The notes beneath the pieces were generated by a model that saw only the letters and a program-made list of their open reading frames with translations, ran no database searches and was not told the DNA's origin. Made by a program: the position numbers and the translations under genes. A stretch of DNA of 61,858 bases, taken from the IMG/VR virus record IMGVR_UViG_3300042901_000051, positions 1-61,858 of that record. One strand, given 5' to 3'. This document shows positions 1 through 61,858 of this stretch, piece after piece. Source of the stretch: a virus (Duplodnaviria; Caudoviricetes). Every line of letters begins with the position of its first letter. Within the stretch, counting starts at the first letter, position 1.

Positions 1-3000
1 ATCACCAACAGCTATCGCCAAGTTTGCTAATGCGTAAACCTTTTGCTTGGAACGCTGGGCATCCGTTTGGAACTTCATAGCCACGTTAGCCTTTTCTTGC
101 TTAGTCGCTACTTCTAATGGGGCAAATCCAAAGGCTTGAAGCGCAGCATCGTAACCCGAAACATCTTCTACAATCGGATCACCACGCAGGGTGCGTGCGC
201 CCTCTTCCGTAAATCGATATGCTTTTGCAAAGTTTTTAAGAACAGAGGGCAGCATGGTCTCGACCCCACGGTAAAGTTTACCGTCATTAATTTGATCGAC
301 TCCACGCCCTACGTTTAAGAACATACCACCTACCGGGCCAGTTGCTACTTTTAGGGCATCCATAATTGCGCCTTCAGAATCCTCAGACTTAGATGCACCA
401 GCCCCAATTCCGGGGAAGAAACCTAGTAGCGGCATATCTCTAAAGCCAGTACGAGATGCAATATTTGCTCCGGTGAGAGATCCGGGGATACCAGAGACTA
501 AGAAATCTGGGAGGGTTTCCCTAACCTTCGTTGTAAAGTCATAGTATGGATCTTCGTCATCACCGATAGCGTTCATTATGGATTCGACCATCCAGTAGAA
601 CGGCATACCAATTACCCCTGACATGGCGGCTGAAGTACCAAGCAAACCAGCCAATCGGTTCTGTGCCAGCGAACGTTCTTCAGGCGTAAACTTGTTACGA
701 TTCATAACAATTTGCAAATTACGTCCGTACAGATAAAGCATCATTTGCAAGAACTTCTTGAACATAAGCAACACTTTGGCAGCAGGATGTTTAAACACCC
801 GTGGTGCATTCATGTCCGAATAGTCGCCTTGGGTTTCTACCACCGCATCGTTTGCGGCTTGGACAGCCTTATCGTAGTTCTTGGAACGATTGTACTCTAA
901 GCGGAATGCAGCCAACGCAGTTACTTCCCGGTTAAACCGTTCTGCATTTTGGAACATATAACCTAAAGCAAAGTTAACCTTCTTACCCACTTTCTCTAGC
1001 GGCGTAGCATTTTTTAACCCCGTCATGGTCTCAATATCGCCAACTTCTGTAGCCGCAGGAGGTATGACGTTTAAGTCATATAGTTCTTGTATGGCTTTCT
1101 TTTCAGTAGCCGACAAGTTATTGTTGGTTTTAATACTAAAGAATCCTTTACCACCGGATATTTCTCCGCCAAAGAAGTCTCTACCCGCCTTAACAAGTTC
1201 AGACATAGTCGGATTTAAGCCGTACTTGGGTGCTAGATAAGGTAGGGTTACGCCGGGAGTCTGAAGCAACTGCACCAAAGCGGCTGATGGGTTCGCACCC
1301 ATGTACCATGCAAATCCTAAATTACCGAGACGGGTTGCCCACGGGCTTATGGTTGGGTTTATAGCAGAGTCAAAATGCTTTTCTACTTCAGCAAGTACCC
1401 GCCCCAATTCATCATCCGGATCCTGTTTAATCTTAGCCTTCATAGTTTCAATGGCGTTGTCCATTTCGGACATATAGCGTGCCTTGGGCAGTTGATGCAC
1501 CACCCTGTCGGCTAACTCACCATAGTTGCGAAGTGCATCACGCTCGTAAGTAGGCGCACCTTTACGGTTTTGGAACTGCCGCATAAATGACTCTTCAGGC
1601 AAGTACATCAGAGTCATCTGATATAACTCGTCTTTGGCTTTAGGGTTAACCCTATTACGATCCAGCACTCGCTCTAATTGTTTGAAGAATCCTGCACGAG
1701 GGGCGCCTTTGGCTTTGAGTTCTTGGATAGATTCAAACTGTTTGACCCCGTAACCTTTGGCTTTCATCTGTTTAGCAAACTCATCAGCCTGTGCCTTGGT
1801 CTCAAACGAATACGGCAATACTTGATCTTCTGCTGTTTGGACATTGACCCAGTTATTGCCAAAGAACATTAGTGGTGCGTAGGGGCCTTTATCTTTAAAA
1901 GAATCAATCTTTTTATCAATCATGGCCTTGATTTCGGCCTTAGAGGCAGGGTCTGTTACATAACTTGTAGCCCGTGCAACCATTGAGTCTTTTATTTGGT
2001 CAAGGATAAAGTCATTATTCTTGCGGTACTTAGCGTAGAAATCTTTAACGTCTTGTGGGAACGCATTGTAAATATCCTGTAACCGCTTATGGTCGGCTTT
2101 AATTGCAGGGTCTTTGTAGTCTGAGTTAGGTTTTAGAACATCTACTTCAAGACGAGAACCCTCATTGATAACCTCGTAGATTTTATCTTTTAGATTCTTA
2201 TGTGCGTCAATGACTTTATAGAAGTCATTAAGAACGTCAGCGTATTTTTCCCGTAGGGCATTACGATACCCACCCATTTTTTGGGTGGCTTTGTAGTAAT
2301 CATTTAGTTCTTTTAACCTAGGATCAGAACCATAAATATCTCGAATTTGATTCATGGCTAGGAGAGGCAACATGCCTGTCTTTACTGCACGAGTAGCATC
2401 CGCCTTGCTTTTGATGACCGGAACATTTAATGCAGGATTGTTCTTGATGTCATCTAAGATTTTTATGATGTCAGCGGGTAGCGGGTCCCGCCCGTACTTT
2501 TTTGGGGTTGTAAACTCCGAAATACTAGTTTCGTTTGGCCTACCCTTCATTATAGAAGTTGGCGTGCTTTGCTGAATTAATTTGCTAAACTGATTTACAG
2601 TAAGATCAAAGACAGACTGTGAAGAATCGGGTAGATTAAGTGCCTGACGAACCAGTCGAGTAAAGAACTCATAGACGTTGCGAGCACCTTTAACTAACTT
2701 CTCAAACATATTTAGACGACGCTCATCAGCCTTACCGGGTTTATACTGCTTTATCCAATCTGTAAACTCTTTGGTTGATATCTTTTTAAGCGCAGATTTA
2801 AAATCTTCATCAGATAGGGCTTCTGCTACAAACTCTAAAGAATCTTTCATGCCGTACTGTTGCTTAAGACTCTTTAAAAGTTTTACATCACCCTGATTAC
2901 TTGAGATCTTGTCGTTAATGTAAAACTCCATAAACCTGTGCAAATCAATCAAACCTTGTGCAGAATCTTCCCAACGAGCACCTGTGCGTTTGTACTCGGG

Positions 3001-6000
3001 GTCTTGGATTTTACGTATTTGCCCAACGGTCAAAGAGTGAATAATTTCGTGCAGAGCAACATCGGGTAAATAAACATGATCTTTACCAATTATGATGCTA
3101 GATTCGCGGTTGCCTTTACTGTCGAATATATTGTAGAAGTAACTACCACTTCCTTCTGAAGGATTATAAAACACAGGTATTTTATCTAATTCAAATTTAG
3201 ATGCTTGGGTAGAAATGACTCTTGCCAACCTACCTGTATCTGAATTACCTTCATATTTGGCAATTAGTTTTAGTAACTCGTCTGTATCTAGAGTTGTGCT
3301 TTCTGCACGGGCTTTGTTTAGAAATGCATTAGCAAACCCTACATTTGGCTTATCTTCTAAGCGTTGTGCTCGTTCAGAAAAATAAACTTGTATGCCATAG
3401 GTATTGTCAAGGTAGTTAAGTGCCTCATCTAGCACCCGATCATCCATAGCAAACTTGCCAACTTCTTTTCGTTGGGCCGCACGTTGGGCGCGTAAGTCAG
3501 CAAGGGCACGCATGGTGGCATCTAAACCATACTCATCAACAGACTTCTTGACAGCTACTCCATTCTTCAAATCGTTGTAAGTCGAACCGGTAAGAATGTC
3601 GGTTACTTTAGCAATCTTAGTACCAGCAATCTTTTCGGCTTTACGCTGTTGCGCACCGGCTTGTGGGGTAATTACAAAGTCAGGGGCTGGTCCTTTAGCT
3701 TCAACATCGGCAGTAAACGTAAGGTACTTGACGTTAGCCAGAGTGCCAGATCCTGCAAACGAGGCTTTAGCGTCAGGGTATTTGACCCGGAAACTGCCAA
3801 ATAAGTCATCTATGTTGTAGCGTGCGGGAGCAATAATGGCAAACTTGTTATCACCACTACGCAAAATAGCGTATTGATACGCCGTATCAAACGGTGCCCA
3901 ATCATTAGTTTTTACAGTACGAGAAATCTTTTTGGTCAGTTTACCTTCGGCTTCTTCAAACTCTTTAGCAGTAAGTTTACGACTAAGTTTTTCGCCTTCA
4001 CCAAACGACCCATCAATCTTCTGCTGTAAGTTCTCTGCAACTTTGCTAGTGCGGGCTATATTTTTCATGACAGGTTGCAAATCTGCGCCCTTCATATCCG
4101 CTACACTTTGAATTAGTTGAGCCAACGGTTGTGGCTCCATTTTACGGATGTCTTCAAACGTCTGTACCCGAGTTTTCTCTTCTTCTTTAACCCGTTCTAT
4201 TTCTTCTTTTTGACGTTTTTCAGCAGCCTTTTGATCTGCTTCTTCCCGTTCAGCGGCTTCTTTTTCTTTCTTACTTTCAATATCTTGCCCACTTAAGCGA
4301 ACTAATTCATCTGTGTACAATTCTTTAAGTTGCTTAGGACTGATATCGTATAGTTTGGCAAGCCCTTCAAAATCTATATTGCCGTTAAGATCGGTATAGT
4401 CACGAACGTTTTGACGTAGTTCACGAATATCATCCTGAGATGCAATATCTCTATTGATTTTCATTACGGCAGTAAATGCCGCCCGAGTCTTAAGCGTAGT
4501 ATCTTCTTCAACGGCTTTAGCCGCCTGTTCCTTAGACTCCTTAGACTTTTCTTCTTGTGCTTTGCGTTCACGCTCTTGCCGTGCCTCAATTCGGGCGCTA
4601 TCTTCAGGAAACTGCTCTGCCTCACGACGAGCCTGTTTGCTAAGAACTTTAGTTGTAACTTCTCGCTGCGCAGTACGACCACGCATCTCAACTAATTTAC
4701 TAGCAAGACGACTACGTTCTTTTCTACTTAGGTTCTTTAAAAACCCTTCAGCCCGGGCAAAGGCTCGGTTTAGTGCAAGGGCAGCAGGGTCAGTTGCTTC
4801 AAATTGCGGCTGAATGCGACCCGGACCTTTGACCATAGAGAATAAAGTTGACAAGTCCTCGTCATATTGTGCTTGTTCATTGGGTGTTGCTTTGTCATTG
4901 TTAATCTTGCCACGCAACGGACGGATCCGGTCAATAAGAGTTTGCACATCTTCAAGTGTGCGACCCATAGGCAAACGGGTTTCTAATTCGGTGGCTACGC
5001 CTTCTTCCCGTGCAGCCTCACCAGCAGCCTCTTGTGCCTTGATCTTTCTGAATCTCTTTTCTTCTTCCTGCTCCGTAGGAGTAGGGAACATATCAGGTTG
5101 AACGGGTTGAAGTGCGTCGAATGCAAGTTGACCCTGCTCCAATGCAGGAAACAGCCGCAAGTTTTCTTGTGCTGCGTTATATGCTTGTTCAAGATTTGCT
5201 ATTCTTTTTTCTAATTCTGCAGCCTGCGCTTTTTTACCCCGCATTACACCTTCAGGTCCAAGGATGGCTGCATACTCACGACGGGCTTTATCTAACTCAC
5301 GACGAAAGTTCATGGCACGGTTGGTTAAATCCATCCGAACGCCTTCGGCAACTCCTTCATCGGTTAGGTTTTTGCCTTCGTATTGTTTAATCTTGTTGGC
5401 TGCAATACCAATAGATTGCAGACCTTCTCGGGTTAGTCCTTCTTGAACAGGCGTTTCAGGCAGTAAAGATGCTACACCAGCAGGCTCAAACAACTCGCCT
5501 TGAGCGGTTTCGGCAAAAGGCAACTCAGTCTGTGTTTCTGGGAACAACTGCATCTGACGAGCGGCTTCCTCGTCTTCAGGCATTTGACCTGCTTGCTCGG
5601 CAATCTTTTGGTTAACTACATCTAATAGAACCTCAGAACCGGGAACTTGGGTTCCCTGCCGAATGACTTGGTTACGTATATCAATTAGTTCCCCGATAGA
5701 GAACGGAATCTTATTAAGTTTGTCGGCAACCTTTGCCGCTGTAGCCTGAACTGCAATATCGGCTTGGGGCACCCCAGCCACAGAGGCTTGAGCGGCTACA
5801 TTTAACTGCCGAAGATCGTCTTCAAACTCAGCCCTTTGCCGGATAAATTCGGCTTCTTGGCTAGAGCCACGGGTAACTTCTGGGCCTTGAGTAGTAATAT
5901 CCCCGAACAAATCGGGCTGCGCTTCAGCAAAGACTTGAGCACCTGTCTCTGGGCTAGGCGGTATGGTTGGAGTTACGCCTAACGCTTTAAGTTCTTTTAC

Positions 6001-7446
6001 CCCTGCCTTGGTCGCTTTTTCTGCGGCTTCGCCTTCTTTGGCTTGTTGTTTTGCCAATCCTTGACGGGCTTCTATGTCTTTCTTAGCAATCTCAGCCTGT
6101 TCTTTAGCAATTTGTTGTATTGTCTTGGGTGCAGTGCTTGGAGCTGCAGGGGGTTGTACAGGTACACGCGCACGAAGTTCTTGTAGTTTACCCATCAAGT
6201 AGGCGTCTACGTCCTCGCCGTTGTAATTACGTACAACAAGTTCTTCAAATAGGTTTAACGGTTCCCCGGCAATCTGCTTATCAAGTACCTTCTCAATGGT
6301 TGAGATGTCATTAAACTTTTGGCGGCTACCAGATAGGTATTCCCCAAGTATTTTTTCAGCCTGCCCAAACTGATCTGGATCGGACAGGTTTTTATTAAGC
6401 AGTTTAGAAAATGTATTGTCAGCCTTCTTACCCCTAGCGATTCCAAGAGTCTCTAAATCTTCTTCAGAAATAACATTGATGCCTTGCTCTAATTGCTTGG
6501 CACGAATCTCTTGTCGTCTACGAGCAATCTTTTCTTCTTCCGTCAACTCGGGGGTAGCGGCCTCAGTAGCGATTTCTTCTGCTGCTTCTTCGGGTTTTTC
6601 CGCTGCAGCCCGTTTTTTCATGGCCCGACGGCCTATGGTTAAATCAAGCGCAGACTGAAGAATTGCACCGGCACCGAATCCGTAAGCGCCTTGCTCCCCT
6701 AAACCTTCAATAAGTTGTTGGTCGGGTTTATATAAGTTTTTGGAAATAAGGTTTTGCAAGAATCCTTGCGCTACTTCTTGGGCACCTTCTACGCCACCGG
6801 TAATTGCGGCGTTCCGTATTAACTGTAAACCCTGATTCATAATTGAACCGGGCATTAATTTCATTGCTCGACCAAACGCTAACTCAATAGGAATGGCTTC
6901 TGTAATACCGGTTGCACCACCATAAAGAGCAGCCTCAAGTCGAGTAGCAGGAGCCGCGCCAGCCTCCATTGCCCGTTCAATTTGTTCACCAGCCCCCGCA
7001 CCCATACCAGTAGCCAGAGGAGCACCGCGACCAATACCACGCGTAGCGGCAAGACCTAGTACAGAGCCAACTGCTTGACCTAATTTAGGAGCAACTTCGT
7101 AACCTTCGGTTGGCTTAAAGTATTCAGCCAGTGGTTCTTTTACGTATTTTTGAGTAAGGCCGGTAAGCCCACTTACAACAGGTTCAGCCCCGGGACCAAC
7201 ACCAAACTTCTGTTGTAAAACGTCTGCCGCTGTACCACCAACACCAATAGCAGCCTGCTCTAGCATTCCCCCAGCACCGGGGAGCAACTGTTTACCAAAT
7301 TCTTTTAACTGCCCAAACGCAGAAGTTTTAGGTTTAGGAGTCAGGAGACCCATCAAACGCCGGTCAATGTCGGCATAGATAGCATCATCAGGAGTGCCGT
7401 CTGGATAGGTAAGCCTGCCCAGTGCTGGATCTTCTACGATTCGCAT
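1..7446 (-). CDS. Giant polyvalent/ejection protein (>2482 aa, 3' end outside window) with zincin HExxH and a PLxRFG-like C-terminal region
   Basis: ATG at 7446 (MRIVEDPALGRLTYPDGTPDDAIY...) just after the 7450 stop. No stop seen in this frame, and the ORF track lists no closed ORF in it, consistent with running off the window. HEIIH at 3037-3051, GPYAPLMFFG at 1858-1887, WYMGANPSAALVQLLQTP and AERFNREVTALAAFRL. Confidence 0.85.
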   Translation of the reverse strand, partial: MRIVEDPALGRLTYPDGTPDDAIYADIDRRLMGLLTPKPKTSAFGQLKEFGKQLLPGAGGMLEQAAIGVGGTAADVLQQKFGVGPGAEPVVSGLTGLTQKYVKEPLAEYFKPTEGYEVAPKLGQAVGSVLGLAATRGIGRGAPLATGMGAGAGEQIERAMEAGAAPATRLEAALYGGATGITEAIPIELAFGRAMKLMPGSIMNQGLQLIRNAAITGGVEGAQEVAQGFLQNLISKNLYKPDQQLIEGLGEQGAYGFGAGAILQSALDLTIGRRAMKKRAAAEKPEEAAEEIATEAATPELTEEEKIARRRQEIRAKQLEQGINVISEEDLETLGIARGKKADNTFSKLLNKNLSDPDQFGQAEKILGEYLSGSRQKFNDISTIEKVLDKQIAGEPLNLFEELVVRNYNGEDVDAYLMGKLQELRARVPVQPPAAPSTAPKTIQQIAKEQAEIAKKDIEARQGLAKQQAKEGEAAEKATKAGVKELKALGVTPTIPPSPETGAQVFAEAQPDLFGDITTQGPEVTRGSSQEAEFIRQRAEFEDDLRQLNVAAQASVAGVPQADIAVQATAAKVADKLNKIPFSIGELIDIRNQVIRQGTQVPGSEVLLDVVNQKIAEQAGQMPEDEEAARQMQLFPETQTELPFAETAQGELFEPAGVASLLPETPVQEGLTREGLQSIGIAANKIKQYEGKNLTDEGVAEGVRMDLTNRAMNFRRELDKARREYAAILGPEGVMRGKKAQAAELEKRIANLEQAYNAAQENLRLFPALEQGQLAFDALQPVQPDMFPTPTEQEEEKRFRKIKAQEAAGEAAREEGVATELETRLPMGRTLEDVQTLIDRIRPLRGKINNDKATPNEQAQYDEDLSTLFSMVKGPGRIQPQFEATDPAALALNRAFARAEGFLKNLSRKERSRLASKLVEMRGRTAQREVTTKVLSKQARREAEQFPEDSARIEARQERERKAQEEKSKESKEQAAKAVEEDTTLKTRAAFTAVMKINRDIASQDDIRELRQNVRDYTDLNGNIDFEGLAKLYDISPKQLKELYTDELVRLSGQDIESKKEKEAAEREEADQKAAEKRQKEEIERVKEEEKTRVQTFEDIRKMEPQPLAQLIQSVADMKGADLQPVMKNIARTSKVAENLQQKIDGSFGEGEKLSRKLTAKEFEEAEGKLTKKISRTVKTNDWAPFDTAYQYAILRSGDNKFAIIAPARYNIDDLFGSFRVKYPDAKASFAGSGTLANVKYLTFTADVEAKGPAPDFVITPQAGAQQRKAEKIAGTKIAKVTDILTGSTYNDLKNGVAVKKSVDEYGLDATMRALADLRAQRAAQRKEVGKFAMDDRVLDEALNYLDNTYGIQVYFSERAQRLEDKPNVGFANAFLNKARAESTTLDTDELLKLIAKYEGNSDTGRLARVISTQASKFELDKIPVFYNPSEGSGSYFYNIFDSKGNRESSIIIGKDHVYLPDVALHEIIHSLTVGQIRKIQDPEYKRTGARWEDSAQGLIDLHRFMEFYINDKISSNQGDVKLLKSLKQQYGMKDSLEFVAEALSDEDFKSALKKISTKEFTDWIKQYKPGKADERRLNMFEKLVKGARNVYEFFTRLVRQALNLPDSSQSVFDLTVNQFSKLIQQSTPTSIMKGRPNETSISEFTTPKKYGRDPLPADIIKILDDIKNNPALNVPVIKSKADATRAVKTGMLPLLAMNQIRDIYGSDPRLKELNDYYKATQKMGGYRNALREKYADVLNDFYKVIDAHKNLKDKIYEVINEGSRLEVDVLKPNSDYKDPAIKADHKRLQDIYNAFPQDVKDFYAKYRKNNDFILDQIKDSMVARATSYVTDPASKAEIKAMIDKKIDSFKDKGPYAPLMFFGNNWVNVQTAEDQVLPYSFETKAQADEFAKQMKAKGYGVKQFESIQELKAKGAPRAGFFKQLERVLDRNRVNPKAKDELYQMTLMYLPEESFMRQFQNRKGAPTYERDALRNYGELADRVVHQLPKARYMSEMDNAIETMKAKIKQDPDDELGRVLAEVEKHFDSAINPTISPWATRLGNLGFAWYMGANPSAALVQLLQTPGVTLPYLAPKYGLNPTMSELVKAGRDFFGGEISGGKGFFSIKTNNNLSATEKKAIQELYDLNVIPPAATEVGDIETMTGLKNATPLEKVGKKVNFALGYMFQNAERFNREVTALAAFRLEYNRSKNYDKAVQAANDAVVETQGDYSDMNAPRVFKHPAAKVLLMFKKFLQMMLYLYGRNLQIVMNRNKFTPEERSLAQNRLAGLLGTSAAMSGVIGMPFYWMVESIMNAIGDDEDPYYDFTTKVRETLPDFLVSGIPGSLTGANIASRTGFRDMPLLGFFPGIGAGASKSEDSEGAIMDALKVATGPVGGMFLNVGRGVDQINDGKLYRGVETMLPSVLKNFAKAYRFTEEGARTLRGDPIVEDVSGYDAALQAFGFAPLEVATKQEKANVAMKFQTDAQRSKQKVYALANLAIAVGD

Positions 7447-7449
7447 AAT

Positions 7450-9159
7450 TTATTGTCCGGGAACGTCAGTAATCCTAGGTCGTTGCTGTCCACCTTGCCC
7501 AACAGCACCCTGAAGTATTGAATTAATAATTCGTTGCTGAACTTCAATTGGTTGGTCCCTAAATTCTTTCTTTAATTGTAAACCCGCAATTTGTTCTTTA
7601 GCCGCATCAACCATACCTTTAGCCATTACTCTATCTACATAACCCATTGTTGCAGCATAGGATACATCAGCTTTATACTTATCTAACATAGCCTGAGTAT
7701 AAATCTTCATACTATCAGCCCGAAGAGATGCTGCCTTATCAAACTTACCAAGTTCTTCGGCACGAATAGCCTTATCAAGATCCAACTGAGCAAGTTTAAA
7801 TTTATCAGCAGACTCACGTTCTGCTTTGTTGGCTTCTTTAATAGCCGAAGATTTACCTGCCATGGCTTTCATGGCTAGGGGGCTAAATGTTTCGGCTGCA
7901 CGGGCTGCAGCCTGCGCTAATCCCCGACCTTTAAGAAGTTGTGGGGCGGAAAGAGCCGCTCCTAATAATAATTCTTCTTTAAATGCTTCTTTAGCAGCCG
8001 TACGATCAGCCTCAGCACGTTCTTTACCTTCAGTACGAAACTTTTCAAGATCTGATTGGACATCTTTAAGAGACCTAAGACCTTGTTTATCTAGTTTTGC
8101 TTCATACATATTACGTTCGGCTATAAGGTCTTCAATACTCTTGGGTTTTAAATCAGCCAAATTAAATGGTAATGAAGGCAAACCAGACTTAGCAACACCG
8201 CTGGGACTGCCTGCAGGAGGTACAGCAGCAGGAGAAGGAGTAGGAGCGCCTTTATCCCGTGGAGACGGAGTCGTGAATCTAGAGTCCCCTGTAACACTAC
8301 GATCAATACCACCTTGTGTGCCTTGCATAGCAGCAATAGGATCAAGTTCAGCAGACGGAGTACCCTGATCTGTAGCCATCAAACGATCAACAAGCGGTTG
8401 TCCTAAAGCAGCAGTTGTAGTTAAAGCGGTGGCGTATGGATGCCTTGTAATAAGCCCCATACCCGGAATTTTAGCCACACGGCTTGCTAGTGAAGCAAGC
8501 CCCGGACGAGTAGTAGGACCAGCGGCGGCAGGAGTAGGTACAGCAGTAGCCCCGGGAACACCAGCAGGAATCTTACCCGGTGAACCAAACCTATCAGTTA
8601 CTTGTGGTGAAGCAGGTCCAATGCCAGGACCGGGTGTAGGTGCAGGTTTAATACCTGAACGCATCCGATTGCTTAATTCTTTTTGAGCCTCGGGGTCGCC
8701 CATCATTGCCATACGCTCAATGTCGCCAAAAGACAGACCTGCGTAACTAGCAAACGGAGCAACTGTACCTGCACCCCCAAACTGAAACCGTGCGACTCCG
8801 CCTTCGGCAAAACCATCACGTCCAGCTTCATCGTCAAAGTTCATAATACCCCCATTAACTGCTGTAACTGGAGCGTTTTGATTTTCCATTGCAGTTAATG
8901 CGCCTTCTACACCAGCAGCAGGTGGCGCCATCATGGCTTGTTGCTGTGGTTGAACTGCAGCCATTAAATCGTCTTTAACAGTAGTCTTAGGACCTTCTAC
9001 AGATTTAGGTGCAGCGCGAATAATATCTAGTAACGCCAGCATTTCGGGTAAGTCACGTTTGCGTTCGGCCTCACTATATTTAGCAAGCAAATCGTCCATG
9101 CCTACACCAAGATATGCTTTTTTACGTGTTTCAATGCCTCCCGGCAATCCTAGTTGCAT
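7450..9159 (-). CDS. Putative ejection (DNA transfer/internal virion) protein
   Basis: 569 aa, Ala/Gly/Pro-rich with helical C-terminus; position between tail genes and giant protein; FAEGG motif. Confidence 0.6.
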   Translation of the reverse strand: MQLGLPGGIETRKKAYLGVGMDDLLAKYSEAERKRDLPEMLALLDIIRAAPKSVEGPKTTVKDDLMAAVQPQQQAMMAPPAAGVEGALTAMENQNAPVTAVNGGIMNFDDEAGRDGFAEGGVARFQFGGAGTVAPFASYAGLSFGDIERMAMMGDPEAQKELSNRMRSGIKPAPTPGPGIGPASPQVTDRFGSPGKIPAGVPGATAVPTPAAAGPTTRPGLASLASRVAKIPGMGLITRHPYATALTTTAALGQPLVDRLMATDQGTPSAELDPIAAMQGTQGGIDRSVTGDSRFTTPSPRDKGAPTPSPAAVPPAGSPSGVAKSGLPSLPFNLADLKPKSIEDLIAERNMYEAKLDKQGLRSLKDVQSDLEKFRTEGKERAEADRTAAKEAFKEELLLGAALSAPQLLKGRGLAQAAARAAETFSPLAMKAMAGKSSAIKEANKAERESADKFKLAQLDLDKAIRAEELGKFDKAASLRADSMKIYTQAMLDKYKADVSYAATMGYVDRVMAKGMVDAAKEQIAGLQLKKEFRDQPIEVQQRIINSILQGAVGQGGQQRPRITDVPGQ

Positions 9160-9170
9160 AATATTACTCC

Positions 9171-10163
9171 TTATGAAGCGCCAAAGGCTTTTGATAAAGC
9201 CAGCGCAGGAATGCCATAACCCAAAACTTGTTGTGCAATATTAGGTTGTGCATTGTATTGTGAAGAAGTCGTATTAGCCTGTACCGGAAGTCCACGCAAC
9301 ATGGCGTTGTAAAACTCAAGTTGGCGATACGGATATTCGCGTTGTGCCAAAAAGTCTTGGTAGGATTGATCAAGCCTACGCTGCTCCATTTGTTGTTCTG
9401 CATTAGCAACCGATTGCTGTGCTTGCAGCCGTTGTAAGTCTGCAGCCTGCTCTTGAGTACCAAGTTTAGCCAGTTGTTCAGCGCCCTGTAAACCAAACTG
9501 ACCACCCTGAATACCTAACTGTGCTGCTTGCTGTTGACGTTGGACAGCCTGTGTATACGCGTCTTGCAAACCTTTAGTTTGAATATCAGTTAATTGTTGA
9601 CCTAAAGCCCTTTCGCGTTCGGTTTGTGCAAGTAACTGTCGTGCGCCCCCATACGTACCTTGGCGAACAGAGCCTAAGTTAGTTGCCTGCTGAATCATGC
9701 GTGCATCTTCAGCGGCTTTGCGTTTAGCTATATCAGTAACACTCTGTTGGTATGGAGACATATACTGCTGATATGCCATTGGATCCATACCTTGTTGAGC
9801 GGCCCCCATACCAAGACCAAGTGCTCCTTGAGTGCCTGCCTGTCCTTGGGCAAAACCTGTTGGGGTTTGCATCCCCATAGTTTCGCTAAAAACTCCTTGC
9901 TGACCGGGAGTAAACCCAGCAATACGTTCGGCACCATATGGTTGGTAGGCTTCTTGAGAGAGTGCTTCCCCTCGTTCAACCATCCGTGTGTAATATGGTT
10001 CAGCATACTCAGGCAGGTTAGTTGTATAGGTCGTAGACTCAGATGGACCACCACCACCGCCGCCGCTATCGTATAAGCAAATTTTGCCTACAGCGTTAGG
10101 TTTAAAGGCGTCTAAATTGCCCGGTATCCACCCGGCTTCTAGAGCCGCATAATTATTGCGCAT
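9171..10163 (-). CDS. Putative ejection/pilot protein
   Basis: Gln/Gly/Ala-rich, N-terminal poly-Gly tract, YMSPYQQSV motif, hydrophobic C-terminus; start could be 10169 or 10163. Confidence 0.65.
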   Translation of the reverse strand: MRNNYAALEAGWIPGNLDAFKPNAVGKICLYDSGGGGGGPSESTTYTTNLPEYAEPYYTRMVERGEALSQEAYQPYGAERIAGFTPGQQGVFSETMGMQTPTGFAQGQAGTQGALGLGMGAAQQGMDPMAYQQYMSPYQQSVTDIAKRKAAEDARMIQQATNLGSVRQGTYGGARQLLAQTERERALGQQLTDIQTKGLQDAYTQAVQRQQQAAQLGIQGGQFGLQGAEQLAKLGTQEQAADLQRLQAQQSVANAEQQMEQRRLDQSYQDFLAQREYPYRQLEFYNAMLRGLPVQANTTSSQYNAQPNIAQQVLGYGIPALALSKAFGAS

Positions 10164-10590
10164 ATTCAACCTCTTTACGTTTCATCCAACGTTCTGCTTC
10201 AGATTGTAAAATCCCATAAATCAACATATCTTTGTTGCCGTAACCTTGACGCATGATGCCTTCACATACAAATCCAATACTTTCTAGCATCCGACGGGCT
10301 TTCGTGTTTTCTGGTTGAGTACGGGCAGTTACACGAACACAGCCTAAATGGTTAAAAACAAAATCTGCTATTTCACCAATGATTCGTTTGTTTAGCCAAT
10401 ATTTAGCCCCATCACTTACACCACCAAAATATACGTTGGTGCCATCGTAATCAAATAAAATTACAGCACCCAATAACTTCTTTTCGTTACCAATACCAAT
10501 TGTGTAATACCATCGTGGTTTGCCATTTTTGACCGGCATTCTTTCAAGAATCCAATCAGAAAAGTCGCAACCGTGAATAGTTCTAAGCAT
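10153..10590 (-). CDS. GNAT-fold acetyltransferase-like protein in tail/ejection cluster
   Basis: FNHLGCVRVTARTQPENTKARRMLESIGFVCEG is typical of RimJ/RimL-type GNAT; same position as P22 gp14/T7 gp13-like genes. Confidence 0.8.
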   Translation of the reverse strand: MLRTIHGCDFSDWILERMPVKNGKPRWYYTIGIGNEKKLLGAVILFDYDGTNVYFGGVSDGAKYWLNKRIIGEIADFVFNHLGCVRVTARTQPENTKARRMLESIGFVCEGIMRQGYGNKDMLIYGILQSEAERWMKRKEVEYAQ

Positions 10591-12097
10591 AGGACTTTTT
10601 CTTTGGCAAATAATTATCCGGATTAATTTGCTTTGGTGGCCTTGGTTTTCCTGTCTTAGCCTTGTCTACCCGCTTCATAAACTTATCTAGTTTATTAGCG
10701 CCTTTGTTTATATCTCCATCACCAAGTCGAGCCACGATGTTACGGGGTACATAGGCTTCTTCATTAGACACAAGTGCTTTACGTCGGCCTTCAATAGAAG
10801 TTGGGATAGAGTCGCTCATTCCATCACCTTTGCCTTTAATAGGCACCGCACCAAGTTTCTCTTGTAAATACTTTAGTCCCGCTTCCGAACTACCATTGCC
10901 TACGCCGTTTACAGTAGAGGCACGTAAAACAAATCCGCCGTCTTCAAGACCGCCGGTCTTATAGGCTTTCATCTTACCCATTTGTCCAGATTTTGACATT
11001 TCAGCCATCACCTGAAGAGGGCTTCCAGACTGAACAGGCATCGCAGGATTAGCACCACCCTTCATATTAATCATCTGCTGAAGTTGCTGCATGTAGTCGG
11101 TATACCCACCAGACAAACCACCTACATTGTATTTAGTCTGCCCACCGTCTTTTACATATAAAGCGTTTGGCTCGTAGTATGCAAATTCGCGGTCTACAGA
11201 TGGATCTGGATTTTCTCTAAAGTTCCGTTTGTAAGCCTCGGCTTTTGGGTACTTGCTGTGGTCAATTTCGGGTTTTTTATACGGTTCTTCCTCTTCTTGA
11301 GAGGCAAGTAGTACAGAGCCAGCCATTTTTGCTGTGCTCATAGGATCAGCCATAGCGGAAGAACCAAGACTTGAAATGCCTTCAGCAGTACCAAGCCTTT
11401 GAACACCCTTACCAATGTCGCTATATGTAGGTCTAAAGTCTGGGGTTCCTAAATTTGCAGGGGCAGCTTGTTGGGCGTTAAAAGCAGAAGTCCCATAATT
11501 TTCTGCAGCCAGCCTGTATGCTTCTGTACCCGGCGCCGCGCCGCCTGCTTGTTGGCTAATAAATGATTCCAACTGCCCGGGTTGTTGCGCTGCAAGAATT
11601 TGAGACCCGGTTACGTTTGTTGGCGCTATGCTAGGCAATACATCTGCACCTTGGTAACTAATACCTTGACTTAGATCTCCCATGGCTGCAGTTGGTCCCG
11701 CAGCATTTAAATTAGCGGCAGTAGCGTTGGCTACCCCTTGTTCAGCCCCCATAGTACCTAGACCAGAAGCGATATTAGCCCCACCATAGGCTCCAAGACC
11801 TGCTTGTAGCCCTTTCATTATGTTGCCAGTACGGGCGGTTTCTACACCCCCTACGATAAGCGCAGCAGATGCACCCCCTGTATAAGGAGCCAATGCCGCC
11901 CCGGCAATCATGGGTAGAAACCTACTAAAACTAAAGGCTTCGGGTAAACCCGTAGATGGGTTAACTGTCAATTTTGTCCCGTATTTGCCGCCTAGATACT
12001 GAAGTCCGGCAACTTCTTTAGGGCTGACATGCATCAGCATTGTGTCGCCATAGCGACCCTTGCTGGCAAGTTGTTGAGCGGTCTGTTTATAGTTCAT
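10583..12097 (-). CDS. Putative internal virion/ejection protein
   Basis: 504 aa; GRYGDTMLMHVSP, VNPSTGLPEAF and GKGDGMSDSIP...VSNEEAYVP motifs seen in phage virion proteins. Confidence 0.6.
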   Translation of the reverse strand: MNYKQTAQQLASKGRYGDTMLMHVSPKEVAGLQYLGGKYGTKLTVNPSTGLPEAFSFSRFLPMIAGAALAPYTGGASAALIVGGVETARTGNIMKGLQAGLGAYGGANIASGLGTMGAEQGVANATAANLNAAGPTAAMGDLSQGISYQGADVLPSIAPTNVTGSQILAAQQPGQLESFISQQAGGAAPGTEAYRLAAENYGTSAFNAQQAAPANLGTPDFRPTYSDIGKGVQRLGTAEGISSLGSSAMADPMSTAKMAGSVLLASQEEEEPYKKPEIDHSKYPKAEAYKRNFRENPDPSVDREFAYYEPNALYVKDGGQTKYNVGGLSGGYTDYMQQLQQMINMKGGANPAMPVQSGSPLQVMAEMSKSGQMGKMKAYKTGGLEDGGFVLRASTVNGVGNGSSEAGLKYLQEKLGAVPIKGKGDGMSDSIPTSIEGRRKALVSNEEAYVPRNIVARLGDGDINKGANKLDKFMKRVDKAKTGKPRPPKQINPDNYLPKKKSYA

Positions 12098-12129
12098 ATC
12101 GAGATTATCCTGAATTTGTCAAGTCAAGT

Positions 12130-12810
12130 CTACGGGTTAATTGCGGAAACATAGGTTATAGAGCCAATTGCCGACGGTATGGCTGGTCGGGCATAGGGAG
12201 TGGTTTGAACTGGGTCATGGAGCATATAGACCCCATCGGTTGCTGGAGAAGTGGCGTAGGCTTGGTCAGTAGCCCAATACAGTTTTATCTCATCGCCCAC
12301 TTCAACCTCAAAAGTAATTTCAGAGTAGGCCGAAAGGTAACTAGGAACACCTGCACTTTTACGGGCTGGTACAGAAAATGTTGTAGTTGAATTTGATACG
12401 TCTACGTTATTTACTTTCATCCAAACTACCGCATCGTGAACAGCATTACCAGTATTAACAAGTTGTAGGCGATACGTAATTTTATACACCCCAGCCACAT
12501 CAGCCGTAGCCGACCCGGGCGCATTAAGCGTCCAGAGATAACCAGAATCTAATGTATTCCATTTAACCAAAGTAGCCGTATTGCTTGCCGTGGCTAACTG
12601 ATCTGTAGAATCTGATGCGGCTATGTGGGGAAAAGTGATGCCATTACCACCAACCCCGCCATTTAAAGCGTCAAGAATTGTGGTTTGGAAGTAATTATCT
12701 AGTAGATTAAAGTAAAGACGCAAAATACGAATTAAATCCGTATCATATTTTTGATCATATTCAATTGGAGGTACAGGTAGCGCGGGGGCTACGAACTTCT
12801 TACCAATCAT
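12130..12810 (-). CDS. Putative tail needle/knob-like structural protein
   Basis: Follows nozzle gene; N-terminal LPVPPIEYD helix and beta-rich C-terminal domain. Confidence 0.45.
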   Translation of the reverse strand: MIGKKFVAPALPVPPIEYDQKYDTDLIRILRLYFNLLDNYFQTTILDALNGGVGGNGITFPHIAASDSTDQLATASNTATLVKWNTLDSGYLWTLNAPGSATADVAGVYKITYRLQLVNTGNAVHDAVVWMKVNNVDVSNSTTTFSVPARKSAGVPSYLSAYSEITFEVEVGDEIKLYWATDQAYATSPATDGVYMLHDPVQTTPYARPAIPSAIGSITYVSAINP

Positions 12811-14720
12811 CGCTTACCATCCGGGCGAACATCAATACGTGGACTACCTAACTGCCATTGAACACCTAAGTCTGTGGATTGAATTTTGAGCGCCATCTGA
12901 CGGGCACGGGCACGTACAAATACCTGATCCGTATATTGACCTACTGATGTTTCAATTACCGGCTGGCTATCAGCAGGATCGCTAGTAAATGCAGAACCCG
13001 GAAAATTACGAGGCCGTATCTGTAGAGTTACCTCAGCGTTATTAGCCGTAGAACCGTTAAAGTTAACGTCTGGAATCATTCGTCGTGTCAACATAAACTG
13101 TTCACCATCTTCTAGATCAATGTCTGAAGACTGAATATAAGAATTCATTGGCAAAACATCATCATTAACACCAGACTCATGGTTATATAAATAGCCTGTA
13201 GTTGAGTTCTGTGCAGTCGATACTGCTTGTGGCAATGGTCTTAAGGCGCTATCTAACCAAGCCGTGCGTTCAATAGTTCCGTAGTACCAGACTCTTTCTA
13301 AATGGTTATAAACCACATACCGATCATTCCAGTTAGATTGGGCACTTGGATAGAACCACCAGATTTCGTTATAACCCTCATTTGTTCCACATACGATTTG
13401 ATCCGCTTGGTTGTAGTTTAGATCTAAAAATACATAGTTACGTAATGTACAAGGCAGCGTCTCAACTCGACCTGAGTAAGCATAGAATTTATCCTGACCC
13501 ATCCAATAAACTACGTTATTTGCGGCTACACAACATCTTGGGCCAATAATTGATATGTTATCTGCTAGTTCTTGTAGGCTAAATACATCTGTAGTACCAG
13601 TAAACTGTAGCGAATAAAGATTTGAGTTAGTCCAAATTAAAATTTCCTGCCGTGTAGCAAGAGCACGAATAATTTGTGAACCTCGTGAAATTCTTAAAAA
13701 TCCCGCAGAGTTGGTAGGTGAAGGCGTCCAGTTGCCCGGATCATCCTGATTAGCCCACCTAATAAGAAGGGGATCAAAATCAGCCACACTAGTAGAACCA
13801 TAAGGCACACACCCAAAAGCGAGAAGATGTTTATCGTTCTGTGATACAAGAATTTGCATGGCTTGGACGGGGACATCAGTTGCTCCTGCTAGGTCTTCTA
13901 AAAGAAAAGCCGGTGTAGCCAAGGCTGTGCTTGGGTCTACCGAACTACCACGTTCCCAGTAATAAATTGGTCCATCACGGTAGTTCATTACTAAGTCGTT
14001 ATCAAAGTTATCAAACCACCAATCTCGTTGTGGTAAAAATACAGGCTCTACAGAACCAACGCCCCAAGCACGAGACGGCGGATCTCCACCCCAGACACTT
14101 GTACCCCAACCATAACCAGCCGTTAATGCCGCATTGCCGGGTTCAATTTGGAAAGTAACGTTTATTGATGTACCACCGGCACTGGAAACGGTCGCATTAG
14201 CCGACGTAGCAACCGTTACGCTAAAGGCATTGGCATTAATAACTGTGGCTGTGTGTTCGGCATTTATTTCTGTTACTGGGATACCCCCTATATTTACCGG
14301 AGATCCTGAACCTGCTACTCCAGAAATAGTTACATAGTCTCCATCTGCCGCCCCATGAGCATCAATAGCCACAATTACTACAGGCGAGGTATTTGTAGTA
14401 GATATGCAGTTATCTGTATCAGGAGTGGCAAAAGTTGCCCTTATTGGGGTAATGTCATAGAAGTTACCACCAGCCTCAATATAAACTTTTAAATTTGTCC
14501 CAATGGCTAAGAAATTATCAGTAAAGGATGTAATCCATCCAAACATCTGACGGCACACCCCAAGAAAAGTATTTTGACCCACCTTTAACCAGCCGCCAAC
14601 CTTTTCAGGATAGCCAGACCTAAACCGAATCTTGTCGCACTCGTACCAGCCACCCTCGTTTGAGTAGTTGGTCTGATCCCGGTTTATCCCCGGTTTAAAT
14701 TGAAGTTTTATAAATGGCAT
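12807..14720 (-). CDS. Tail nozzle / packaged DNA stabilization protein (P22 gp10 / tubular protein B-like)
   Basis: 637 aa, beta-propeller-like Trp/Asp/Gly repeats (LLIRWANQDDP, VYWMGQDKFY, NEIWWFYP); position. Confidence 0.7.
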   Translation of the reverse strand: MPFIKLQFKPGINRDQTNYSNEGGWYECDKIRFRSGYPEKVGGWLKVGQNTFLGVCRQMFGWITSFTDNFLAIGTNLKVYIEAGGNFYDITPIRATFATPDTDNCISTTNTSPVVIVAIDAHGAADGDYVTISGVAGSGSPVNIGGIPVTEINAEHTATVINANAFSVTVATSANATVSSAGGTSINVTFQIEPGNAALTAGYGWGTSVWGGDPPSRAWGVGSVEPVFLPQRDWWFDNFDNDLVMNYRDGPIYYWERGSSVDPSTALATPAFLLEDLAGATDVPVQAMQILVSQNDKHLLAFGCVPYGSTSVADFDPLLIRWANQDDPGNWTPSPTNSAGFLRISRGSQIIRALATRQEILIWTNSNLYSLQFTGTTDVFSLQELADNISIIGPRCCVAANNVVYWMGQDKFYAYSGRVETLPCTLRNYVFLDLNYNQADQIVCGTNEGYNEIWWFYPSAQSNWNDRYVVYNHLERVWYYGTIERTAWLDSALRPLPQAVSTAQNSTTGYLYNHESGVNDDVLPMNSYIQSSDIDLEDGEQFMLTRRMIPDVNFNGSTANNAEVTLQIRPRNFPGSAFTSDPADSQPVIETSVGQYTDQVFVRARARQMALKIQSTDLGVQWQLGSPRIDVRPDGKR

Positions 14721-14730
14721 GACGTACCTT

Positions 14731-15195
14731 CTAGGCTACAAGCCCCGGCAGATATACCGTTTTACCGTCCCGCTTAGTAGCAGTCAAGTTCTGCTTCTTT
14801 AAATTAGCGGGGTCGTAGGAAACATGCACCCAACCCGAATCTGGCACGCCGGGGGTGTAGAACTCAAGGATTAACTGGGTGTACTCAAGGTTGTCCATAA
14901 TCCACACGGCTAAGTCCGCGTTGGCAATACCGGGAATCTCAATGTCAGCGGCTTGTCCTTTACAATGGTCGGACGTTTTGGAGCCTCCCACCTTTGCGTT
15001 GACTTCGGGATGTCGGAACCCTGAGTTGACCTTGACTCCGGTTTGAAAGTGGTCACGGACGGGCTGGAGTACCTTTTCGCAGAGTGTTTTAAGATTAGCA
15101 ATCTCAGCCTCCCCCGGTGTGTTGTCCATATCATGCCGCAGTGCAGTATCAGACTTCACCATCTCGGCAAGAGAAAAGTTAGCGGTCAAGTTCAT
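14731..15195 (-). CDS. Endolysin, peptidase M15A family
   Basis: NSGFR, SKTSDHCKGQAADI and WVHVSY zinc-ligand motifs. Confidence 0.9.
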   Translation of the reverse strand: MNLTANFSLAEMVKSDTALRHDMDNTPGEAEIANLKTLCEKVLQPVRDHFQTGVKVNSGFRHPEVNAKVGGSKTSDHCKGQAADIEIPGIANADLAVWIMDNLEYTQLILEFYTPGVPDSGWVHVSYDPANLKKQNLTATKRDGKTVYLPGLVA

Positions 15196-15590
15196 TTCTT
15201 GGCCTTCATATCCATGATCTTCTCAAGGGTGCGCCCACCAAAGTAGAACGACATAATTAACATCCCCCACTGGCCCAAGAGTTCTACATAGTTATTGTTT
15301 ACCTCAATCTCCCAAGCGGACATCATCCCAAATACGGTGTAGGTCAGCAAAATAAAGATTAGCGTCATAGGCCGGATGTTCTTAGATAACCATGAGTCCG
15401 ACTTCATATCGGCTTCAGCCCGTTTGGTCAAGTTATCCTGCTCATTCATGTCGGCTTGGAGTTTGGCAAGTTCGCCCTTTTGTTGCATCTCTAAAAGCAT
15501 AGCCTGCGCTTTGGCCCGTGCCTCTGGGTCAGGCAGAACCTTGTCCAGAACCTTTTCCCCTATACTTAGTAATGCGGCTATAGGTAACAT
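15192..15590 (-). CDS. Holin-like protein (3TM / GTA-release type)
   Basis: KVLPDP N-terminus, DSWLSKNIRP, two hydrophobic segments, FYFGGRTLEK; adjacent to endolysin. Confidence 0.75.
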   Translation of the reverse strand: MLPIAALLSIGEKVLDKVLPDPEARAKAQAMLLEMQQKGELAKLQADMNEQDNLTKRAEADMKSDSWLSKNIRPMTLIFILLTYTVFGMMSAWEIEVNNNYVELLGQWGMLIMSFYFGGRTLEKIMDMKAKK

Positions 15591-16204
15591 TATTTCTTAC
15601 TCCTTGAAAGCATGGTTGCGGCGATATTAAGCATCGCCCGGGTTTGATCTAAATCAGCGGGAGGAGTTGCCCATCCCACCGTAATCTGTCCTATAAACCG
15701 GCTAGGCTCAGGCGGGATACTGATTCGACACCCAAACCGCATACCCTTATCTATATACCAAAGGCCAATCTCTGACTGTGCTGCCTTGTATTCACTGCAT
15801 GGTACGTTGCCTGCCATGAGGTCTACTACGTCCTGATTATTGGATTGGTTAGCGGTAAAAAGTCCTACATCCAACCCGTCGTTAGTCTTGTCCCTACCTT
15901 CTTTGGTGTATGCCCGATACTGCACTCGGGTTCCAAGCAGGGGGTTGACCTTAAATATCGCCACGGTAGTAGCACTCGTGGTCTTAAATATGTGGGATAC
16001 GGCATCATCCACACGGTCTTCAACAATCTCGGGGAGTTTCTGGCTTTCCTTATAGGTGCCTACGATTAAGTCTTTGTTGTCGTACAGCATCCAACCGCCA
16101 AAGGCCAGCACCGCCATGAGAATCAGGGCAAAGAGTTTAAACGGCGAGTCAACATACGCCAACACTTTAGACAGCGTGTCGTTAGCGTTTAGTTTCTCAG
16201 CCAT
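15590..16204 (-). CDS. Single-TM protein resembling T4 holin T (class III, periplasmic GAF-like domain)
   Basis: Likely start MAEKLN at 16204; one TM segment then soluble domain with AIFKVNP, FIGQITVGW and IAATMLSRSKK; in lysis cassette. Confidence 0.55.
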   Translation of the reverse strand: MAEKLNANDTLSKVLAYVDSPFKLFALILMAVLAFGGWMLYDNKDLIVGTYKESQKLPEIVEDRVDDAVSHIFKTTSATTVAIFKVNPLLGTRVQYRAYTKEGRDKTNDGLDVGLFTANQSNNQDVVDLMAGNVPCSEYKAAQSEIGLWYIDKGMRFGCRISIPPEPSRFIGQITVGWATPPADLDQTRAMLNIAATMLSRSKK

Positions 16205-16662
16205 TACAGATGACCCTTCATAATGTAATAAATTGTAACCACCAAAAACGCCAGCATCACACAAATAATCTGCAACTCCCGCATCTTCGCTACATCCCTG
16301 CCCAGTGCATCTTTACTTTTGGCATAACGGGCAATCATGTCCTCTTTAATCTTCTTGACCTTCTCAAACTCTTCTTCACCTTTAAAGTGCCCAAACTGCT
16401 GAACCAGAAAATCTCGTACTTCTAACTCCATGCGGCGTATCTGATCTAGCCTGCGCCATTCCGCCATAGCGGTCATGATTGTTATTTCACCTTCAGTATT
16501 CTTACGTACATTCTTAAAAGCATGACGGGCTTTGACCTCCGCCATACCAAAATTCTGAATCGACTCAACGGCTGAACTTATCTCCTTACCCGATTGGATA
16601 GCAGATTTAATGCTCTGGGTTGCCGCCTTGGCGGTACCGATAATCGGATCTAGATCTGACAT
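16204..16662 (-). CDS. Hypothetical protein with C-terminal TM helix (lysis cassette)
   Basis: 152 aa helical protein ending IICVMLAFLVVTIYYIM. Confidence 0.6.
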   Translation of the reverse strand: MSDLDPIIGTAKAATQSIKSAIQSGKEISSAVESIQNFGMAEVKARHAFKNVRKNTEGEITIMTAMAEWRRLDQIRRMELEVRDFLVQQFGHFKGEEEFEKVKKIKEDMIARYAKSKDALGRDVAKMRELQIICVMLAFLVVTIYYIMKGHL

Positions 16663-16665
16663 ACA

Positions 16666-16881
16666 TTATTTTCCCCAGACCGTAGCCCCAGCCTTTGGTA
16701 CCGAAGTTGCCCAGATTGATACAGACTGCTTTAAACGAAGCGGCGCACCACAATCAGAGCAGGTATCTGCCTCCAACTCATGCTCGTCTAAGTCGTATCC
16801 ACAAGAGGCGCATACTTGTGTGATTTCGGTTTGAGGGTGCTTAACGCCATCAATCTTTTGGGCTTCAAATAATCTTTTCAT
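16666..16881 (-). CDS. Small zinc-ribbon protein
   Basis: CASC...CSDC; tight spacing with neighbours. Confidence 0.6.
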   Translation of the reverse strand: MKRLFEAQKIDGVKHPQTEITQVCASCGYDLDEHELEADTCSDCGAPLRLKQSVSIWATSVPKAGATVWGK

Positions 16882-16889
16882 AGTTATCC

Positions 16890-17672
16890 TTAAACGGTTG
16901 GCCCGTTAATTGTTCCAGTCACGATGTAGTTAACCAAAGAATTTCCAGAGATAGAAGTACCGGCTGCACCGCCTGCTCCCCCCGCACCTCCGCCTGTCGA
17001 ACCTGCTGTACCATATCCACCACCATTACCCCCGGGGCCTGCACTTGGGCTACCAATAGCGCCGCCTGTTCCAGCCGTTGTAAGAGTTCCAGCAGTACCG
17101 GGTGAACCTGTTCCTCCGCCACCAAATCCAGATACTCCATTACCACCTGAGCCATTTCCTATACCACCACCGCCACCACCACCCCCTGTTCCGCCACCGG
17201 GGTATGCAAATGAACTACCACCGCCACCACCGCCACCACCACCAGCGATTCGGTTGTTATTGGTTAGATTTACGGTAATTGTTGTAGTTAATGCATTACC
17301 ACCCGCAGTTCCTGCAAATCCGGCAACAGATGCCGTCGGGGGTGGGTAAGGACTTCCACCATTACCACCATTACCGCCCCTGCCTAAGATGATCCCATTG
17401 TTAGTTAGATTAAGGCGGCTACCTGAAGGGTATGAAGTTCCCGTTGTAAACGCAGGGGTCGATGTTGAAGCTGAGTAGACCGTAACCCCATTATTAATAG
17501 TCACATAAGCATCGAGTGGCGTTATTTGATTCCAGCCAGCCGCAACAGCCTCAGCCCTAAGATTGTAATTTATATAATTTGAAGAAATAGTCGCTGTAAA
17601 TTTAAAGAAACCCCTAGCCGTGAGACCAAAGCCCCTAGCCGCTGCCGCTCCAACTGTACTAAGAACTGGCAT
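16890..17672 (-). CDS. Glycine-rich fibre tip / receptor-binding protein
   Basis: LNLTNNGIILGRGGNGG and IAGGGGGGG polyglycine pattern reminiscent of T-even gp38-type adhesins. Confidence 0.65.
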   Translation of the reverse strand: MPVLSTVGAAAARGFGLTARGFFKFTATISSNYINYNLRAEAVAAGWNQITPLDAYVTINNGVTVYSASTSTPAFTTGTSYPSGSRLNLTNNGIILGRGGNGGNGGSPYPPPTASVAGFAGTAGGNALTTTITVNLTNNNRIAGGGGGGGGGSSFAYPGGGTGGGGGGGGIGNGSGGNGVSGFGGGGTGSPGTAGTLTTAGTGGAIGSPSAGPGGNGGGYGTAGSTGGGAGGAGGAAGTSISGNSLVNYIVTGTINGPTV

Positions 17673-17681
17673 CTTTAATCC

Positions 17682-18677
17682 TTACGCAAACTGAGACAGG
17701 GACGCAAAAACAGTAAATGTTGCATTTGCGGTCTTAACAATTGTGTAACTGTAGACATCAACCCCGCTGGCATTGCCCGCAGTCGGTGCAGACCCACCCT
17801 GCCATTTTGGAGTAACCGAACTACCGTCAACCTGTACAGCAGAGTTATAGTAAGCAACTGTGGTTTGGGTGGCAAAGAACACTACCGTCATTGACTCACC
17901 GGTACTCATAACTGAGTTAAGCGACGTAGAGCCGTCACCCCGGAAGTTCAATGTCCAGTTGCCTGTAGAGTTAAATGTGTAATACAGGACGGATTGAGTA
18001 AGGATGTCGAAGTTAACCGTACCGGTTGCCGCAGTGCCAGATATTGTGACCTTCTCTTTAATATTCTGGGTTTTAACAGCGGCTGTTGTAGCCGAACCAG
18101 AAAAGGACTGAAGTTCTGTAAAAGTTTGGGCTACGTTAGTAAATACTGCATTTGCGTTATAAGCCTGTACATTTACCCCAATCTCAAGACCAAGGGCTGT
18201 ACGAGCCGCCGATGCAGTATTACTCCCGGTTCCACCAGATGCCACGGGAAGTGCCGTAGCAAGGGTTAGATTACGTAAGTGAGTGATTGCATCCGTACAA
18301 TCAGTGCCATTGTTATACACAAACATAGTCTTACCGGCAGGGACAGCAACCCCGGTTTGTCCTGATACTTTGATTGTGATGGTATCGGCGCAACCGTTGT
18401 TTACTATGTACAACTTTTCAATGGCTGGGACAACAAGATCTTGAGCGCCACCGGAAGTACCAACTAGGTTTAAACGGAGGTTACGAGCCGTCTGGCTTGA
18501 GTTCGTATTCGTAAGAGTCAGGGTCACAGTGGCACTAGAAAAGGTCACATCAGCCGACCCAGTAATGGCCTCTTCTATGGCTGTCCCTAAATTAGTATTA
18601 GTGACCGTACCCCACGTCGTGGCGTTTTCACCTGTGGTCATTAATTGAATTTTTAAATTACTGTATGTACTAGCCAT
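17682..18677 (-). CDS. Tail fibre/structural protein
   Basis: Thr-rich; GENATTWGTVTNTNL N-terminus, ALPVASGGTG motif, KWQGGSAPT...DVYSY C-terminal domain. Confidence 0.65.
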   Translation of the reverse strand: MASTYSNLKIQLMTTGENATTWGTVTNTNLGTAIEEAITGSADVTFSSATVTLTLTNTNSSQTARNLRLNLVGTSGGAQDLVVPAIEKLYIVNNGCADTITIKVSGQTGVAVPAGKTMFVYNNGTDCTDAITHLRNLTLATALPVASGGTGSNTASAARTALGLEIGVNVQAYNANAVFTNVAQTFTELQSFSGSATTAAVKTQNIKEKVTISGTAATGTVNFDILTQSVLYYTFNSTGNWTLNFRGDGSTSLNSVMSTGESMTVVFFATQTTVAYYNSAVQVDGSSVTPKWQGGSAPTAGNASGVDVYSYTIVKTANATFTVFASLSQFA

Positions 18678-18686
18678 GTTTTGTCC

Positions 18687-19859
18687 TTATGTTGGGATTT
18701 GTACCCAAAGTACGGTATTTCCGTCATTTACCTGCACCCAGTTGCTTGTCTGGGAATCGTTCACATTTTGCCAGTTAGGGGTCTGATTGTCATCTATCAA
18801 GCCCCATACGAGGGTTGAAGAGACGGTACATTGGGCCGAAACCCCTGTTGGGAATACTTTACAAGTACCCCTTGCAATAACTGTTACGTTGTCTATATTA
18901 CAAACTGCTATAACCCCAGACACCACGACATTGGCATCGGCTTGAGCCTCTTCCTGACCCAGAGCCGTATCGCCCTGAACCCCAGCCGGGTAGACCCAGC
19001 CTTTGCCAGACACCCCAACCGAATTAAGCAGCCCTGAACCCTGTACCCCGGTTACATATACCTTAGTTTCTGTCGCTACGTCTTCTTGACCAAGTTGGGT
19101 CTGGCCTTGGACTCCGGTAACAAATACGTTAACCCCAGCACGGCTAACAACCGTCCCTACCTGACCCGTGCCCTGAAGCCCAAATACCGGCGCATTAGCC
19201 GCCCCACGGACTTGGAAGCCATTACCCGTATATACGACACCAAGACCGCTAACCCCGATGAGGTTTACAACAGCACCACCTTGTTCGTCGGTATTGCCAA
19301 GGGCGCCTGTAGCCTGAACCCCAGTTAGGAAGACATTAGCCTTACCCCTAACGGTAGTCGTCCCTACCTCACCCGTACCTTCAACGCCCGTTACGTTGAC
19401 ACTAATGCCAATACGAACGATACCTACTTGGCCCTGACCCTGAACCCCAGTAACTGTGACATTAGCCTTAGCGGATACAGATTCTTGCCCAATCTCGATA
19501 ACTGCCTGAACACCTGCCGGGGTTGAGTTTTTGTCAGCAGAAACACCAACTGCGTCTACAAAGGCAGTAGCAACAACCCCCGTTGGGTATACGTTAGCCT
19601 CACCTACAACCGAAACGGTGCCAGTCTGCCCTGTGCCCTGAACCCCGGTAACGGTGGTATTGATGTCGCCTGATACATCTGCCGTACCAACTTGGCCTGC
19701 GGCCTCGACCCCGGTTACAAAGACATTTGCTTTGCCTGTGACGGTTACAGCGCCAACAGCACCGGTAGCCTCAACCCCAGTGACATTTACATTAACGGGT
19801 ATTTTTATTACGCCGACATCTGCAAATGGCGCACCCGCAAAAGGGAAGAGGCCAAACAT
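18687..19859 (-). CDS. Val/Gly-repeat structural (fibre shaft-like) protein
   Basis: About 15 imperfect ~20-24 aa repeats of ANVxVTGVxAxGxVG. Confidence 0.7.
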   Translation of the reverse strand: MFGLFPFAGAPFADVGVIKIPVNVNVTGVEATGAVGAVTVTGKANVFVTGVEAAGQVGTADVSGDINTTVTGVQGTGQTGTVSVVGEANVYPTGVVATAFVDAVGVSADKNSTPAGVQAVIEIGQESVSAKANVTVTGVQGQGQVGIVRIGISVNVTGVEGTGEVGTTTVRGKANVFLTGVQATGALGNTDEQGGAVVNLIGVSGLGVVYTGNGFQVRGAANAPVFGLQGTGQVGTVVSRAGVNVFVTGVQGQTQLGQEDVATETKVYVTGVQGSGLLNSVGVSGKGWVYPAGVQGDTALGQEEAQADANVVVSGVIAVCNIDNVTVIARGTCKVFPTGVSAQCTVSSTLVWGLIDDNQTPNWQNVNDSQTSNWVQVNDGNTVLWVQIPT

Positions 19860-19872
19860 TTTTTAGGTCATT

Positions 19873-20082
19873 TCAAGGTAGCGTAGCGATAAAAGCCTGT
19901 GCGGCTTCGGGTGACATCACATTACCATCTGCGTCTTGTAGTTCTGCGCCTTCTAAGATGTCGGTTTTGAAATGTTGGTAGTCTGTGTTATCTGGAGCAA
20001 ATGGGATGATTGCGTTGTCGAATATTCGTTTTGTACACGAAATAGTCCCACTAGAAAACATTGGCGTTACAAGTGCGTACAT
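19873..20082 (-). CDS. Small fibre-partner/chaperone-like protein
   Basis: Likely start MYALV at 20082; IPFAPDNTDYQ motif; directly follows 379 aa fibre gene. Confidence 0.55.
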   Translation of the reverse strand: MYALVTPMFSSGTISCTKRIFDNAIIPFAPDNTDYQHFKTDILEGAELQDADGNVMSPEAAQAFIATLP

Positions 20083-20083
20083 T

Positions 20084-21223
20084 TTATAACTCCGCAGAAA
20101 GACCAACATAAGCGCTGGCATTATTTAGTTGGAGTTGCCCCATTACACCAGCAGTCCCAGAGACGTTTGTATTATTAAACGCCGCAATACATCTTGTGTT
20201 AGCGTTTGACCCAAGACCGTCAAATCCATTAAATCCATCAGAGGCACCAGCCCGTTCAATAGCAAAGTAATCTGTTCCAGTTCCTTGAAAAAGTGTTGGC
20301 GTTCCTCGCATTTCAACTGGCATAAAAAGTTGCATAATAATTTGAGAACTTGTGTAATAAAATCCGCCATTACCAAAACCTTGATTATTACCTTTTGCTA
20401 GCATTTGAAAATACCGTTTACACAATATCAACTCACGCCCATAGTCTCTGCGCTCAAACGGGGTAGCAACAGAGCCTACTTCGAGTTGTACGCCTGTGAT
20501 GTAGAAGGTTGCTCCTGACGTAGCCACGATAGACTGACACCCGCTAGCACCCCAATAAGTTGCACCTGCCCATGCTCCAGCGGTTCCAACTCTACTTGTT
20601 CCACTACCCAAGTCAAAGTTTAAATAAATACCTACACCTGTGGTCTGCGTCCAACTACCGCTCGTATCTCCCGGAATTGTTACTGTTTCGTATTCCCAAG
20701 TGTTTGCAGCGGAAATTGTAAAAGTAAATGGGTATGAACGATTAGCCGCATTGTTAAATACTGAGCCACCAAAGGTTCCAGTTTTACTTGAGTAAATCCA
20801 AAAACTAAGAGTTACCGATTTTGCTGAAGCCGTACCCCATCTTAAATCTTGAACATTATTACCTTCAATATGTTGTGCTAAAGTAAAAATATCAGTTGAA
20901 GATGCAGAGAAAGAGGATGTAGATGTAACACCTAAGTAATTATTAAATCCTGTTGTTGCAAGCGAAGCAACAGAACCAGCGTTTTGTTGAACCGAAACTT
21001 TACTTGCTTGTGTTAAACGAATACACCACCTATCAAGCGTGTATGTAGCATCAGTAGTAGGAGTAACGCTAGCACCAGCATTACGCTGGTCAATCATCAT
21101 ATTCCCGTTAATTAGGCGGTTACGAAAGCCTTGCAGACTATCCGCAGTAGGGGTCATGCTGTTTATCGTAGCGGTATTGCCACCACTAGCGTCTGTGACT
21201 GCGTTGACCTTTATCTGGCTCAT
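20084..21223 (-). CDS. Tail fibre protein with carbohydrate-binding-like domain
   Basis: FRNRLINGNMMIDQR and ITGVQLEVGSVATPFERR...EL..CKRY motifs of phage fibre domains. Confidence 0.7.
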   Translation of the reverse strand: MSQIKVNAVTDASGGNTATINSMTPTADSLQGFRNRLINGNMMIDQRNAGASVTPTTDATYTLDRWCIRLTQASKVSVQQNAGSVASLATTGFNNYLGVTSTSSFSASSTDIFTLAQHIEGNNVQDLRWGTASAKSVTLSFWIYSSKTGTFGGSVFNNAANRSYPFTFTISAANTWEYETVTIPGDTSGSWTQTTGVGIYLNFDLGSGTSRVGTAGAWAGATYWGASGCQSIVATSGATFYITGVQLEVGSVATPFERRDYGRELILCKRYFQMLAKGNNQGFGNGGFYYTSSQIIMQLFMPVEMRGTPTLFQGTGTDYFAIERAGASDGFNGFDGLGSNANTRCIAAFNNTNVSGTAGVMGQLQLNNASAYVGLSAEL

Positions 21224-21477
21224 TTTGGAAACCTCGTTTTAACTTCATCAATCGCAGTCTTCCATGCCTCTAGGCCACCGTGGTAAAGAAGGTCAAACTG
21301 CTCGGCAAAAGATGGGTACTCCGCACGGCGTAATTCTTTGTAGGCTTCTGGGTCTACCCAAGCATTAACTAATGCCATATCAATCTGCACCTGATTACCT
21401 TGGGCATCAAACGCACCGGCGTCGTCATCGACTGACACTACATTAGGATAAAGAGCATAGATTGCTTTATGGTTCAT
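21220..21477 (-). CDS. Small fibre-partner protein
   Basis: RRAEYPSFAEQFDLLYH...WKTAIDEVKTRFPK; coupled to upstream gene. Confidence 0.6.
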   Translation of the reverse strand: MNHKAIYALYPNVVSVDDDAGAFDAQGNQVQIDMALVNAWVDPEAYKELRRAEYPSFAEQFDLLYHGGLEAWKTAIDEVKTRFPK

Positions 21478-22037
21478 GCCGCAATCTCCATAACTGTAAT
21501 ATGTGAAGAAACAAGGAAAGCGCTATCCGAAGCCCTAGTATTGACCGCCGCCGTTCCTGCCCCTGCCTTAAGTTGAATCTTGTAGGTTGTACTTGAAGTA
21601 GTTGCCGGAGAGTCTAAATACGAAATTGTCGAGCACCAAATTAAATTTACCGTATCCGCCCTTGACCCACCAAATCCATCTGTACCGTTACCTATTGCGG
21701 TTGAATCCCTAACCAACTGAACCCATACGTTATTAGTGGTAACAGAGATTGAATGTTGCACTGCGGCAGTAACTAAAATTTTGCTTGTTGCGGAAGACGG
21801 TGTAATTGCAACTGACAGCCCAGTAACATCAGTAAATGAGGTACTTGTAGTTGTAAAAGCGTTTGTTTTGGTCGTACTTAATACCTGCAACACTTTGCCC
21901 AAATTAGACGAAGCCGTAGTCAAAATCGTGCCGGTATTCGTTGGCAAAGTCAGCGTGTAGTCCGTGTTTGTATTGGGCGCCGCTATGGTCAGCGTTCCCG
22001 TCCCGCTTGCGTTGCCTGATATTTTTACGAGACTCAT
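21474..22037 (-). CDS. Short fibre/adhesin protein
   Basis: GKVLQV, ITPSSATSKILV, YLDSPATTSSTTYKIQ, ITVMEIAA. Confidence 0.65.
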   Translation of the reverse strand: MSLVKISGNASGTGTLTIAAPNTNTDYTLTLPTNTGTILTTASSNLGKVLQVLSTTKTNAFTTTSTSFTDVTGLSVAITPSSATSKILVTAAVQHSISVTTNNVWVQLVRDSTAIGNGTDGFGGSRADTVNLIWCSTISYLDSPATTSSTTYKIQLKAGAGTAAVNTRASDSAFLVSSHITVMEIAA

Positions 22038-23029
22038 GCTGTATATGTCCCTGAAGAAGTAAATGTGTGGTAGGTATATCCACCAGTAGTTACAACAGTG
22101 CCGCCTGTACCTTTTTGTGCGCCTGCATAGCGAATAATCACAATTCCAGAACCACCGGCTTTACCAGCATTTCTTCCAGTAAGTCCACTAGCAGGGGCCT
22201 CTATTCCGGTGCCACCCCCACCGCCACCGCCTGTATTTGCAGTACCAGCCACATTGTCGATTCCGGGACTATTTGAAGCGCCTGCACCGCCACCGCCTAA
22301 GCCTCCAGCACGTTGAACAGAGTTACTACCACCACCTCCTCCGCCAGCGTAATAACCAGATGCTCCTGTTGATGTTGCTGTGGCCCAAGTCGAATAAGTA
22401 TTTAAACCAACACCTCCGGCAGTACCATAAGGGCTGGTATTGGGAGCGTTTGCTCCAGCGGCTCCAGCACCACCACCACCGGCGCCGTAACCTCCATCTC
22501 CGCCTTTATTACCTTGTCCGGAAGTTCCAGAACCGCCCGCAACTCCTTCATATCCTGAGCCACCACCAGAACCACCGGATGCTCCGGGAGCCGCACCACG
22601 ACCACCACCGCCACCACCACCAATAGCAGTAAGAGTTGTAAATAATGACCCTGATATTGATGAATTCACCCCATTTGTTCCTGTACCACTAGTAGACGTA
22701 GCACCAGCACCTCCAGCGCCAACAGTTATTGTGTATGCGCCTCCAATATTTACAAGTGATGACGCCGTATATAACAATCCGCCAGCGCCCCCACCTCCGG
22801 CATACCAACCTCCTCCACCACCGGCGCCACCAGCAATAATAATAGACTCAACCGCATACGCAGGAGTATTTGAAAAATTTACCCAAGCAGAGTTGGTTGC
22901 GTCGTACCACTCAGGGTTTCCGGTAGTAGTATTAAACCCCATCTGACCCGCTGTTGGACTAGATGGGCGAGTTCCTGTTGTCCAAGTGGCGTTTGCAATC
23001 CCCGATGTACCATTTAATACAATACTCAT
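22034..23029 (-). CDS. Glycine-rich fibre/adhesin protein
   Basis: IIAGGAGGGG, ANTGGGGGG and GGSGIVIIRY...YTYHTFTSSGT polyglycine domain. Confidence 0.7.
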   Translation of the reverse strand: MSIVLNGTSGIANATWTTGTRPSSPTAGQMGFNTTTGNPEWYDATNSAWVNFSNTPAYAVESIIIAGGAGGGGGWYAGGGGAGGLLYTASSLVNIGGAYTITVGAGGAGATSTSGTGTNGVNSSISGSLFTTLTAIGGGGGGGRGAAPGASGGSGGGSGYEGVAGGSGTSGQGNKGGDGGYGAGGGGAGAAGANAPNTSPYGTAGGVGLNTYSTWATATSTGASGYYAGGGGGGSNSVQRAGGLGGGGAGASNSPGIDNVAGTANTGGGGGGGTGIEAPASGLTGRNAGKAGGSGIVIIRYAGAQKGTGGTVVTTGGYTYHTFTSSGTYTA

Positions 23030-23030
23030 A

Positions 23031-23465
23031 TCACACCACCGTCCAGACTGATCCCGAAGGAACCGTTACGTTAACCCCAGTTGCAACCTCAATAGGGCCA
23101 CCACTGATGGCGTTGTTGTTCGTGCCAATCGTGTAGTCGGCTGAGATTAACTTGGCGTTCTCAAAAAGACCAAATGTTGTGATATTGCCTCCACCGCCAC
23201 CAATTGCACCCCATGCCGATCCGTCGTAGCCCTCAAACTCGTCAGAGTCATCGTTAAACCGGAACATACCAGCAGCAGGCGCTGAAGGCCGCTCGGCTAG
23301 GGTACCCACAGGAACCGTTACGGCCCCAGTTGAATTTAATGTAGCGTTTTGATTAGCATCTATCGTAATAGCATTAGTGCTATTCGTCTGAATGTTCAGG
23401 ATATTAGCATCGCCACCAGTCTGCTTTAGACCGTCGGTATCTGCGTTAATTATTGAGTTAGCCAT
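23031..23465 (-). CDS. Fibre adaptor-like protein
   Basis: PVGTLAERP...GMFRFN...FEGYDGSAW motif; C-terminal TVPSGSVWTVV. Confidence 0.6.
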   Translation of the reverse strand: MANSIINADTDGLKQTGGDANILNIQTNSTNAITIDANQNATLNSTGAVTVPVGTLAERPSAPAAGMFRFNDDSDEFEGYDGSAWGAIGGGGGNITTFGLFENAKLISADYTIGTNNNAISGGPIEVATGVNVTVPSGSVWTVV

Positions 23466-23826
23466 TTATCTCTACCCATGAAGTTGTTGCTTCGTCCCAC
23501 GCATAGTATTTGCCATCTGTTGGGTACGGTACAGGAGGCTCCCATCTGCACGTAGTTTCATTCAATACCCACGACGGGTATGGCTGTGGTTCTATAAAAG
23601 CATCCCGTCCTGCGTCGTATATAAGTCCAATACCTGCATAGTTCTTACGAAAATTTCCGTTATAGGAAGTTTGTTTCCAATATGGATAACCACCTGACCA
23701 TTGCACTAAAAACGCAATCCCCAGATTCTCATGCTCAACACCGTTAGCATCTAACAAATGCTCGTTATCAACTACGTTGACTTCAAGAACTATATTGTTT
23801 GCGTCAAGTTTTGCGAAATGAGCCAT
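23458..23826 (-). CDS. Small partner of glycine-rich fibre (MAHFA family)
   Basis: MAHFAKLD, QTSYN, FRKNYAGIG, DAFI.P.PYPSW; paralog of 25669-26034. Confidence 0.7.
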   Translation of the reverse strand: MAHFAKLDANNIVLEVNVVDNEHLLDANGVEHENLGIAFLVQWSGGYPYWKQTSYNGNFRKNYAGIGLIYDAGRDAFIEPQPYPSWVLNETTCRWEPPVPYPTDGKYYAWDEATTSWVEING

Positions 23827-23835
23827 AATTATGCC

Positions 23836-25035
23836 TTATGCCGTATATGTTCCGTTACCAGTAAATTTATGATAGGTGTAACCACCACTAGAATAAACAG
23901 TTCCACCGCTGCCTTTTTGAGATCCAAGATATCTAAGAATACAAATTCCTGAACCCCCTCCTGAACCATCAGTTTGATATTGGCCTGCTCCACCTCCACC
24001 ACCAGTATTTACAGCACCAGCCGTAGGGCTTCTACCTCCCCATAATCCACCCTGTCCCCCACCACCAGTGCCACCATTACCGGGAGAACCGTTAAAAGCG
24101 GAGCCACCACCACCACCTGCATAAGCCCCACTTGAACCTGAAGATGTAGCACTGGCCCAAGTTGAATATGAAGAACTTCCGGCGCCGCCAGAACCAGCAT
24201 TTGTTCCACTTACTGCATTACCAACTGCTCCAGCGCCACCTCCACCACCTCCGCAGTTAGAAGAACCACCTCCAGTTCCTCCATTATTACCTTGTCCAGC
24301 AGTTCCCGAACCTGCTCCGTACCCAGAACCGCCACCGCCGCCTGAACCACCACTTGCCCCACCACCGTAGTTAAAACCACCTCTACCACCACCTATTGCG
24401 GTTTGCGAAAATGCTGTGGAGTTAGTTCCATTTGTTGCAGTATTAGAATCAAAATCTTGCGTTCCACCAGACCCACCACCACCAATTGTTATTGAATACC
24501 CTGTTCCGGGGGTGCCAGTTATAGAGCCAGCAACTAAACCTCCGGCACCTCCTCCACCAGCCCAATGTTTTCCCCCACCGCCACCACCCGCTACTAATAT
24601 ATATTCAATAGAATAAGTTGATACAGCGGTAATTGAATTACTTGCCGCACTCGGTGCGCTGGTGCCTACCCCATTTGTAGCAGTTACCGTAAAAGTATAG
24701 GCAGTGCCTCCAGTTAGTCCTGTAACCGTAATTGGAGATGAAGCACTCGTTCCCGTAATCCCTCCGGGGTTTGAAGTAGCCGTATACCCTGTAATGGCTG
24801 ACCCCCCATTATCAGCAGGAGCCGTAAAAGTTATAGTTGCATTTTGAGACAAACCAGCCGTTGCCGTCCCAATAGTAGGCGCACCCGACACAGTCTTAGG
24901 TATTGGAAAATTACCGCCAGATACTTGTTGAAGTGCTTGTGTATTCGTAAAAACGCCAGTAGCCGCTCCTGACTTACCACCTGTAGTAGTAGGTCTAGTC
25001 TGGTTTACTAAGCCGCCGAACCAACGATTAGACAT
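23836..25035 (-). CDS. Glycine-rich fibre protein with fibronectin type III domain
   Basis: PADNGGSAITGY...VTGLTGGTAYTFTVTATNGVG (FN3) followed by polyglycine domain. Confidence 0.75.
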   Translation of the reverse strand: MSNRWFGGLVNQTRPTTTGGKSGAATGVFTNTQALQQVSGGNFPIPKTVSGAPTIGTATAGLSQNATITFTAPADNGGSAITGYTATSNPGGITGTSASSPITVTGLTGGTAYTFTVTATNGVGTSAPSAASNSITAVSTYSIEYILVAGGGGGGKHWAGGGGAGGLVAGSITGTPGTGYSITIGGGGSGGTQDFDSNTATNGTNSTAFSQTAIGGGRGGFNYGGGASGGSGGGGGSGYGAGSGTAGQGNNGGTGGGSSNCGGGGGGAGAVGNAVSGTNAGSGGAGSSSYSTWASATSSGSSGAYAGGGGGSAFNGSPGNGGTGGGGQGGLWGGRSPTAGAVNTGGGGGAGQYQTDGSGGGSGICILRYLGSQKGSGGTVYSSGGYTYHKFTGNGTYTA

Positions 25036-25418
25036 TAGTTAATTTCTTCCCAAGAGCAAGTTACTACCAAATCATTAGCCGCACTGGCTGTAGCACCAAT
25101 CGACTTATCTTCTAATAAATAGATACCAGTGCTTTTATCCATAACCACAAGCGTAGAGTCAGCAGGTACAGAAGCCGTCGAGATAAGCGCCGTCCCAGTT
25201 CCAGCAAGAGCGGCCTGAGAAAACAACTTAATCGTGATGTCAGCAGCAGAAGTTCCGTCTACGTTAGCAACCACTATTGAATTGATCTTATAGACCTTAC
25301 CGCTAGAAGCAGCGTTGCTAATTAGAGGCGTAGCAAATGGATCGGCAGTGCCAGTAATTAATATAGACGAAGTGTTACCGTAAATTGCCGTTACGCTAAC
25401 AATATTGGGGTTTGCCAT
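25035..25418 (-). CDS. Structural protein (fibre module)
   Basis: MANPNIV, KINSIVVANVDG, IYLLED; beta-rich; coupled to neighbours. Confidence 0.6.
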   Translation of the reverse strand: MANPNIVSVTAIYGNTSSILITGTADPFATPLISNAASSGKVYKINSIVVANVDGTSAADITIKLFSQAALAGTGTALISTASVPADSTLVVMDKSTGIYLLEDKSIGATASAANDLVVTCSWEEIN

Positions 25419-25420
25419 CT

Positions 25421-25672
25421 CTATCCTCCAAAGACAATTGCCATCGCAATTGATTTACCTGTTGATACGCCACCAAGATTTGATAGACCCGTAGCCGCCG
25501 TGTTTGCTCCAGTACCACCGGATGCCACTGGGAGTGCATTAGCCAATACCCAGTAACCAGCAGAGTTGACTGTAATAGCCGTCGTGCCACCTACCTGAAG
25601 TTCAAGTTCGGCTGTATTCCCACCTGTGGCGTTTATACCGTTTACGGTAGCGTTAATAACTGAGGCTGTCAT
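25421..25672 (-). CDS. Small fibre connector protein
   Basis: ALPVASGGTG motif; C-terminal GKSIAMAIVFGG. Confidence 0.55.
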   Translation of the reverse strand: MTASVINATVNGINATGGNTAELELQVGGTTAITVNSAGYWVLANALPVASGGTGANTAATGLSNLGGVSTGKSIAMAIVFGG

Positions 25673-26034
25673 TCTGTTATCTCAATCCATGAAGTTGTTG
25701 CTTCGTCCCATGAGTAGCGTTTACCATCATTAGGAGCGGGAATGGGAGCACCCCACAAACAAGTGTCTTCATTAAGAACCCATGATTCATACGGTTTGGG
25801 AGGTATGAATGCATCTCTTTGTTCATCATAGGTATAGCCGATACCCGCATAGTTCTTACGAAATGGCGTCCCACCGCCAGAATGAACACCGCCACTGGTA
25901 TTGTAGGAAGTTCGTTTGCAAGCCTGACCACGGAAAGACCCATATTGGGCTTCCCAATCAAAGTTACCTTCGTCCTTACCTACGATGACTTCCGTAACAA
26001 TATTATTTTCATCAAGAAAAGCGTAATGTGCCAT
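25669..26034 (-). CDS. Small partner of glycine-rich fibre (MAHYA family)
   Basis: Likely start MAHYAFLD at 26034; paralog of 23458-23826. Confidence 0.7.
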   Translation of the reverse strand: MAHYAFLDENNIVTEVIVGKDEGNFDWEAQYGSFRGQACKRTSYNTSGGVHSGGGTPFRKNYAGIGYTYDEQRDAFIPPKPYESWVLNEDTCLWGAPIPAPNDGKRYSWDEATTSWIEITE

Positions 26035-26036
26035 TG

Positions 26037-27251
26037 TTAACTCCAAGAAACGTTGCCTGTACCGGCTGTAAATGTAGTAACTTTAAATCCACCAGATGGG
26101 CCAGCAGTTGAAAAGGTAAGTCCACCACCCGGGTTGGAAATAGTTAACGTGTCTGGATATTTAATAATAACTACGCCAGAACCTCCGCTACCACCGCTTC
26201 GTGTGGTTGCGCTACCCGCAGTACCGCCAGATGATCCGCCACCACCACCGGTATTTGTGGTACCAGAAGTTCCGTTAACTAAGTTTCCTCCACCAGCGCC
26301 ACCACCTCCTGCACCACCGGTTCCACCAGTTGGATTATTGTATGCACCGCCCCCGCCGCCCCCTGCTCTGGTTACGGAAGATCCCGTAATTGAGGATGCT
26401 GTTCCAGCACCACCATTTGATCCCGCATCGGTGGTTGTATTTGAACCAGCGGCACTTGCACCACCCCCACCGGCAGAGCCGTTTGTTGCAGTTGATCCAC
26501 CATTATTACCTTGTGATGGTGATGTGCTTGGAGTATTACCAGCGCCACCAGTAGAGCCACCGCCACCAGAACCACCGGTAGCGCCGTTGAACCCCCACCT
26601 ACCGCCCGCACCGCCGCCTGTTGCTGTAATTGTGCTAAAGACTGAATTTGAACCATTTGAAGCGGCTGAACTGTTCGATGACCCGCCACCACCACCGGCG
26701 CCAACTGTTACTGTGTAATTTGTTCCCAAAACAACCGAAACCGTTCCTGAACCTTCCCGATAACCACCTGCGCCTCCACCACTACCGGGAGGATACCCAC
26801 TTGCACTGGTCTCTCCAGCGCCTCCCCCTCCACCACCTCCGGCAACTACAACAAAATCTACAGGAGTAGGGTATTTAATAAGGTCTAAATATTTCCACTC
26901 AGTGCCTATGTAGACTTCGTATTGGGATTCAGTCGTGTTATAGCGAATCATTCCAACAACGGGCGACCCCGGGCGTTGAGCCGTGGTTCCAGATGGTAAA
27001 TCAAAATATCCGGTGCTGGTATTGTTTTGATCAGATACAGCAGTGGGAGTTACAGATACAACGGCAGGGGCCTGAGAAAGCCAAGCCGTACCATTTGAAG
27101 TAATAAGATTGCCAGAAGTTCCCGGAGTAACCGCAACTATTGTCGCCGTGCTATTAGGAAACGTAATAGTCTGATCTGTATTAACTACATCTGAGGTAAG
27201 TGTAAGCGTCCCTGTACCAGTTGAAGGGCCAACAATCTGAATCTTACTCAT
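26037..27251 (-). CDS. Glycine-rich fibre/adhesin protein
   Basis: Likely start MSKIQ at 27251; LPSGTTAQRP..GMIRYNTT, polyglycine domain, GGSGVVIIKYP. Confidence 0.7.
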   Translation of the reverse strand: MSKIQIVGPSTGTGTLTLTSDVVNTDQTITFPNSTATIVAVTPGTSGNLITSNGTAWLSQAPAVVSVTPTAVSDQNNTSTGYFDLPSGTTAQRPGSPVVGMIRYNTTESQYEVYIGTEWKYLDLIKYPTPVDFVVVAGGGGGGGAGETSASGYPPGSGGGAGGYREGSGTVSVVLGTNYTVTVGAGGGGGSSNSSAASNGSNSVFSTITATGGGAGGRWGFNGATGGSGGGGSTGGAGNTPSTSPSQGNNGGSTATNGSAGGGGASAAGSNTTTDAGSNGGAGTASSITGSSVTRAGGGGGGAYNNPTGGTGGAGGGGAGGGNLVNGTSGTTNTGGGGGSSGGTAGSATTRSGGSGGSGVVIIKYPDTLTISNPGGGLTFSTAGPSGGFKVTTFTAGTGNVSWS

Positions 27252-27733
27252 ACGATTAACCACCTTTGACCAGTATCAATGGTCACATTTACGCCTGTGC
27301 CTACAGTCATAGTCCCTACCGATATACCGTTTTCACCGTCATTTAATGTGGTGTCTTTGGTTACAGTCGTCTTGTTGATGTAGATAGACCCAGTATCGGC
27401 AGTTACTCCGCTACCCAAAGCAAACACTGACCGCTCCGAAGGGTAGGTTACAAATACGTCCTTGGTTCCGGCTGAGAAGTTAATCTTTGCCGTAGTACCC
27501 AAAGAATTAGACAGCACCACATCCCGCTGAAGATCCGGGCCTGTCGTCTCATACGTGCCAATACCTACTTCCCACTCATTACCACCTTGGAGAGCGATTG
27601 TGTAATAGGTTGAGTTGCCGTCGCCAATGACAGCAAAAGATTGATAGCCAGTCTCAGCACCGGCTAGAGTCATATCCCCTACACCGGTGCTTGTGCTTGT
27701 CTCTTTAACTCGATCAGCAAGTACGAATGACAT
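27248..27733 (-). CDS. Fibre base/adaptor protein
   Basis: LADRVKET, WEVGIGTY, FSAGTKDVFVTYP; C-terminal TIDTGQRWLIV. Confidence 0.6.
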   Translation of the reverse strand: MSFVLADRVKETSTSTGVGDMTLAGAETGYQSFAVIGDGNSTYYTIALQGGNEWEVGIGTYETTGPDLQRDVVLSNSLGTTAKINFSAGTKDVFVTYPSERSVFALGSGVTADTGSIYINKTTVTKDTTLNDGENGISVGTMTVGTGVNVTIDTGQRWLIV

Positions 27734-27735
27734 AG

Positions 27736-28218
27736 TTATGCGATACGGATAATGGCGTTAGAAGCATCGTTAGTCGGGAAGATGATTGTGAAATCGCCAT
27801 CCGTAGATGTCTTATCAGAACCAAAGTCCAGAACGCAGACCGATGCGTTGGTCAGAGTCGTATTAGCGTTGCTGTTTGCCGAAGGTGTGGTGTTATAAAT
27901 AACCGCGCCACGAGCCGTAACCGTTACGTTAGGGAAGGTTAGGTCGGAAAAGTCACAAAAGCCTGTACCGGTATTGGCGTTGATGTTGGTTGCCGTTACG
28001 CCGGTATTGGTAAGTGCAAGACCGCCAGCCGTGTAGTTAGTTCCAGTAACTTCGTTAGAAGTTGTATAGGCTGTGGTATTAGCATCCAAAGAAGCGGACG
28101 ACGTATACAACGCTAGTTTAAAAACGTCTGCGCCGGTTTGTGCCGACGGACGGAAATCATGCACACCAAGCAGAAGTTCTGCTTTAAATGATGTGGTCAT
28201 TGCTTGGGTAATTGCCAT
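27736..28218 (-). CDS. Virion structural protein
   Basis: TSFKAELL, FKLALYTS, ARGAVIYN, VLDFGSDKT; Thr/Ala-rich. Confidence 0.6.
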   Translation of the reverse strand: MAITQAMTTSFKAELLLGVHDFRPSAQTGADVFKLALYTSSASLDANTTAYTTSNEVTGTNYTAGGLALTNTGVTATNINANTGTGFCDFSDLTFPNVTVTARGAVIYNTTPSANSNANTTLTNASVCVLDFGSDKTSTDGDFTIIFPTNDASNAIIRIA

Positions 28219-28229
28219 GAAAGGCTCCT

Positions 28230-28526
28230 TTACTCGTCTAAAAGTTTAATTAACTCAGGATGTCCTGCGGCCCTGAACTTATTTGCCAGAGTCACATGAT
28301 GAGTTCTGACGGTTTCTTGCATATAAAACACTAAAACTTGCCGGATCTGATTACGGAATGCTTCGGCTTGATCCCGAATGGCAGGATGCGTCTGAGAGCC
28401 AACAGAGATAATTTTGTCCAAAGCCCGCTCCGCCATCTCTTCAGGCGTAAACCCACGCCCCTGCGTAGTTAGAACTCTGACCTGATTGCCCCCTAATAGG
28501 AAGGCTACTTCGCTCATGCTGCTCAT
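28230..28526 (-). CDS. Hypothetical protein (tail module)
   Basis: 98 aa ORF coupled to upstream gene. Confidence 0.6.
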   Translation of the reverse strand: MSSMSEVAFLLGGNQVRVLTTQGRGFTPEEMAERALDKIISVGSQTHPAIRDQAEAFRNQIRQVLVFYMQETVRTHHVTLANKFRAAGHPELIKLLDE

Positions 28527-29203
28527 TTAACTGGGTACCTCGCTTGTTGAGTACGATACATATCCTGACGATTCTTGCCTTCACCAAGTTGTTTCAACAT
28601 GGCAAGAGCCTCATCATATCGTCTTTGATATTCCATAATTACGTCTTTTTCACCCTTCATGTACGTATACGCTTCCAACAAAGAGCCATACAACAGTACA
28701 GAATCAAACTTATCCCCCAACCAAGATGTACCAGCAGTAACAATAGACTGCGGATAATAAAAATAGTGGAGTTCCATGTTGTACGCAAGGTCCGGAGTCG
28801 GTCCAAGAATGTACGAGTTTTGGTCAAAAATAGCATAATATTTTGGTGGTCCAACATCGTTTGGATCCGGATAACATGAACGAATAAACTCTACGTCCTT
28901 ATTTAATAAAAATTCTTGGGTTCCGTTTGTATCAATCCTAGCCAAAGAAAAATTAGCTAACCAGTCTGATGGAACACTTAGGTATTTATTGCCTATTGTT
29001 ACGTTACCTGTCACGTTCTTACGAAGATCAGGGATTTGGACAGAGTTAAATACGCGCTGTTCAGCCTCTTGAATAAACGTGTTTATCTGTTCGGTACTTG
29101 TAAAAGTAGCCGTTCCTGTCCCTGCGGAATCAGTCCAAGTGGTATTTGGAAAGTCGTTCTCGACGTACCCTTTAATCGTCTCAAACAGAGTAGCGTAGTT
29201 CAC
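28523..29203 (-). CDS. Head-tail adaptor (tubular protein A-like)
   Basis: FIQEAEQR, GPPKYYA, LGPTPD, LLYGSLLEAY motifs. Confidence 0.65.
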   Translation of the reverse strand: MNYATLFETIKGYVENDFPNTTWTDSAGTGTATFTSTEQINTFIQEAEQRVFNSVQIPDLRKNVTGNVTIGNKYLSVPSDWLANFSLARIDTNGTQEFLLNKDVEFIRSCYPDPNDVGPPKYYAIFDQNSYILGPTPDLAYNMELHYFYYPQSIVTAGTSWLGDKFDSVLLYGSLLEAYTYMKGEKDVIMEYQRRYDEALAMLKQLGEGKNRQDMYRTQQARYPVK

Positions 29204-29206
29204 AAA

Positions 29207-29410
29207 TTACCCCATTTTAGTGGTATGCCCACGACCTTTAGTTTGTGCCTTACCGCCACGAGTCATTTGAGTTTGGGTATTTGGCACCGCATTTGGGTAC
29301 CCAACATTTTCTTTCCCACCCATGTCTGTGGTATAGGTTTTAGGCTGCGTATATTTTCCGCACGGATCTTTAACATCCGCTGAAAAATATTCAAATTTAT
29401 CGCTACTCAT
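29207..29410 (-). CDS. Small basic protein
   Basis: 67 aa; TRGGKAQTKGRG. Confidence 0.55.
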   Translation of the reverse strand: MSSDKFEYFSADVKDPCGKYTQPKTYTTDMGGKENVGYPNAVPNTQTQMTRGGKAQTKGRGHTTKMG

Positions 29411-29571
29411 TATCGGCCCCTTCCGCTCGAACGTTGGTTCATAACTTTAGCCATGTTACGCCCATATTTTTTCATGTCTGCGTTAGTTTTACCACCTTTA
29501 GCCAAGTTAGTTAGTGGCTTTCCGGGGTGCATTGTTCTTTCATGTTTATGTACTGCTTTCTTTGCATTCAT
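29410..29571 (-). CDS. Small basic protein (53 aa, not in ORF track)
   Basis: MNAKKAVHKHERTMHPGKPLTNLAKGGKT...; GGAG RBS; stop overlaps next start. Confidence 0.65.
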   Translation of the reverse strand: MNAKKAVHKHERTMHPGKPLTNLAKGGKTNADMKKYGRNMAKVMNQRSSGRGR

Positions 29572-29580
29572 TTATATCTC

Positions 29581-30003
29581 CTAAGTGATCTGAATTGTTA
29601 CCGTTCCAGTTTGCCCTTTTCCAACTAAATTATTGGGGGTCAAACCACCATCGTTACCTAAACCTACTGGGTTCCACCCCCACTGGATCTGCCTACTCCC
29701 GCCTGCGGGTGTCCCAAAGCCATCAACAGAAGTGCTATTCGTAGCCAATAACTGTAACCCAGTAACGCCGCTTGCCAAGTAAGACGTGTCGCGTCTAGGA
29801 TTTCTGACGGCTTGGGGGTCGTCAATTGGGTATAAACCAAGCGACAACTGGGGTTGATCTGGGTCCCAGCATTCGGGGCAAACTTTAAGGTTGACATTTT
29901 TAGTCTTTACAATCTCTGTACGAAGTTCATGGAGTTGAAATTGAAACCCACACCTGTCGCACATCGCAATCGCAATGCGACCAAGAGTAAATTTTGAAGT
30001 CAT
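29581..30003 (-). CDS. Zinc-binding protein (CxxC...CxxC)
   Basis: CDRCG...VCPECWD, DPQAVRNPR. Confidence 0.65.
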   Translation of the reverse strand: MTSKFTLGRIAIAMCDRCGFQFQLHELRTEIVKTKNVNLKVCPECWDPDQPQLSLGLYPIDDPQAVRNPRRDTSYLASGVTGLQLLATNSTSVDGFGTPAGGSRQIQWGWNPVGLGNDGGLTPNNLVGKGQTGTVTIQIT

Positions 30004-30941
30004 TAGTACCCACCGCCACCAATGAAGAAATCACGCGGGACGAACCGGATCGAAGCCTTTTCACGGTCTTCGCCAGCAGCCAGATTCCACTGTTCTTCAT
30101 ATGCCAATTTTAGTATTTCTGCCCGTTGCTCTGCACCGGGGATCTTCATTGATAAGTGGTACGCCAGCCCTGCCACAAGGCAGGGGAGCAACCGAAACGG
30201 TATATCTTGGGTTCGTACTCCACCGTCACCCGCATCTTGGATTCTCTTTAGCCGCCAATATACAAGTTGATATTGAGTTCCCGGTGAGTTGGGGGTAGGC
30301 CAAATATTGACGTTTGGTAAGTAAGGAACAGATATCGCCGCTCCTGTTAGATGCGCTGCAGCAGTGGTTCCCGCTTGCCCACGAATACAGTTTTGTATCT
30401 GAGTAGGGGTTTTCCCGGTGTAGTTAATTATTTCTGAACCTATCTGAACATACCCGGTAGAAGAAAGACCGTCTGTAGAAGATAAAGTAATCGTGGTATC
30501 CGAAGAAGAAATACCACCATTTAATGTCAAAGAAGTAACGGCAGTAGTGCCGGACTGTCGATTTACCCAAATTTGAATTGGTAAACCTTGAGCAGTTTTA
30601 TTGGGGATAGACGCATAGGTAGAAACACTAATACGACTAATCGTGATATCAGATTGAGTTGCTGTACTACCCGCATTTTGGCGAATTACATGCTCTAACA
30701 AGTCAATAGTATCAACTGGAAGCGGGTACGTCGCTTGTCCAGTTTGCAAGGTAATTGCACCCTCTTCAATGGTCCAGAGATTGATACCCCTGTTTGACCA
30801 TTCAATAGTCAACAAATTGAGACTTCGACGCGCTGTTTTAAGGTCGTAACCGGTCCGCAGTTCGGCACCGCACCTCTCAAACGCTTCTTCTATGATGTCC
30901 CGAAGTTCGAGGTTAAATTCTGTTGTTCCGGAGGTTGTCAT
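30003..30941 (-). CDS. Head-tail connector/adaptor with inserted beta domain
   Basis: IIEEAFERCG, ARRSLNL, WSNRGINLWT, GLAYHL. Confidence 0.6.
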   Translation of the reverse strand: MTTSGTTEFNLELRDIIEEAFERCGAELRTGYDLKTARRSLNLLTIEWSNRGINLWTIEEGAITLQTGQATYPLPVDTIDLLEHVIRQNAGSTATQSDITISRISVSTYASIPNKTAQGLPIQIWVNRQSGTTAVTSLTLNGGISSSDTTITLSSTDGLSSTGYVQIGSEIINYTGKTPTQIQNCIRGQAGTTAAAHLTGAAISVPYLPNVNIWPTPNSPGTQYQLVYWRLKRIQDAGDGGVRTQDIPFRLLPCLVAGLAYHLSMKIPGAEQRAEILKLAYEEQWNLAAGEDREKASIRFVPRDFFIGGGGY

Positions 30942-31201
30942 CTTACTTTCCTATACGGAGCAACTTTTTTAGCCACCCCTTTAGGCTGGGCGACGAACTG
31001 CTTTCCTGCGGCTTTTCCTGCTCGCTTGGCTCGGGTGGTCGCGGCGTACTCTTGCGGGGAGAGCGCTTTGATGGCGCTGCTTGGGAGGTATCTTTCCCCT
31101 GTAGCCTTCGGTCCTTGCGTAGAAGGTTTGCCACTTTTAGTTCTCCATTTCTGATCTGTCCACGCCTTCAGACTCTGCTGCGGCTTTTTCAAGTTCGACA
31201 T
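30938..31201 (-). CDS. Small basic protein (DUF5872-like, C-terminal part)
   Basis: QQSLKAWTDQKWRTKSGK...GERYLP. Confidence 0.65.
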   Translation of the reverse strand: MSNLKKPQQSLKAWTDQKWRTKSGKPSTQGPKATGERYLPSSAIKALSPQEYAATTRAKRAGKAAGKQFVAQPKGVAKKVAPYRKVR

Positions 31202-31310
31202 ATCGTTCTCTTTGCCTAATCTTCCTGAAGTCTTCAGACGCTTCTAAAATCCAGTGAAACACGTTGCCTTCTTTAACGTCGTAAACTGGAAACCTAATCC
31301 CTGTACCCAC
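31137..31310 (-). CDS. Possible 57 aa protein (not in ORF track)
   Basis: GTG-started frame (GTGIRFPVYDVKEGNVFHWILE...) fills the gap between two genes but overlaps both. Confidence 0.3.
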   Translation of the reverse strand: MGTGIRFPVYDVKEGNVFHWILEASEDFRKIRQRERYVELEKAAAESEGVDRSEMEN

Positions 31311-31587
31311 CGCCAGCCTTTTTGTACTGAAGTGCCATCATTTGAGCCTTACGGGCACTCCACTGACCCGGAGCACCCCCCTTACCACCGGCCTTAATAC
31401 GCTCAAATATGGATTTGCGTAGTCCGGGTTTGGTGTAGTTACCTGCCTCATTTACACGAGACTTACCGCCTTGGGAATAAATAGCAACAGACAAATCCCC
31501 GTCTTTTTTCTTGACGGTTTTGGCTGGCTTCATAGCCTTTGGCAGTTTTTTAGGGTTTACTGCGCCCATACCCCGGGATGCACGCAT
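31294..31587 (-). CDS. Small basic protein (DUF5872-like, N-terminal part)
   Basis: NYTKPGLRK...GGKGGAPGQWSARKAQ...YKKAGGGY. Confidence 0.65.
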   Translation of the reverse strand: MRASRGMGAVNPKKLPKAMKPAKTVKKKDGDLSVAIYSQGGKSRVNEAGNYTKPGLRKSIFERIKAGGKGGAPGQWSARKAQMMALQYKKAGGGYRD

Positions 31588-31929
31588 TTAGCACTTTCCG
31601 CCGCCCATCATGCGAACTTGCATACCGCGAGTTTTGCCTTTTTTAGCAACACCATCGGCTTGTTTGTGACCAGCAGCCAAACCGCCAGACTTCATCTTCT
31701 TCATTCCGGCTTCTTTCATCTCATGCTTGAGCATGGACTTGGGGGCGCCCTTTTTCTTCATAAAGGACACTTCCTTCTTCATCATTGCCTTTGACTCTTT
31801 CATGACTCCACCTTCCTTTTTAGTAAACTCTTTGCCTACGGACGTTGGTACGCCCACCTTTTTTGCAAACTTTGGGTTATTAGCCACCGCTTGCATAAAC
31901 CTTTCCTGCTTGGCTGATACGGTTGGCAT
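31588..31929 (-). CDS. Small Lys/Met-rich basic protein
   Basis: SAKQERFMQAVANNPKFAKKVGVP; ADGVAKKGKTRG. Confidence 0.65.
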   Translation of the reverse strand: MPTVSAKQERFMQAVANNPKFAKKVGVPTSVGKEFTKKEGGVMKESKAMMKKEVSFMKKKGAPKSMLKHEMKEAGMKKMKSGGLAAGHKQADGVAKKGKTRGMQVRMMGGGKC

Positions 31930-32099
31930 CAGACCATCTTCCCACGGGTCTTACCACGTTGAGCACAACCATCAGCACGTTTAGACGCAGATGATACTTT
32001 CCCGCCTTTTTTCATATACCCCATTTTGTTTCGTACTTCGGTAGGTAATTTTGAAAGACCGGGGTTTTGTTCTGCATTAACAGGTTTTAGATTATCCAT
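31929..32099 (-). CDS. Small basic protein (56 aa, not in ORF track)
   Basis: MDNLKPV...PGLSKLPTEVRNKMGYMKKGGKVSSASKRADGCAQRGKTRGKMV; GAGG RBS; TGATG overlap. Confidence 0.7.
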   Translation of the reverse strand: MDNLKPVNAEQNPGLSKLPTEVRNKMGYMKKGGKVSSASKRADGCAQRGKTRGKMV

Positions 32100-32102
32100 T
32101 AT

Positions 32103-32345
32103 TTACCTCGCTTGAATAAGTCGGTCAATTTTTTCTTCAAACTTGTTAAAGCGTTCATCAATATAGCGCTCAAGTTTTTCAATTTCTGTTTTAGTAGCGT
32201 TTTCACGAGCCACCTCCAATTTAGTATCATTTAACATCTTTTCCAGCGTATTTAGTTTGTTGTTCTTTTCCCAAGCAACAAACCCTGCCACACCCACCAA
32301 GGCAGACAACACACCAGACCAAGAAAATAAAATCATCTGCTCCAT
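32103..32345 (-). CDS. Membrane-anchored coiled-coil protein
   Basis: Likely start MEQMILF at 32345; N-terminal TM then coiled coil. Confidence 0.6.
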   Translation of the reverse strand: MEQMILFSWSGVLSALVGVAGFVAWEKNNKLNTLEKMLNDTKLEVARENATKTEIEKLERYIDERFNKFEEKIDRLIQAR

Positions 32346-32346
32346 A

Positions 32347-32601
32347 TCAGCACTTCCACGCCCGTAGGCTTTTGTTGATACGGCTGTTTGGATCATTAGC
32401 GGTTTTGGCACTAGTTAACTTCTTTTTCATGCCTGTCATCCGAGCACAGAATGACTTCTTGCGCGAACCACCTTCGGGTTGCGGAGCCTTCAAACCGGGC
32501 TTACCGGGGTTAGCAGCGTTGTACGATGCCCTTCCCTTGGCGTTTAGCCCACCTTTTGGGTTCTTACCTTCTTTGCGTTGCCACGCAGGAGTCTTAGCCA
32601 T
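32347..32601 (-). CDS. Small basic protein (DUF6321-like)
   Basis: AWQRKEGKNPKGGLNAKGRASYN...SFCARM...SLRAWKC. Confidence 0.7.
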   Translation of the reverse strand: MAKTPAWQRKEGKNPKGGLNAKGRASYNAANPGKPGLKAPQPEGGSRKKSFCARMTGMKKKLTSAKTANDPNSRINKSLRAWKC

Positions 32602-33348
32602 TTAAGCCGCCTTTTCTTTCGGTGGGGCCGCTTTGAGTTTGGGGTATAACCAATCTTCTCCAAAGTTGCCCACAAATTCTTCCATACCCATGTGGCCTAA
32701 TGTGATCGTGGGATCAACCCAAATCTCATAGCCATATTCACGGACACGATTGCAAAATAAATAATCTTCGCCAACATAACCTTCTGGTACTACGTCAAAA
32801 TGAAAGAAGGCTTTTAATTTACCAGCCTCAATCCGATCATCTTTGTATTCCCACTCAGGATGGTTAGCATCTAAAGTTTCAAAGACATCACGACGAATCA
32901 TCATAAACGCAGTAGCCACCTGATTTGCTCGGATAAGCCCCATTTCGTTTAAGACAAGTTCGTCGTTTTCGTCTTTGTATAGCGTGGAAATAAATGTTTT
33001 AGCCTTTTTGCGAGCCACTGGAATACCAGCGGCAATACCGCATTTGGGGTCAGAAGTCCAAGCCAGCAACCTAAACAAATCGTTTGCATTGAAATTAATG
33101 TCTGAATCAATAAACATTAAGTCCGTGCAATCGCTTGCCATAAAGTCAGCAGCAATAAGATTGCGCGCCCGGGCGACAATAGAGCACCCAGATATATTAC
33201 TAATCTGGATGGATACCCCATGTTGACCAGCAAGCGCACAAAAATTTGCCATTGAAATAGCAAGTTTTGTAGACAGTTTAAAGTCGTAAGTCGGCAAACC
33301 AAGCATCAGTTTGCGACCTGCAACGCTGTAGGACTTTTCTTTTTGCAT
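32602..33348 (-). CDS. Glycosyltransferase (GT-A fold, GT2-like)
   Basis: ARARN, LMFIDSDI (DxD), FMMIRRDVF, GEDYLFC, VDPTITLGH. Confidence 0.8.
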   Translation of the reverse strand: MQKEKSYSVAGRKLMLGLPTYDFKLSTKLAISMANFCALAGQHGVSIQISNISGCSIVARARNLIAADFMASDCTDLMFIDSDINFNANDLFRLLAWTSDPKCGIAAGIPVARKKAKTFISTLYKDENDELVLNEMGLIRANQVATAFMMIRRDVFETLDANHPEWEYKDDRIEAGKLKAFFHFDVVPEGYVGEDYLFCNRVREYGYEIWVDPTITLGHMGMEEFVGNFGEDWLYPKLKAAPPKEKAA

Positions 33349-33351
33349 TTA

Positions 33352-33666
33352 TTATCCGTAAAAAAGCGTTATTGAGGTTGTATTAGTAACAGTACCGTGC
33401 ATCGTACCTGTTTTAACTAGAATACCTTCTCCCGGTAACGGGATAATGGTGTATCCAGCCGTACCACTTGCAGCGGTTTCTACAGTAAGCACAATATTGC
33501 CACTAGCCCCACCCTCACGAATAACGACAGTACCAGCACTTGCACCATTAACCGCATACACGGTTTTAATACGATTACGATTGATGTCGTAATTATTTTG
33601 GTCTTTAAAATTGCCTGTGCTAGTCAACGGTTTTGTCGCTAGTACATCATATTGCATGGTAGGCAT
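33352..33666 (-). CDS. Small structural protein
   Basis: Beta-rich; PGEGIL and TLFYG C-terminus; downstream of capsid genes. Confidence 0.55.
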   Translation of the reverse strand: MPTMQYDVLATKPLTSTGNFKDQNNYDINRNRIKTVYAVNGASAGTVVIREGGASGNIVLTVETAASGTAGYTIIPLPGEGILVKTGTMHGTVTNTTSITLFYG

Positions 33667-33678
33667 TATGGCCTCCTA

Positions 33679-34134
33679 TTAAGCGCTTTGCTGACCAACT
33701 GTAGGATCTGCCACAAAATATGTGATATATCCACCAACAGTACCCGCACCTGAAGTGTCAATTGTTACGGTTACATATGACAATGCAGAAATAGCGGTGC
33801 GAGTTAAACCAGAAGTGATAGAACCAACAGCAGCAACAGATAGGTTATTTGCAATAGCTGCACCGGTAACAGATCCACTAACATAGTTGCGGGTTCCGAG
33901 GTCTACAGAACCAGAACCTGCGTCATTAATTTCTACAGACAGCACAACTGCGCCTGCAGGAAGAATCAGGTCAGGAGCACCTGTAGTAGAAGAAACTTTA
34001 ACATTGGTGGCGGTAGCAACAGATGCGTCAGCAATATAAAACTGAGCAGCCATAACGCCAGAACCACAATATGCGGTGCGAGTTTGATCCCCACCGCCCG
34101 AACGCCAGATACTCTGGGTAGTTGAAAGTGCCAT
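33679..34134 (-). CDS. Putative capsid decoration protein
   Basis: 151 aa Ala/Thr/Val/Ser-rich, first gene after major capsid; GGAG RBS. Confidence 0.5.
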   Translation of the reverse strand: MALSTTQSIWRSGGGDQTRTAYCGSGVMAAQFYIADASVATATNVKVSSTTGAPDLILPAGAVVLSVEINDAGSGSVDLGTRNYVSGSVTGAAIANNLSVAAVGSITSGLTRTAISALSYVTVTIDTSGAGTVGGYITYFVADPTVGQQSA

Positions 34135-34142
34135 GTTTATCT

Positions 34143-34218
34143 CCGTGTAGTAGCACGACTCGTTACAGGTTCTCTACTAAGTCTGCTAGGTCAGTACCTG
34201 TAACTAAAAATCCTAGTC
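34143..34218 (-). ncRNA. Structured RNA with pseudoknot downstream of the major capsid gene (candidate Mu-gpT-DE-like motif)
   Basis: Perfect 9-bp stem GUUACAGGU/ACCUGUAAC (34196-34204 with 34162-34170); loop CCUAG (34186-34190) complementary to upstream CUAGG (34212-34216); small hairpin at the RBS. Confidence 0.55.
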
Positions 34219-34234
34219 CTTATAGTGTAATACC

Positions 34235-34261
34235 AAAAGGGGGGCTTGTAACCCCCCTTTT
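34235..34261 (-). terminator. Rho-independent terminator after major capsid gene
   Basis: AAAAGGGGGG-cttgtaa-CCCCCCTTTT hairpin with T tracts on both strands. Confidence 0.75.
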
Positions 34262-34264
34262 GTT

Positions 34265-35173
34265 TTATGCACCCGGTGAGCCAAAAATACCGAGCGGATC
34301 AGACCAACCGAACGAATAACGCTCACGAGCCTTATAACGTACGTTACCGGTGTCAAAATCTCCATCCATTGAGGTACTCATCGGAGTACGGATGAAGTGC
34401 TTCAGACCGTTGGGAACGTCCGTCGTCAGGAACCATGCGTTCGTATCCGTCAAGAAGTGGTTAACAGAGTAACCCTCGGGGATAGAACCATTGTTCTTCA
34501 GAGCGTTGATGTCGTTGTCGTTTGTGCCAACACGGAGTTCAGTCTCCAAGAGGCGGGTTGCAACGAACATCAGTGCGGGGGGAACAACCAATTTACGCGG
34601 CTTTGCAGCAATTAGCAGGCCGCGCTCGTCCGTCCAAGCAGCGATCTGAATAACAGCGGCCTCAAGGGAGGTCTCATTCAGGTCAGCAGGAGTGGAAGGC
34701 TCGTTGGAGTTAACACCGCCAGAAACAAGGGGATGCGAGGTCGAGAACAGTTCAACGCCGTCACCACCGGGGTAGTTAGAGTTGAAACCATTGTTCAGGA
34801 TGTTTGCAGCCTTAACTTGCTTGGTATATGCCATAGCACGGGCCAGAGCCTTGGTATAACGAGCCGAAAGGCTGTCATACAGGTTGTCCTCAATTGCTTC
34901 TTCAGTAATTGAGAAGCCCAGAGCAATCGTCTCATGGCTGTAACGAGCAGAAAATGCTTCCTGCGCGTTGTCATAAGAAATAGCCTGACCTTCGTTCTTT
35001 ACTGGAGCGGCGGAGAAGCCAGACAACTTGACCTCTTCCTCAAAAGAACGCTCAGAGGTTTCAGTTACGAAAATCTCTTTGTGCTCTTCACCATAGCGAC
35101 CATACTCCATACCAAACAGAGCATTAAGCCCCGGGAGAAGTTCTTTTAAAAGTTGTGCGCGTGAGATAGCCAT
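34265..35173 (-). CDS. Major capsid protein (HK97 fold, Mu gpT-like family)
   Basis: 302 aa; MAISRAQLLKELLPGLNALFG, PRKLVVPPAL, YKARERYSFG; position and terminator. Confidence 0.85.
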   Translation of the reverse strand: MAISRAQLLKELLPGLNALFGMEYGRYGEEHKEIFVTETSERSFEEEVKLSGFSAAPVKNEGQAISYDNAQEAFSARYSHETIALGFSITEEAIEDNLYDSLSARYTKALARAMAYTKQVKAANILNNGFNSNYPGGDGVELFSTSHPLVSGGVNSNEPSTPADLNETSLEAAVIQIAAWTDERGLLIAAKPRKLVVPPALMFVATRLLETELRVGTNDNDINALKNNGSIPEGYSVNHFLTDTNAWFLTTDVPNGLKHFIRTPMSTSMDGDFDTGNVRYKARERYSFGWSDPLGIFGSPGA

Positions 35174-35184
35174 TTAATTGCTCC

Positions 35185-35787
35185 TTATGCTACGGCATCG
35201 GCAGTTGTATAAGTGTGAATGCCAATGTTAAATTTGACAATCACTTCCGTATACGAGCCGGATGCGTTAACAGTCTCAGGAACAACGTCAATCACACGCA
35301 AAGGCAGCGTAGTGGCTGTGCCAGTTGTTGCAAGAACTGCGACTTTTGAATCACCAGTAACAGTAGAACCACTATTCTGGACCAGTTCGGCGTTCTGACC
35401 AACAGCAGCGCGAGTTACGCCACCGATAGTCGTACCAGTCGAAACAACAGCAGCCTGATACAACTGATCAGGATCATCTTGCACGTACGCATAAGTAGTC
35501 GAACCCGTAATTGGGCCGTCATAGAATTGAGCGTAAGTGGGTTGCTTAGTAGTGGGGTTGACGTATGTAACGCCAAGGAACACACCAACAACATCAGCAG
35601 CGGTGCTTGTGGTCGTCACCTTCTCAAGATTACCGGCTGTGTTCAGGGCTACTACGTCACCATAGAAGATGTCAGTAGCGGAACCAGAGGCAATCGGGAT
35701 TTGGCGAGTTTGACCAGCGTACACCTGACCACCGACCAAATTGATCGGGCGCAGACCGTAAGGTCCTGCAAGGGTAGGATATGCCAT
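35185..35787 (-). CDS. Capsid cement/decoration protein
   Basis: PYGLRP, IFYGDVV, GVFLG, DDPD motifs; immediately upstream of MCP. Confidence 0.6.
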   Translation of the reverse strand: MAYPTLAGPYGLRPINLVGGQVYAGQTRQIPIASGSATDIFYGDVVALNTAGNLEKVTTTSTAADVVGVFLGVTYVNPTTKQPTYAQFYDGPITGSTTYAYVQDDPDQLYQAAVVSTGTTIGGVTRAAVGQNAELVQNSGSTVTGDSKVAVLATTGTATTLPLRVIDVVPETVNASGSYTEVIVKFNIGIHTYTTADAVA

Positions 35788-35804
35788 TTAAAACTCCTTA
35801 AAAG

Positions 35805-36263
35805 TTATTTGCCACGTCCGAAAGTGACTTCCGCACGCTTCTCACTAAAGAGTGGCATACGGGCGTCGTTCTCTCGCATAAAGTTGTTGTCCACGGATCT
35901 CATCTGTTGATCAGCCATACCTTCGTAATAACCATTACGCTTTCCGACTTTCTCTTCGAGATTCTTGCACAACATAAGGCCACCAAACAAAACTAGTCCA
36001 TTCTTCGAGGCAGACCCGTCGAGGCCCAAATCAAGAAGCAGTTCTGGATGATCTTCTGCCTTTACAGGCTCCCAACCTTCCCGACGACGCATGGAAACAT
36101 TTCGTGCATCATCTAAGCCCATTACCATAGTACGAACCCATCTAAAAGCGTATCCGTCCTGTGGATCAGGGGTTGGTATCGACGAGGGGGGAATCCATGG
36201 TTGATCATGAAGATCATTTTCACGAGATTCCAGTTCACGACTCATACGATTTTGATTACCCAT
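35805..36263 (-). CDS. Head-module protein
   Basis: GYAFRWVR, REGWEPV, GGLMLCK. Confidence 0.6.
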   Translation of the reverse strand: MGNQNRMSRELESRENDLHDQPWIPPSSIPTPDPQDGYAFRWVRTMVMGLDDARNVSMRRREGWEPVKAEDHPELLLDLGLDGSASKNGLVLFGGLMLCKNLEEKVGKRNGYYEGMADQQMRSVDNNFMRENDARMPLFSEKRAEVTFGRGK

Positions 36264-37252
36264 TACTGACTCCTTCCGTTAATAGCAGCCCATTGTTTTG
36301 CATATTCTTCTATAGGTATACCCAATTTACGTGCGACAGCCGCGCCTCCCGGCGGGATTTTCACGGTTTTCGGGGATGCACTTCTAGAAGCTGGCGCAAC
36401 CACAGTGGATTGCTGTTTTACAGTGCGTTGTTGAGGTTGTTCTACGTTGTCAAACCGGTCAGGAAAGACTTGGCGTATACGCTCATCTAGGCGTCTGTAA
36501 TATTCGTCCGTGCGAGGGTCTACGCCTTCTCGCATGAGTTTTTTGTCAACAGCATAAGCAATTGCCGTCATCTCATCGTCTTTACCAAACCATTCCGAGT
36601 TCTTTTGGAACCAGGCTTCCGCCTTTGGATCAGTCTTCGGTACAGCCGGACTTGAAGCAACTTGCTGCTGTATGGGTTGACTATATACGCTAGATTCTGC
36701 CCGTTGTAAAGGGGGATTACGAGAAAGTTCTCTTTTTTCTGCAACCACCTCTGCCATTTTGAGTTGGGCCTGCACCATACCCTCAGAATCCCCAGACTCA
36801 TAAGCCTCCTTATAAGCCTTTTGAGCAGAAGCCAACTCAGTGTCTAATTTAGATTTGACAGTATCGGTGTATAAATTGGCGCCCTGATCCAGTACCGTCT
36901 TGAGCCGCTTGTTTTCCTCCATGGCGGCTTGGGCATACCGAATTGCCTCTTCTTGTTCTTCTTGATACCGCTGCCGATAAGAGCGCTCTTCCTCAAGTTC
37001 TTTCTTGAGTTGCTCGTATTCATTGTCCTTGTCGGCCTTGTACTGGCTTAGTTCGTCAGTATCAGCAACCTCAACCTTTTGGGCCTTTCGGGGTGGGGGT
37101 GCTTGTTCTTCCCCCTCCACTACAAACTCAAAAGTTTCGTCTGGATCCGACTTTTTTAAAATTTGAGTTTCTTCGGGCAATCCGTCTGGCCCTAGCCCCT
37201 CATCGTTTTGCTCTACGCCATTTATTAGCGTTCGCATCTTATTTGCTGCCAT
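36263..37252 (-). CDS. Scaffolding protein
   Basis: Acidic coiled coil; DPKAEAW..N.WFG; C-terminal ARKLGIPIEEYAK helix; between portal and capsid. Confidence 0.7.
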   Translation of the reverse strand: MAANKMRTLINGVEQNDEGLGPDGLPEETQILKKSDPDETFEFVVEGEEQAPPPRKAQKVEVADTDELSQYKADKDNEYEQLKKELEEERSYRQRYQEEQEEAIRYAQAAMEENKRLKTVLDQGANLYTDTVKSKLDTELASAQKAYKEAYESGDSEGMVQAQLKMAEVVAEKRELSRNPPLQRAESSVYSQPIQQQVASSPAVPKTDPKAEAWFQKNSEWFGKDDEMTAIAYAVDKKLMREGVDPRTDEYYRRLDERIRQVFPDRFDNVEQPQQRTVKQQSTVVAPASRSASPKTVKIPPGGAAVARKLGIPIEEYAKQWAAINGRSQ

Positions 37253-37261
37253 AAATCCTCC

Positions 37262-37660
37262 TTATGCTCGGGTAAACCCTGATGGGTCTTCAATTACACC
37301 CTCTACGGTGTCCTCATTAATTAGACGGAATTCATGCCCCCCAATCGTGAACCGAGAGCCTGAATAAGACCGCATCACTACCCAATCCCCTCTTTTACAC
37401 CAAGCGTGGGCGTAGCGGTTTTTGTCGGTATAGCAATCAGGACCCATAGCAACAACCAAACCAATGTTTGCTGCAACTTCTTCAGCGTTCTTAGTTTGAT
37501 TAGGAAGAATAATTCCGCTACCGGTTGTTTTTTCCTCAAATACCGGCATAGCAATTAATATTTTCCAGCCTACAGGGACAGGTAATTTGTGTGCGGCTCT
37601 TGCTTCCTCGATCTTTTTTAGTGTTAGTTCTGTACTTGGTACGCCAATTCCTTTAATCAT
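37262..37660 (-). CDS. groES: GroES-like co-chaperonin (Cpn10)
   Basis: PVGWKILI, TGSGIILP mobile loop, GLVVAMGP, GDWV, FRLINEDTVEGVI. Confidence 0.8.
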   Translation of the reverse strand: MIKGIGVPSTELTLKKIEEARAAHKLPVPVGWKILIAMPVFEEKTTGSGIILPNQTKNAEEVAANIGLVVAMGPDCYTDKNRYAHAWCKRGDWVVMRSYSGSRFTIGGHEFRLINEDTVEGVIEDPSGFTRA

Positions 37661-37853
37661 CTAGGTTTTCCTTTCTTGCTTTATTAGCGAGTTCTTCAAA
37701 CATATTTACGGCAACCATCAAGCCACGGATTAAGCCAACTTTTTCGCGGTACGCTGCGTAATCATCAGCCGATCCCATGGCAAGGTCCTCTGCTTGCCGA
37801 TCTAACTCCTTACGTATTTTTTCTAAGAATATTTCTTCAAATGAACTAGCCAC
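37653..37853 (-). CDS. Small helical protein
   Basis: DDYAAYREKVGLIRGL; coupled to portal gene. Confidence 0.6.
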   Translation of the reverse strand: MASSFEEIFLEKIRKELDRQAEDLAMGSADDYAAYREKVGLIRGLMVAVNMFEELANKARKENLDD

Positions 37854-40236
37854 GTTGTGATGGACCCTTTCTTAAGTTAATTGCTGCACGAAACCCCTCT
37901 AAAGTCTCCTCAGAAGCAAGTTTTTTATCTTGCTCTTCTTTTTTGTTCTCTATTTCTTCTTGCTTGATGGCAATCTCGGCTGACCGAAGCGCCGCGTCTG
38001 ACATGTCTTTCTTCAGTTTGCGATCAACTTCTGCGGCCTTGATCTGCAACTCTTCGCGCTGTAGTTGGGTAAGCGGATCTTGTGCCTGAGCCATGGCTTC
38101 TTTCTGTGCAACTTCTGCTTGGCTTTGCTGAAGAACTTTCTGAGACGCATCTGCCATGAGGCGAGATAGCTGATTCTCCATGAGCGGGTCCATCTTCGCT
38201 CCAAGCGGGGGTATATCAATACCCAGAGACTGCTGTATCTCGTTGCGATACGCATAGCCCAAGTGCTCTGCAATATGAGCCTCCATAGCGCCAGAAATAA
38301 CCTGTGCATTTGGTGACTGACCTATTAGGGCACGTAGTTTGGGGTCCTTCATGGCGTTTGTATGCACCGTGAGATGGGCCTCGTGATCCTGCTCGGGGAA
38401 CGCCTTAACAGGCTTACCCTGCAGCACCATGGCGTTCTCGCTGACGGGGTCCCTATACGGAATCTCGTCTTTCTTAGGCACGATCTTGTCTGCATTCTCA
38501 AAGCCAATTAGCCGGATCATGCCCCGATGAAGTTCCGGTAAGTCATACAACTCCGGCCTTTGCTGGGATAGTTGTAGTGCTGCTTGGTACTGGAGCATCC
38601 GCTGAGAGAACGTTGACGCATTGGGGTCCGATACAGGAATAATGTCTACCCGCTCAAAGTCTGACTCCTTGATCATGCGATCCGGATCGACGTTGTACTC
38701 ATAGCCTGCCGGTGGGATGACCTCGATGATGGCTTTGAGAAGCCCAAACTCTTTCTTAAGCGTGGCGTGCATACGCGCCTGCACCGCAGACATAATCTTG
38801 AGCATCCGCTCAAGGACTGCGAGGGTGGTGCCCACCGGGGTGTTCTGGTCTACATCACCAATCTTAAGATCAGCAACCGCTGCCATACCTCGGCCCTGCT
38901 CAACAATCTTATCGAACAAAGACAAGAGCGTCTGGCTTGGCTCTTTATAGGGCAGGAATGTAATGTTCTCTTGGATCTTGCCGCTCGGTACATCAACGTC
39001 CCTAAACTCACCCGGCATGATGGGCGTCTCATCGCCCTTGATCCGCATACCACGAGTTTTTAAGCCACCCGGAAGATTGGCAAGTGTTCCAGCGTCAATA
39101 AGTTGGCGTAATAGAGAGGTAGCAGACTTAGCATGCCCACCAATAAGGTGGATAAGACCATAGCCATAGAAACCAAATCCAGGAACGTAATCGTACTTGA
39201 CGTAGTGCATGCGTCGTTTGTACGTTTCATCATCTTCACTCCAGTTACGATAAATAGATAGCACCTGACCGCTGTTGTAATCTACTGTAACGACGTATGG
39301 AATCTCAATTTCACCTTCAGCGCGATACGGATCGTTCTCTAGATCCAGATTCACGTTCATTTCAAGCAGCGTGTAGCGGTCATCCTTAATAATGTCGATG
39401 CCTTGCGCATCGGCTTCCGCTTTTTTCACATCATCCGTTACAACATCGGGCGGATCTTCTAAATCTACGTCTCTATAAAAGCCCGAGACCTGCATTTTGC
39501 GGATCTCGTTCTTAACTTTGCGCATTACGTGAGTAAAGCGCTCACAAGACTCTAAATCTGACGCAGAAAACGGCGCTACAAAGTCTTCAGCCGGAATAAA
39601 TATGGCTTCGGGGCGTTTAATCGTTGGGTCGTAATAGACTTTCTTAAACGCAGAGCCTGTCAGCGGCAGCGACCACAGCATCCGCTCATGCTCGGTGCGG
39701 TAGTTGACCATTTTCTCGGTCAGCACGTAGTTCATATAGTCTTTTACGCGCTCTGCAGCCTTCTCAGCCAGCATATCTTCCTTGCCGAGGATCTTTGCCT
39801 TGACCGGACCCCGTGGAGGGAAGGTCTCCATGATGGCTTCTGACTGAAAACGCACTGTGGCTTCAGTCAGTATGGGATGAAACACCCCGCAAGCACCGGG
39901 CCAAGGCTCTGTGCGGTTCTCAATCTTGAGTCCAAGCAGGTCTAGCCCTGTTTTGTAGGTCTTTTCCCAGTCTTTACGAGAGCGTTTGTCGTCATCAAAG
40001 TGCCCAATAAGTTCTTCAGCCAACTCTTGCAGGGCTGATTCTTCTAAATGCTCTGCCAAATTGGCAGAAAACTCTTTAATTCCGGTTCTTTCTTTACCAC
40101 GAGGCTCAATCTCAACCTCAATCCCGTCCATTTCAATACTTACAGACTCAGGATCTTCGATTTCAACCTCAATTGGGGGTTCGTTTAGGGCAGCCAAACC
40201 TACTGGAGCCTCATAAAGCGCTTTATCAATAGCCAT
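37846..40236 (-). CDS. Portal protein
   Basis: 796 aa; PWPGACGVFHP, GSAFKKVYYD, GFYGYGLIHLIGG, long C-terminal coiled-coil barrel; follows TerL. Confidence 0.85.
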   Translation of the reverse strand: MAIDKALYEAPVGLAALNEPPIEVEIEDPESVSIEMDGIEVEIEPRGKERTGIKEFSANLAEHLEESALQELAEELIGHFDDDKRSRKDWEKTYKTGLDLLGLKIENRTEPWPGACGVFHPILTEATVRFQSEAIMETFPPRGPVKAKILGKEDMLAEKAAERVKDYMNYVLTEKMVNYRTEHERMLWSLPLTGSAFKKVYYDPTIKRPEAIFIPAEDFVAPFSASDLESCERFTHVMRKVKNEIRKMQVSGFYRDVDLEDPPDVVTDDVKKAEADAQGIDIIKDDRYTLLEMNVNLDLENDPYRAEGEIEIPYVVTVDYNSGQVLSIYRNWSEDDETYKRRMHYVKYDYVPGFGFYGYGLIHLIGGHAKSATSLLRQLIDAGTLANLPGGLKTRGMRIKGDETPIMPGEFRDVDVPSGKIQENITFLPYKEPSQTLLSLFDKIVEQGRGMAAVADLKIGDVDQNTPVGTTLAVLERMLKIMSAVQARMHATLKKEFGLLKAIIEVIPPAGYEYNVDPDRMIKESDFERVDIIPVSDPNASTFSQRMLQYQAALQLSQQRPELYDLPELHRGMIRLIGFENADKIVPKKDEIPYRDPVSENAMVLQGKPVKAFPEQDHEAHLTVHTNAMKDPKLRALIGQSPNAQVISGAMEAHIAEHLGYAYRNEIQQSLGIDIPPLGAKMDPLMENQLSRLMADASQKVLQQSQAEVAQKEAMAQAQDPLTQLQREELQIKAAEVDRKLKKDMSDAALRSAEIAIKQEEIENKKEEQDKKLASEETLEGFRAAINLRKGPSQRG

Positions 40237-40238
40237 TT

Positions 40239-40478
40239 TTAAATTCCCTGTCGGTTTTGTTCGTACTTACGAGCCTCGGCTAGTAAATACCGGTTAATCT
40301 GGCGCACGCGTTTGCGTCGCTTCCACCATTGTGCGGGGTTTTTTACCGCTCGTACAGCGCTATACCAACGCCAAAGCGCGTACTCTTTAACTCTTACATG
40401 CAGGGGGCGCTCGTCAAACGGATCTCTTACTAAAATCCCGCTAATCTGCACCCAGCGTTTTTTCCTCCACTGCCCCAT
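40239..40478 (-). CDS. Hypothetical Arg/Trp-rich protein between TerL and portal
   Basis: Fills the gap exactly; TGATG overlap with TerL stop. Confidence 0.45.
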   Translation of the reverse strand: MGQWRKKRWVQISGILVRDPFDERPLHVRVKEYALWRWYSAVRAVKNPAQWWKRRKRVRQINRYLLAEARKYEQNRQGI

Positions 40479-42007
40479 CAGTAGTAACTCCTAGGCTTTA
40501 TGTCCAGCGGAGTGTCTACTTCGTCACTGTCTATAGGTATAAACCCGCCCTGTCTAAATCTTATAAGCGCCTGTGTGCTGGAATCCACCAAGTCATCATG
40601 CTCGCCAGAAGGGAACGCAGCAAACTCCTCAATTACCTCTTCTGCCCACCGTGTCTCGGGCGCCCAGACCACCCCAGAGGCAAACAAATCCGCAATCGCA
40701 TTAACCCTAGCAATCTTGTCGTTGCCACGCGAGGGAGTGTACTCAGACACAAGCACCCCCATTTTCCGCAGTTCAAACACAAGTGGGGCACCAGCCGCTT
40801 TTGCCTCGATGATGCACGCATCAGGCTTCCAATACTGATACTGCTCTAGCGCCTTTTGTTTCAGTTCAGGAAACTCCATCCGTTCCTTTACCGCGTTGAG
40901 CAATATGATGTTCGGTTTTTTATACCCTGTATCCGCATCTTCTTGGTAAAACACTCCCCACGTCGTGCATGCGCTGTAGTCCGAGCGTGTATTTTTAGTA
41001 TACGCAGTATCCCAAGACTGAATGATGAACTCGCACGGTGGTGCTGAATCTCTCTCCCATATACGCCACCAATCTTTTTTGATCAGCGCACCTTCTGCAC
41101 TCGTGGGGTCCTGCATGTACTGAGCCTGCCATTTGTGAACCGGCAACTGCTCACGCAATACTTCTAACTCTTCTAGGGGCCAGAACTCAGGCCAAAGCGG
41201 TGTGCCACTCGGCATGATCGCCGGGAAGTTAATCACTTCCCACGTCTCGCCGTTGCGTTGTAATGAAGACTTTAATACCTGCGCCGTTAGATCTTTCTTA
41301 CTCCAGCGCGTCATCACGATCACAATCGAACCACCCGGCTGCAGACGCTGCCGTGGACCTGACGTATACCACTCATAAGTCTTGTCATAAATCTCAGGGT
41401 GCGTCTCTGCCTGCACAGCCTCTTGCTCAGAGTGCGGGTCATCAATAATCAAAATGTCTGCACCTTTACCGGTAACAGCACCGCCCACACCGATAGCGAA
41501 ATATTCCCCGCCGTAGTTCGTATTCCAGCGGCCCGCAGCTTTACTATCTGCCTGCAGTTCTACCTCATTAAATATATCTTTGTACTTATCGCTATCAACA
41601 AGGTTACGTACCTTACGACCAAACCCAGTAGCAAGTTCGGCTGTATGCGATGTCTGAATTACTTTCTTATGTGGCAGATTGCCTAAGAACCAAGACGGAA
41701 ACAAATAAGAAGCAAACTCAGACTTGGTATGTCGCGGTGGCATATTAATAATCACGCGCTTAAGTTCTCCACGCATCACTTTATTAAACGCATCTGCCAT
41801 GATTCGGTGGTGTCTACCAGAAATAAATCCGGGCCACATCTGCTTAACATACTCAAGAAAATCTGCTTTGCAATTGGCAACAGTTTTCCTACGCTCCTTT
41901 TCCAGAAGCGCTTCCAAGAGTTGTTCCTTTTCAATCCTGCTCAGGCTGCTCAGGTTTTTTAGGTTCAAATTTCTCAATGAATGGGCTTCGTTCCTTGGGG
42001 TCTCCAA
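40478..42007 (-). CDS. terL: Terminase large subunit (start uncertain)
   Basis: INMPPRHTKSE Walker A, ILIIDDP Walker B, QSWDTA and HDDLVDS nuclease motifs. Confidence 0.93.
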   Translation of the reverse strand: METPRNEAHSLRNLNLKNLSSLSRIEKEQLLEALLEKERRKTVANCKADFLEYVKQMWPGFISGRHHRIMADAFNKVMRGELKRVIINMPPRHTKSEFASYLFPSWFLGNLPHKKVIQTSHTAELATGFGRKVRNLVDSDKYKDIFNEVELQADSKAAGRWNTNYGGEYFAIGVGGAVTGKGADILIIDDPHSEQEAVQAETHPEIYDKTYEWYTSGPRQRLQPGGSIVIVMTRWSKKDLTAQVLKSSLQRNGETWEVINFPAIMPSGTPLWPEFWPLEELEVLREQLPVHKWQAQYMQDPTSAEGALIKKDWWRIWERDSAPPCEFIIQSWDTAYTKNTRSDYSACTTWGVFYQEDADTGYKKPNIILLNAVKERMEFPELKQKALEQYQYWKPDACIIEAKAAGAPLVFELRKMGVLVSEYTPSRGNDKIARVNAIADLFASGVVWAPETRWAEEVIEEFAAFPSGEHDDLVDSSTQALIRFRQGGFIPIDSDEVDTPLDIKPRSYY

Positions 42008-42536
42008 AGACTTCCTCCGGGGCTAGGTCAATCGTATTGCGATTAAGTATTTCTTGAATCTTAGATTCGAGAGTCTTATCAAGATCTTCGTCACTCTTAT
42101 TTTTATAAGTAACTTCAGACTTCTCTGTAAATAGACCAACATCAGAAATTTTGCCAAGCAGTTCAAGCGCTTTGATTCTAATGCGCGGGTCGTTGTCATC
42201 AGACTCTATGACTAACTTGTTAGTCACGTAGTTACGCAGTTGTGCCGCTTCAACGACAACCTGATTCTCGTAGTCAGTTAAGAGGCGCCGCACATGTTCT
42301 AGCGCACCGGGGTTTTGTTTTATTGTCTTGGCTGTCAGCACCTCGTTGCCCCGAATCACATCGCGTGCTACTGCCATGTCTTGTGGCTCTTCTCCTGTGA
42401 AGTCGGCCCCAGCCGCAGTCAGGATCTCAAGCGTTCTGCACGCTACTTCGGCACGCTCACGAAGTGTCAATTTATTGAAGTCCTGATCTTTGTCGTCGAT
42501 CAGGGGGATTTCGAGGTCGGGTGTCAAAATCAGCAT
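41931..42536 (-). CDS. Putative terminase small subunit
   Basis: Directly upstream of TerL; RIKALELLGKISDVGLF helix typical of TerS oligomerisation region. Confidence 0.65.
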   Translation of the reverse strand: MLILTPDLEIPLIDDKDQDFNKLTLRERAEVACRTLEILTAAGADFTGEEPQDMAVARDVIRGNEVLTAKTIKQNPGALEHVRRLLTDYENQVVVEAAQLRNYVTNKLVIESDDNDPRIRIKALELLGKISDVGLFTEKSEVTYKNKSDEDLDKTLESKIQEILNRNTIDLAPEEVFGDPKERSPFIEKFEPKKPEQPEQD

Positions 42537-42895
42537 TGGCGGACTGTACTCCCTAAAGTGTCAAAAAGTCAAGTGTGGGGGACTTTGAAAACCCTCATCG
42601 TCAAAAAGGGCGCCCCCACAAAAAAATTATATACCCCCCGGGGGTAGGGGAGGTAAACAAAATGAAGGGGGGGGGGGGGGTTAGTGCATACTAACTTATT
42701 AGAACGTCAAAAAATTAATATTGTTTGTGCGGATTAGTGTGTAGTGGGATGGGACCCGACACATAACGCTAAGGCGGACTCCCCCGTACGGTGGGGTGCG
42801 CTGTGGCAACAACTTGATCCGCGATTGGGGCTAGGAATTCACTAGGTATGAGGGAAGCGTGTTTGCTTGCCTCGCTCGGTGCGATTCGATTCGAG

Positions 42896-42910
42896 TTAAA
42901 CCGAGTTTAA
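42896..42910. repeat. Palindrome copy 1 TTAAAC-CGA-GTTTAA
   Basis: Read directly; upstream of the RBS of the 42937 gene. Confidence 0.9.
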
Positions 42911-42936
42911 TTCAACTCAACAGGAGATGTGCAATC

Positions 42937-43599
42937 ATGGCTAAAAACGCCAAGAAAGAAGTTGCAGTAAAGAGCCCACGCGTAGTTCGTGTCCCACAGT
43001 TTTCAAAAATGTCCGATGCGGTTGCAAGTACTGCGCGTGTCAAGAAGTTGACCGATAGTGCTAATGCGTTGGTCAACGCGCACAATGCCGAAGATGTAGC
43101 AGGAGATGCGGTTAGTGCCGCGCGTCTAAACTTCTTTGCAGAGTGTAAGCAGTCTTATGGTTCCAAGTTCCATGACGATAAGACTGTGCGCTTACAGCCC
43201 AAGGTTATATTTTACAAAGCGCACTATGCATCAAAAGGTTTGAATGTAACAGTATCAATCAATGGCTCGCGTGGTGAGTTAAAAGTTGACGCCATTGATG
43301 CATCACAAGCGGATCGCATCAAGTCTGAAACTCCCAATGCGGGAACTCGTTGGAATAAGTTTCTTGCATGGTGCGTTGATGAAGTAGCAGGCAAACACGC
43401 GGACAAAGATCCGAACAAAAGACAGTCTGGAACTAAGAACAAAAAGACTGTACAAGAGATTGTCCAAGATCATGGGCAAAGATGTTATAACGCGTGCTAC
43501 AAGAACGATCTCAAGCAGGCAAGCGTTGAACTGCAAGCATGGGCGACCAAGTGGTTCAAGTCTAAGGTCAAGTACGCAGTACCCGCAGGTTCTAAGTAA
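42937..43599 (+). CDS. Hypothetical early protein (220 aa)
   Basis: AGGAG RBS before ATG 42937; followed by terminator. Confidence 0.75.
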   Translation: MAKNAKKEVAVKSPRVVRVPQFSKMSDAVASTARVKKLTDSANALVNAHNAEDVAGDAVSAARLNFFAECKQSYGSKFHDDKTVRLQPKVIFYKAHYASKGLNVTVSINGSRGELKVDAIDASQADRIKSETPNAGTRWNKFLAWCVDEVAGKHADKDPNKRQSGTKNKKTVQEIVQDHGQRCYNACYKNDLKQASVELQAWATKWFKSKVKYAVPAGSK

Positions 43600-43615
43600 T
43601 TAGACAATGCACTTC

Positions 43616-43650
43616 ACCCCGCAGGGCTTCGGCTCTGCGGGGTTTTTTTT
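43616..43650 (+). terminator. Rho-independent terminator
   Basis: ACCCCGCAGGGC-TTCG-GCTCTGCGGGGT then T tract. Confidence 0.9.
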
Positions 43651-43694
43651 CGCCCGCATCACCCGAATCCGCCAATTCGACACCTCATGGTCAG

Positions 43695-43709
43695 TTAAAC
43701 TCGGTTTAA
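43695..43709. repeat. Palindrome copy 2 (reverse loop TCG)
   Basis: agTTAAAC-TCG-GTTTAAct. Confidence 0.9.
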
Positions 43710-43913
43710 CTCGCACCAACACATTCCCCATCTCGCACCCAACACCTTCTCCCCCTGCCAATTTGATGCCAGTGACAAGAGGGCGGCGTCGGCAACGGCA
43801 CTTATCCACAGCAACACATCAAAAACAGCCCAAACCCTTACCGCATAACGCTTTGCGGACTGCTCATTTTTTAACCACTTCGCAACTTTCTAGGCGTGGC
43901 GCGGTTTGTACAC

Positions 43914-44346
43914 AATGTCCAAACGCAAAAAAACTTTTGCACATTCAACTTTGGCTTAACCATGCGGGTTTGCGGGTCGAATGTTCAAATGTTCCAATGT
44001 ACAAAAGAAAATAGAGAGAAGTCAGAAAAAGGTCTGCTTATCCCCCCATCATGCTTTTTCTTATTTTTTGGCGCTCTCTCTATAAATCGTTTGTACATTT
44101 GCACATTTGCACATTCAACCCATTTTCCCCTTGCAAATCAAACACTTATCGAATGTACAAAAACTTTTTTCCCGCCATCACTTTTTGTACATTGGAACAT
44201 TTACAACTCCCCCAATTCTTTTACATCTGCCTTTACACATTTGCACAAACCAATCCCCATGCGCCATCAGAGAATGTTCAAATGTACCAATGTACAAATA
44301 CAATAAATCCCATCTGCGTCAAATACTTTGAATGTGTCAATGTACA
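43914..44346. repeat. Array of ~16 AATGTNCA-type 8-mers in tandem, oppositely oriented groups (candidate origin or packaging site)
   Basis: Triplets at 43980-44003, 44092-44115 (reverse) and 44273-44296; pairs at 44186-44201 and 44331-44346; singles at 43914, 43938, 44152, 44234. Confidence 0.75.
44136..44148 (+). promoter_or_regulatory. IHF-binding consensus
   Basis: AATCAAACACTTA matches WATCAANNNNTTR, in the middle of the 8-mer array. Confidence 0.5.
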
Positions 44347-44365
44347 AAAATACTTGTCAAATATA

Positions 44366-44394
44366 TTGTGTTGTTGTCTAATTTATGATATACT
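44366..44394 (+). promoter_or_regulatory. Sigma70-like early promoter (extended -10)
   Basis: TTGTGT-17 nt-TATACT with TG one base upstream of -10. Confidence 0.55.
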
Positions 44395-44426
44395 CTCCCC
44401 TCGGGGGTAGTCCGACAAAACTTCCG

Positions 44427-44439
44427 CGCTCTTTAACAA
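44427..44439 (+). promoter_or_regulatory. boxA antitermination element
   Basis: CGCTCTTTAACAA matches the boxA consensus GCTCTTTAACA, ~30 nt after the predicted start. Confidence 0.7.
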
Positions 44440-44460
44440 CCAAGCAGTACAAAAGCCCAC

Positions 44461-44475
44461 TTAAACCGAGTTTAA
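44461..44475. repeat. Palindrome copy 3
   Basis: TTAAAC-CGA-GTTTAA overlapping an alternative palindrome CCGAGT-TTA-ACTCGG (44466-44480). Confidence 0.9.
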
Positions 44476-44812
44476 CTCGGAACTAAAGTTGGGTGCAGAG
44501 TAGGCGTATCTTGCAAATCGCAAACACGGACTTCAAGCCGTGAATAAGGTGATGCGTAGGTAAGCGGGGACAAAGAATAGGTGGCACACAAAAGCCCGAC
44601 CCGACTTACACAAACATTGCCAAGCAAAGTAAACCTGATGACGAGGAACTCCCTGCGTTACAAGCGATGTCAAGTAGCAGTATCTCTGCGGGTAAGAATT
44701 AGACACGACCCCGAAATCCCCACGACCAACTTCCCACATCCTGAGTCAAATTCATAAAGGCTTATCTGTGCGGTGCGAGGTTGCGGGTTCTTTTTGATCG
44801 TTGCAACTCGAC

Positions 44813-44827
44813 TTAAACCGAGTTTAA
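44813..44827. repeat. Palindrome copy 4
   Basis: gacTTAAAC-CGA-GTTTAAgtc. Confidence 0.9.
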
Positions 44828-45116
44828 GTCACTCCGTTGTCATGCCTACTAATTCCTTATCCCTGCCTGAACCTTTCGGAAACCCCGACTGCAACAAAAC
44901 AGCAGAAGGCAAAAGCCGCAGAAGCGGCAAGCGGTGAGTATTCACCGCCGAATAGGTTGGCGGCGTGGTGGTTTGTGGTTCATCTCCTGTCCATTAAGCA
45001 GACCCCCATGCATAAGACCAATCTCTTCGGCGGTGTGTATTTGTCCAAAATGTCCTAATTTTTGTTTTTAGATTTTTAGGACACACACCATTCAACATCT
45101 TTACAGGAGAGTAAAA

Positions 45117-45320
45117 ATGAAATGTGAAACAGCAAGTTGTAAAGGCGTAGTAACCCCTGCCCGTCAAGCGGCAGGGTATGCAGTATGTAAAACCTGTGGT
45201 GAAAGGAAAGCCCGTATGGTCAAGTGGACAGTCGGTATCCCGTATGGCAAGGGTGCGTACCAATTGATCTACGACCCCGAAGAACTGAAGATGACCAATC
45301 AGAAAGAGGTGCGTAAATGA
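45117..45320 (+). CDS. Small zinc-finger protein
   Basis: CETASC...CKTCG; AGGAG RBS. Confidence 0.7.
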   Translation: MKCETASCKGVVTPARQAAGYAVCKTCGERKARMVKWTVGIPYGKGAYQLIYDPEELKMTNQKEVRK

Positions 45321-45520
45321 CTAAAAAGAAATTGACAGACATGAACCACGAGGAAGCGTTCTTCTACATTCTCGCCTGCTCCAAGGTGTACTTTGATTAC
45401 GCCAATGACGAGGGGGAAGACTTCAACCCAAAGACTGCGCGGGGAAGGAAGATCATTCACTACGCAGAGTACCTTCACCACTTGGAACAACTAAGCGAAA
45501 AACAAGGAGTACCACTATGA
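45317..45520 (+). CDS. Hypothetical early protein
   Basis: ATGA overlap, GAGG RBS. Confidence 0.65.
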   Translation: MTKKKLTDMNHEEAFFYILACSKVYFDYANDEGEDFNPKTARGRKIIHYAEYLHHLEQLSEKQGVPL

Positions 45521-45678
45521 ACAATAAAGAACTTGAAGTATTGAAACAAAGACTAGCCGCAGTTAAACCGAGTTTAACTGTCCCGTTCGGGAAACCACAA
45601 CCAACCCAACCGAGACCGACCATGGCACGCATCATGCAGTCATGGACTGTCCAAGATTGGAGAGAGGCAAAGAAATGA
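45517..45678 (+). CDS. Hypothetical 53 aa protein (not in ORF track)
   Basis: AAGGAG RBS, ATGA overlaps at both ends; contains palindrome copy 5. Confidence 0.55.
   Translation: MNNKELEVLKQRLAAVKPSLTVPFGKPQPTQPRPTMARIMQSWTVQDWREAKK
45563..45577. repeat. Palindrome copy 5
   Basis: cagTTAAAC-CGA-GTTTAActg. Confidence 0.9.
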
Positions 45679-45770
45679 GAATCTTTGGATATGTACTAAT
45701 ACTTGGCTTGACCGGTTACTTGATATCTAACTCTACTGTCAACTTGTTGATAGGAAAGGGACTACTATGA
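45675..45770 (+). CDS. 31 aa hydrophobic mini-protein
   Basis: MRIFGYVLILGLTGYLI...; ATGA overlaps at both ends. Confidence 0.5.
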   Translation: MRIFGYVLILGLTGYLISNSTVNLLIGKGLL

Positions 45771-46027
45771 GAATCAACCCAACACAACCAATAAACCCAA
45801 TCTCGCCTGAGTTACCCAAGAAATCCAATGTGGGGGTAAGGCTGTTTGAGTTTGCCTCTGATGTGGAGAAACACATAGGTGATGTGGTGCATTTCAACAA
45901 GAAGCCCTGCATCATCGAGCGCATCGGGGAGTTGGTGACCATCGTCACAATGAACGAGCGCAAGTACACCTTCAGCGTGCTACCCCATCAGATCAATTGC
46001 GTCATACAGAGAGGGGGAAAGAAATGA
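45767..46027 (+). CDS. Hypothetical early protein
   Basis: 86 aa, coupled. Confidence 0.65.
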   Translation: MRINPTQPINPISPELPKKSNVGVRLFEFASDVEKHIGDVVHFNKKPCIIERIGELVTIVTMNERKYTFSVLPHQINCVIQRGGKK

Positions 46028-46137
46028 GTGAGATAGCCGAATTTCTCAGGGCATTGAACGGAGCGTTAGGGCTGATAGCCATAGCGTTTTGTGTGTACTT
46101 CTTGGCGTGCATTTTATCGGGGGGAGATGACAAATGA
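46024..46137 (+). CDS. 37 aa membrane mini-protein
   Basis: ALGLIAIAFCVYFLACIL TM; ATGA overlaps at both ends. Confidence 0.55.
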   Translation: MSEIAEFLRALNGALGLIAIAFCVYFLACILSGGDDK

Positions 46138-46346
46138 GAAAGCAACTTCGTTTTAGTTGGGTCACTAATGTAACCACAACGGCGGGGCATATAGCCACAA
46201 GCCTTATACCTAGCGACACATTCACTAGGAACTTTATCAACAAGCACATAGGCGTAATGGCGGGGTGCTACGGATTTGATCCGTCGTATCTACAAGGCAA
46301 GGCGTTTAACAATCTACCAATCAGTATCAAAGGAGCAAACAAATGA
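46134..46346 (+). CDS. Hypothetical early protein
   Basis: GGAG RBS, coupled. Confidence 0.55.
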   Translation: MRKQLRFSWVTNVTTTAGHIATSLIPSDTFTRNFINKHIGVMAGCYGFDPSYLQGKAFNNLPISIKGANK

Positions 46347-46507
46347 AAACTAATTGGTGGTATGAGTCAGGCTTGGCTGCTCAGGCAGCACAAGAGTTGG
46401 TGTGGTTTGTTGTACTTGTGTTTGTGGGTATTGGTGTAGTGATCTTCTTTGATATCAGAAAGGAAAAGAAAAATGAACAACGAAAGAAAGACAATACAAG
46501 TTGGTGA
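46343..46507 (+). CDS. 54 aa membrane mini-protein
   Basis: AAGGAG RBS; LVWFVVLVFVGIGVVIFF TM followed by basic tail. Confidence 0.55.
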   Translation: MKTNWWYESGLAAQAAQELVWFVVLVFVGIGVVIFFDIRKEKKNEQRKKDNTSW

Positions 46508-46745
46508 TCGAGTCAGTTGGCGTGGTGCGTGGGGCAGAGACTTACCCCGCATTGCGACAGTTGTAGCCATGGAGTTGTGCGAACAACCTCGTATGAAATA
46601 CGGCATATCAACCAACAAGATCTTTTATGTAGACAAAGATCGCACAGTATTTACGCTCGACAACGGCTCTTGGGCGTATGGGTTTCAAATTGAGCCGACT
46701 TATTCCTATGAGGAATTAACTAACCAAGAAGGAGTATCAGCATGA
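46473..46745 (+). CDS. Hypothetical protein (SH3/KOW-like start)
   Basis: IQVGDRVSWRG; likely start 46473. Confidence 0.65.
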   Translation: MNNERKTIQVGDRVSWRGAWGRDLPRIATVVAMELCEQPRMKYGISTNKIFYVDKDRTVFTLDNGSWAYGFQIEPTYSYEELTNQEGVSA

Positions 46746-47203
46746 GAACAAAAACCAAAACAACTACCGCAATCATTCATGCCCTGAAAGAGGGTAAGTC
46801 AGTAGAAGAGATTGCCAAACGAGTTGGTGTAACGAAGCAACGAGTCTATCAGGTTCGTCATGAAGTCAAACAACAAGCAAAGGAGGAAGTCCGTGGTTAT
46901 GTTCGCAAGACACCGAAGCACCCCGAGAAGTTACAGAAGGTCAAGCCGTATGTACGAGGGGCAAAGAAACCGAGCAAGTCTGATTGGATGCCGACTCAGG
47001 AACAGATTGCGGCAAGCGATGTGTTAGCGAGAGCAAGCAGGGCAATTGGAGAGCATAAGCGGATGCACAATGAGTATGTGTATTCTAAATTAAATGAAGC
47101 AGTTGCGAAGAACAACGACTTGTTCAATGAAGTGAAAGATCAACAAGCAATCATTAGATACCTTGAAGGTCTTGTCGTTCGTCTTGCTAACAAATCCAAT
47201 TAA
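46742..47203 (+). CDS. Helix-turn-helix protein
   Basis: GKSVEEIAKRVGVTKQRVYQV HTH; C-terminal coiled coil. Confidence 0.75.
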   Translation: MRTKTKTTTAIIHALKEGKSVEEIAKRVGVTKQRVYQVRHEVKQQAKEEVRGYVRKTPKHPEKLQKVKPYVRGAKKPSKSDWMPTQEQIAASDVLARASRAIGEHKRMHNEYVYSKLNEAVAKNNDLFNEVKDQQAIIRYLEGLVVRLANKSN

Positions 47204-47214
47204 ACCGAGTTTAA
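47200..47214. repeat. Palindrome copy 6
   Basis: aaTTAAAC-CGA-GTTTAAtt; contains the stop codon of the HTH gene. Confidence 0.9.
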
Positions 47215-47240
47215 TTCAATAAAAAGAAAGGAAATACACC

Positions 47241-48326
47241 ATGATTGATATGCAAACAGTTTCACTAGCCGAGGCTAAACAGTCTATCCTCGCACTTGGC
47301 GCAGAAGTCCCCATCTTTCTATGCGGTGAGCCAGGCATCGGTAAGACCGCCATGGGTCAAGAAGTTGCTACGGAGTTGGGCTATGAGTTTGCGCCCATAG
47401 ACTGTGCGACTTTGGAGTTGGGTGACCTTGGTACGCCTGATCAAGACAAGCAGAATGGTTGCACAAACTTTCTGCCCAACGCACGGTTTGGTATTCACAA
47501 GGGTAAAGATATTGTGATGTTGCTAGACGAGATCACGAAGTCTCCCCGCCCTGTGATGAATATGCTCATGCCAACATTCAATGATCGGCGTTTGTATGAC
47601 AAGTATTTGACTAAGCCCTCTGTGGTATTTGCGACGGGCAATCTAAGCACAGACGGAGTTGGTGACAATATGCCGCCGCACTTCATATCACGCATAGACT
47701 TCTTGTATGTGCAAAAGCCTAATGCAGAAGAATGGTGTGATTGGGGTCGCAGTAATCAAATGAATCCAACCCTCATGGCGTGGGTTATTAAGAATCCGCA
47801 TTGTATGCAGTCGTACACCGACTTCAAGGATAAGGATATCAATCCAAAAGCACCGCCGAATCCGTACATATACTTCCCGCAATTGCCAAGAGCGTCATTC
47901 GTTTGCCCCCGTTCATTGGCACGAGCATCTAAGGTACTTGATAGGCGTGATGTCCTGACTGAGAAAGTTGTCCATGCAAACCTTGCAGGTGTCTTAGGTC
48001 GTAGCGCGGCGGCTGATATACAGGCGTACTCAACTGTGGAGAAAGATCTTGAAGATTGGGCAGTCATTGAGCGCGATCCCATGGGCGTCAAAGTGCCTGA
48101 TAATCCAATCGCTGTATGTATTCAGATTCAGCAGGCGATGATGCGTGCGGACAAGAACAACCTAACCGCAATCGTCAAGTATGTGAAGCGTCTACCCCGC
48201 GAGTCGCAAGCGTTGTTTGGTACTAACCTCTACAAGATCAAAGACAAACGGGATATTGCAATACGCAATACAGAGTTTGCTAAGTGGGCAATTGATAATC
48301 ATTGGATGTTGCCTGATGTTAAGTAG
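47241..48326 (+). CDS. MoxR-like AAA+ ATPase
   Basis: GEPGIGKT, MLLDEITK, FATGN, SR arginine finger, CPRS sensor. Confidence 0.88.
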   Translation: MIDMQTVSLAEAKQSILALGAEVPIFLCGEPGIGKTAMGQEVATELGYEFAPIDCATLELGDLGTPDQDKQNGCTNFLPNARFGIHKGKDIVMLLDEITKSPRPVMNMLMPTFNDRRLYDKYLTKPSVVFATGNLSTDGVGDNMPPHFISRIDFLYVQKPNAEEWCDWGRSNQMNPTLMAWVIKNPHCMQSYTDFKDKDINPKAPPNPYIYFPQLPRASFVCPRSLARASKVLDRRDVLTEKVVHANLAGVLGRSAAADIQAYSTVEKDLEDWAVIERDPMGVKVPDNPIAVCIQIQQAMMRADKNNLTAIVKYVKRLPRESQALFGTNLYKIKDKRDIAIRNTEFAKWAIDNHWMLPDVK

Positions 48327-48331
48327 TCGAG

Positions 48332-48346
48332 TTAAACCGAGTTTAA
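48332..48346. repeat. Palindrome copy 7
   Basis: Between AAA stop and AAAGGAG RBS. Confidence 0.9.
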
Positions 48347-48362
48347 TTGGAAAGGAGTATGT

Positions 48363-48527
48363 ATGAAGACCATACAAATTGCGGTGGAAACTGATGCGAT
48401 TGAAAAGACAATCGAACAGTTAGATGAAGACAATATGCCAATCCTCATGATCGAAGATGATCGTGATGGGGATAGTGGTGGATGGATATTTACGATAGGA
48501 GAAAGTAATGAGCAAACTAACACCTGA
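48363..48527 (+). CDS. 54 aa acidic protein (not in ORF track)
   Basis: AAAGGAG RBS; 14 D/E versus 3 K/R. Confidence 0.55.
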   Translation: MKTIQIAVETDAIEKTIEQLDEDNMPILMIEDDRDGDSGGWIFTIGESNEQTNT

Positions 48528-49803
48528 GCAGAGAGTATCCAAATCACGAGTTGCTTTGATGACGCATCCGAAATTCTGTGCGTTGTCGGGCATCATGCTG
48601 ATGGGTAAAGTGACTGTCGAAGAAGGGTGGGGAACTGCCTGTACTGATGGTCGCAACGAGTGGTACGACCCCGAATTCGTCGCTGAACTAGATGATTTGG
48701 AGTTGAACTTTGTGGTCGCCCACGAGAACTTCCACAAGATGTTTCAGCATGGCATTGTGTGGAATAGATTGTTTGAAGAAGATCCTGAGACTGCGGGTGT
48801 AGCCTGCGATGCAGTTATCAATCTAATGATTGAGGATTGGGGTAAGCCTGTTGGTAACTTTGAGCGCGTTGTAAAGTTTCCGACAATCGGTGGCATCTAT
48901 GACGAGAAGTACCGCAACATGGATGCAGGGCAAGTCTATCGTCTGTTGAAAGCAAACAAACCTCCTCCGCCGCCAAGAAGGGGCAATCAAGGTCAGGGGC
49001 AGGGACAAGGTCAAGGTCAACCGCAAGGTGGAACTGAACCGCCAAGCAATCCGAAGGCTAATACGACAAACCCGTCATCGTTTGATAACCACGACAGGAT
49101 CACGGAAACCAAGCAGTTGTCGCAAGAAGAGCAAGACAAGTTGAAGAATCAGATCGACCAAGCGATACGCCAAGGTCAGATGCTATCTAAAGATATGTGC
49201 AAAAAGCATGGTATCGGCAGAGGGGATTCCGAGTTGAACTTGAGCGAGATGCTTGAGCCGTATGTCGATTGGCGTCAGGTATTGCGGGACTTTGTGAAGT
49301 CAACACTTGCGGGTAAAGACTTATCTACCTATGCACGCCCGAACAAGAGGCTGAAACATCTTGGTATATACATGCCTAGCACATACAGCGAATCTGCATC
49401 TAGGATTGTTGGCGCTACCGATGTGTCGGGTTCTGTGGATCGTGAGTTGAGCCAAGAGTTTTTCTCGCAGTTGGAATCTATACGCCAAGAGTGCAATCCC
49501 GAATTCATGGATGTATTGGCATGGGATACGGCGGTGGAATCTCACAAACGCTTTGAGCGTGACTGTGGGGAAACCATGCTCAATGTCACTATGCGTGGCG
49601 GTGGTGGTACAGACCCTGCCTGTGTGTTTGACTATCTGCGGAGTGAGCGAGATGCAGTCCCGCCTGATGCGATTGTCATGCTGACAGACGGATATGTGCC
49701 AAGTTGGGGAGATGTCACTGGCATCCCTTGTCCTGTTTTGTGGGTAATTGTTGGTGACAGTAAAGCCATGCCCACGCATGGTCAAGTTGTTTATGCGAAG
49801 TAA
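48508..49803 (+). CDS. Metallopeptidase-vWA fusion (DUF2201-like)
   Basis: TACTDG, HENFH zincin motif, Q/G linker, DVSGS MIDAS, GGGGTD, LTDGY. Confidence 0.85.
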   Translation: MSKLTPEQRVSKSRVALMTHPKFCALSGIMLMGKVTVEEGWGTACTDGRNEWYDPEFVAELDDLELNFVVAHENFHKMFQHGIVWNRLFEEDPETAGVACDAVINLMIEDWGKPVGNFERVVKFPTIGGIYDEKYRNMDAGQVYRLLKANKPPPPPRRGNQGQGQGQGQGQPQGGTEPPSNPKANTTNPSSFDNHDRITETKQLSQEEQDKLKNQIDQAIRQGQMLSKDMCKKHGIGRGDSELNLSEMLEPYVDWRQVLRDFVKSTLAGKDLSTYARPNKRLKHLGIYMPSTYSESASRIVGATDVSGSVDRELSQEFFSQLESIRQECNPEFMDVLAWDTAVESHKRFERDCGETMLNVTMRGGGGTDPACVFDYLRSERDAVPPDAIVMLTDGYVPSWGDVTGIPCPVLWVIVGDSKAMPTHGQVVYAK

Positions 49804-49809
49804 GTCGAG

Positions 49810-49824
49810 TTAAACCGAGTTTAA
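49810..49824. repeat. Palindrome copy 8
   Basis: Between vWA stop and GAAAGGAG RBS. Confidence 0.9.
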
Positions 49825-49841
49825 TTGAAAGGAGATTTACC

Positions 49842-50708
49842 ATGAATCAAGAAGTCACAAGCATTTCATCAAGCGCAGTATTGGTAGACTTAAACATTGC
49901 AACATGGACTGCACGCAAGAACGACAAGCGAGTGTCCGAGGAGATTGATGTAGCCAAAGGTACGAAGGCACGGGCGGGTAACTTCCACAAGAAGTTGTTC
50001 GCAGGCAATTCCACGCTAGAAGAGATGCAGAAGTTTGTAACTCAAGTGCGTACCTATCACTACAACAATACCCTGCCTTGGTCGGATTCAGGCACACGCT
50101 TGTTGGTAATGGGTCGCTTCATGGAGTACAACACAAAGATGCGAGAGTTTGAGGTTCAGTTTGAGGATCTCAAGACCAAGTTTCTTTCAAATTACAACGA
50201 CATGGTAAGTGCCGCTGCATTTACACTTGCTGAGTTGTTTAATCGTGAAGACTATCCTAATCCCGATGTAATCACGCATAAGTTTTACTTCAAGTATGAG
50301 TACGCACCTGTACCGCAATCGGGTGACTTCCGAATTGACATAGGTAACGAAGGCATACAAGAACTTGTTGGTCGGTATGAGTCTCAGTTTGAAACTCGAG
50401 TTAAGACCGCGATGCAAGATGCGTGGACTCGTTTGCATGATTGTTTATCTCGTATGAGTGAGCGTCTTGATTACAAGAACGAGAACGACAAGAAAATCTT
50501 CCGCGATTCTTTGGTGGACAACGCCATAGAACTTGTTGATATGCTCAAGTGCATGAACATTACGAATGATCCTGAACTAGAAAAGTCCCGCAAGCAATTG
50601 GAACAAGCCATGTTCGGTGTATCTGCTCGTGAACTGCGCGAGAGTATAGACATTCGCAAAGATGTGAAGTCTCAGGTTGACGAGATCCTAAGTCGTATGA
50701 GTATTTAA
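49842..50708 (+). CDS. Helical protein (possibly DUF3150-like) linked to AAA/vWA pair
   Basis: WTARKND, TLPWSDSGTRLL, FNREDYP, FRDSLV, NITNDPELE. Confidence 0.6.
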   Translation: MNQEVTSISSSAVLVDLNIATWTARKNDKRVSEEIDVAKGTKARAGNFHKKLFAGNSTLEEMQKFVTQVRTYHYNNTLPWSDSGTRLLVMGRFMEYNTKMREFEVQFEDLKTKFLSNYNDMVSAAAFTLAELFNREDYPNPDVITHKFYFKYEYAPVPQSGDFRIDIGNEGIQELVGRYESQFETRVKTAMQDAWTRLHDCLSRMSERLDYKNENDKKIFRDSLVDNAIELVDMLKCMNITNDPELEKSRKQLEQAMFGVSARELRESIDIRKDVKSQVDEILSRMSI

Positions 50709-50713
50709 TTGAG

Positions 50714-50728
50714 TTAAACCAAGTTTAA
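50714..50728. repeat. Palindrome copy 9 (loop CAA)
   Basis: Between stop and GAAAGGAG RBS. Confidence 0.85.
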
Positions 50729-50744
50729 TTGAAAGGAGTTAGAT

Positions 50745-51581
50745 ATGTTGACATATGATGTTCCTACTATCATGTGCTATGAGCACGCTGATACTTTTAT
50801 GAATAAAGTTGCGCCTATCCGTGATCAAGGCGGAATACGCCCTCTCGGGCAACGGCGTTATTGGAAAGATCGATGGGTGAAGTTTAACAATGACGTTGTT
50901 AAACACACAATTGTAGTCGGTAATTACAACGCACCTTGCGTGTCGTTTTACCCTGATAACCGAATTGAATTTAGCCATGGAGTTTATCAACTTACTACAA
51001 GGCAGATTATCAACGCTATGTTTCGCCCTAGATTTAGATGCGTGTATGCCCACAATAGTAAATGGTATCTGCGTGATATGGTGAAGCAAATTCAATACCC
51101 TATAACGCGTGGCGACTCGTTGGTGCTTCACTATACTAAAACAGAACAGGGGGTTGATTACGTATTCAAAGGGGAACTTCCGACAGAACAAAAACCTTAT
51201 GTAATTAAGGAAGTGTACGCACCAATTCTTAAGCAGTACAAAGAGTTTCTAAAGTATGTCGAAATAATGAACAAGTTGGCAGGTGGTGCATATGAGAGAG
51301 ATGGGTTTCTTAAAGACATTGTTAACAAGGTAGACAACTCAGAAATTGATTCTTTATTAACTTCTGTTGCCAATCACACGATGGAATCTGCACCGGAAGA
51401 GTTTGCATCTGCGTTTGATGCGCTACTCTGTAAATGCGCTAGGATCAAATACTATTCACGAGGAGAGTATATATGCACAACCCAAAGCATGAAGAAGTTT
51501 ATGTATGAGTGGATCAAAACAAAGCATAGTGACGCCATATACGAGATGCGTGATGTACCAAATTTAACAATCGTTCGATAA
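50745..51581 (+). CDS. Hypothetical protein
   Basis: 278 aa with strong RBS. Confidence 0.75.
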   Translation: MLTYDVPTIMCYEHADTFMNKVAPIRDQGGIRPLGQRRYWKDRWVKFNNDVVKHTIVVGNYNAPCVSFYPDNRIEFSHGVYQLTTRQIINAMFRPRFRCVYAHNSKWYLRDMVKQIQYPITRGDSLVLHYTKTEQGVDYVFKGELPTEQKPYVIKEVYAPILKQYKEFLKYVEIMNKLAGGAYERDGFLKDIVNKVDNSEIDSLLTSVANHTMESAPEEFASAFDALLCKCARIKYYSRGEYICTTQSMKKFMYEWIKTKHSDAIYEMRDVPNLTIVR

Positions 51582-51599
51582 CTAAGAAAGGAAAATGCC

Positions 51600-52505
51600 A
51601 TGCAAACTGAAGCCAAACTACACCCTAAACTACAAATTGCCGTTGACCGCCTAAACAAACGGTACTCTGATATTACAGTTAAAAAATATCGCACAAAAGA
51701 TTGTCGAACGGGGGGACAAAACGAAGACGGAAGTCTTACCACAAAAGAAATGATTGTATCCGTAGAACTTTATACAGGCATATGGGAGAAATCATTTGCT
51801 AAATTATCTGTTGATCATACCTATACTCCGCCCACAGATCATACATTTGTGGTTGAGTCTGATCGCATCAACAATCAACGAAGCCCTAAAAATGAAAAGC
51901 GTACAGTCAAAGACAAAATCATAGTGAAACTTGTTGATGAGTTTGTTCGCCCGTTTACTTATGCAGATCGTGCTAAAGATATATTGAAAGCAGGACACAG
52001 TGCATTGTATTGGCTTGATCGTGAAGTTGAAAGAAAATGTAGCGAAATTTGGAAAAGGATGTGCAACAACGGGTGGTCAGATGTTATTCTTGATTTGATT
52101 GACGGTAGAATTGAATGCGCCACTCCTGAATTACGTCAAAAAGCACAGGAACTTCGTGAAGAACAACAAAGATCTAGATGGATTTCATCTAACTGCAATG
52201 ATGATAAAGGCTCTGCCATGCAAGTAATTGCGTTTCAAATCGGCGGTGATAAGTGGGTACTAAATGTTTATGGTAATGGGCAAGCACCAATTGTTACGCA
52301 GTACGATTCATTCGATGACTTACCTGACTTTATTCAGCAGAAGGTGGCGTTGTTGCGTATCGCACCACACAAGGAGTTGCTAGAAGACATTGGGGTTAAA
52401 GTTGAAGCAAACTCTTATTTCCTGTATGGTTCTGAGTTACAAGTCTTGAGAAAGCCAAATGACTCCGGAGAAGAAAGTAAAGATCAAGGTAACAAAACTA
52501 CTTGA
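51600..52505 (+). CDS. Hypothetical protein
   Basis: 301 aa; C-terminal DDLPDFIQQKVALL...IG motif. Confidence 0.75.
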   Translation: MQTEAKLHPKLQIAVDRLNKRYSDITVKKYRTKDCRTGGQNEDGSLTTKEMIVSVELYTGIWEKSFAKLSVDHTYTPPTDHTFVVESDRINNQRSPKNEKRTVKDKIIVKLVDEFVRPFTYADRAKDILKAGHSALYWLDREVERKCSEIWKRMCNNGWSDVILDLIDGRIECATPELRQKAQELREEQQRSRWISSNCNDDKGSAMQVIAFQIGGDKWVLNVYGNGQAPIVTQYDSFDDLPDFIQQKVALLRIAPHKELLEDIGVKVEANSYFLYGSELQVLRKPNDSGEESKDQGNKTT

Positions 52506-52761
52506 TAGTTTTGGAGCCTATTGGTTCTATCCCGTAATGTCCGGTTACGGTTCTAGTGGAATACCCGATATAGTTGCTTGTTTTCGGGGGCGGTTCATAG
52601 CCATTGAATGTAAGGCTACGCCCAAAGATCAGCCGACTGCGTTGCAATATAAGAACTTGGCGTCTATCAAAGACCAAGGGGGTATCGCCGTTGTTATAAA
52701 TGTAGAAAATGTGAAGGAGTTAGAAGATGTCATCAACAAAATTATTGACAGTAGACTTTGA
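52459..52761 (+). CDS. VRR-NUC nuclease (Holliday junction resolvase-like)
   Basis: MTPEKKVK, GIPDI, FIAIECKA, TALQ. Confidence 0.85.
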   Translation: MTPEKKVKIKVTKLLDSFGAYWFYPVMSGYGSSGIPDIVACFRGRFIAIECKATPKDQPTALQYKNLASIKDQGGIAVVINVENVKELEDVINKIIDSRL

Positions 52762-54547
52762 GACTTACTACGATAAAGACTATTCCCTAAGCAAGATGAC
52801 GACTGAAGAGTATGTTCGGTCAGATTTATTTGAAGTAATTGGTGTAGCAGTAAAAGAAAACAACGGTGACACGCGTTGGTTTAGTGGTACTCATAAAGAT
52901 ATTGAAGAGTGGCTAACGCAATTTGATTGGGCGCACAGCCTAGTCCTTGCACATAATACGATGTTCGATGCGGCTATTTTAGTGTGGCGATTTGGCATCG
53001 TGCCTTTGGGTTGGATTGATACCATGTCTATGGGTCAAGCACTTCTACCCGCAACACAGTCAAAGTCATTGGCAAAACTTGCCGAGTTATATGGCATTGG
53101 CATGAAAGGCTTGGAAGTTGGTAGTGCTATTGGTAAACACAAGCGCGACTTCTCTAAATCAGAATTGAAACAGTATGGGTTGTATTGCTGTAACGATGTA
53201 GAACTAACCTACAAGTTGTTTAAGAAGATGTTGCCTGACTTTCCAAGGCACGAACTAAAGTTGATCGACCTTACGATACGGATGTTTGCCGAACCCGTTC
53301 TCAGGGTAGATGTTGACTTGCTCACTAAACATTTAGTGCAGATCAAGGACTTCAAAGATAAATTGCTTACCGCGTCTGGGCTGGATACTGAAACACTCAT
53401 GTCTAACAACAAGTTTGCAGATTGGTTGCGAAGCAGGGGAGTAGAACCGCCAACGAAAGTTAGCCCGACCACAGGCAAAGAAACATTGGCATTTGCTAAA
53501 ACAGATAAAGAATTCCTAGCCCTACAAGCCGATGAAGATGTAGCGGTGCAGACTGCGGTGGCGGCTAGGCTTGGGGTCAAATCTACACTTGAAGAAACAC
53601 GCACAGAGAGGTTTATAGGCATAGGGCTTAGAGGTCATTTACCGGTTCCCCTTAAATACTATGCCGCACATACAGGTAGGTGGGGTGGTTCAGATAGCCT
53701 CAATCTTCAGAATCTGCCGTCGAGAACAGGATCTTCAGCCCTCAAGAACTCCATATGCGCACCCGAAGGATATGTAATTATTGATGCCGACTCCGCACAG
53801 ATAGAGGCTCGGATGCTTGCGTGGTTAGCGGGTCAGCAGGATATTGTGGGAGCGTTCTCCACAGGACAAGATGTTTACCGCATCATGGCTTCAGCCATAT
53901 ACAGCAAACCCGAAGAAGATATATCGAAAGACGAAAGGTTCATTGGTAAGACCGTTGTGCTAGGTTGTGGCTATGGTATGGGTGCAGAAAAGTTTAAGAA
54001 TATGTTGGCACTACAAAAGGTTAAGTTGGAAAAACATGAAGCCGAACGGATCATTCAGATCTATCGCGAGCGTAACTTTAAGATCAAGCAGTTGTGGTAC
54101 GAAGGTCAAAACGCACTGCCCGCAATACTGAAGAATAAGAACGCCCCTCTTGGTCAGCACAGGGTCTTGATGGTTGAAGGCGCAAGAGGAATCCGGCTCC
54201 CGTCAGGACTCCATGTAAAATACAACAACTTGAGACCAACCGCAGACGGTGGATTTGAATACGAGGCTAGAAAGAACGAGTGGGTAAAAATCTACGGTGG
54301 TAAGGTTATAGAGAATGTAACCCAAGCGTTAGCCCGTATTGTTATTGGTCAGCAGATGCTCAAAATAGCCGAGAAGTATCGGGTAGTGCTAACTGTACAT
54401 GATGCAATTGCTTGTATTGCGCCTATCGGAGAACAACACTTGGCAAAAGAATATGTAGAATCTTGTATGAGATGGACACCCGAATGGGCAACAGGCTTAC
54501 CTCTGAACTGCGAGTCAGGTGTAGGCGCAAACTATGGCGAATGTTAA
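52727..54547 (+). CDS. polA: DNA polymerase family A with 3'-5' exonuclease
   Basis: DFET, HNTMFD, YCCND exo motifs; HTGRW, NLQN, DSAQIEAR (A), KTVVLGCGYG (B), VHD (C). Confidence 0.93.
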   Translation: MSSTKLLTVDFETYYDKDYSLSKMTTEEYVRSDLFEVIGVAVKENNGDTRWFSGTHKDIEEWLTQFDWAHSLVLAHNTMFDAAILVWRFGIVPLGWIDTMSMGQALLPATQSKSLAKLAELYGIGMKGLEVGSAIGKHKRDFSKSELKQYGLYCCNDVELTYKLFKKMLPDFPRHELKLIDLTIRMFAEPVLRVDVDLLTKHLVQIKDFKDKLLTASGLDTETLMSNNKFADWLRSRGVEPPTKVSPTTGKETLAFAKTDKEFLALQADEDVAVQTAVAARLGVKSTLEETRTERFIGIGLRGHLPVPLKYYAAHTGRWGGSDSLNLQNLPSRTGSSALKNSICAPEGYVIIDADSAQIEARMLAWLAGQQDIVGAFSTGQDVYRIMASAIYSKPEEDISKDERFIGKTVVLGCGYGMGAEKFKNMLALQKVKLEKHEAERIIQIYRERNFKIKQLWYEGQNALPAILKNKNAPLGQHRVLMVEGARGIRLPSGLHVKYNNLRPTADGGFEYEARKNEWVKIYGGKVIENVTQALARIVIGQQMLKIAEKYRVVLTVHDAIACIAPIGEQHLAKEYVESCMRWTPEWATGLPLNCESGVGANYGEC

Positions 54548-54558
54548 TTTAATAGGAG

Positions 54559-54741
54559 ATGTTTATGGTTAAACTTGATTATGCACCACACTACTTAGAG
54601 GCTAAACGGCAGTTAGAAGAAACCTACCAACTAATTTTGAAGAATCAATTTAGTGAAGCGTCGGGTCAGATTGAATTTGCTATTGTAGAATTGCGCATGA
54701 TGAAAGCCGCAATCAACTCAAATATACCCGATGCCGAATAA
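54559..54741 (+). CDS. Hypothetical protein
   Basis: 60 aa helical; start may be 54565. Confidence 0.55.
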   Translation: MFMVKLDYAPHYLEAKRQLEETYQLILKNQFSEASGQIEFAIVELRMMKAAINSNIPDAE

Positions 54742-55405
54742 ATCTCCCTCTTGGTCGTACTCTAGTATCACTCTATTTCACCAATGTCCAAAGAAGTATC
54801 ACCACTTACGGGTGGTGAAGGACTATGTTGAACCAAAGACAGAGCAACTTCTTTATGGAGAAGAACTCCATAAGGCAGCCGAACTCTATATCAAAGACGG
54901 AACCCCGTTGCCTGAACAATTCTCGTTCATCAAATCCCAACTAGATACCTTAAACGCAATAGACGGTCAGAAACTTTGTGAGTACAAAATGGGGTTGACC
55001 GATAGCGGAAAGCCCTGCGAATTCTTTGACCAACAAGTTTGGTGGCGGGGCATTGCCGACCTCATAATTATCAAAGATAAGACCGCTTATATCATTGACT
55101 ACAAGACGGGTAGGAACGCCAAGTATGCCGACTCTAAACAATTAGACTTTCTAGCGATGGCTACTTTTGCCCACTTCCCCGAAGTCGAACGGGTGAAGGG
55201 TGCGTTGATGTTTGTTGTGTCAAAAGATTTTGTTAAAAAAGACTATGTGCGTGGCGATTTTCTCGGACTTCTGCGCGACGCTTTGTACCTCTATGTCCCC
55301 CTAGAATCCGCTTATACACAGGATGTTTGGAACCCCAAACCTAACTTCACTTGCCGAAACTATTGTGCGGTGCATACTTGCATTCACAACGGAAGGCATT
55401 CATAA
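54731..55405 (+). CDS. PD-(D/E)XK exonuclease (Cas4/RecB-like)
   Basis: WSYS..CP, RGIAD, IDYKTG, QL, terminal C..C..C. Confidence 0.85.
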   Translation: MPNKSPSWSYSSITLFHQCPKKYHHLRVVKDYVEPKTEQLLYGEELHKAAELYIKDGTPLPEQFSFIKSQLDTLNAIDGQKLCEYKMGLTDSGKPCEFFDQQVWWRGIADLIIIKDKTAYIIDYKTGRNAKYADSKQLDFLAMATFAHFPEVERVKGALMFVVSKDFVKKDYVRGDFLGLLRDALYLYVPLESAYTQDVWNPKPNFTCRNYCAVHTCIHNGRHS

Positions 55406-55411
55406 TCTGAG

Positions 55412-55426
55412 TTAAACCCAGTTTAA
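55412..55426. repeat. Palindrome copy 10 (loop CCA)
   Basis: gagTTAAAC-CCA-GTTTAActc between exonuclease and HNH-like genes. Confidence 0.85.
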
Positions 55427-55441
55427 CTCGACAACTTCTTT

Positions 55442-55696
55442 ATGCCTTATGTAAACAAATCCCGCCCCTACAAGAAAGAGTATAAGCAACAACTTGAGAG
55501 GGGCGAACACGAAAACCGCATGGAACGTCAGCGTGCTAGGCGCACCCTCGACAAGAAGGGCGTTGACCGCAAAGGCAAAGATGTGGCTCATGTAAAACCC
55601 CTATCAAAAGGGGGTAGCAACAAGGATGGCATTCGTTTAGAATCTCCATCCAAGAACAGAAGTTTTAAGCGAAACAAAGATAGTTCAGTTAAGTAG
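55442..55696 (+). CDS. Small HNH-like protein
   Basis: DVAHVKPLSKGGSN...NRSF. Confidence 0.65.
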   Translation: MPYVNKSRPYKKEYKQQLERGEHENRMERQRARRTLDKKGVDRKGKDVAHVKPLSKGGSNKDGIRLESPSKNRSFKRNKDSSVK

Positions 55697-55768
55697 TACG
55701 CAGTAAAACACTATTACAAAAGGCGAAGTGGGATTCCACATTCGCCTGTAAACGCATCTGTAAACACC

Positions 55769-57319
55769 ATGGAAATTGTAAACAATAAAGTATTACTGTT
55801 AAATCTCAAACGACCCGAACGGGTTACCGCCGTTATCCCAAAGAGCAAAACGCTTGGAGAGGATAACGGTCTCCATAAAGTCGCGGTTAATTGGGGCTTA
55901 GAAGAAGCACAAGTCCTAAAAAATCTCGGCATCAAAAATATCCCCTCACCAATCGTAAGCAACTATGATTTTGCGGGATTGCACAAGCCATTCCAACACC
56001 AAATAACTACCGCATCTTTTCTTACGTTGCATCGCCGTGCATTTTGTTTCAACGAACAAGGCACAGGTAAAACGGCATCCGTGATATGGGCAGCAGATTA
56101 TTTGATGAAGTTAGGTTTCATACGAAGGGTGCTTGTAGTGTGTCCTCTGTCTATCATGCAGTCTGCATGGCAAGACGACTTGTTTAAGTTTGCTATGCAT
56201 CGTTCCTGTGATGTGGCATACGGTATTCCTGAGAAACGCAAAAAAATAATTAACAGTCACGCAGAGTTTGTGATCATCAACTTTGATGGTGTAGAGATTG
56301 TGGCTGACGATATCAACGCAAACGATTTTGACCTCATAGTGATTGATGAAGCCAACGCATACAAGAACGTAAGCACTAAACGGTTTAAGGTTATGCAGAA
56401 ACTTATTGCATCAGAGCGGTGGCTATGGATGCTGACAGGCACACCCGCATCTCAATCTCCCGAAGACGCATACGGATTGGCTAGGCTTGTGAACCCTGAT
56501 CGCGTACCAAAGTTTTTTGGTTCGTGGCGAGACAAGGTCATGTGGAAAGTGTCACAGTTCCGGTGGCTACCTAGGGAAAACGCTAGTCAGACTGTTCACG
56601 ATGCACTGCAACCTGCAATTCGTTTCACCAAGAAAGAGTGCCTTGACCTTCCGGAGATGACATACGAAACCCGCGAGATACCCCTAACCAAACAGCAAGA
56701 GCGTTACTACAAACAGATGAAACAACAGGCTCTAATGATTGCGGCAGGGGAAGAAATCTCGGGGGTAAATGCGGCTGCAATTCTAAACAAGTTGCTACAA
56801 ATATCTGCGGGTGCGGTTTACTCAGACTCCGGTGAAGTTATACAGTTTGATTGCTCCAATCGTTTGTCAGAACTTGATGATGTAATTGCTGAAGCCAGTG
56901 ACAAAGTCCTCATATTTGTCCCGTTTAAACACGCGATCCATGTCGTTTCAGATTTTTTAACCGACAAAGGCTACTCCAACGAAATCATCAACGGAGAAGT
57001 TTCTGCCAAAGCCCGTACAGATATCTTTCGGCGGTTTCAAAGCGAAGCATCCCCCAAAGTTTTAGTCATTCAGCCACAAGCAGCGTCACATGGCGTCACA
57101 TTGACTGCAGCCAACACCATCATATGGTTCGGTCCTACAACAAGTTTAGAGACATATCTACAAGCAAACTCGCGTGCTCACCGACAGGGACAACACAATC
57201 CCGTTACGGTAATTCACTTACAGGGTTCTCCCGCAGAGCAACGCATCTATAAAATGCTTCAATCGAAACTAGATATCCATAGCCAAATAATTTCACTTTA
57301 TCAGGATCTAACTACTTGA
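55769..57319 (+). CDS. SNF2-family helicase
   Basis: EQGTGKT, IVIDEA, LTGTP, QANSRAHRQGQ. Confidence 0.9.
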   Translation: MEIVNNKVLLLNLKRPERVTAVIPKSKTLGEDNGLHKVAVNWGLEEAQVLKNLGIKNIPSPIVSNYDFAGLHKPFQHQITTASFLTLHRRAFCFNEQGTGKTASVIWAADYLMKLGFIRRVLVVCPLSIMQSAWQDDLFKFAMHRSCDVAYGIPEKRKKIINSHAEFVIINFDGVEIVADDINANDFDLIVIDEANAYKNVSTKRFKVMQKLIASERWLWMLTGTPASQSPEDAYGLARLVNPDRVPKFFGSWRDKVMWKVSQFRWLPRENASQTVHDALQPAIRFTKKECLDLPEMTYETREIPLTKQQERYYKQMKQQALMIAAGEEISGVNAAAILNKLLQISAGAVYSDSGEVIQFDCSNRLSELDDVIAEASDKVLIFVPFKHAIHVVSDFLTDKGYSNEIINGEVSAKARTDIFRRFQSEASPKVLVIQPQAASHGVTLTAANTIIWFGPTTSLETYLQANSRAHRQGQHNPVTVIHLQGSPAEQRIYKMLQSKLDIHSQIISLYQDLTT

Positions 57320-57344
57320 CAATGTCAAATTTAGGTTTTAATAT
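57316..57344 (+). promoter_or_regulatory. Sigma70 promoter with palindrome over -35
   Basis: TTGACA-17 nt-TAATAT; TTGACA-A-TGTCAA perfect inverted repeat. Confidence 0.6.
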
Positions 57345-57374
57345 GGTTGAAAATAAAAAGAAAGGATGCACACC

Positions 57375-57803
57375 ATGAGCGACGAAGTAGAGGAAAAAGA
57401 AAAAGTGACAGAGGATCCGTCTATTGATCAGATGGTCAAAGTCTACATTAAGATTCGTGATCATCTACGGCAACTGCAGTCGGAGTTCGCTGCAAAAGAA
57501 GAAGTATTCATATCTCAAATGGAAACAATTCAGAATCACTTTCTTGAGAAGTGTAAAGAGATTGGCGCAAAAAATATAAAAACAAAACACGGTACGATTA
57601 TTCGTTCCGTTAAAACCGAATATTCAACTAACGATTGGGAATCGTTATATGAGTATATTGACGAGCATAAAGTGCATGACATTTTGCACAGGCGAATCAA
57701 TCAAACAAACCTAAAAGCATGGCTAGAGGAACATCCCACGCTGATGCCCAAAGGTATGAACGTAGTAAATTCTTATTCAATCACTGTGAGGAGAAGTAAA
57801 TGA
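57375..57803 (+). CDS. Replication-module protein
   Basis: VYIKIRD, KTKHGT, DW motifs; start 57375 fits RBS spacing. Confidence 0.7.
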   Translation: MSDEVEEKEKVTEDPSIDQMVKVYIKIRDHLRQLQSEFAAKEEVFISQMETIQNHFLEKCKEIGAKNIKTKHGTIIRSVKTEYSTNDWESLYEYIDEHKVHDILHRRINQTNLKAWLEEHPTLMPKGMNVVNSYSITVRRSK

Positions 57804-58666
57804 GTGACATCACTTTATTTAGCGGTAACAATGTCCCTGACCATATCCGTAATCGTCAAATCGACGACGTAACCGCATCACTTGCGGGTGGTGGCGGATC
57901 TAAGCGTATTTCCATCCGTGGAAAAGTATTTCGTTTGATGGATGGTGGTCAACAGATTGCGGTTAACGAAGACCGTGCAATGAACGTGGTTGTAGTAAAT
58001 GCCGCCCCGCACGTTTCACGCACATTTTATGAGGGTACATATGAAGAAGGAAAGAACGTTCCCCCTGACTGTTGGAGCGCTGACGGTATTAGTCCCGCCA
58101 GCAATGCTCAGAATCCGCAAGCGGCGAGTTGCGCGGATTGTCCACAAAATATCAAGGGATCGGGTCAAGGTGATTCGCGTGCGTGTCGTTTCTCACAAAG
58201 ACTCGCTATCGTCTTAGAGAACGACATCAGCGGTGATGTATACCAACTAACTCTGCCATCGCAGTCTATTTTTGGTAAGCCTGAAGGTGATCGTATGCCT
58301 ATGCAAGCGTATGCTAAGTATCTGAAAGCACAGCGCACTTCGATTACTGCTGTTGTAACCGAGGCTAAGTTTGATATCAACTCTTCTACCCCACGCCTAA
58401 CCTTTAAAGCAATTCGTTGGCTAAATGAAGAAGAACTTGATAACGCAATTAAGCAGAGCAAGTCCCCTGCTTCGTTACAAGCAATTACCATGACCGTGGC
58501 TCAAATGGATAAAGTTGAGGAAGCCGCCCCTGCACCGAAAGCAGAAGTTAAAACCGCTAAAGCAAGTGCGGCTACTTCTGAACCAACAAAACGGGAGTCA
58601 AAGAAACCTGCCGTAGAAGAAAAGCAGGAATTAAGTGACGTGCTTGCACAGTGGGCAGATGATTAA
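57800..58666 (+). CDS. Putative ssDNA-binding/recombination protein
   Basis: RISIRG, CWS.DG..P, CADCPQN..GSG..RAC; acidic aromatic tail WADD; position. Confidence 0.55.
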   Translation: MSDITLFSGNNVPDHIRNRQIDDVTASLAGGGGSKRISIRGKVFRLMDGGQQIAVNEDRAMNVVVVNAAPHVSRTFYEGTYEEGKNVPPDCWSADGISPASNAQNPQAASCADCPQNIKGSGQGDSRACRFSQRLAIVLENDISGDVYQLTLPSQSIFGKPEGDRMPMQAYAKYLKAQRTSITAVVTEAKFDINSSTPRLTFKAIRWLNEEELDNAIKQSKSPASLQAITMTVAQMDKVEEAAPAPKAEVKTAKASAATSEPTKRESKKPAVEEKQELSDVLAQWADD

Positions 58667-58679
58667 TCAACTCAAGGGT

Positions 58680-58700
58680 GCGGGGGGTGATCCCCCGCTT
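58680..58700 (+). terminator. GC-rich hairpin after SSB-like gene (weak terminator/stabiliser)
   Basis: GCGGGGGG-TGA-TCCCCCGC with only TT. Confidence 0.4.
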
Positions 58701-58706
58701 ACGGCT

Positions 58707-58949
58707 ATGGATATTGGATATACAAAGAGACTTGTTGACCGCATAAAGGAACAAGACACTTCGTTGCCGTGGGTACAACTTGGGTTGATTTGCGCAGAGC
58801 GCGAAATTCCTGTGTCCCATGTATCGGAGTTTTTTGGAGTCACACGACAGACTGTTTACAATTGGTTCTTAAACGAGACTAAACCTCAAGAGCGATACTT
58901 AAACAAGATTAAAGAAGCCATAGAAAAACTTCGTAAAAAATCTTTTTAA
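58707..58949 (+). CDS. Cro/XRE-like HTH protein
   Basis: VSHVSEFFGVTRQTVYNWF; likely start 58707. Confidence 0.75.
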   Translation: MDIGYTKRLVDRIKEQDTSLPWVQLGLICAEREIPVSHVSEFFGVTRQTVYNWFLNETKPQERYLNKIKEAIEKLRKKSF

Positions 58950-58959
58950 GTGACGCGAC

Positions 58960-61761
58960 ATGAACCGACAATTCTTACAGGCTGTTACTGCCGAGGGTGG
59001 CTATTACGCTATCGTTGGCATGACCAAAGGCAAACTGCGTGAGCAGATATTTGTCGAGACACTTGATGAAGTAGAAGCGACAGTCGCAGACTTAGCATCG
59101 AAAAATCGGGATATCTTCTTTGGGTTGGCAAAGTTTGCTACTCCCAAGGAACGCACTCGCGCAAATGCTACTCAAGTAAAAGCCTTGTGGTTAGATTTAG
59201 ATTGTGGCGAGGGGAAGCCCTACGAAACTAGAGAAGACGCAATTGCAGATCTTGGTAGGTTCTGCAAAGAGTTGGGTATGCCAAAACCAACTATTGTTAA
59301 CTCCGGTGGCGGGGTTCATGTGTACTGGCCTTTAGATGAAGCCGTGCCTATCGACAAATGGAGTCGTGTAGCGGAGTCGTTAAAAGCCAAGTGTGTACAG
59401 CATGACCTAAAAGCCGACCCTGCGGTTACGGCTGATGCCGCTAGGATTCTACGAATCCCCGGTACGTTTAATCACAAGACCGAAGAACCACGCCCCGTCG
59501 ATATTATTCTTGAAGGCAAACCACGCCGACTAGAAGACCTGATTGCTAGGGTAGGAGAAGTTATACCTCTCGCACCCAAAGTACGTCGCCCTATGGATGC
59601 TGTAACCAAAGCATTGATGGGTAACTACATCAACAAGTTTTCTACGATCAAGAAAAAGATTGACGATGATAAAGGGTGCTTGCAGATAAAGTATTGCATT
59701 GAGAATCAAGCAACGCTAGAAGAACCTATGTGGCGTGCCATTCTATCTATTGCTACATTTTGTGACGACGAAGAAACCGCTATCCATGAAGTATCTAAAG
59801 ATCATCCACAGTACACACCGGAATCAACGGAACAAAAAGTAATACACATCAAGGGGCCATATACCTGCGCAACCTTTGACAAGTTGAGGAGTGGTGGGTG
59901 TGAGGGGTGTATCCACAGGGGTAACATAACTTCCCCTATACAAATTGGCGCTGAGATTGCACGGGCAACTGAAGGGGATAACGAAGTTGTTCAGAAAAGT
60001 GAAATTTTCCAAGAAGAAATAACATTCAAAATTCCGTCGCTTCCATTCCCATACTTCCGAGGCAAGAACGGGGGTATCTACCGAGAGGCTTTCGGTGATG
60101 AAGAAGAACCTTCAATGGTATATGAGAACGATTTGTATTTAGTTAAACGAGTCATGGATGGAGAAGAGGGCGAGTCACTAAGTATGCGGCTACATCTACC
60201 AAAAGACGGGGTACGAGAGTTTACATTGTCCCTGACTGAGGCGCTATCTAAAGATGCTTGTCGCAACGCGTTGGCAAAACAAGGCGTAGTGGCTCTGTCT
60301 GGCAAGCCAATGGATGCAATTATGGCTTATATAGCCCGATCAACTAAGGAGATGCAAATGACTCAACCGTCAGAAACCGCTAGTGTCAGATTTGGGTGGA
60401 GCGATGATGACGATAAATTTATATTGGGTGAGCGAGAAATAGACATCACAGGTTCTATGATGTTTTGTCCCCCGTCTGTTGTAACCCGTAATACTGCACC
60501 CCTGCTACGCAAACGGGGTGATCTTGAGCAGTGGAAGAAAGTATTTAATATCTATGCTGAAGAAGGTATGGAAGCCAACGCTTTCGGCGCTTTATGTGCT
60601 TTTGGTGCGCCACTATTTAAGTTTACCAACCACAAAGGATTGCTTGTTAATTATGTGTCCAAGGAGTCCGGAACAGGCAAATCAACCATTCTTCGTATGT
60701 GTAACAGTGTGTATGGACACCCCGACAAACTGATGCTTCACGCAGAAGATACCAAACTGTCTCGCCTACACCGCTTTGGAGTCATGGCACACCTACCCGT
60801 GACCATTGACGAGATTACTAATATGAAGCCCGAAGACTTTTCCGATTTAGCCTACGCTATTACTCTTGGGCGCCCACGTAATCGGATGCAGTCGCAGGTT
60901 AATGCCGAGCGTCTTAATTCTGCTGAATGGGCAACCATCATGCTGTCTAGTAGCAACGCGTCTTTCTACGAAAAAATGCAACAGATCAAGCAGTTACCCG
61001 AAGGCGAATTGATGCGGGTGTTTGAAATTAAAGTGTTTGGCAATCACAAGATGGACAAGGGGCAGGCTGACGAGTTGTTTTCTTTGATGTTTGATAACTA
61101 TGGCATGGCGGGGGAAATTTATATACGGCACTTATTACCTAACCTGTCGTCAGTCTTAGACTTTATGCAAAAAACTCAGATTCAGTTTGATAAAGAGATT
61201 GCTGCCACAACGAAAGAACGGTATTGGTCATCGGGGGTAGCAAGCATTCTTACGGGTGGGCACATAGCCCAACAGTTAGGGTTACACGACTACAACTTGA
61301 AGCGTATCTACGAGTGGGCTGCTGACATGGTTATGTATTCCCGTGCTGATGTTGAGAGTCTAAAACTAGACCACGACATGATTCTTGCCGACTTTATACG
61401 GGGACACATTAATAACATTCTTATTATTGAAGACGGTATTGACAAGCGATTAGGCATGGCTAAACCCCCCATACGCGAACCACAAAAAGAGTTAAAGATT
61501 CGCCATGAACCGGATACTAACCATACCTATATACCCGTAGAAGACCTGCGTAATTGGTGTGCTCAACGGCAACTGTATTACAAAGACTTAATCTCTGATC
61601 TAAAAGCCAAAGGAATCTATGTCAAGGCAGAAAAGAAACGACTTGGAAAAGGTACGGAGATACCAACCCCGCCCTCGTACTGTATTGTATTAGACGCAAG
61701 CCGTGGGCATTTTATTGATGTTTTAGATACTGCACCCCCACCACAAGAAGATCAAAATTAA
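58960..61761 (+). CDS. Primase-helicase (AEP/RepB-like primase plus DUF927-like ATPase)
   Basis: WLDLDC, NSGGGVHVYW, RILRIPGT, C..C cluster, ESGTGKST, IDEIT. Confidence 0.85.
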   Translation: MNRQFLQAVTAEGGYYAIVGMTKGKLREQIFVETLDEVEATVADLASKNRDIFFGLAKFATPKERTRANATQVKALWLDLDCGEGKPYETREDAIADLGRFCKELGMPKPTIVNSGGGVHVYWPLDEAVPIDKWSRVAESLKAKCVQHDLKADPAVTADAARILRIPGTFNHKTEEPRPVDIILEGKPRRLEDLIARVGEVIPLAPKVRRPMDAVTKALMGNYINKFSTIKKKIDDDKGCLQIKYCIENQATLEEPMWRAILSIATFCDDEETAIHEVSKDHPQYTPESTEQKVIHIKGPYTCATFDKLRSGGCEGCIHRGNITSPIQIGAEIARATEGDNEVVQKSEIFQEEITFKIPSLPFPYFRGKNGGIYREAFGDEEEPSMVYENDLYLVKRVMDGEEGESLSMRLHLPKDGVREFTLSLTEALSKDACRNALAKQGVVALSGKPMDAIMAYIARSTKEMQMTQPSETASVRFGWSDDDDKFILGEREIDITGSMMFCPPSVVTRNTAPLLRKRGDLEQWKKVFNIYAEEGMEANAFGALCAFGAPLFKFTNHKGLLVNYVSKESGTGKSTILRMCNSVYGHPDKLMLHAEDTKLSRLHRFGVMAHLPVTIDEITNMKPEDFSDLAYAITLGRPRNRMQSQVNAERLNSAEWATIMLSSSNASFYEKMQQIKQLPEGELMRVFEIKVFGNHKMDKGQADELFSLMFDNYGMAGEIYIRHLLPNLSSVLDFMQKTQIQFDKEIAATTKERYWSSGVASILTGGHIAQQLGLHDYNLKRIYEWAADMVMYSRADVESLKLDHDMILADFIRGHINNILIIEDGIDKRLGMAKPPIREPQKELKIRHEPDTNHTYIPVEDLRNWCAQRQLYYKDLISDLKAKGIYVKAEKKRLGKGTEIPTPPSYCIVLDASRGHFIDVLDTAPPPQEDQN

Positions 61762-61772
61762 AGGAGAACGCC

Positions 61773-61858
61773 ATGTGGAAAGCCGCGCCTGAAAAAGAAC
61801 CTAAATCTGATACCCCGAAAGACGTAGTCAACCATCCGCCACACTATATGGTGGGTGG
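61773..61858 (+). CDS. DUF3310-like protein (truncated by window)
   Basis: AAGGAG RBS; DVVNHPPHY motif. Confidence 0.7.
   Translation, partial: MWKAAPEKEPKSDTPKDVVNHPPHYMVG

Follow-up and report, generated by a model that had tools for sequence, protein, structure and literature searches.

We identified a conserved cluster of motifs resembling those that bind the clamp DnaN in P0001, a giant ORF of a tailed phage (record IMGVR_UViG_3300042901_000051; the window is the whole stretch of 61,858 nucleotides analyzed). The cluster is genuine, and the array was confirmed in the translated sequence and in homologues. We propose that residues 490–790 of P0001 form a conserved multivalent clamp-binding array, which would tether its carrier, once ejected, to the host clamp DnaN; judging from sequence comparison and structure prediction, we give this reading a probability of about 0.5. 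The motifs are supported in silico as functional β-clamp-type short linear motifs, and the array suggests that the phage either attaches to the replication machinery of its host or obstructs it. All features are listed in Table 1.

Table 1. Features of P0001 and its upstream neighbor, in positions of the window
Feature	Residues	Position	Strand	Evidence or remark
Giant ORF P0001	2482 aa present	1..7446	(-)	DarB-like / polyvalent virion protein
Gly/Ala-rich conserved N-terminal domain	1–440	6127..7446	(-)	phrog_2206, E 3.5e-06; phrog_10691, E 4.6e-08
Linker 1	490–528	5863..5979	(-)	pLDDT<50; net charge -4
Site 1, QPDLF	510–514	5905..5919	(-)	Pattern scan; linker 1
Helical module 1	529–621	5584..5862	(-)	AlphaFold2; joins linkers 1 and 2
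Linker 2	622–668	5443..5583	(-)	pLDDT<50; net charge -9; three motifs
Site 2, QMQLF	631–635	5542..5556	(-)	Pattern scan; linker 2
Site 3, hexapeptide QTELPF	639–644	5515..5532	(-)	Pattern scan; linker 2
Site 4, QGELF	649–653	5488..5502	(-)	Pattern scan; linker 2
Helical module 2	669–770	5137..5442	(-)	AlphaFold2
NLRLF	762–766	5149..5163	(-)	Possible seventh motif, Asn replacing Gln
Linker 3	771–789	5080..5136	(-)	pLDDT<50; net charge -2
Site 5, hexapeptide QGQLAF	771–776	5119..5136	(-)	Pattern scan; linker 3
Site 6, QPDMF	783–787	5086..5100	(-)	Pattern scan; linker 3
Domain with invariant HExxH	~1385–1616	2599..3294	(-)	Best structural match: PhiM1 ejectosome chain
HExxH (HEIIH)	1466–1470	3037..3051	(-)	Invariant in 23 sequences
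LPD39 domain	1681–1830	1957..2406	(-)	43.2 bits (cut-off 27); also carried by homologues
DarB-like / PLxRFG-type C-terminal region	1777–2471	34..2118	(-)	phrog_10089, 'DarB-like antirestriction', E 1.3e-74
'DNA ejection protein' PHROG match gene		9171..10169	(-)	phrog_4287, E 1.8e-15; upstream of P0001

The carrier protein and its gene neighborhood

The P0001 frame starts with an ATG at position 7446 and stays open to base 1, its 3′ end being cut off by the end of the record. The closest homologue is 2544 aa long; the missing C-terminal ~62 residues were looked for at the opposite end of the record and were not found there. A tblastn search with P0001 produced matches in 75 phage records, on giant proteins annotated as PLxRFG or DarB-like. 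The Pfam scan of full-length P0001 returned no family, and the LPD39 domain surfaced only when residues 1650–1900 were scanned separately. As a large multidomain protein with polyvalent-associated domains, P0001 belongs with the polyvalent or P1 DarB-like PLxRFG giants (Iyer et al. 2017), which it resembles in size, in multidomain architecture and in being encoded with late genes. That study (PMC5512222) nowhere uses the word 'clamp' in its main text. Residues 1–440 show a weak relationship both to the N-terminal portion of a virion RNA polymerase PHROG and to ORFs of Microcystis and Nostoc phages annotated as 'lysin'. A phmmer search of whole P0001 against PDB sequences gave no matches, and a protein atlas search gave no usable one. 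A single ORF (7450–9159) separates P0001 from the gene that matches the ejection-protein PHROG. P0001 is encoded at the end of the structural operon.

The domain at residues ~1385–1616 superposes, without sequence similarity, on part of an ejectosome protein of the podophage PhiM1 (PDB 8VB2 chain A, residues 290–504; Z 9.3, rmsd 2.9, 146 aligned residues); the next structural match has Z 5.3, and according to the warning of the tool a Z under about 8–13 can reflect a common arrangement. Chain A is putatively the tetrameric ejection protein of PhiM1, which is described in the PhiM1 paper as having an endolysin/exotransglycosidase-like domain expected by its authors to degrade peptidoglycan, and the matched residues fall within the range of that domain. 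A perhaps peptidoglycan-directed, ejectosome-like domain in the same protein may count against a cytoplasmic siting of residues 490–790. Zincin-like metallopeptidase (MPTase) domains are frequent, though not universal, in polyvalent proteins (Iyer et al. 2017, PMC5512222). For the HExxH domain of P0001, a Pfam scan of residues 1300–1650 with E up to 1 matched no peptidase family, and Foldseek of the model of these residues against PDB retrieved nothing at E<=0.001.

By its DarB-like and LPD39 homology, its gene position and its ejectosome-like domain, P0001 is most likely carried inside the capsid and expelled together with the DNA.

Motif enrichment, conservation and structural setting

The preliminary description had listed six motifs and the related NLRLF, with QxxLF-type pentapeptides and QxxLxF hexapeptides both represented. 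Minus-strand translation and a pattern scan recovered the six at exactly the positions given there, with NLRLF also present, and the scan of all 2482 residues found no further Qxx[LM]x?F beyond the six. The motifs were then counted against shuffled sequence and homologues, as had been proposed, and they proved both enriched and conserved. Shuffling of residues 500–799 yields 0.26 motifs on average, and none of 20,000 shuffles contained at least six, the number observed within 278 residues; when the whole of P0001 is shuffled, the mean is 1.21 and six are reached in 28 of 20,000. The 67 other ORFs of at least 80 aa in the window (16,616 aa) hold three motifs, or 0.18 per 1000 aa, carried by a 154-aa ORF, a 102-aa ORF and the helicase. 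At the composition-matched rate, the Poisson probability of six or more motifs is 3.7e-7.

One explanation is that a composition rich in Gln, Glu, Leu and Phe produced the cluster by chance. Gln, Glu, Ala and Leu are indeed abundant in the region, and a probability of 3.7e-7 taken alone could arise when very many windows are scanned, so that chance is excluded because of conservation. None of the composition-preserving shuffles reaches six motifs, and the motifs outconserve the linker and even the folded parts in homologues down to 47% identity. This explanation is already disfavored, and we regard it as highly improbable.

Conservation was analyzed in 33 homologues with 47–99% identity, 31 of which were scored for sites 2, 3 and 6 and for NLxLF. 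Sites 4 (Q[GQ]ELF) and 5 (Q-x-x-L-x-F) are present in all 33, and site 1 (QPDLF) in 32, the exception being N-terminally truncated. Site 3 is kept as Q-x-E-L-P-[F/L/I], and the Asn variant as NL-x-[LM]-F, in all 31 scored homologues. Site 2 occurs as Q[MT][QE][LM]F in 22 of the 31 and is deleted in the other nine. Site 6 has its canonical form QPDMF only in the window and in one scored homologue, its nearest relative; among the other 30, 27 carry [EL]PE[AV]F and three have no match to the pattern used, and the Phe of this site is invariant in alignment A2 (29 sequences). Over 27 non-identical regions, the mean identity to the column consensus is 0.82 for motif positions and 0.87 for their core Q/L/F residues, compared with 0.62 for non-motif linker and 0.74 for folded positions (Mann-Whitney p = 6e-5).

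The taxonomic range of the array is narrow. A scan of viral contigs added five loci, all from the same clade and with 4–5 motifs apiece. A phmmer search with residues 440–900 against 1.84 billion representatives retrieved a single representative, P0009, which leaves no distant relatives for a wider comparison; judging by these searches, the module with its motif array appears restricted to this lineage. The scan of genome contigs gave 124 pattern matches, none of which was confirmed, and yielded neither a prophage copy nor a clue to the host. Six DarB-like giants chosen from the 75 matching records (Skulduggery, Klebsiella ZX1, POI1126, Vibrio douglas 12A4, Atu_ph08 and Mwe-JY07) have 0–2 motifs each, with enrichment in none of them. 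In HTVC023P, the 40-kb stretch downstream of the portal gene holds no giant gene, the largest annotated one having 2607 bases (~870 aa).

The motifs had been assigned to one acidic, Pro-rich linker of ~280 aa. The acidic linkers stand, but in the AlphaFold2 model (29 sequences) they are three short low-confidence segments (pLDDT<50) with helical modules between them. All six motifs lie within these segments and are thus predicted not to be buried in folded domains; NLRLF forms the end of a predicted helix. The eight-residue flanks on both sides of the six motifs have net charges of 0 to -3. Foldseek of the model of residues 440–900 against PDB retrieved nothing at E<=0.001, leaving helical module 1 without a solved-fold match. 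A search for internal repeats among the helical modules detected none at E<=0.01; the modules are thus not detectable duplicates, and the motifs are not mere copies riding on a repeated unit.

This setting bears on another explanation, namely that the motifs are proteolytic processing sites, at which an embedded metallopeptidase or a head-maturation protease would divide P0001 into separate functional parts. They sit at domain boundaries, P0001 has an invariant HExxH, and in polyvalent proteins embedded metallopeptidases have been proposed to act in processing, P1 DdrB and DarA being cleaved (PMC5512222). However, all motifs fall in three linkers inside a stretch of 280 of the ~2500 residues, with none in the other inter-domain regions, and two or three adjacent sites within ~25 residues would be superfluous for cleavage. 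The HExxH domain matched no peptidase family, and in structure it comes closest to the ejectosome chain; among the 67 other ORFs of the window, the motif is borne only by the two short ORFs and the helicase mentioned above. Processing is therefore very unlikely to account for the array.

Membership in the clamp-binding class and predicted clamp contacts

Clamp-binding motifs are defined by Gln at position 1, Leu or Met at position 4, and Phe or Leu at position 5 (pentapeptides) or 6 (hexapeptides) (PMC11139829). All six motifs in the window have these core residues, and sites 1, 3, 4 and 5 keep them in 31–33 homologues. The predicted disorder provides the accessible position (disordered tail, linker or loop) expected of the class, and all six motifs have net negative or neutral flanks, in keeping with the negatively charged flanks described for clamp-binding motifs (PMC11139829). 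The variation of the last residue of site 3 among F, L and I is a swap that such motifs tolerate, and replacement of Gln by Asn, as in NLRLF, has a modest effect only (PMC11139829). Site 1 is identical to the experimentally validated C-terminal clamp-binding motif QPDLF of the phage Mu activator MuC, in which an L-to-A substitution abolishes the interaction with DnaN, and the consensus of the Mor/C family, Qx[D/E][L/M]F, also covers QPDLF, QGELF and QPDMF (PMC12867686).

Position 2 departs from the preferred pattern. An aliphatic residue is favored there; the position is tolerant, though small residues cost much affinity (PMC11139829). Across sites 1–6 the residues are P, M, T, G, G and P, of which at most one (M) is aliphatic-like. 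However, validated motifs also break this rule, namely MutL QPLLI and epsilon QTSMAF (PMC11139829) and the QPDLF and QHDLF motifs of MuC, with their non-aliphatic position 2 (PMC12867686); the rule thus predicts affinity and is not a condition of membership. As far as sequence can tell, the position-2 residues argue for weak individual sites.

The host was approached through relatives of two phage genes. Relatives of the portal protein (~41% identity) infect Pelagibacter, Roseobacter and Caulobacter, some being listed under cyanobacteria, and relatives of the family-A polymerase infect Rhizobium and Pseudomonas; these relatives point to no firm host, and for this reason E. coli DnaN was used as a stand-in clamp. 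Modeling of the complex with a proteobacterial DnaN had been proposed earlier, and ESMFold2 places two motifs in canonical clamp pockets: with two copies of E. coli DnaN and residues 622–668, QGELF occupies the pocket of copy 1 and QMQLF that of copy 2. The score is 0.63, against 0.01 for the best of three controls and 0.01 for the control in which an unrelated protein replaced DnaN. Among solved complexes, 58 of 80 attain this mark, as do 2 of 110 mismatched pairs. The runs share at least 82% of their contacts, and the pLDDT of the partner is 54 or higher. The predicted contacts (DnaN residues 172, 174–177, 242, 247, 320, 344/346, 360 and 362–366) overlap subsites I and II as given in PMC11139829. 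Many E. coli clamp–peptide complexes have been solved (PMC11139829), and the passing score may for that reason reflect memorized likeness. Taken with the sequence features, the predicted clamp binding of the array is well supported in silico.

A further possibility is that the motifs dock a partner other than DnaN, such as the capsid interior, the portal, an ejectosome protein or another host hub. Conservation and disorder would suit any partner that reads short linear motifs, and a module found in a single lineage is what a co-evolving contact between phage proteins would produce. Recruitment to the capsid is also needed, as illustrated by the N4 virion RNA polymerase, which requires a defined encapsidation region (PMC5512222). 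What argues against such a partner is the specific grammar of the clamp class: a first position that is invariably Gln, a fourth that is [LM] and a last that is F/L/I, the coexistence of penta- and hexapeptide forms, the acidic flanks and one identity to a validated motif. The ESMFold2 score also separates DnaN (0.63) from the unrelated protein (0.01). We consider docking to another partner unlikely.

The array can be compared with several known systems. The Mor/C transcription activators, with the motifs QHDLF and QPDLF in MuC of phage Mu, are phage proteins that engage the host clamp through more than one Qx[D/E][L/M]F motif (PMC12867686). MuC, however, is a small transcription factor made in the cell with two terminal motifs (PMC12867686), whereas P0001 has four to seven internal linker motifs in ~2500 residues, is encoded with structural and ejection genes, and shows no sequence relationship to MuC outside the motifs. 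Cellular motifs (Pol III alpha QADMF, epsilon QTSMAF, Hda, Pol II/IV/V and MutL QPLLI) follow the same grammar and share the disordered or loop setting, the acidic flanks and the pocket, which for P0001 is a predicted one (PMC11139829). Cellular clients have one or two motifs beside a catalytic domain (PMC11139829); P0001 differs in having an array, a mostly non-aliphatic position 2 and no detected polymerase or repair domain. Gp168 of Staphylococcus phage Twort targets the host β clamp and arrests replication, but it binds the DNA channel and not the canonical pocket, and PMC11139829 does not describe it as a motif array. Eukaryotic PCNA clients with several PIP boxes combine several weak motifs, with avidity or flexible tethers (PMC11139829); they provide an analogy only, the clamp, the motif and the kingdom all being different.

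Proposed mode of action and its significance

In the proposed explanation, the array would comprise four core sites, the NLxLF site and a pair of variable ones, exposed on three linkers that are flexible and acidic, with the helical modules acting as spacers. The N-terminal third of P0001 would reach the cytoplasm after ejection, where each motif would insert into the hydrophobic pocket of host DnaN, its Leu/Met-Phe pair filling subsite I and its Gln filling subsite II. Since position 2 is suboptimal (P, G or T), the affinity of a single motif should be weak to moderate, and avidity across several motifs would offset the weak single sites. The effect would most likely be local: P0001 and any attached cargo would be tethered to host clamps, and filling of both pockets of a bound clamp would exclude clients such as Pol III, the clamp loader and Hda. 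The family-A polymerase (PolA), helicase and primase of the phage would be free of such clamp dependence. A fuller version is more tentative, and we consider it unlikely: a virion-packaged clamp trap would seize both clamp pockets on entry, dock the incoming genome end and the effector domains at host replication forks or on DNA marked by clamps, and strip clients locally. If true, it would be the first example of a virion that brings in a preformed clamp binder, active ahead of all phage gene expression.

The replication genes bear on this scheme. The phage had been credited with its own PolA and primase; both are encoded, together with a helicase. A pattern scan detected no clamp motif in PolA or primase, and one, QDDLF, in the helicase. 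The record gave no match to the DnaN family, and a PHROG scan of 30 phage proteins revealed no clamp. An AAA ATPase at 47241–48326 was rejected as a candidate clamp loader: the PHROG match is weak (E 1.1e-06), the match to a generic ATPase family is far stronger, and the Pfam assignment is generic AAA.

A different outcome of DnaN binding would be a global sponge, in which P0001 soaks up free clamps and shuts down host replication and repair, most plausibly late in infection, during bulk expression of the structural genes, rather than through a few injected copies. The sponge shares all the evidence for binding (enrichment, conservation, disorder, complex prediction and the MuC motif). Overexpressed MuC is lethal via its clamp-binding motifs (PMC12867686), so motif-bearing phage proteins are able to poison clamp-dependent processes. 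The phage polymerase, helicase and primase, with the first and last of these lacking motifs, would also suit a shutdown of the host machinery. On the other hand, the weak position-2 residues predict modest affinity, and the helicase QDDLF makes the clamp independence of the phage less than established. Each virion presumably carries few copies of such a protein, too few to titrate all clamps of a cell. On these general copy numbers, a global sponge created by injection seems unlikely, and the sponge as a whole is quite unlikely. The preliminary description had offered an injected clamp sponge or tether; the motifs fit the clamp-binding class by conservation, disorder and complex prediction, which agrees with its clamp-binding part, and the presumed virion stoichiometry speaks against the injected global sponge.

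To our knowledge, clamp-binding motifs universally serve the replication and repair proteins of bacteria as a handle for gaining access to DNA. The use of this handle by a phage was shown only recently, for Mu MuC in 2026 (PMC12867686). A full-text literature search covering main texts returned no paper describing a clamp-motif array of this kind. The array may be of use as a source of natural multivalent clamp ligands that serve as tools, and it suggests screening other virion proteins for motifs directed at host hubs. If P0001 is injected, the array would add a pre-made, expression-independent engagement of the host replisome, and one module of the polyvalent and ejection proteins, which are poorly understood, would gain a concrete function open to testing.

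Motif enrichment and conservation

The giant protein (2482 aa) is encoded by a single minus-strand open frame that leaves the record at base 1, and its closest homologue has 2544 aa. The missing ∼62 C-terminal residues were not found at the opposite record end (window 61858). Since the gene is cut ∼62 codons before its stop with no continuation at the other end, the record is not a closed circle, nor does it contain the complete linear genome at its window 1 end, despite an estimated completeness of 98% for this viral contig of 61,858 bases.

A pattern scan recovered six clamp-binding-like motifs (sites 1-6) and the possible seventh, NLRLF, where the preliminary description had placed them, and found no other Qxx[LM]x?F match in the rest of the giant protein. 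The cluster is enriched over shuffled sequence. Composition-preserving shuffles of aa 500-799 contain 0.26 motifs on average and reached six in 0 of 20000 trials; whole-protein shuffles contain 1.21 and reached six in 28 of 20000. The remaining 67 ORFs of the window carry 3 motifs in a total of 16,616 aa, and a Poisson model at the matched rate gives a tail probability of 3.7e-7. An event of this rarity could arise by accident in a very large scan, so it is conservation that decides the question.

Searching a database with aa 440-900 gave 33 homologues with 47-99% identity. Sites 1, 3, 4 and 5 are kept in all or nearly all scored homologues, in line with the proposed functional array. Some sites were scored in 31 proteins because the anchor pattern missed two homologues, P0018 and P0019, which carry motifs by a separate scan. 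Among 27 non-identical regions, mean conservation is 0.82 at motif positions (0.87 at the core Q/L/F), exceeding both non-motif linker positions (0.62) and folded parts (0.74); the Mann-Whitney p of 6e-5 is indicative only, as the sequences are related. A chance origin of the cluster is thus very improbable, given both the shuffles and the retention of motif positions beyond that of the surrounding linker.

Within the region, conservation is highest in a stretch directly after site 6. Its consensus, P-T-P-T-[E/Q]-Q-E-E-E-[K/R/G]-R-F-R-[K/R]-I, has an acidic run and then a basic one, and it served as the search pattern for the locus scan of contigs.

Features of the giant protein and its genomic surroundings
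Feature	Window (strand)	aa	Remark
Giant ORF	1-7446 (-)	1-2482	start at 7446
Gly/Ala-rich domain	6655-7153 (-)	98-264	N-terminal
Linker 1		490-528	net charge -4
Site 1, QPDLF	5905-5919 (-)		32/33 homologues; sole exception N-terminally truncated
Linker 2		622-668	net charge -9
Site 2, QMQLF	5542-5556 (-)		22/31; deleted in 9
Site 3, QTELPF	5515-5532 (-)		Q-x-E-L-P-[F/L/I], 31/31
Site 4, QGELF	5488-5502 (-)		Q[GQ]ELF, 33/33
Linker 3		771-789	net charge -2
Site 5, QGQLAF	5119-5136 (-)		QxxLxF, 33/33
Site 6, QPDMF	5086-5100 (-)		QPDMF in window and only 1/31; other 30: [EL]PE[AV]F in 27, no match to pattern used in 3
NLRLF			NL-x-[LM]-F, 31/31
Conserved stretch	5038-5085 (-)	788-803
HExxH domain	2599-3294 (-)	∼1385-1616	HEIIH at aa 1466-1470
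LPD39 domain		1681-1830	found in homologues too
Acetyltransferase	10153-10590 (-)		GNAT-type
Portal	37846-40236 (-)
AAA ATPase and DUF2201 genes	47241-49803 (+)
Helicase ORF	55769-57319
Helicase QDDLF	56171-56185 (+)	135-139

Clamp-binding-like features and structural setting

A 2024 review (PMC11139829) gives Q-aliphatic-x-[L/M]-[F/L] and Q-aliphatic-x-[L/M]-x-[F/L] as canonical clamp-binding motifs, in which Gln, the position-4 Leu/Met and the terminal Phe/Leu/Ile are most important, position 2 is tolerant (Leu best) and the flanks are mostly negative. All six window motifs carry the Q, [LM] and F residues, both pentapeptide and hexapeptide forms occur, as initially noted, and the flanks of every motif are neutral to acidic. 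Position 2 reads P, M, T, G, G and P across sites 1-6; these residues are mostly not aliphatic, which predicts weak individual sites. The same review lists validated position-2 exceptions (MutL QPLLI, epsilon QTSMAF) and notes that avidity is possible where one partner has several motifs.

Clamp-binding motifs are already known in phage proteins. MuC of phage Mu has QHDLF and QPDLF, L-to-A changes in its motifs abolish DnaN interaction, lethality and clamp-dependent transcription, and members of the Mor/C family share the consensus Qx[D/E][L/M]F or QPDLF (PMC12867686). The invariant site 1 matches the validated MuC QPDLF letter for letter; its sequence is therefore that of a proven phage clamp-binding motif. 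Our full-text literature search (articles without supplements) found no description of a conserved clamp-motif array in a giant structural, polyvalent protein, and the polyvalent-protein paper (Iyer et al. 2017, PMC5512222) does not use the word 'clamp' in its main text. Separately, the helicase QDDLF, one of just 3 motifs in the window's other 16,616 aa, fits the Qx[D/E][L/M]F consensus.

With 29 aligned sequences as input, AlphaFold2 models aa 440-900 as helical (mean pLDDT 64) and assigns low confidence to linkers 1-3 and aa 811-828. In this model linkers 1-3 contain all six motifs, and NLRLF lies at a helix end. The acidic character proposed in the preliminary description holds, while its single linker is replaced by three short flexible ones, separated by two predicted helical spacer modules. 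No duplication between these modules was detectable, and a structure search with the model found no solved fold matching them.

We predicted a complex of two copies of E. coli DnaN, as a stand-in for the clamp of the phage host, with aa 622-668 and its alignment. The score was 0.63, against 0.01 for the top of 3 controls; of 80 solved complexes 58 attain that mark, as do 2 of 110 mismatched pairs. Runs share at least 82% of contacts, with partner pLDDT of at least 54. QGELF is predicted to contact residues 172, 174-177, 242, 247, 320, 346, 360 and 362-366 of one DnaN subunit, which correspond to subsites I and II (PMC11139829), and RQMQLF is placed in the equivalent pocket of the second subunit. 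The prediction agrees with the suggested DnaN binding, and since solved structures exist for many complexes of the E. coli clamp with peptides, the pass denotes likeness to known complexes, possibly memorised, and not proof of binding. Docking of a different partner by these motifs, for example an assembly partner, is a tentative alternative of rather low probability.

The carrier protein and its gene context

The C-terminal 700 aa match phrog_10089 'DarB-like antirestriction' (E 1.3e-74) and giants annotated PLxRFG or DarB-like in 75 phage records, and aa 158-487 weakly match a virion RNA polymerase PHROG. The Gly/Ala-rich domain has 28-34% identity to 'lysin'-annotated ORFs of Microcystis and Nostoc phages and to one from Ruegeria phage 45A6, besides the weak match to the virion RNA polymerase PHROG. 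It could represent an ejection or membrane module common to these proteins.

No HMM matched the domain that carries the invariant HExxH. A model of aa 1300-1650 (pLDDT 70.9, pTM 0.72) has no Foldseek match; in an all-against-representatives structural search its best match is the PhiM1 ejectosome, 8VB2 chain A (Z 9.3, rmsd 2.9, 146 residues aligned; runner-up Z 5.3). The matched residues 290-504 fall within the endolysin/exotransglycosidase-like domain (Asp268-Asp528) described for the tetrameric PhiM1 ejection protein (PMC11440229), provided that chain A is this protein. The HExxH domain is a candidate ejection domain of cell-wall-acting or peptidase-like type. That the motifs are protease processing sites, an idea taken from the polyvalent-protein paper (PMC5512222), is improbable, considering that they are tightly clustered and occur in three linkers only, and that the HExxH domain gave no peptidase signal.

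The giant gene is the last of a structural operon (terminase, portal, tail fibres, 'virion structural protein', 'DNA ejection protein', acetyltransferase). The acetyltransferase gene, which precedes the giant gene by two ORFs (upstream), lies among genes for ejection and structural proteins. Operon position, DarB-like and LPD39 homology and the ejectosome-like domain make it a well-motivated inference that the giant protein is packaged in the virion and ejected.

The family-A DNA polymerase and primase named in the preliminary description are present, with a helicase, on the opposite arm, which also has genes for a PD-(D/E)XK nuclease, an AAA ATPase and its DUF2201 partner. The latter contains DUF2201_N (putative metallopeptidase) and VWA-like DUF2201 domains; PHROGs call it 'HNH endonuclease', a family name that looks misleading. 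No DnaN-family match was found in the record, and no clamp among 30 phage proteins scanned with PHROGs.

Distribution and proposed role

Only one clade of uncultured phages has the aa 440-900 module. A single cluster came up in a phmmer search of 1.84 billion representatives, a viral-contig scan added five clade members with 4-5 motifs each, and another scan, of bacterial genomes, yielded no copy. Six named DarB-like giants, picked from the 75 matching records, show no enrichment (0-2 motifs each). The portal has ∼41% identity to portals of Pelagibacter (HTVC023P, HTVC027P), Roseobacter (CRP-901, CRP-902) and Caulobacter phages, and of a 65,014-bp genome whose database entries name three different cyanobacterial hosts. 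In HTVC023P the largest annotated gene in the 40-kb stretch downstream of the portal has 2607 bases, thus no giant gene is present there.

We consider it about an even chance (probability near 0.5) that a multivalent array of individually weak clamp-binding motifs acts as a tether between the delivered protein and host clamps. A global sponge of host clamps could work at a late stage of infection, with the gene expressed in large amounts, but is less likely with few injected copies and on the whole seems unlikely. As a tether, the array could occupy both pockets of the DnaN dimer, and this occupation would exclude host clients locally.

Follow-up and report, generated by a model that had tools for sequence, protein, structure and literature searches.

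The repressor of phiC31, a temperate phage whose early region is transcribed by host polymerase and whose repressor gene is known, binds conserved inverted repeats (CIRs) of 17 bp, about 18 of which are spread over that region, for the most part between genes. In RNA, the RNase III sites of T7 are irregular stems of about 20 bp whose sequences differ from one another and which a host enzyme cleaves, while N proteins read the boxB loop of lambda-type nut sites. The stoperators of Cluster A phages are described as numerous, mostly outside promoters, oriented, subcluster-specific and co-evolving with the repressor (PMC6550527); the 13-bp site is asymmetric, and the repressor binds it as a monomer (PMC9283540). 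Hairpins used by the T7-like virion RNA polymerase on which N4 depends are characterised by a G:C-closed GNA triloop on the template strand with specific purines at –11 and –8 (PMC4496689), and the PeSLs of T4-like phages have been proposed as points of modular exchange (PMC4122927). Here we compare these systems with a set of palindromes in the early arm of a lake phage and its relatives.

Palindromes in the early arm

The window, meaning the whole 61,858-nt stretch of DNA analysed, is the genome of a lake phage, an entire virus record that is 98% complete. A motif scan of its 61.9 kb found ten exact matches to TTAAACNNNGTTTAA, all within 42896–55426, with a chance expectation of 0.01 and ten copies reached in 0 of 100 shuffled sequences. 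The motif, TTAAAC-NNN-GTTTAA, is a 15-base palindrome with both arms invariant at all ten sites. Its loop is CGA at seven sites and TCG (43695), CAA and CCA at one each, and this asymmetric loop faces along transcription in nine of the ten copies. Allowing up to two mismatches added just five matches (6244, 8964, 14684, 18470 and 58899), with 5.36 in all expected by chance; at this chance level the scan shows no halo of degenerate copies, and the late arm is without a copy. The scan, which the original prediction had called for, thereby reproduces its ten positions, loop tally, invariant arms and empty late arm. Among the population variants listed, none lies inside the ten cores. The sites and neighbouring elements are as follows.

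42896..42910, + strand: site 1, loop CGA, 26 nt upstream of the ATG (42937) of the first early gene
42937..43599, + strand: first early gene ('gene A', 220 aa), a unit of its own from site 1 to the terminator
43616..43651, + strand: strong intrinsic terminator, 12-bp stem with nine G-C pairs, T8
43695..43709, – strand: site 2, the sole inverted copy, loop TCG on the + strand
44386..44394, + strand: extended –10-like TGaTATACT, in a block identical in three phages
44428..44439, + strand: boxA-like GCTCTTTAACAA, found letter for letter in the rrnB boxA oligonucleotide of E. coli
44461..44475, + strand: site 3, 21 nt 3′ of the exact rrn-type boxA
44813..44827, + strand: site 4, within a conserved non-coding leader
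45563..45577, + strand: site 5, within a predicted 53-aa ORF (45517–45678)
47200..47214, + strand: site 6, containing the TAA stop of the HTH153 gene, with the AAA ATPase ATG 26 nt downstream
48332..48346, + strand: site 7, with the AAA ATPase stop 5 nt before and the next ATG 16 nt after
49810..49824, + strand: site 8, between the DUF2201 and DUF3150 genes
50714..50728, + strand: site 9, loop CAA, between the DUF3150 gene and a 278-aa gene
55412..55426, + strand: site 10, loop CCA, between a PD-(D/E)XK exonuclease gene and a basic 84-aa gene

Several of these elements recur in related loci. A GGAAC-type ortholog of site 1 precedes the same first early gene in L005 and L007, which also keep the terminator that ends about 45 nt before site 2. 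The TGaTATACT element, a conserved extended –10 about 60 nt upstream of site 3, is probably an early promoter, and the boxA is conserved with one or two changes in L005/L008 and L007. Site 5, read in the only open frame, would be translated as K-P-S-L. Sites 6–10 lie between a stop codon and the following start, which agrees with the five copies so placed in the original prediction. The core shares bases with the stop at site 6 and begins 5–6 nt after it at sites 7–10, the next start codon is 15–26 nt past the core, and the three predicted GAGTTAAACCRAGTTTAATTG(G)AAAGGAG strings are those at sites 7–9.

Lineage-specific palindromes in related phages

Across 74 sources (the window plus 73 related IMG/VR loci), 60 have at least five copies of a palindrome of their own in the same early arm. 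The relatives carry 5–21 copies per genome; shuffled sequences yielded at most 2–4 copies of any palindrome. Their palindromes include GGAAC-N3-GTTCC, CTAACA-N1-3-TGTTAG and CCTCACA-N-TGTGAGG, and the cultured cyanophage Pag-Yong1 carries GTTCAG-N-CTGAAC 21 times. Conservation in relatives, for which the original prediction had proposed a scan, fails for the letters (the exact window motif occurs in 0 of 15 related loci) and holds for the arrangement. L005–L008 have GGAAC-N3-GTTCC at junctions orthologous to those of the window, the ortholog of site 7 being L005 9968. The suggestion of an undescribed cis system is thus upheld on a far broader scale, the same junctions bearing different palindromes in different relatives. 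The sets switch in concert: phage pairs whose AAA ATPases are 91–95% identical bear differing motifs, and no genome among those compared has a mixed set. Clustering recurs in complete relatives, with nine of nine sites packed into 9 kb of the 63.6-kb G001 and a similar pattern in four other records.

The centre of the palindrome varies within as well as between lineages. In CTAACA…TGTTAG it has one, two or three bases depending on the phage, and lengths of one and two coexist within single genomes (L050, L052 and L059). At the orthologs of site 10 the loop is CGA in L005, TCA in L007 and, with reversed orientation, TCG in L006. Individual sites also turn over, as L007 13040 is without a window counterpart and L005 11122 lies within DUF2201.

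Position relative to genes and promoters

The sites follow stop codons, and the distance to the next start codon peaks at 8–40 nt. By gene calls that are crude, 287 of 436 sites are intergenic, compared with 23% of random positions, and about a third lie within coding sequence; orthologous sites in related loci make these counts non-independent. Separate sigma-70-like promoters exist, and the palindromes avoid their cores. Among 95 pairs of a site and a predicted sigma-70 promoter, whose geometry depends on the same crude calls, 51 have the site at +30 to +69, 28 at –100 to –51, and a single one in the core zone from –40 to +29, compared with 7.6 under random placement. Certain sites lie where sense transcription should be scarce, either between a strong terminator and a promoter (window site 2; L057 3919) or, in L009, L012 and L014, ahead of the first early promoter.

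Sequence and pairing of arms and flanks

The original prediction held that the flanks change but still pair, and argued from this for an extruded hairpin. Its claim stands for the core-adjacent position, which pairs at nine of the ten window sites through four pair types (GU 4, GC 3, AU 1, CG 1), a count of types matched or passed in 5 of 500 shuffles. For the flanks as a whole it does not stand: pairing is 88% versus 86.2% in shuffles, the observed level was reached in 120 of 500, and a separate flank-shuffle test was not significant (p = 0.30–0.68). With pairing no higher than in shuffles, the argument for extrusion from flank covariation is weak. Two positions out from the core, all ten sites have the same A…T pair. 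The 68 one-mismatch variants comprise 56 non-wobble, six G-T and six A-C changes, 44 of the 68 falling at the outermost position. The arms thus show no G-U tolerance, and compensatory change within a genome is almost absent. Together with the invariance of the arms and the scarcity of flank covariation, this argues for a sequence-specific reader, one that recognises the sequence of the site and not its structure alone. As RNA, all ten window sites are predicted to fold into hairpins (–2.9 to –9.8 kcal/mol) with A+T-rich stems of 6–10 bp; nine adopt the palindrome stem and site 3 favours an alternative fold.

Search for the reader

Two helix-turn-helix proteins were considered and rejected as the reader, HTH153 on the grounds that it does not co-vary with the motif and a 104-aa HTH protein on the grounds that it is 93% identical to its counterpart in L005 despite the different motif there. 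No proteins within the fetched regions group by motif, and covariation with the motif, grouping and fold comparison yielded no reader. Gene A, which has no family membership and no fold match, is a candidate by position only. A 183-aa family of first-gene products has five motif-discriminating columns, three of them within 8 residues, a hint of a reader role that is suggestive only; neither this family nor gene A has a recognisable DNA-binding fold. Among the proteins scanned, which covered little of the late arm, neither an integrase nor an immunity repressor turned up, nor did RNase or RNA-binding families or an identifiable N-like protein.

Comparison with known systems and alternative explanations

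The palindromes resemble Cluster A stoperators (L5, Bxb1) in that a single short site recurs many times within a genome, in lying mostly outside promoters in short intergenic gaps, in one predominant orientation relative to transcription, and in a consensus that varies by lineage, which in Cluster A is described as tracking repressor specificity (PMC6550527). They depart from the asymmetric stoperator (PMC9283540) in being palindromic with a variable centre. Stoperators are also genome-wide, in both arms, and have a cognate repressor, whereas the sites here are restricted to the early arm and all but avoid core promoters, and no repressor was found among the proteins scanned. The CIRs of phiC31 are comparable as many-copy, mostly intergenic inverted repeats of an early region, but phiC31 is temperate and has a known repressor gene, the CIRs have fixed spacing, unlike the variable centre seen here, and they are not known to show a lineage-by-lineage replacement like the one described above.

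We tentatively favour a stoperator-like reading, in which the palindromes may be multi-site DNA targets at which a rapidly evolving phage protein forms a roadblock or insulates. Speaking for it are the non-random confinement to one arm, the lineage specificity, the signs that sequence is read, the sites where sense transcription should be scarce, the spacing from predicted promoters, and the precedent of Cluster A. The main rival, possible though somewhat unlikely, is that they work as stem-loops in early polycistronic mRNAs, the stem sequence being read by a phage RNA-binding protein or endoribonuclease through which each cistron would be cleaved, stabilised or controlled in its translation, much as at the RNase III sites of the T7 early region or with a hairpin reader of the Cas6/Csy4 type. 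It would account for the placement after stops and 8–40 nt before starts, for the 51 pairs 30–69 nt past predicted transcription starts and the lone pair in the core promoter, for loop lengths that are free (3–5 nt, even inside one genome), for loops oriented along transcription and sites confined to a co-directional early arm, and for the predicted folds. Also speaking for RNA are the boxA upstream of site 3, in nut-like order, and a conserved junction in distant relatives at which longer flanks and a T-run make the palindrome an intrinsic terminator. However, the equal numbers of G-T and A-C variants and the near absence of compensatory change do not suit it, and variable loops on invariant stems are the reverse of the pattern at most RNA–protein hairpin sites. 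Also against it are the sites that lie ahead of the first promoter or in the gap from a terminator to the promoter that follows, the third or so that lie in coding sequence on crude gene calls, and the lack of an RNase or RNA-binding family among the scanned proteins; in the GGAAC family, stems of 5 bp would, to judge by their length, make weak hairpins. T7 RNase III sites are likewise hairpins directly upstream of ribosome-binding sites, located in the leader and in the gaps that separate the cistrons of an early operon transcribed by the host, yet the stems here are 5–10 bp, identical within a genome and lineage-specific, and none of the window sites forms an irregular duplex of about 20 bp. 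Lambda nut sites are matched by the order promoter, boxA, hairpin at site 3 and by the strong terminator after the first early gene, but boxA accompanies only one of the ten window sites, the loop is here the variable part, and there are ten sites rather than two. A simpler RNA role, as plain intrinsic terminators or attenuators or as structure-only mRNA stabilisers homogenised by gene conversion, is very improbable. Hairpins after stop codons fit it, as do some relatives in which the palindrome itself, with a T-run, makes up the terminator (17 such 'self' cases). In the window, however, none of the ten sites is among the terminator-like sites of the scan, no T-run follows any of them, their stems are A+T-rich, and canonical G+C-rich terminators adjoin the palindromes as distinct elements. 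A role in structure alone predicts neither invariant arms, nor absence of wobble, nor wholesale switching between close relatives.

Two further alternatives act on DNA. N4-like hairpin promoters, an option raised by the original prediction, would have the palindromes extrude as DNA hairpins for a virion-borne or early phage RNA polymerase. N4 promoters also have a 5–7 bp stem and a G:C-closed 3-nt loop (here 5–9 bp, closed by C:G) in the early region of a podovirus with related replication genes. The replication module here is N4-like, its AAA ATPase matching N4 gp24 homologs of Schitoviridae (22–26% identity, 44 records), and the N-terminal part of the giant virion protein weakly matches the 'virion RNA polymerase' PHROG (E = 3.5e-6), outside the polymerase domain. 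Starts about 8 nt past the stem, extrapolating from the promoters described in PMC4496689, would give short leaders retaining the Shine-Dalgarno sequence. The six frames of the window, however, contain no candidate for PF00940 or a T7-like polymerase, and the giant virion protein has low-complexity sequence and an invariant HExxH where a polymerase domain would sit, no RxxxKx7YG motif or motif B pattern, and a PLxRFG/DarB-like C-terminus. Apart from a very divergent polymerase, which such searches might miss, no phage RNA polymerase is detectable; N4-type promoters are largely refuted on this ground, and we give them hardly any credence. The window loops CGA, CAA and CCA on the + strand read TCG, TTG and TGG on the template strand, not the GNA reported as needed for N4 extrusion (PMC4496689), and the loop flips at an orthologous site. 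The 10–21 sites per genome, which in the window extend over 12.5 kb, contrast with three promoters at the first-injected end of N4; canonical sigma-70-like promoters, which the sites avoid, and boxA are present; and such repeats are missing from EcP1, which is a genuine N4-like phage and encodes polymerases of its own. It is also rather improbable that the palindromes are primarily exchange points between co-infecting relatives, kept uniform by exchange, although cassette boundaries are compatible with the data. Sites flank promoters and terminators on both sides, are gained and lost at junctions, and often lie within about 10–30 bp of the ends of homology blocks shared with L021, L022 and L024; one population contig is without the gene at 48363–48527, its junction adjoining a palindrome. 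Such block ends are expected anyway, since the site sequences differ between the compared phages and the sites stand at gene ends. A length of 13–19 bp is short for homologous exchange, no recombinase specific to the sites was found, the early-arm restriction and the lack of mixed sets are left unexplained, and recombination could be a by-product of any other function. PeSLs are similar as repeated short regulatory motifs at the edges of small variable early genes (PMC4122927), and differ in being composite promoter–terminator units; here no early promoter and stem-loop form one unit, the palindromes standing apart from promoters (1 of 95 pairs) and terminators.

Proposed role

Some observations sit uneasily with a dimer on duplex DNA. 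The same half-sites occur with differing centre lengths, which a hairpin loop accommodates with ease but a rigid dimer only with difficulty; nine of ten window loops are oriented with transcription; and the sites are tightly coupled to translation starts. A classical repressor should also hold at least one core-promoter operator, where only one of the 95 pairs lies. Under the stoperator-like reading that we tentatively favour, each lineage of the clade would have its own form of one recognition site, and the ten palindromes would be the form of the window. A rapidly evolving factor encoded by the phage would recognise the sites by their sequence; most likely it would be a DNA-binding protein that is dimeric or has two-fold symmetry in some other way. 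This factor would occupy double-stranded sites at module boundaries of an early arm transcribed by host polymerase, past stop codons and 30–70 bp downstream or about 50–100 bp upstream of early promoters, and its binding would set up a stoperator-like roadblock that gates or insulates transcription. Such a role would also account for the matching of all copies in a genome and for the switching of specificity between close relatives. The palindrome set points to an undescribed phage-specific control signal, through which the early arm may be shut off or superinfecting relatives excluded.

Genome layout and transcription machinery

The window is an entire IMG/VR virus record of 61,858 bp, rated 98% complete, and is organised as two divergent arms, one on the minus strand (1-42536) and one on the plus strand (42937-61761).

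Main features of the two arms
1-42536, minus strand: large terminase, portal, virion proteins and a giant ORF running past the record end
1-7446, minus strand: the giant virion ORF, cut by the record end and about 60 aa short of its 2544-aa homolog (P0001)
42937-61761, plus strand: small early genes, MoxR-type AAA ATPase, DUF2201 metallopeptidase/VWA protein, DUF3150, family A DNA polymerase, PD-(D/E)XK exonuclease, SNF2 helicase and PrimPol/DUF927 primase

GenBank phages gave no DNA-level match to the window (megablast, blastn), and a tRNA search found none. At the protein level, the sole GenBank matches of the AAA ATPase (22-26% identity, 44 records) were in N4-like Schitoviridae and in the cyanophages Pag-Yong1, MinM2 and Pra-JY27; the annotation of its counterpart in EcP1 cites similarity to N4 gp24, and that of the gene after it similarity to gp25. 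Full-length homologs of the giant ORF have about 2544 aa. Its C-terminus matches PLxRFG/'DarB-like' giant proteins of 60-kb podoviruses (e.g. PEp14, LASTA, PBC5), its middle is of low complexity and carries an invariant HExxH near residue 1466, and its N-terminal residues 158-487 show a weak likeness to the N-terminal part of N4-type virion polymerases. The giant ORF has no T7-type motif B and no match among solved structures, and PF00940 gave zero matches in six frames of the window. Since no phage RNA polymerase was found, the genes of this phage are taken, from sequence, to be transcribed by the host enzyme.

Ten identical palindromes in the early arm

A pattern scan of the window recovered ten TTAAACNNNGTTTAA matches at exactly the positions claimed in the original prediction (sites 1-10: 42896, 43695, 44461, 44813, 45563, 47200, 48332, 49810, 50714 and 55412), where 0.01 would be expected and none of 100 shuffles reached ten. 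Allowing up to two mismatches added only five matches, four in the late arm and one at 58899; shuffles at this tolerance gave 5.36 matches in all, so that the window holds no halo of degenerate copies. The loop inventory likewise agrees with the original prediction (CGA in seven copies; TCG, CAA and CCA in one each). Site 2, with the TCG loop, is a truly inverted copy, as the usual left flank is present on the minus strand, and the asymmetric loop runs 9:1 in the direction of transcription. Among the variants listed for contigs of four further lake DNA runs, none fell inside the ten cores. In three of these four runs, summed contig depth at 48858-49304 exceeded that of adjacent bins 10-15-fold; this interval includes a short GGTCAAGGTCAA-type repeat within the DUF2201 gene, probably common to other organisms.

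Site 1 lies 26 nt upstream of the ATG of the first early gene (gene A, 42937-43599). Sites 2-4 fall within about 1.5 kb (43600-45116) that we read as non-coding. The 'ORFs' there give implausible protein translations; compared with the related loci L005 and L007, nucleotide conservation comes in blocks and the interrupting indels are not multiples of three. Site 5 is within a predicted 53-aa ORF, in the sole frame that the motif does not close. Each of sites 6-10 lies in the gap from a stop codon to the following start.

Features near sites 1-4
43616-43651: strong intrinsic terminator, 3' of the first early gene
44386-44394: extended -10-like TGaTATACT, conserved, within the non-coding stretch
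44428-44439: exact rrn-type boxA GCTCTTTAACAA, 21 nt upstream of site 3

The boxA is kept with one or two changes in three relatives and suggests Nus-factor antitermination of the early operon. Past the extended -10, the boxA and site 3, some 650 nt (44476-45116) are again near-identical in blocks to L005 and L007, with non-triplet indels, and resemble a long structured leader or a non-coding RNA. Rfam gave zero matches to this segment at E <= 1, and over 42000-61858 only a sub-threshold anti-hemB match, on the terminator.

Several other elements were noted. Dense arrays of 8-bp iterons (AATGTNCA, complement TGNACATT) occupy 43900-44380, facing both ways and separated by A- and T-tracts, and are near-identical in L005 and L007; they are likely a replication origin or an operator array, for which a well-conserved 104-aa HTH protein (58635-58949) is a candidate binder. 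The divergent intergenic region 42520-42720 contains four GTCAAAA(A) copies, a G run at about 42667-42681 and a conserved CGGGGGTAGGGG element, which in distant relatives adjoins their first palindrome; one population contig is 5 bases shorter here. Immediately after site 10 lies a gene for a very basic 84-aa protein (55442-55696), conserved to the distant group at 45% and with an HNH-like 'DVAHVKPLSKGG...N' stretch as judged by eye.

Related phages carry different palindromes

The window's own motif was found in none of 15 IMG/VR loci collected via the DUF2201 protein. At junctions orthologous to those of the window, four close relatives (71-76% identity) instead carry GGAAC-(CGA/TCA/TGA/TCG)-GTTCC, for example immediately 3' of the AAA ATPase gene, whose end '...GATGTTAAGTAG' is conserved; L005, L006 and L007 have 9, 5 and 11 such copies, respectively. 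More distant relatives have CCGACA-N3-TGTCGG, CGGACA-NN-TGTCCG or CCGACA-NN-TGTCGG. Alignment of the AAA ATPase extended the collection to 73 loci. With the window this makes 74 sources, of which 60 held five or more copies of a single palindrome with arms of 5 bp; block shuffles of four sequences gave two to four copies at most.

Further palindrome families among the relatives
CTAACA-N1/N2/N3-TGTTAG
ATAACA-N-TGTTAT
CCTCACA-N-TGTGAGG
CTGACA-NN-TGTCAG
GTAGCGT-N-ACGCTAC
AAGCAC-N3-GTGCTT

The cultured cyanophage Pag-Yong1 has 21 GTTCAG-N-CTGAAC copies in 65 kb, most of which follow a stop codon and precede a ribosome-binding site in the early arm. Complete relatives have their sites grouped in a single arm; in one genome (G001), all nine copies lie inside 9 kb of 63.6 kb. 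No such repeat was seen in EcP1, which is genuinely N4-like and has polymerases of its own, and a repeated palindrome was absent from the terminase relative HTVC027P. Phages whose AAA ATPases are 91-95% identical can differ in palindrome, and no mixed set was found in any genome. Copies also occur inside conserved coding sequence. L005 has one in its DUF2201 gene (position 11122), and many loci of the CTAACA type have one at about 10660, within the gene for the AAA ATPase, a placement that seven or more loci share.

Invariant arms and scarcely covarying flanks

Within a genome the palindrome arms are invariant. We counted 68 one-base departures from a genome's own consensus, 44 of them at the outermost position; 56 were non-wobble mismatches, with six G-T and six A-C. 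The original prediction that flanks change and still pair holds only in part, at the core-adjacent pair, which takes four pair types (5 of 500 shuffles reach this count); flank pairing over the ten window sites was 88% against 86.2% in shuffles, a level reached by 120 of 500. Shuffling right flanks among sites gave p = 0.30-0.68 in the window, p >0.9 in the GGAAC group and p = 0.04-0.2 in the distant group. Identical half-sites are separated by one, two or three central bases, and in each of L050, L052 and L059 one-base and two-base centres coexist.

Taken together, the invariant arms, the scant flank covariation and the likeness of all copies within a genome speak against a structure-only element and for a sequence-specific, fast-evolving reader acting in trans. 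With crude gene calls, 287 of 436 unique sites were intergenic, compared with 23% of random positions, and site density, on the same crude calls, peaked 8-40 nt upstream of the next start codon.

Positions relative to promoters and terminators

We compiled 95 pairs of a site and a predicted strong sigma-70-like promoter; as orthologous sites are non-independent, the distribution is to be read as a pattern and not a probability.

Site position relative to the predicted start
-100 to -51: 28/95
-40 to +29: 1/95 (random placement, 7.6)
+30 to +69: 51/95

This geometry excludes classical operators that overlap promoters. A sigma-70 promoter within the motif was also rejected: GTTTAAT in the window resembles a -10 element, and GTTCCAT in the relatives does not. 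Canonical terminators stand apart from the palindromes, which occur to either side of them, so some palindromes fall between a terminator and the next promoter, and in L009, L012 and L014 palindromes precede the first early promoter; neither kind of position is expected to yield much sense RNA. The window sites themselves are not terminators, as the U-tract is absent and separate terminators are present. At one junction in several distant relatives, the palindrome, long flanks and a T-run together form an intrinsic terminator.

Search for the reader

HTH153, a KorA/HTH_23-like protein whose stop codon lies inside site 6, was rejected as the reader since its variation fails to track the motif: the recognition helices of L005, L006 and L007, which share one motif, differ more among themselves than that of the window does from L005. 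The 104-aa HTH protein was rejected too, being 93% identical to its L005 counterpart despite the differing motif. A host REP-like element or host-factor site was considered since GTAG often stands 5' of the palindromes, but the switch of motif between near-identical phages argues against a host reader.

In close pairs of phages with discordant palindromes, no protein grouped by motif in overall identity. Three outliers stood out in the pair L089/L085: the 183-aa product of the first early gene (65%), a protein of 191 aa that faintly matches sigma region 4 (44%) and one of 84 aa (45%). In the 183-aa first-gene family, five columns separate genomes with GGACA from those with CGACA, and three of the five fall within eight residues of a predicted helix; this clustering is a lead and not a finding, with a chance probability of roughly 0.02 from only six sequences. 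Gene A of the window has no Pfam or PHROG family and only unnamed viral clusters in Atlas. Its AF2 model (pLDDT 78.5) had no Foldseek match at E <= 0.001, and its best VIA score (Z = 7.8, helical KaiA) is within noise. The AF2 model of the 183-aa family (pLDDT 70.1) gave no fold match, and profile similarity between it and gene A was undetectable (probability 0.2%).

Possible roles of the palindromes

It is quite possible, if short of probable, that the palindromes are duplex-DNA sites of a two-fold protein, which would act there as a roadblock or insulator. This reading also fits the CIRs of phiC31. The invariant arms, the absence of wobble, the untranscribed positions and the sites in coding sequence all fit duplex DNA, as does the precedent of stoperators (PMC6550527). 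The other surviving reading, plausible though somewhat less likely, is that of single-stranded hairpins, most likely of RNA, recognised by a phage factor that evolves fast and labels or cleaves each cistron junction. In its favour, the central loop varies in length and is oriented with transcription, the sites lie mostly between genes and are coupled to ribosome-binding sites, and at one junction in several distant relatives the palindrome is part of a terminator. There is thus a real, if minority, chance that the palindromes form a native, phage-specific 'operon punctuation' code, a categorically new kind of element. Under a bolder, protein-free variant, each copy, being self-complementary, could base-pair in trans with any other, and this alone would call for identical copies.

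The N4-like hairpin promoters offered in the original prediction are very unlikely, as there is no polymerase, the loops are wrong, the sites are too many and loops are flipped at orthologous sites. With no copy in the late arm, a general role as priming or ssi signals for the PrimPol-type primase was dismissed. Recombination at module boundaries, comparable to that of PeSL (PMC4122927), may be a consequence and not the function.

Implications

Full-text searches, with thin coverage of subscription journals, turned up no account of these repeats, either for Pag-Yong1 or in a paper on HTVC023P-type pelagiphages. We rate the palindromes as belonging with multi-site, lineage-specific regulatory repeats, an already known kind. 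Their co-evolution would be comparable to that of repressor-stoperator, N-nut and polymerase-promoter pairs, although the reader of the palindromes was not found; it would add a new case of concerted co-evolution between one reader and many sites. A hairpin code, if true, would replace the phage RNA polymerase programme in a polymerase-less sister clade of N4-like phages, with a specificity that diversifies between close relatives like immunity systems.

More broadly, one regulatory grammar of 5-21 identical palindromes at early-gene boundaries, with its own 'word' in each lineage, would be common to a large, abundant clade of podoviruses from aquatic habitats, whose members include phages of freshwater lakes, numerous IMG/VR contigs and one cyanophage in culture. 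Such palindromes would provide a simple sequence marker of the early arm and of specificity groups in metagenomic phage genomes. With Pag-Yong1 and relatives in culture, the system is open to testing, and it bears on how early and middle transcription proceeds in N4 relatives without N4 polymerases.
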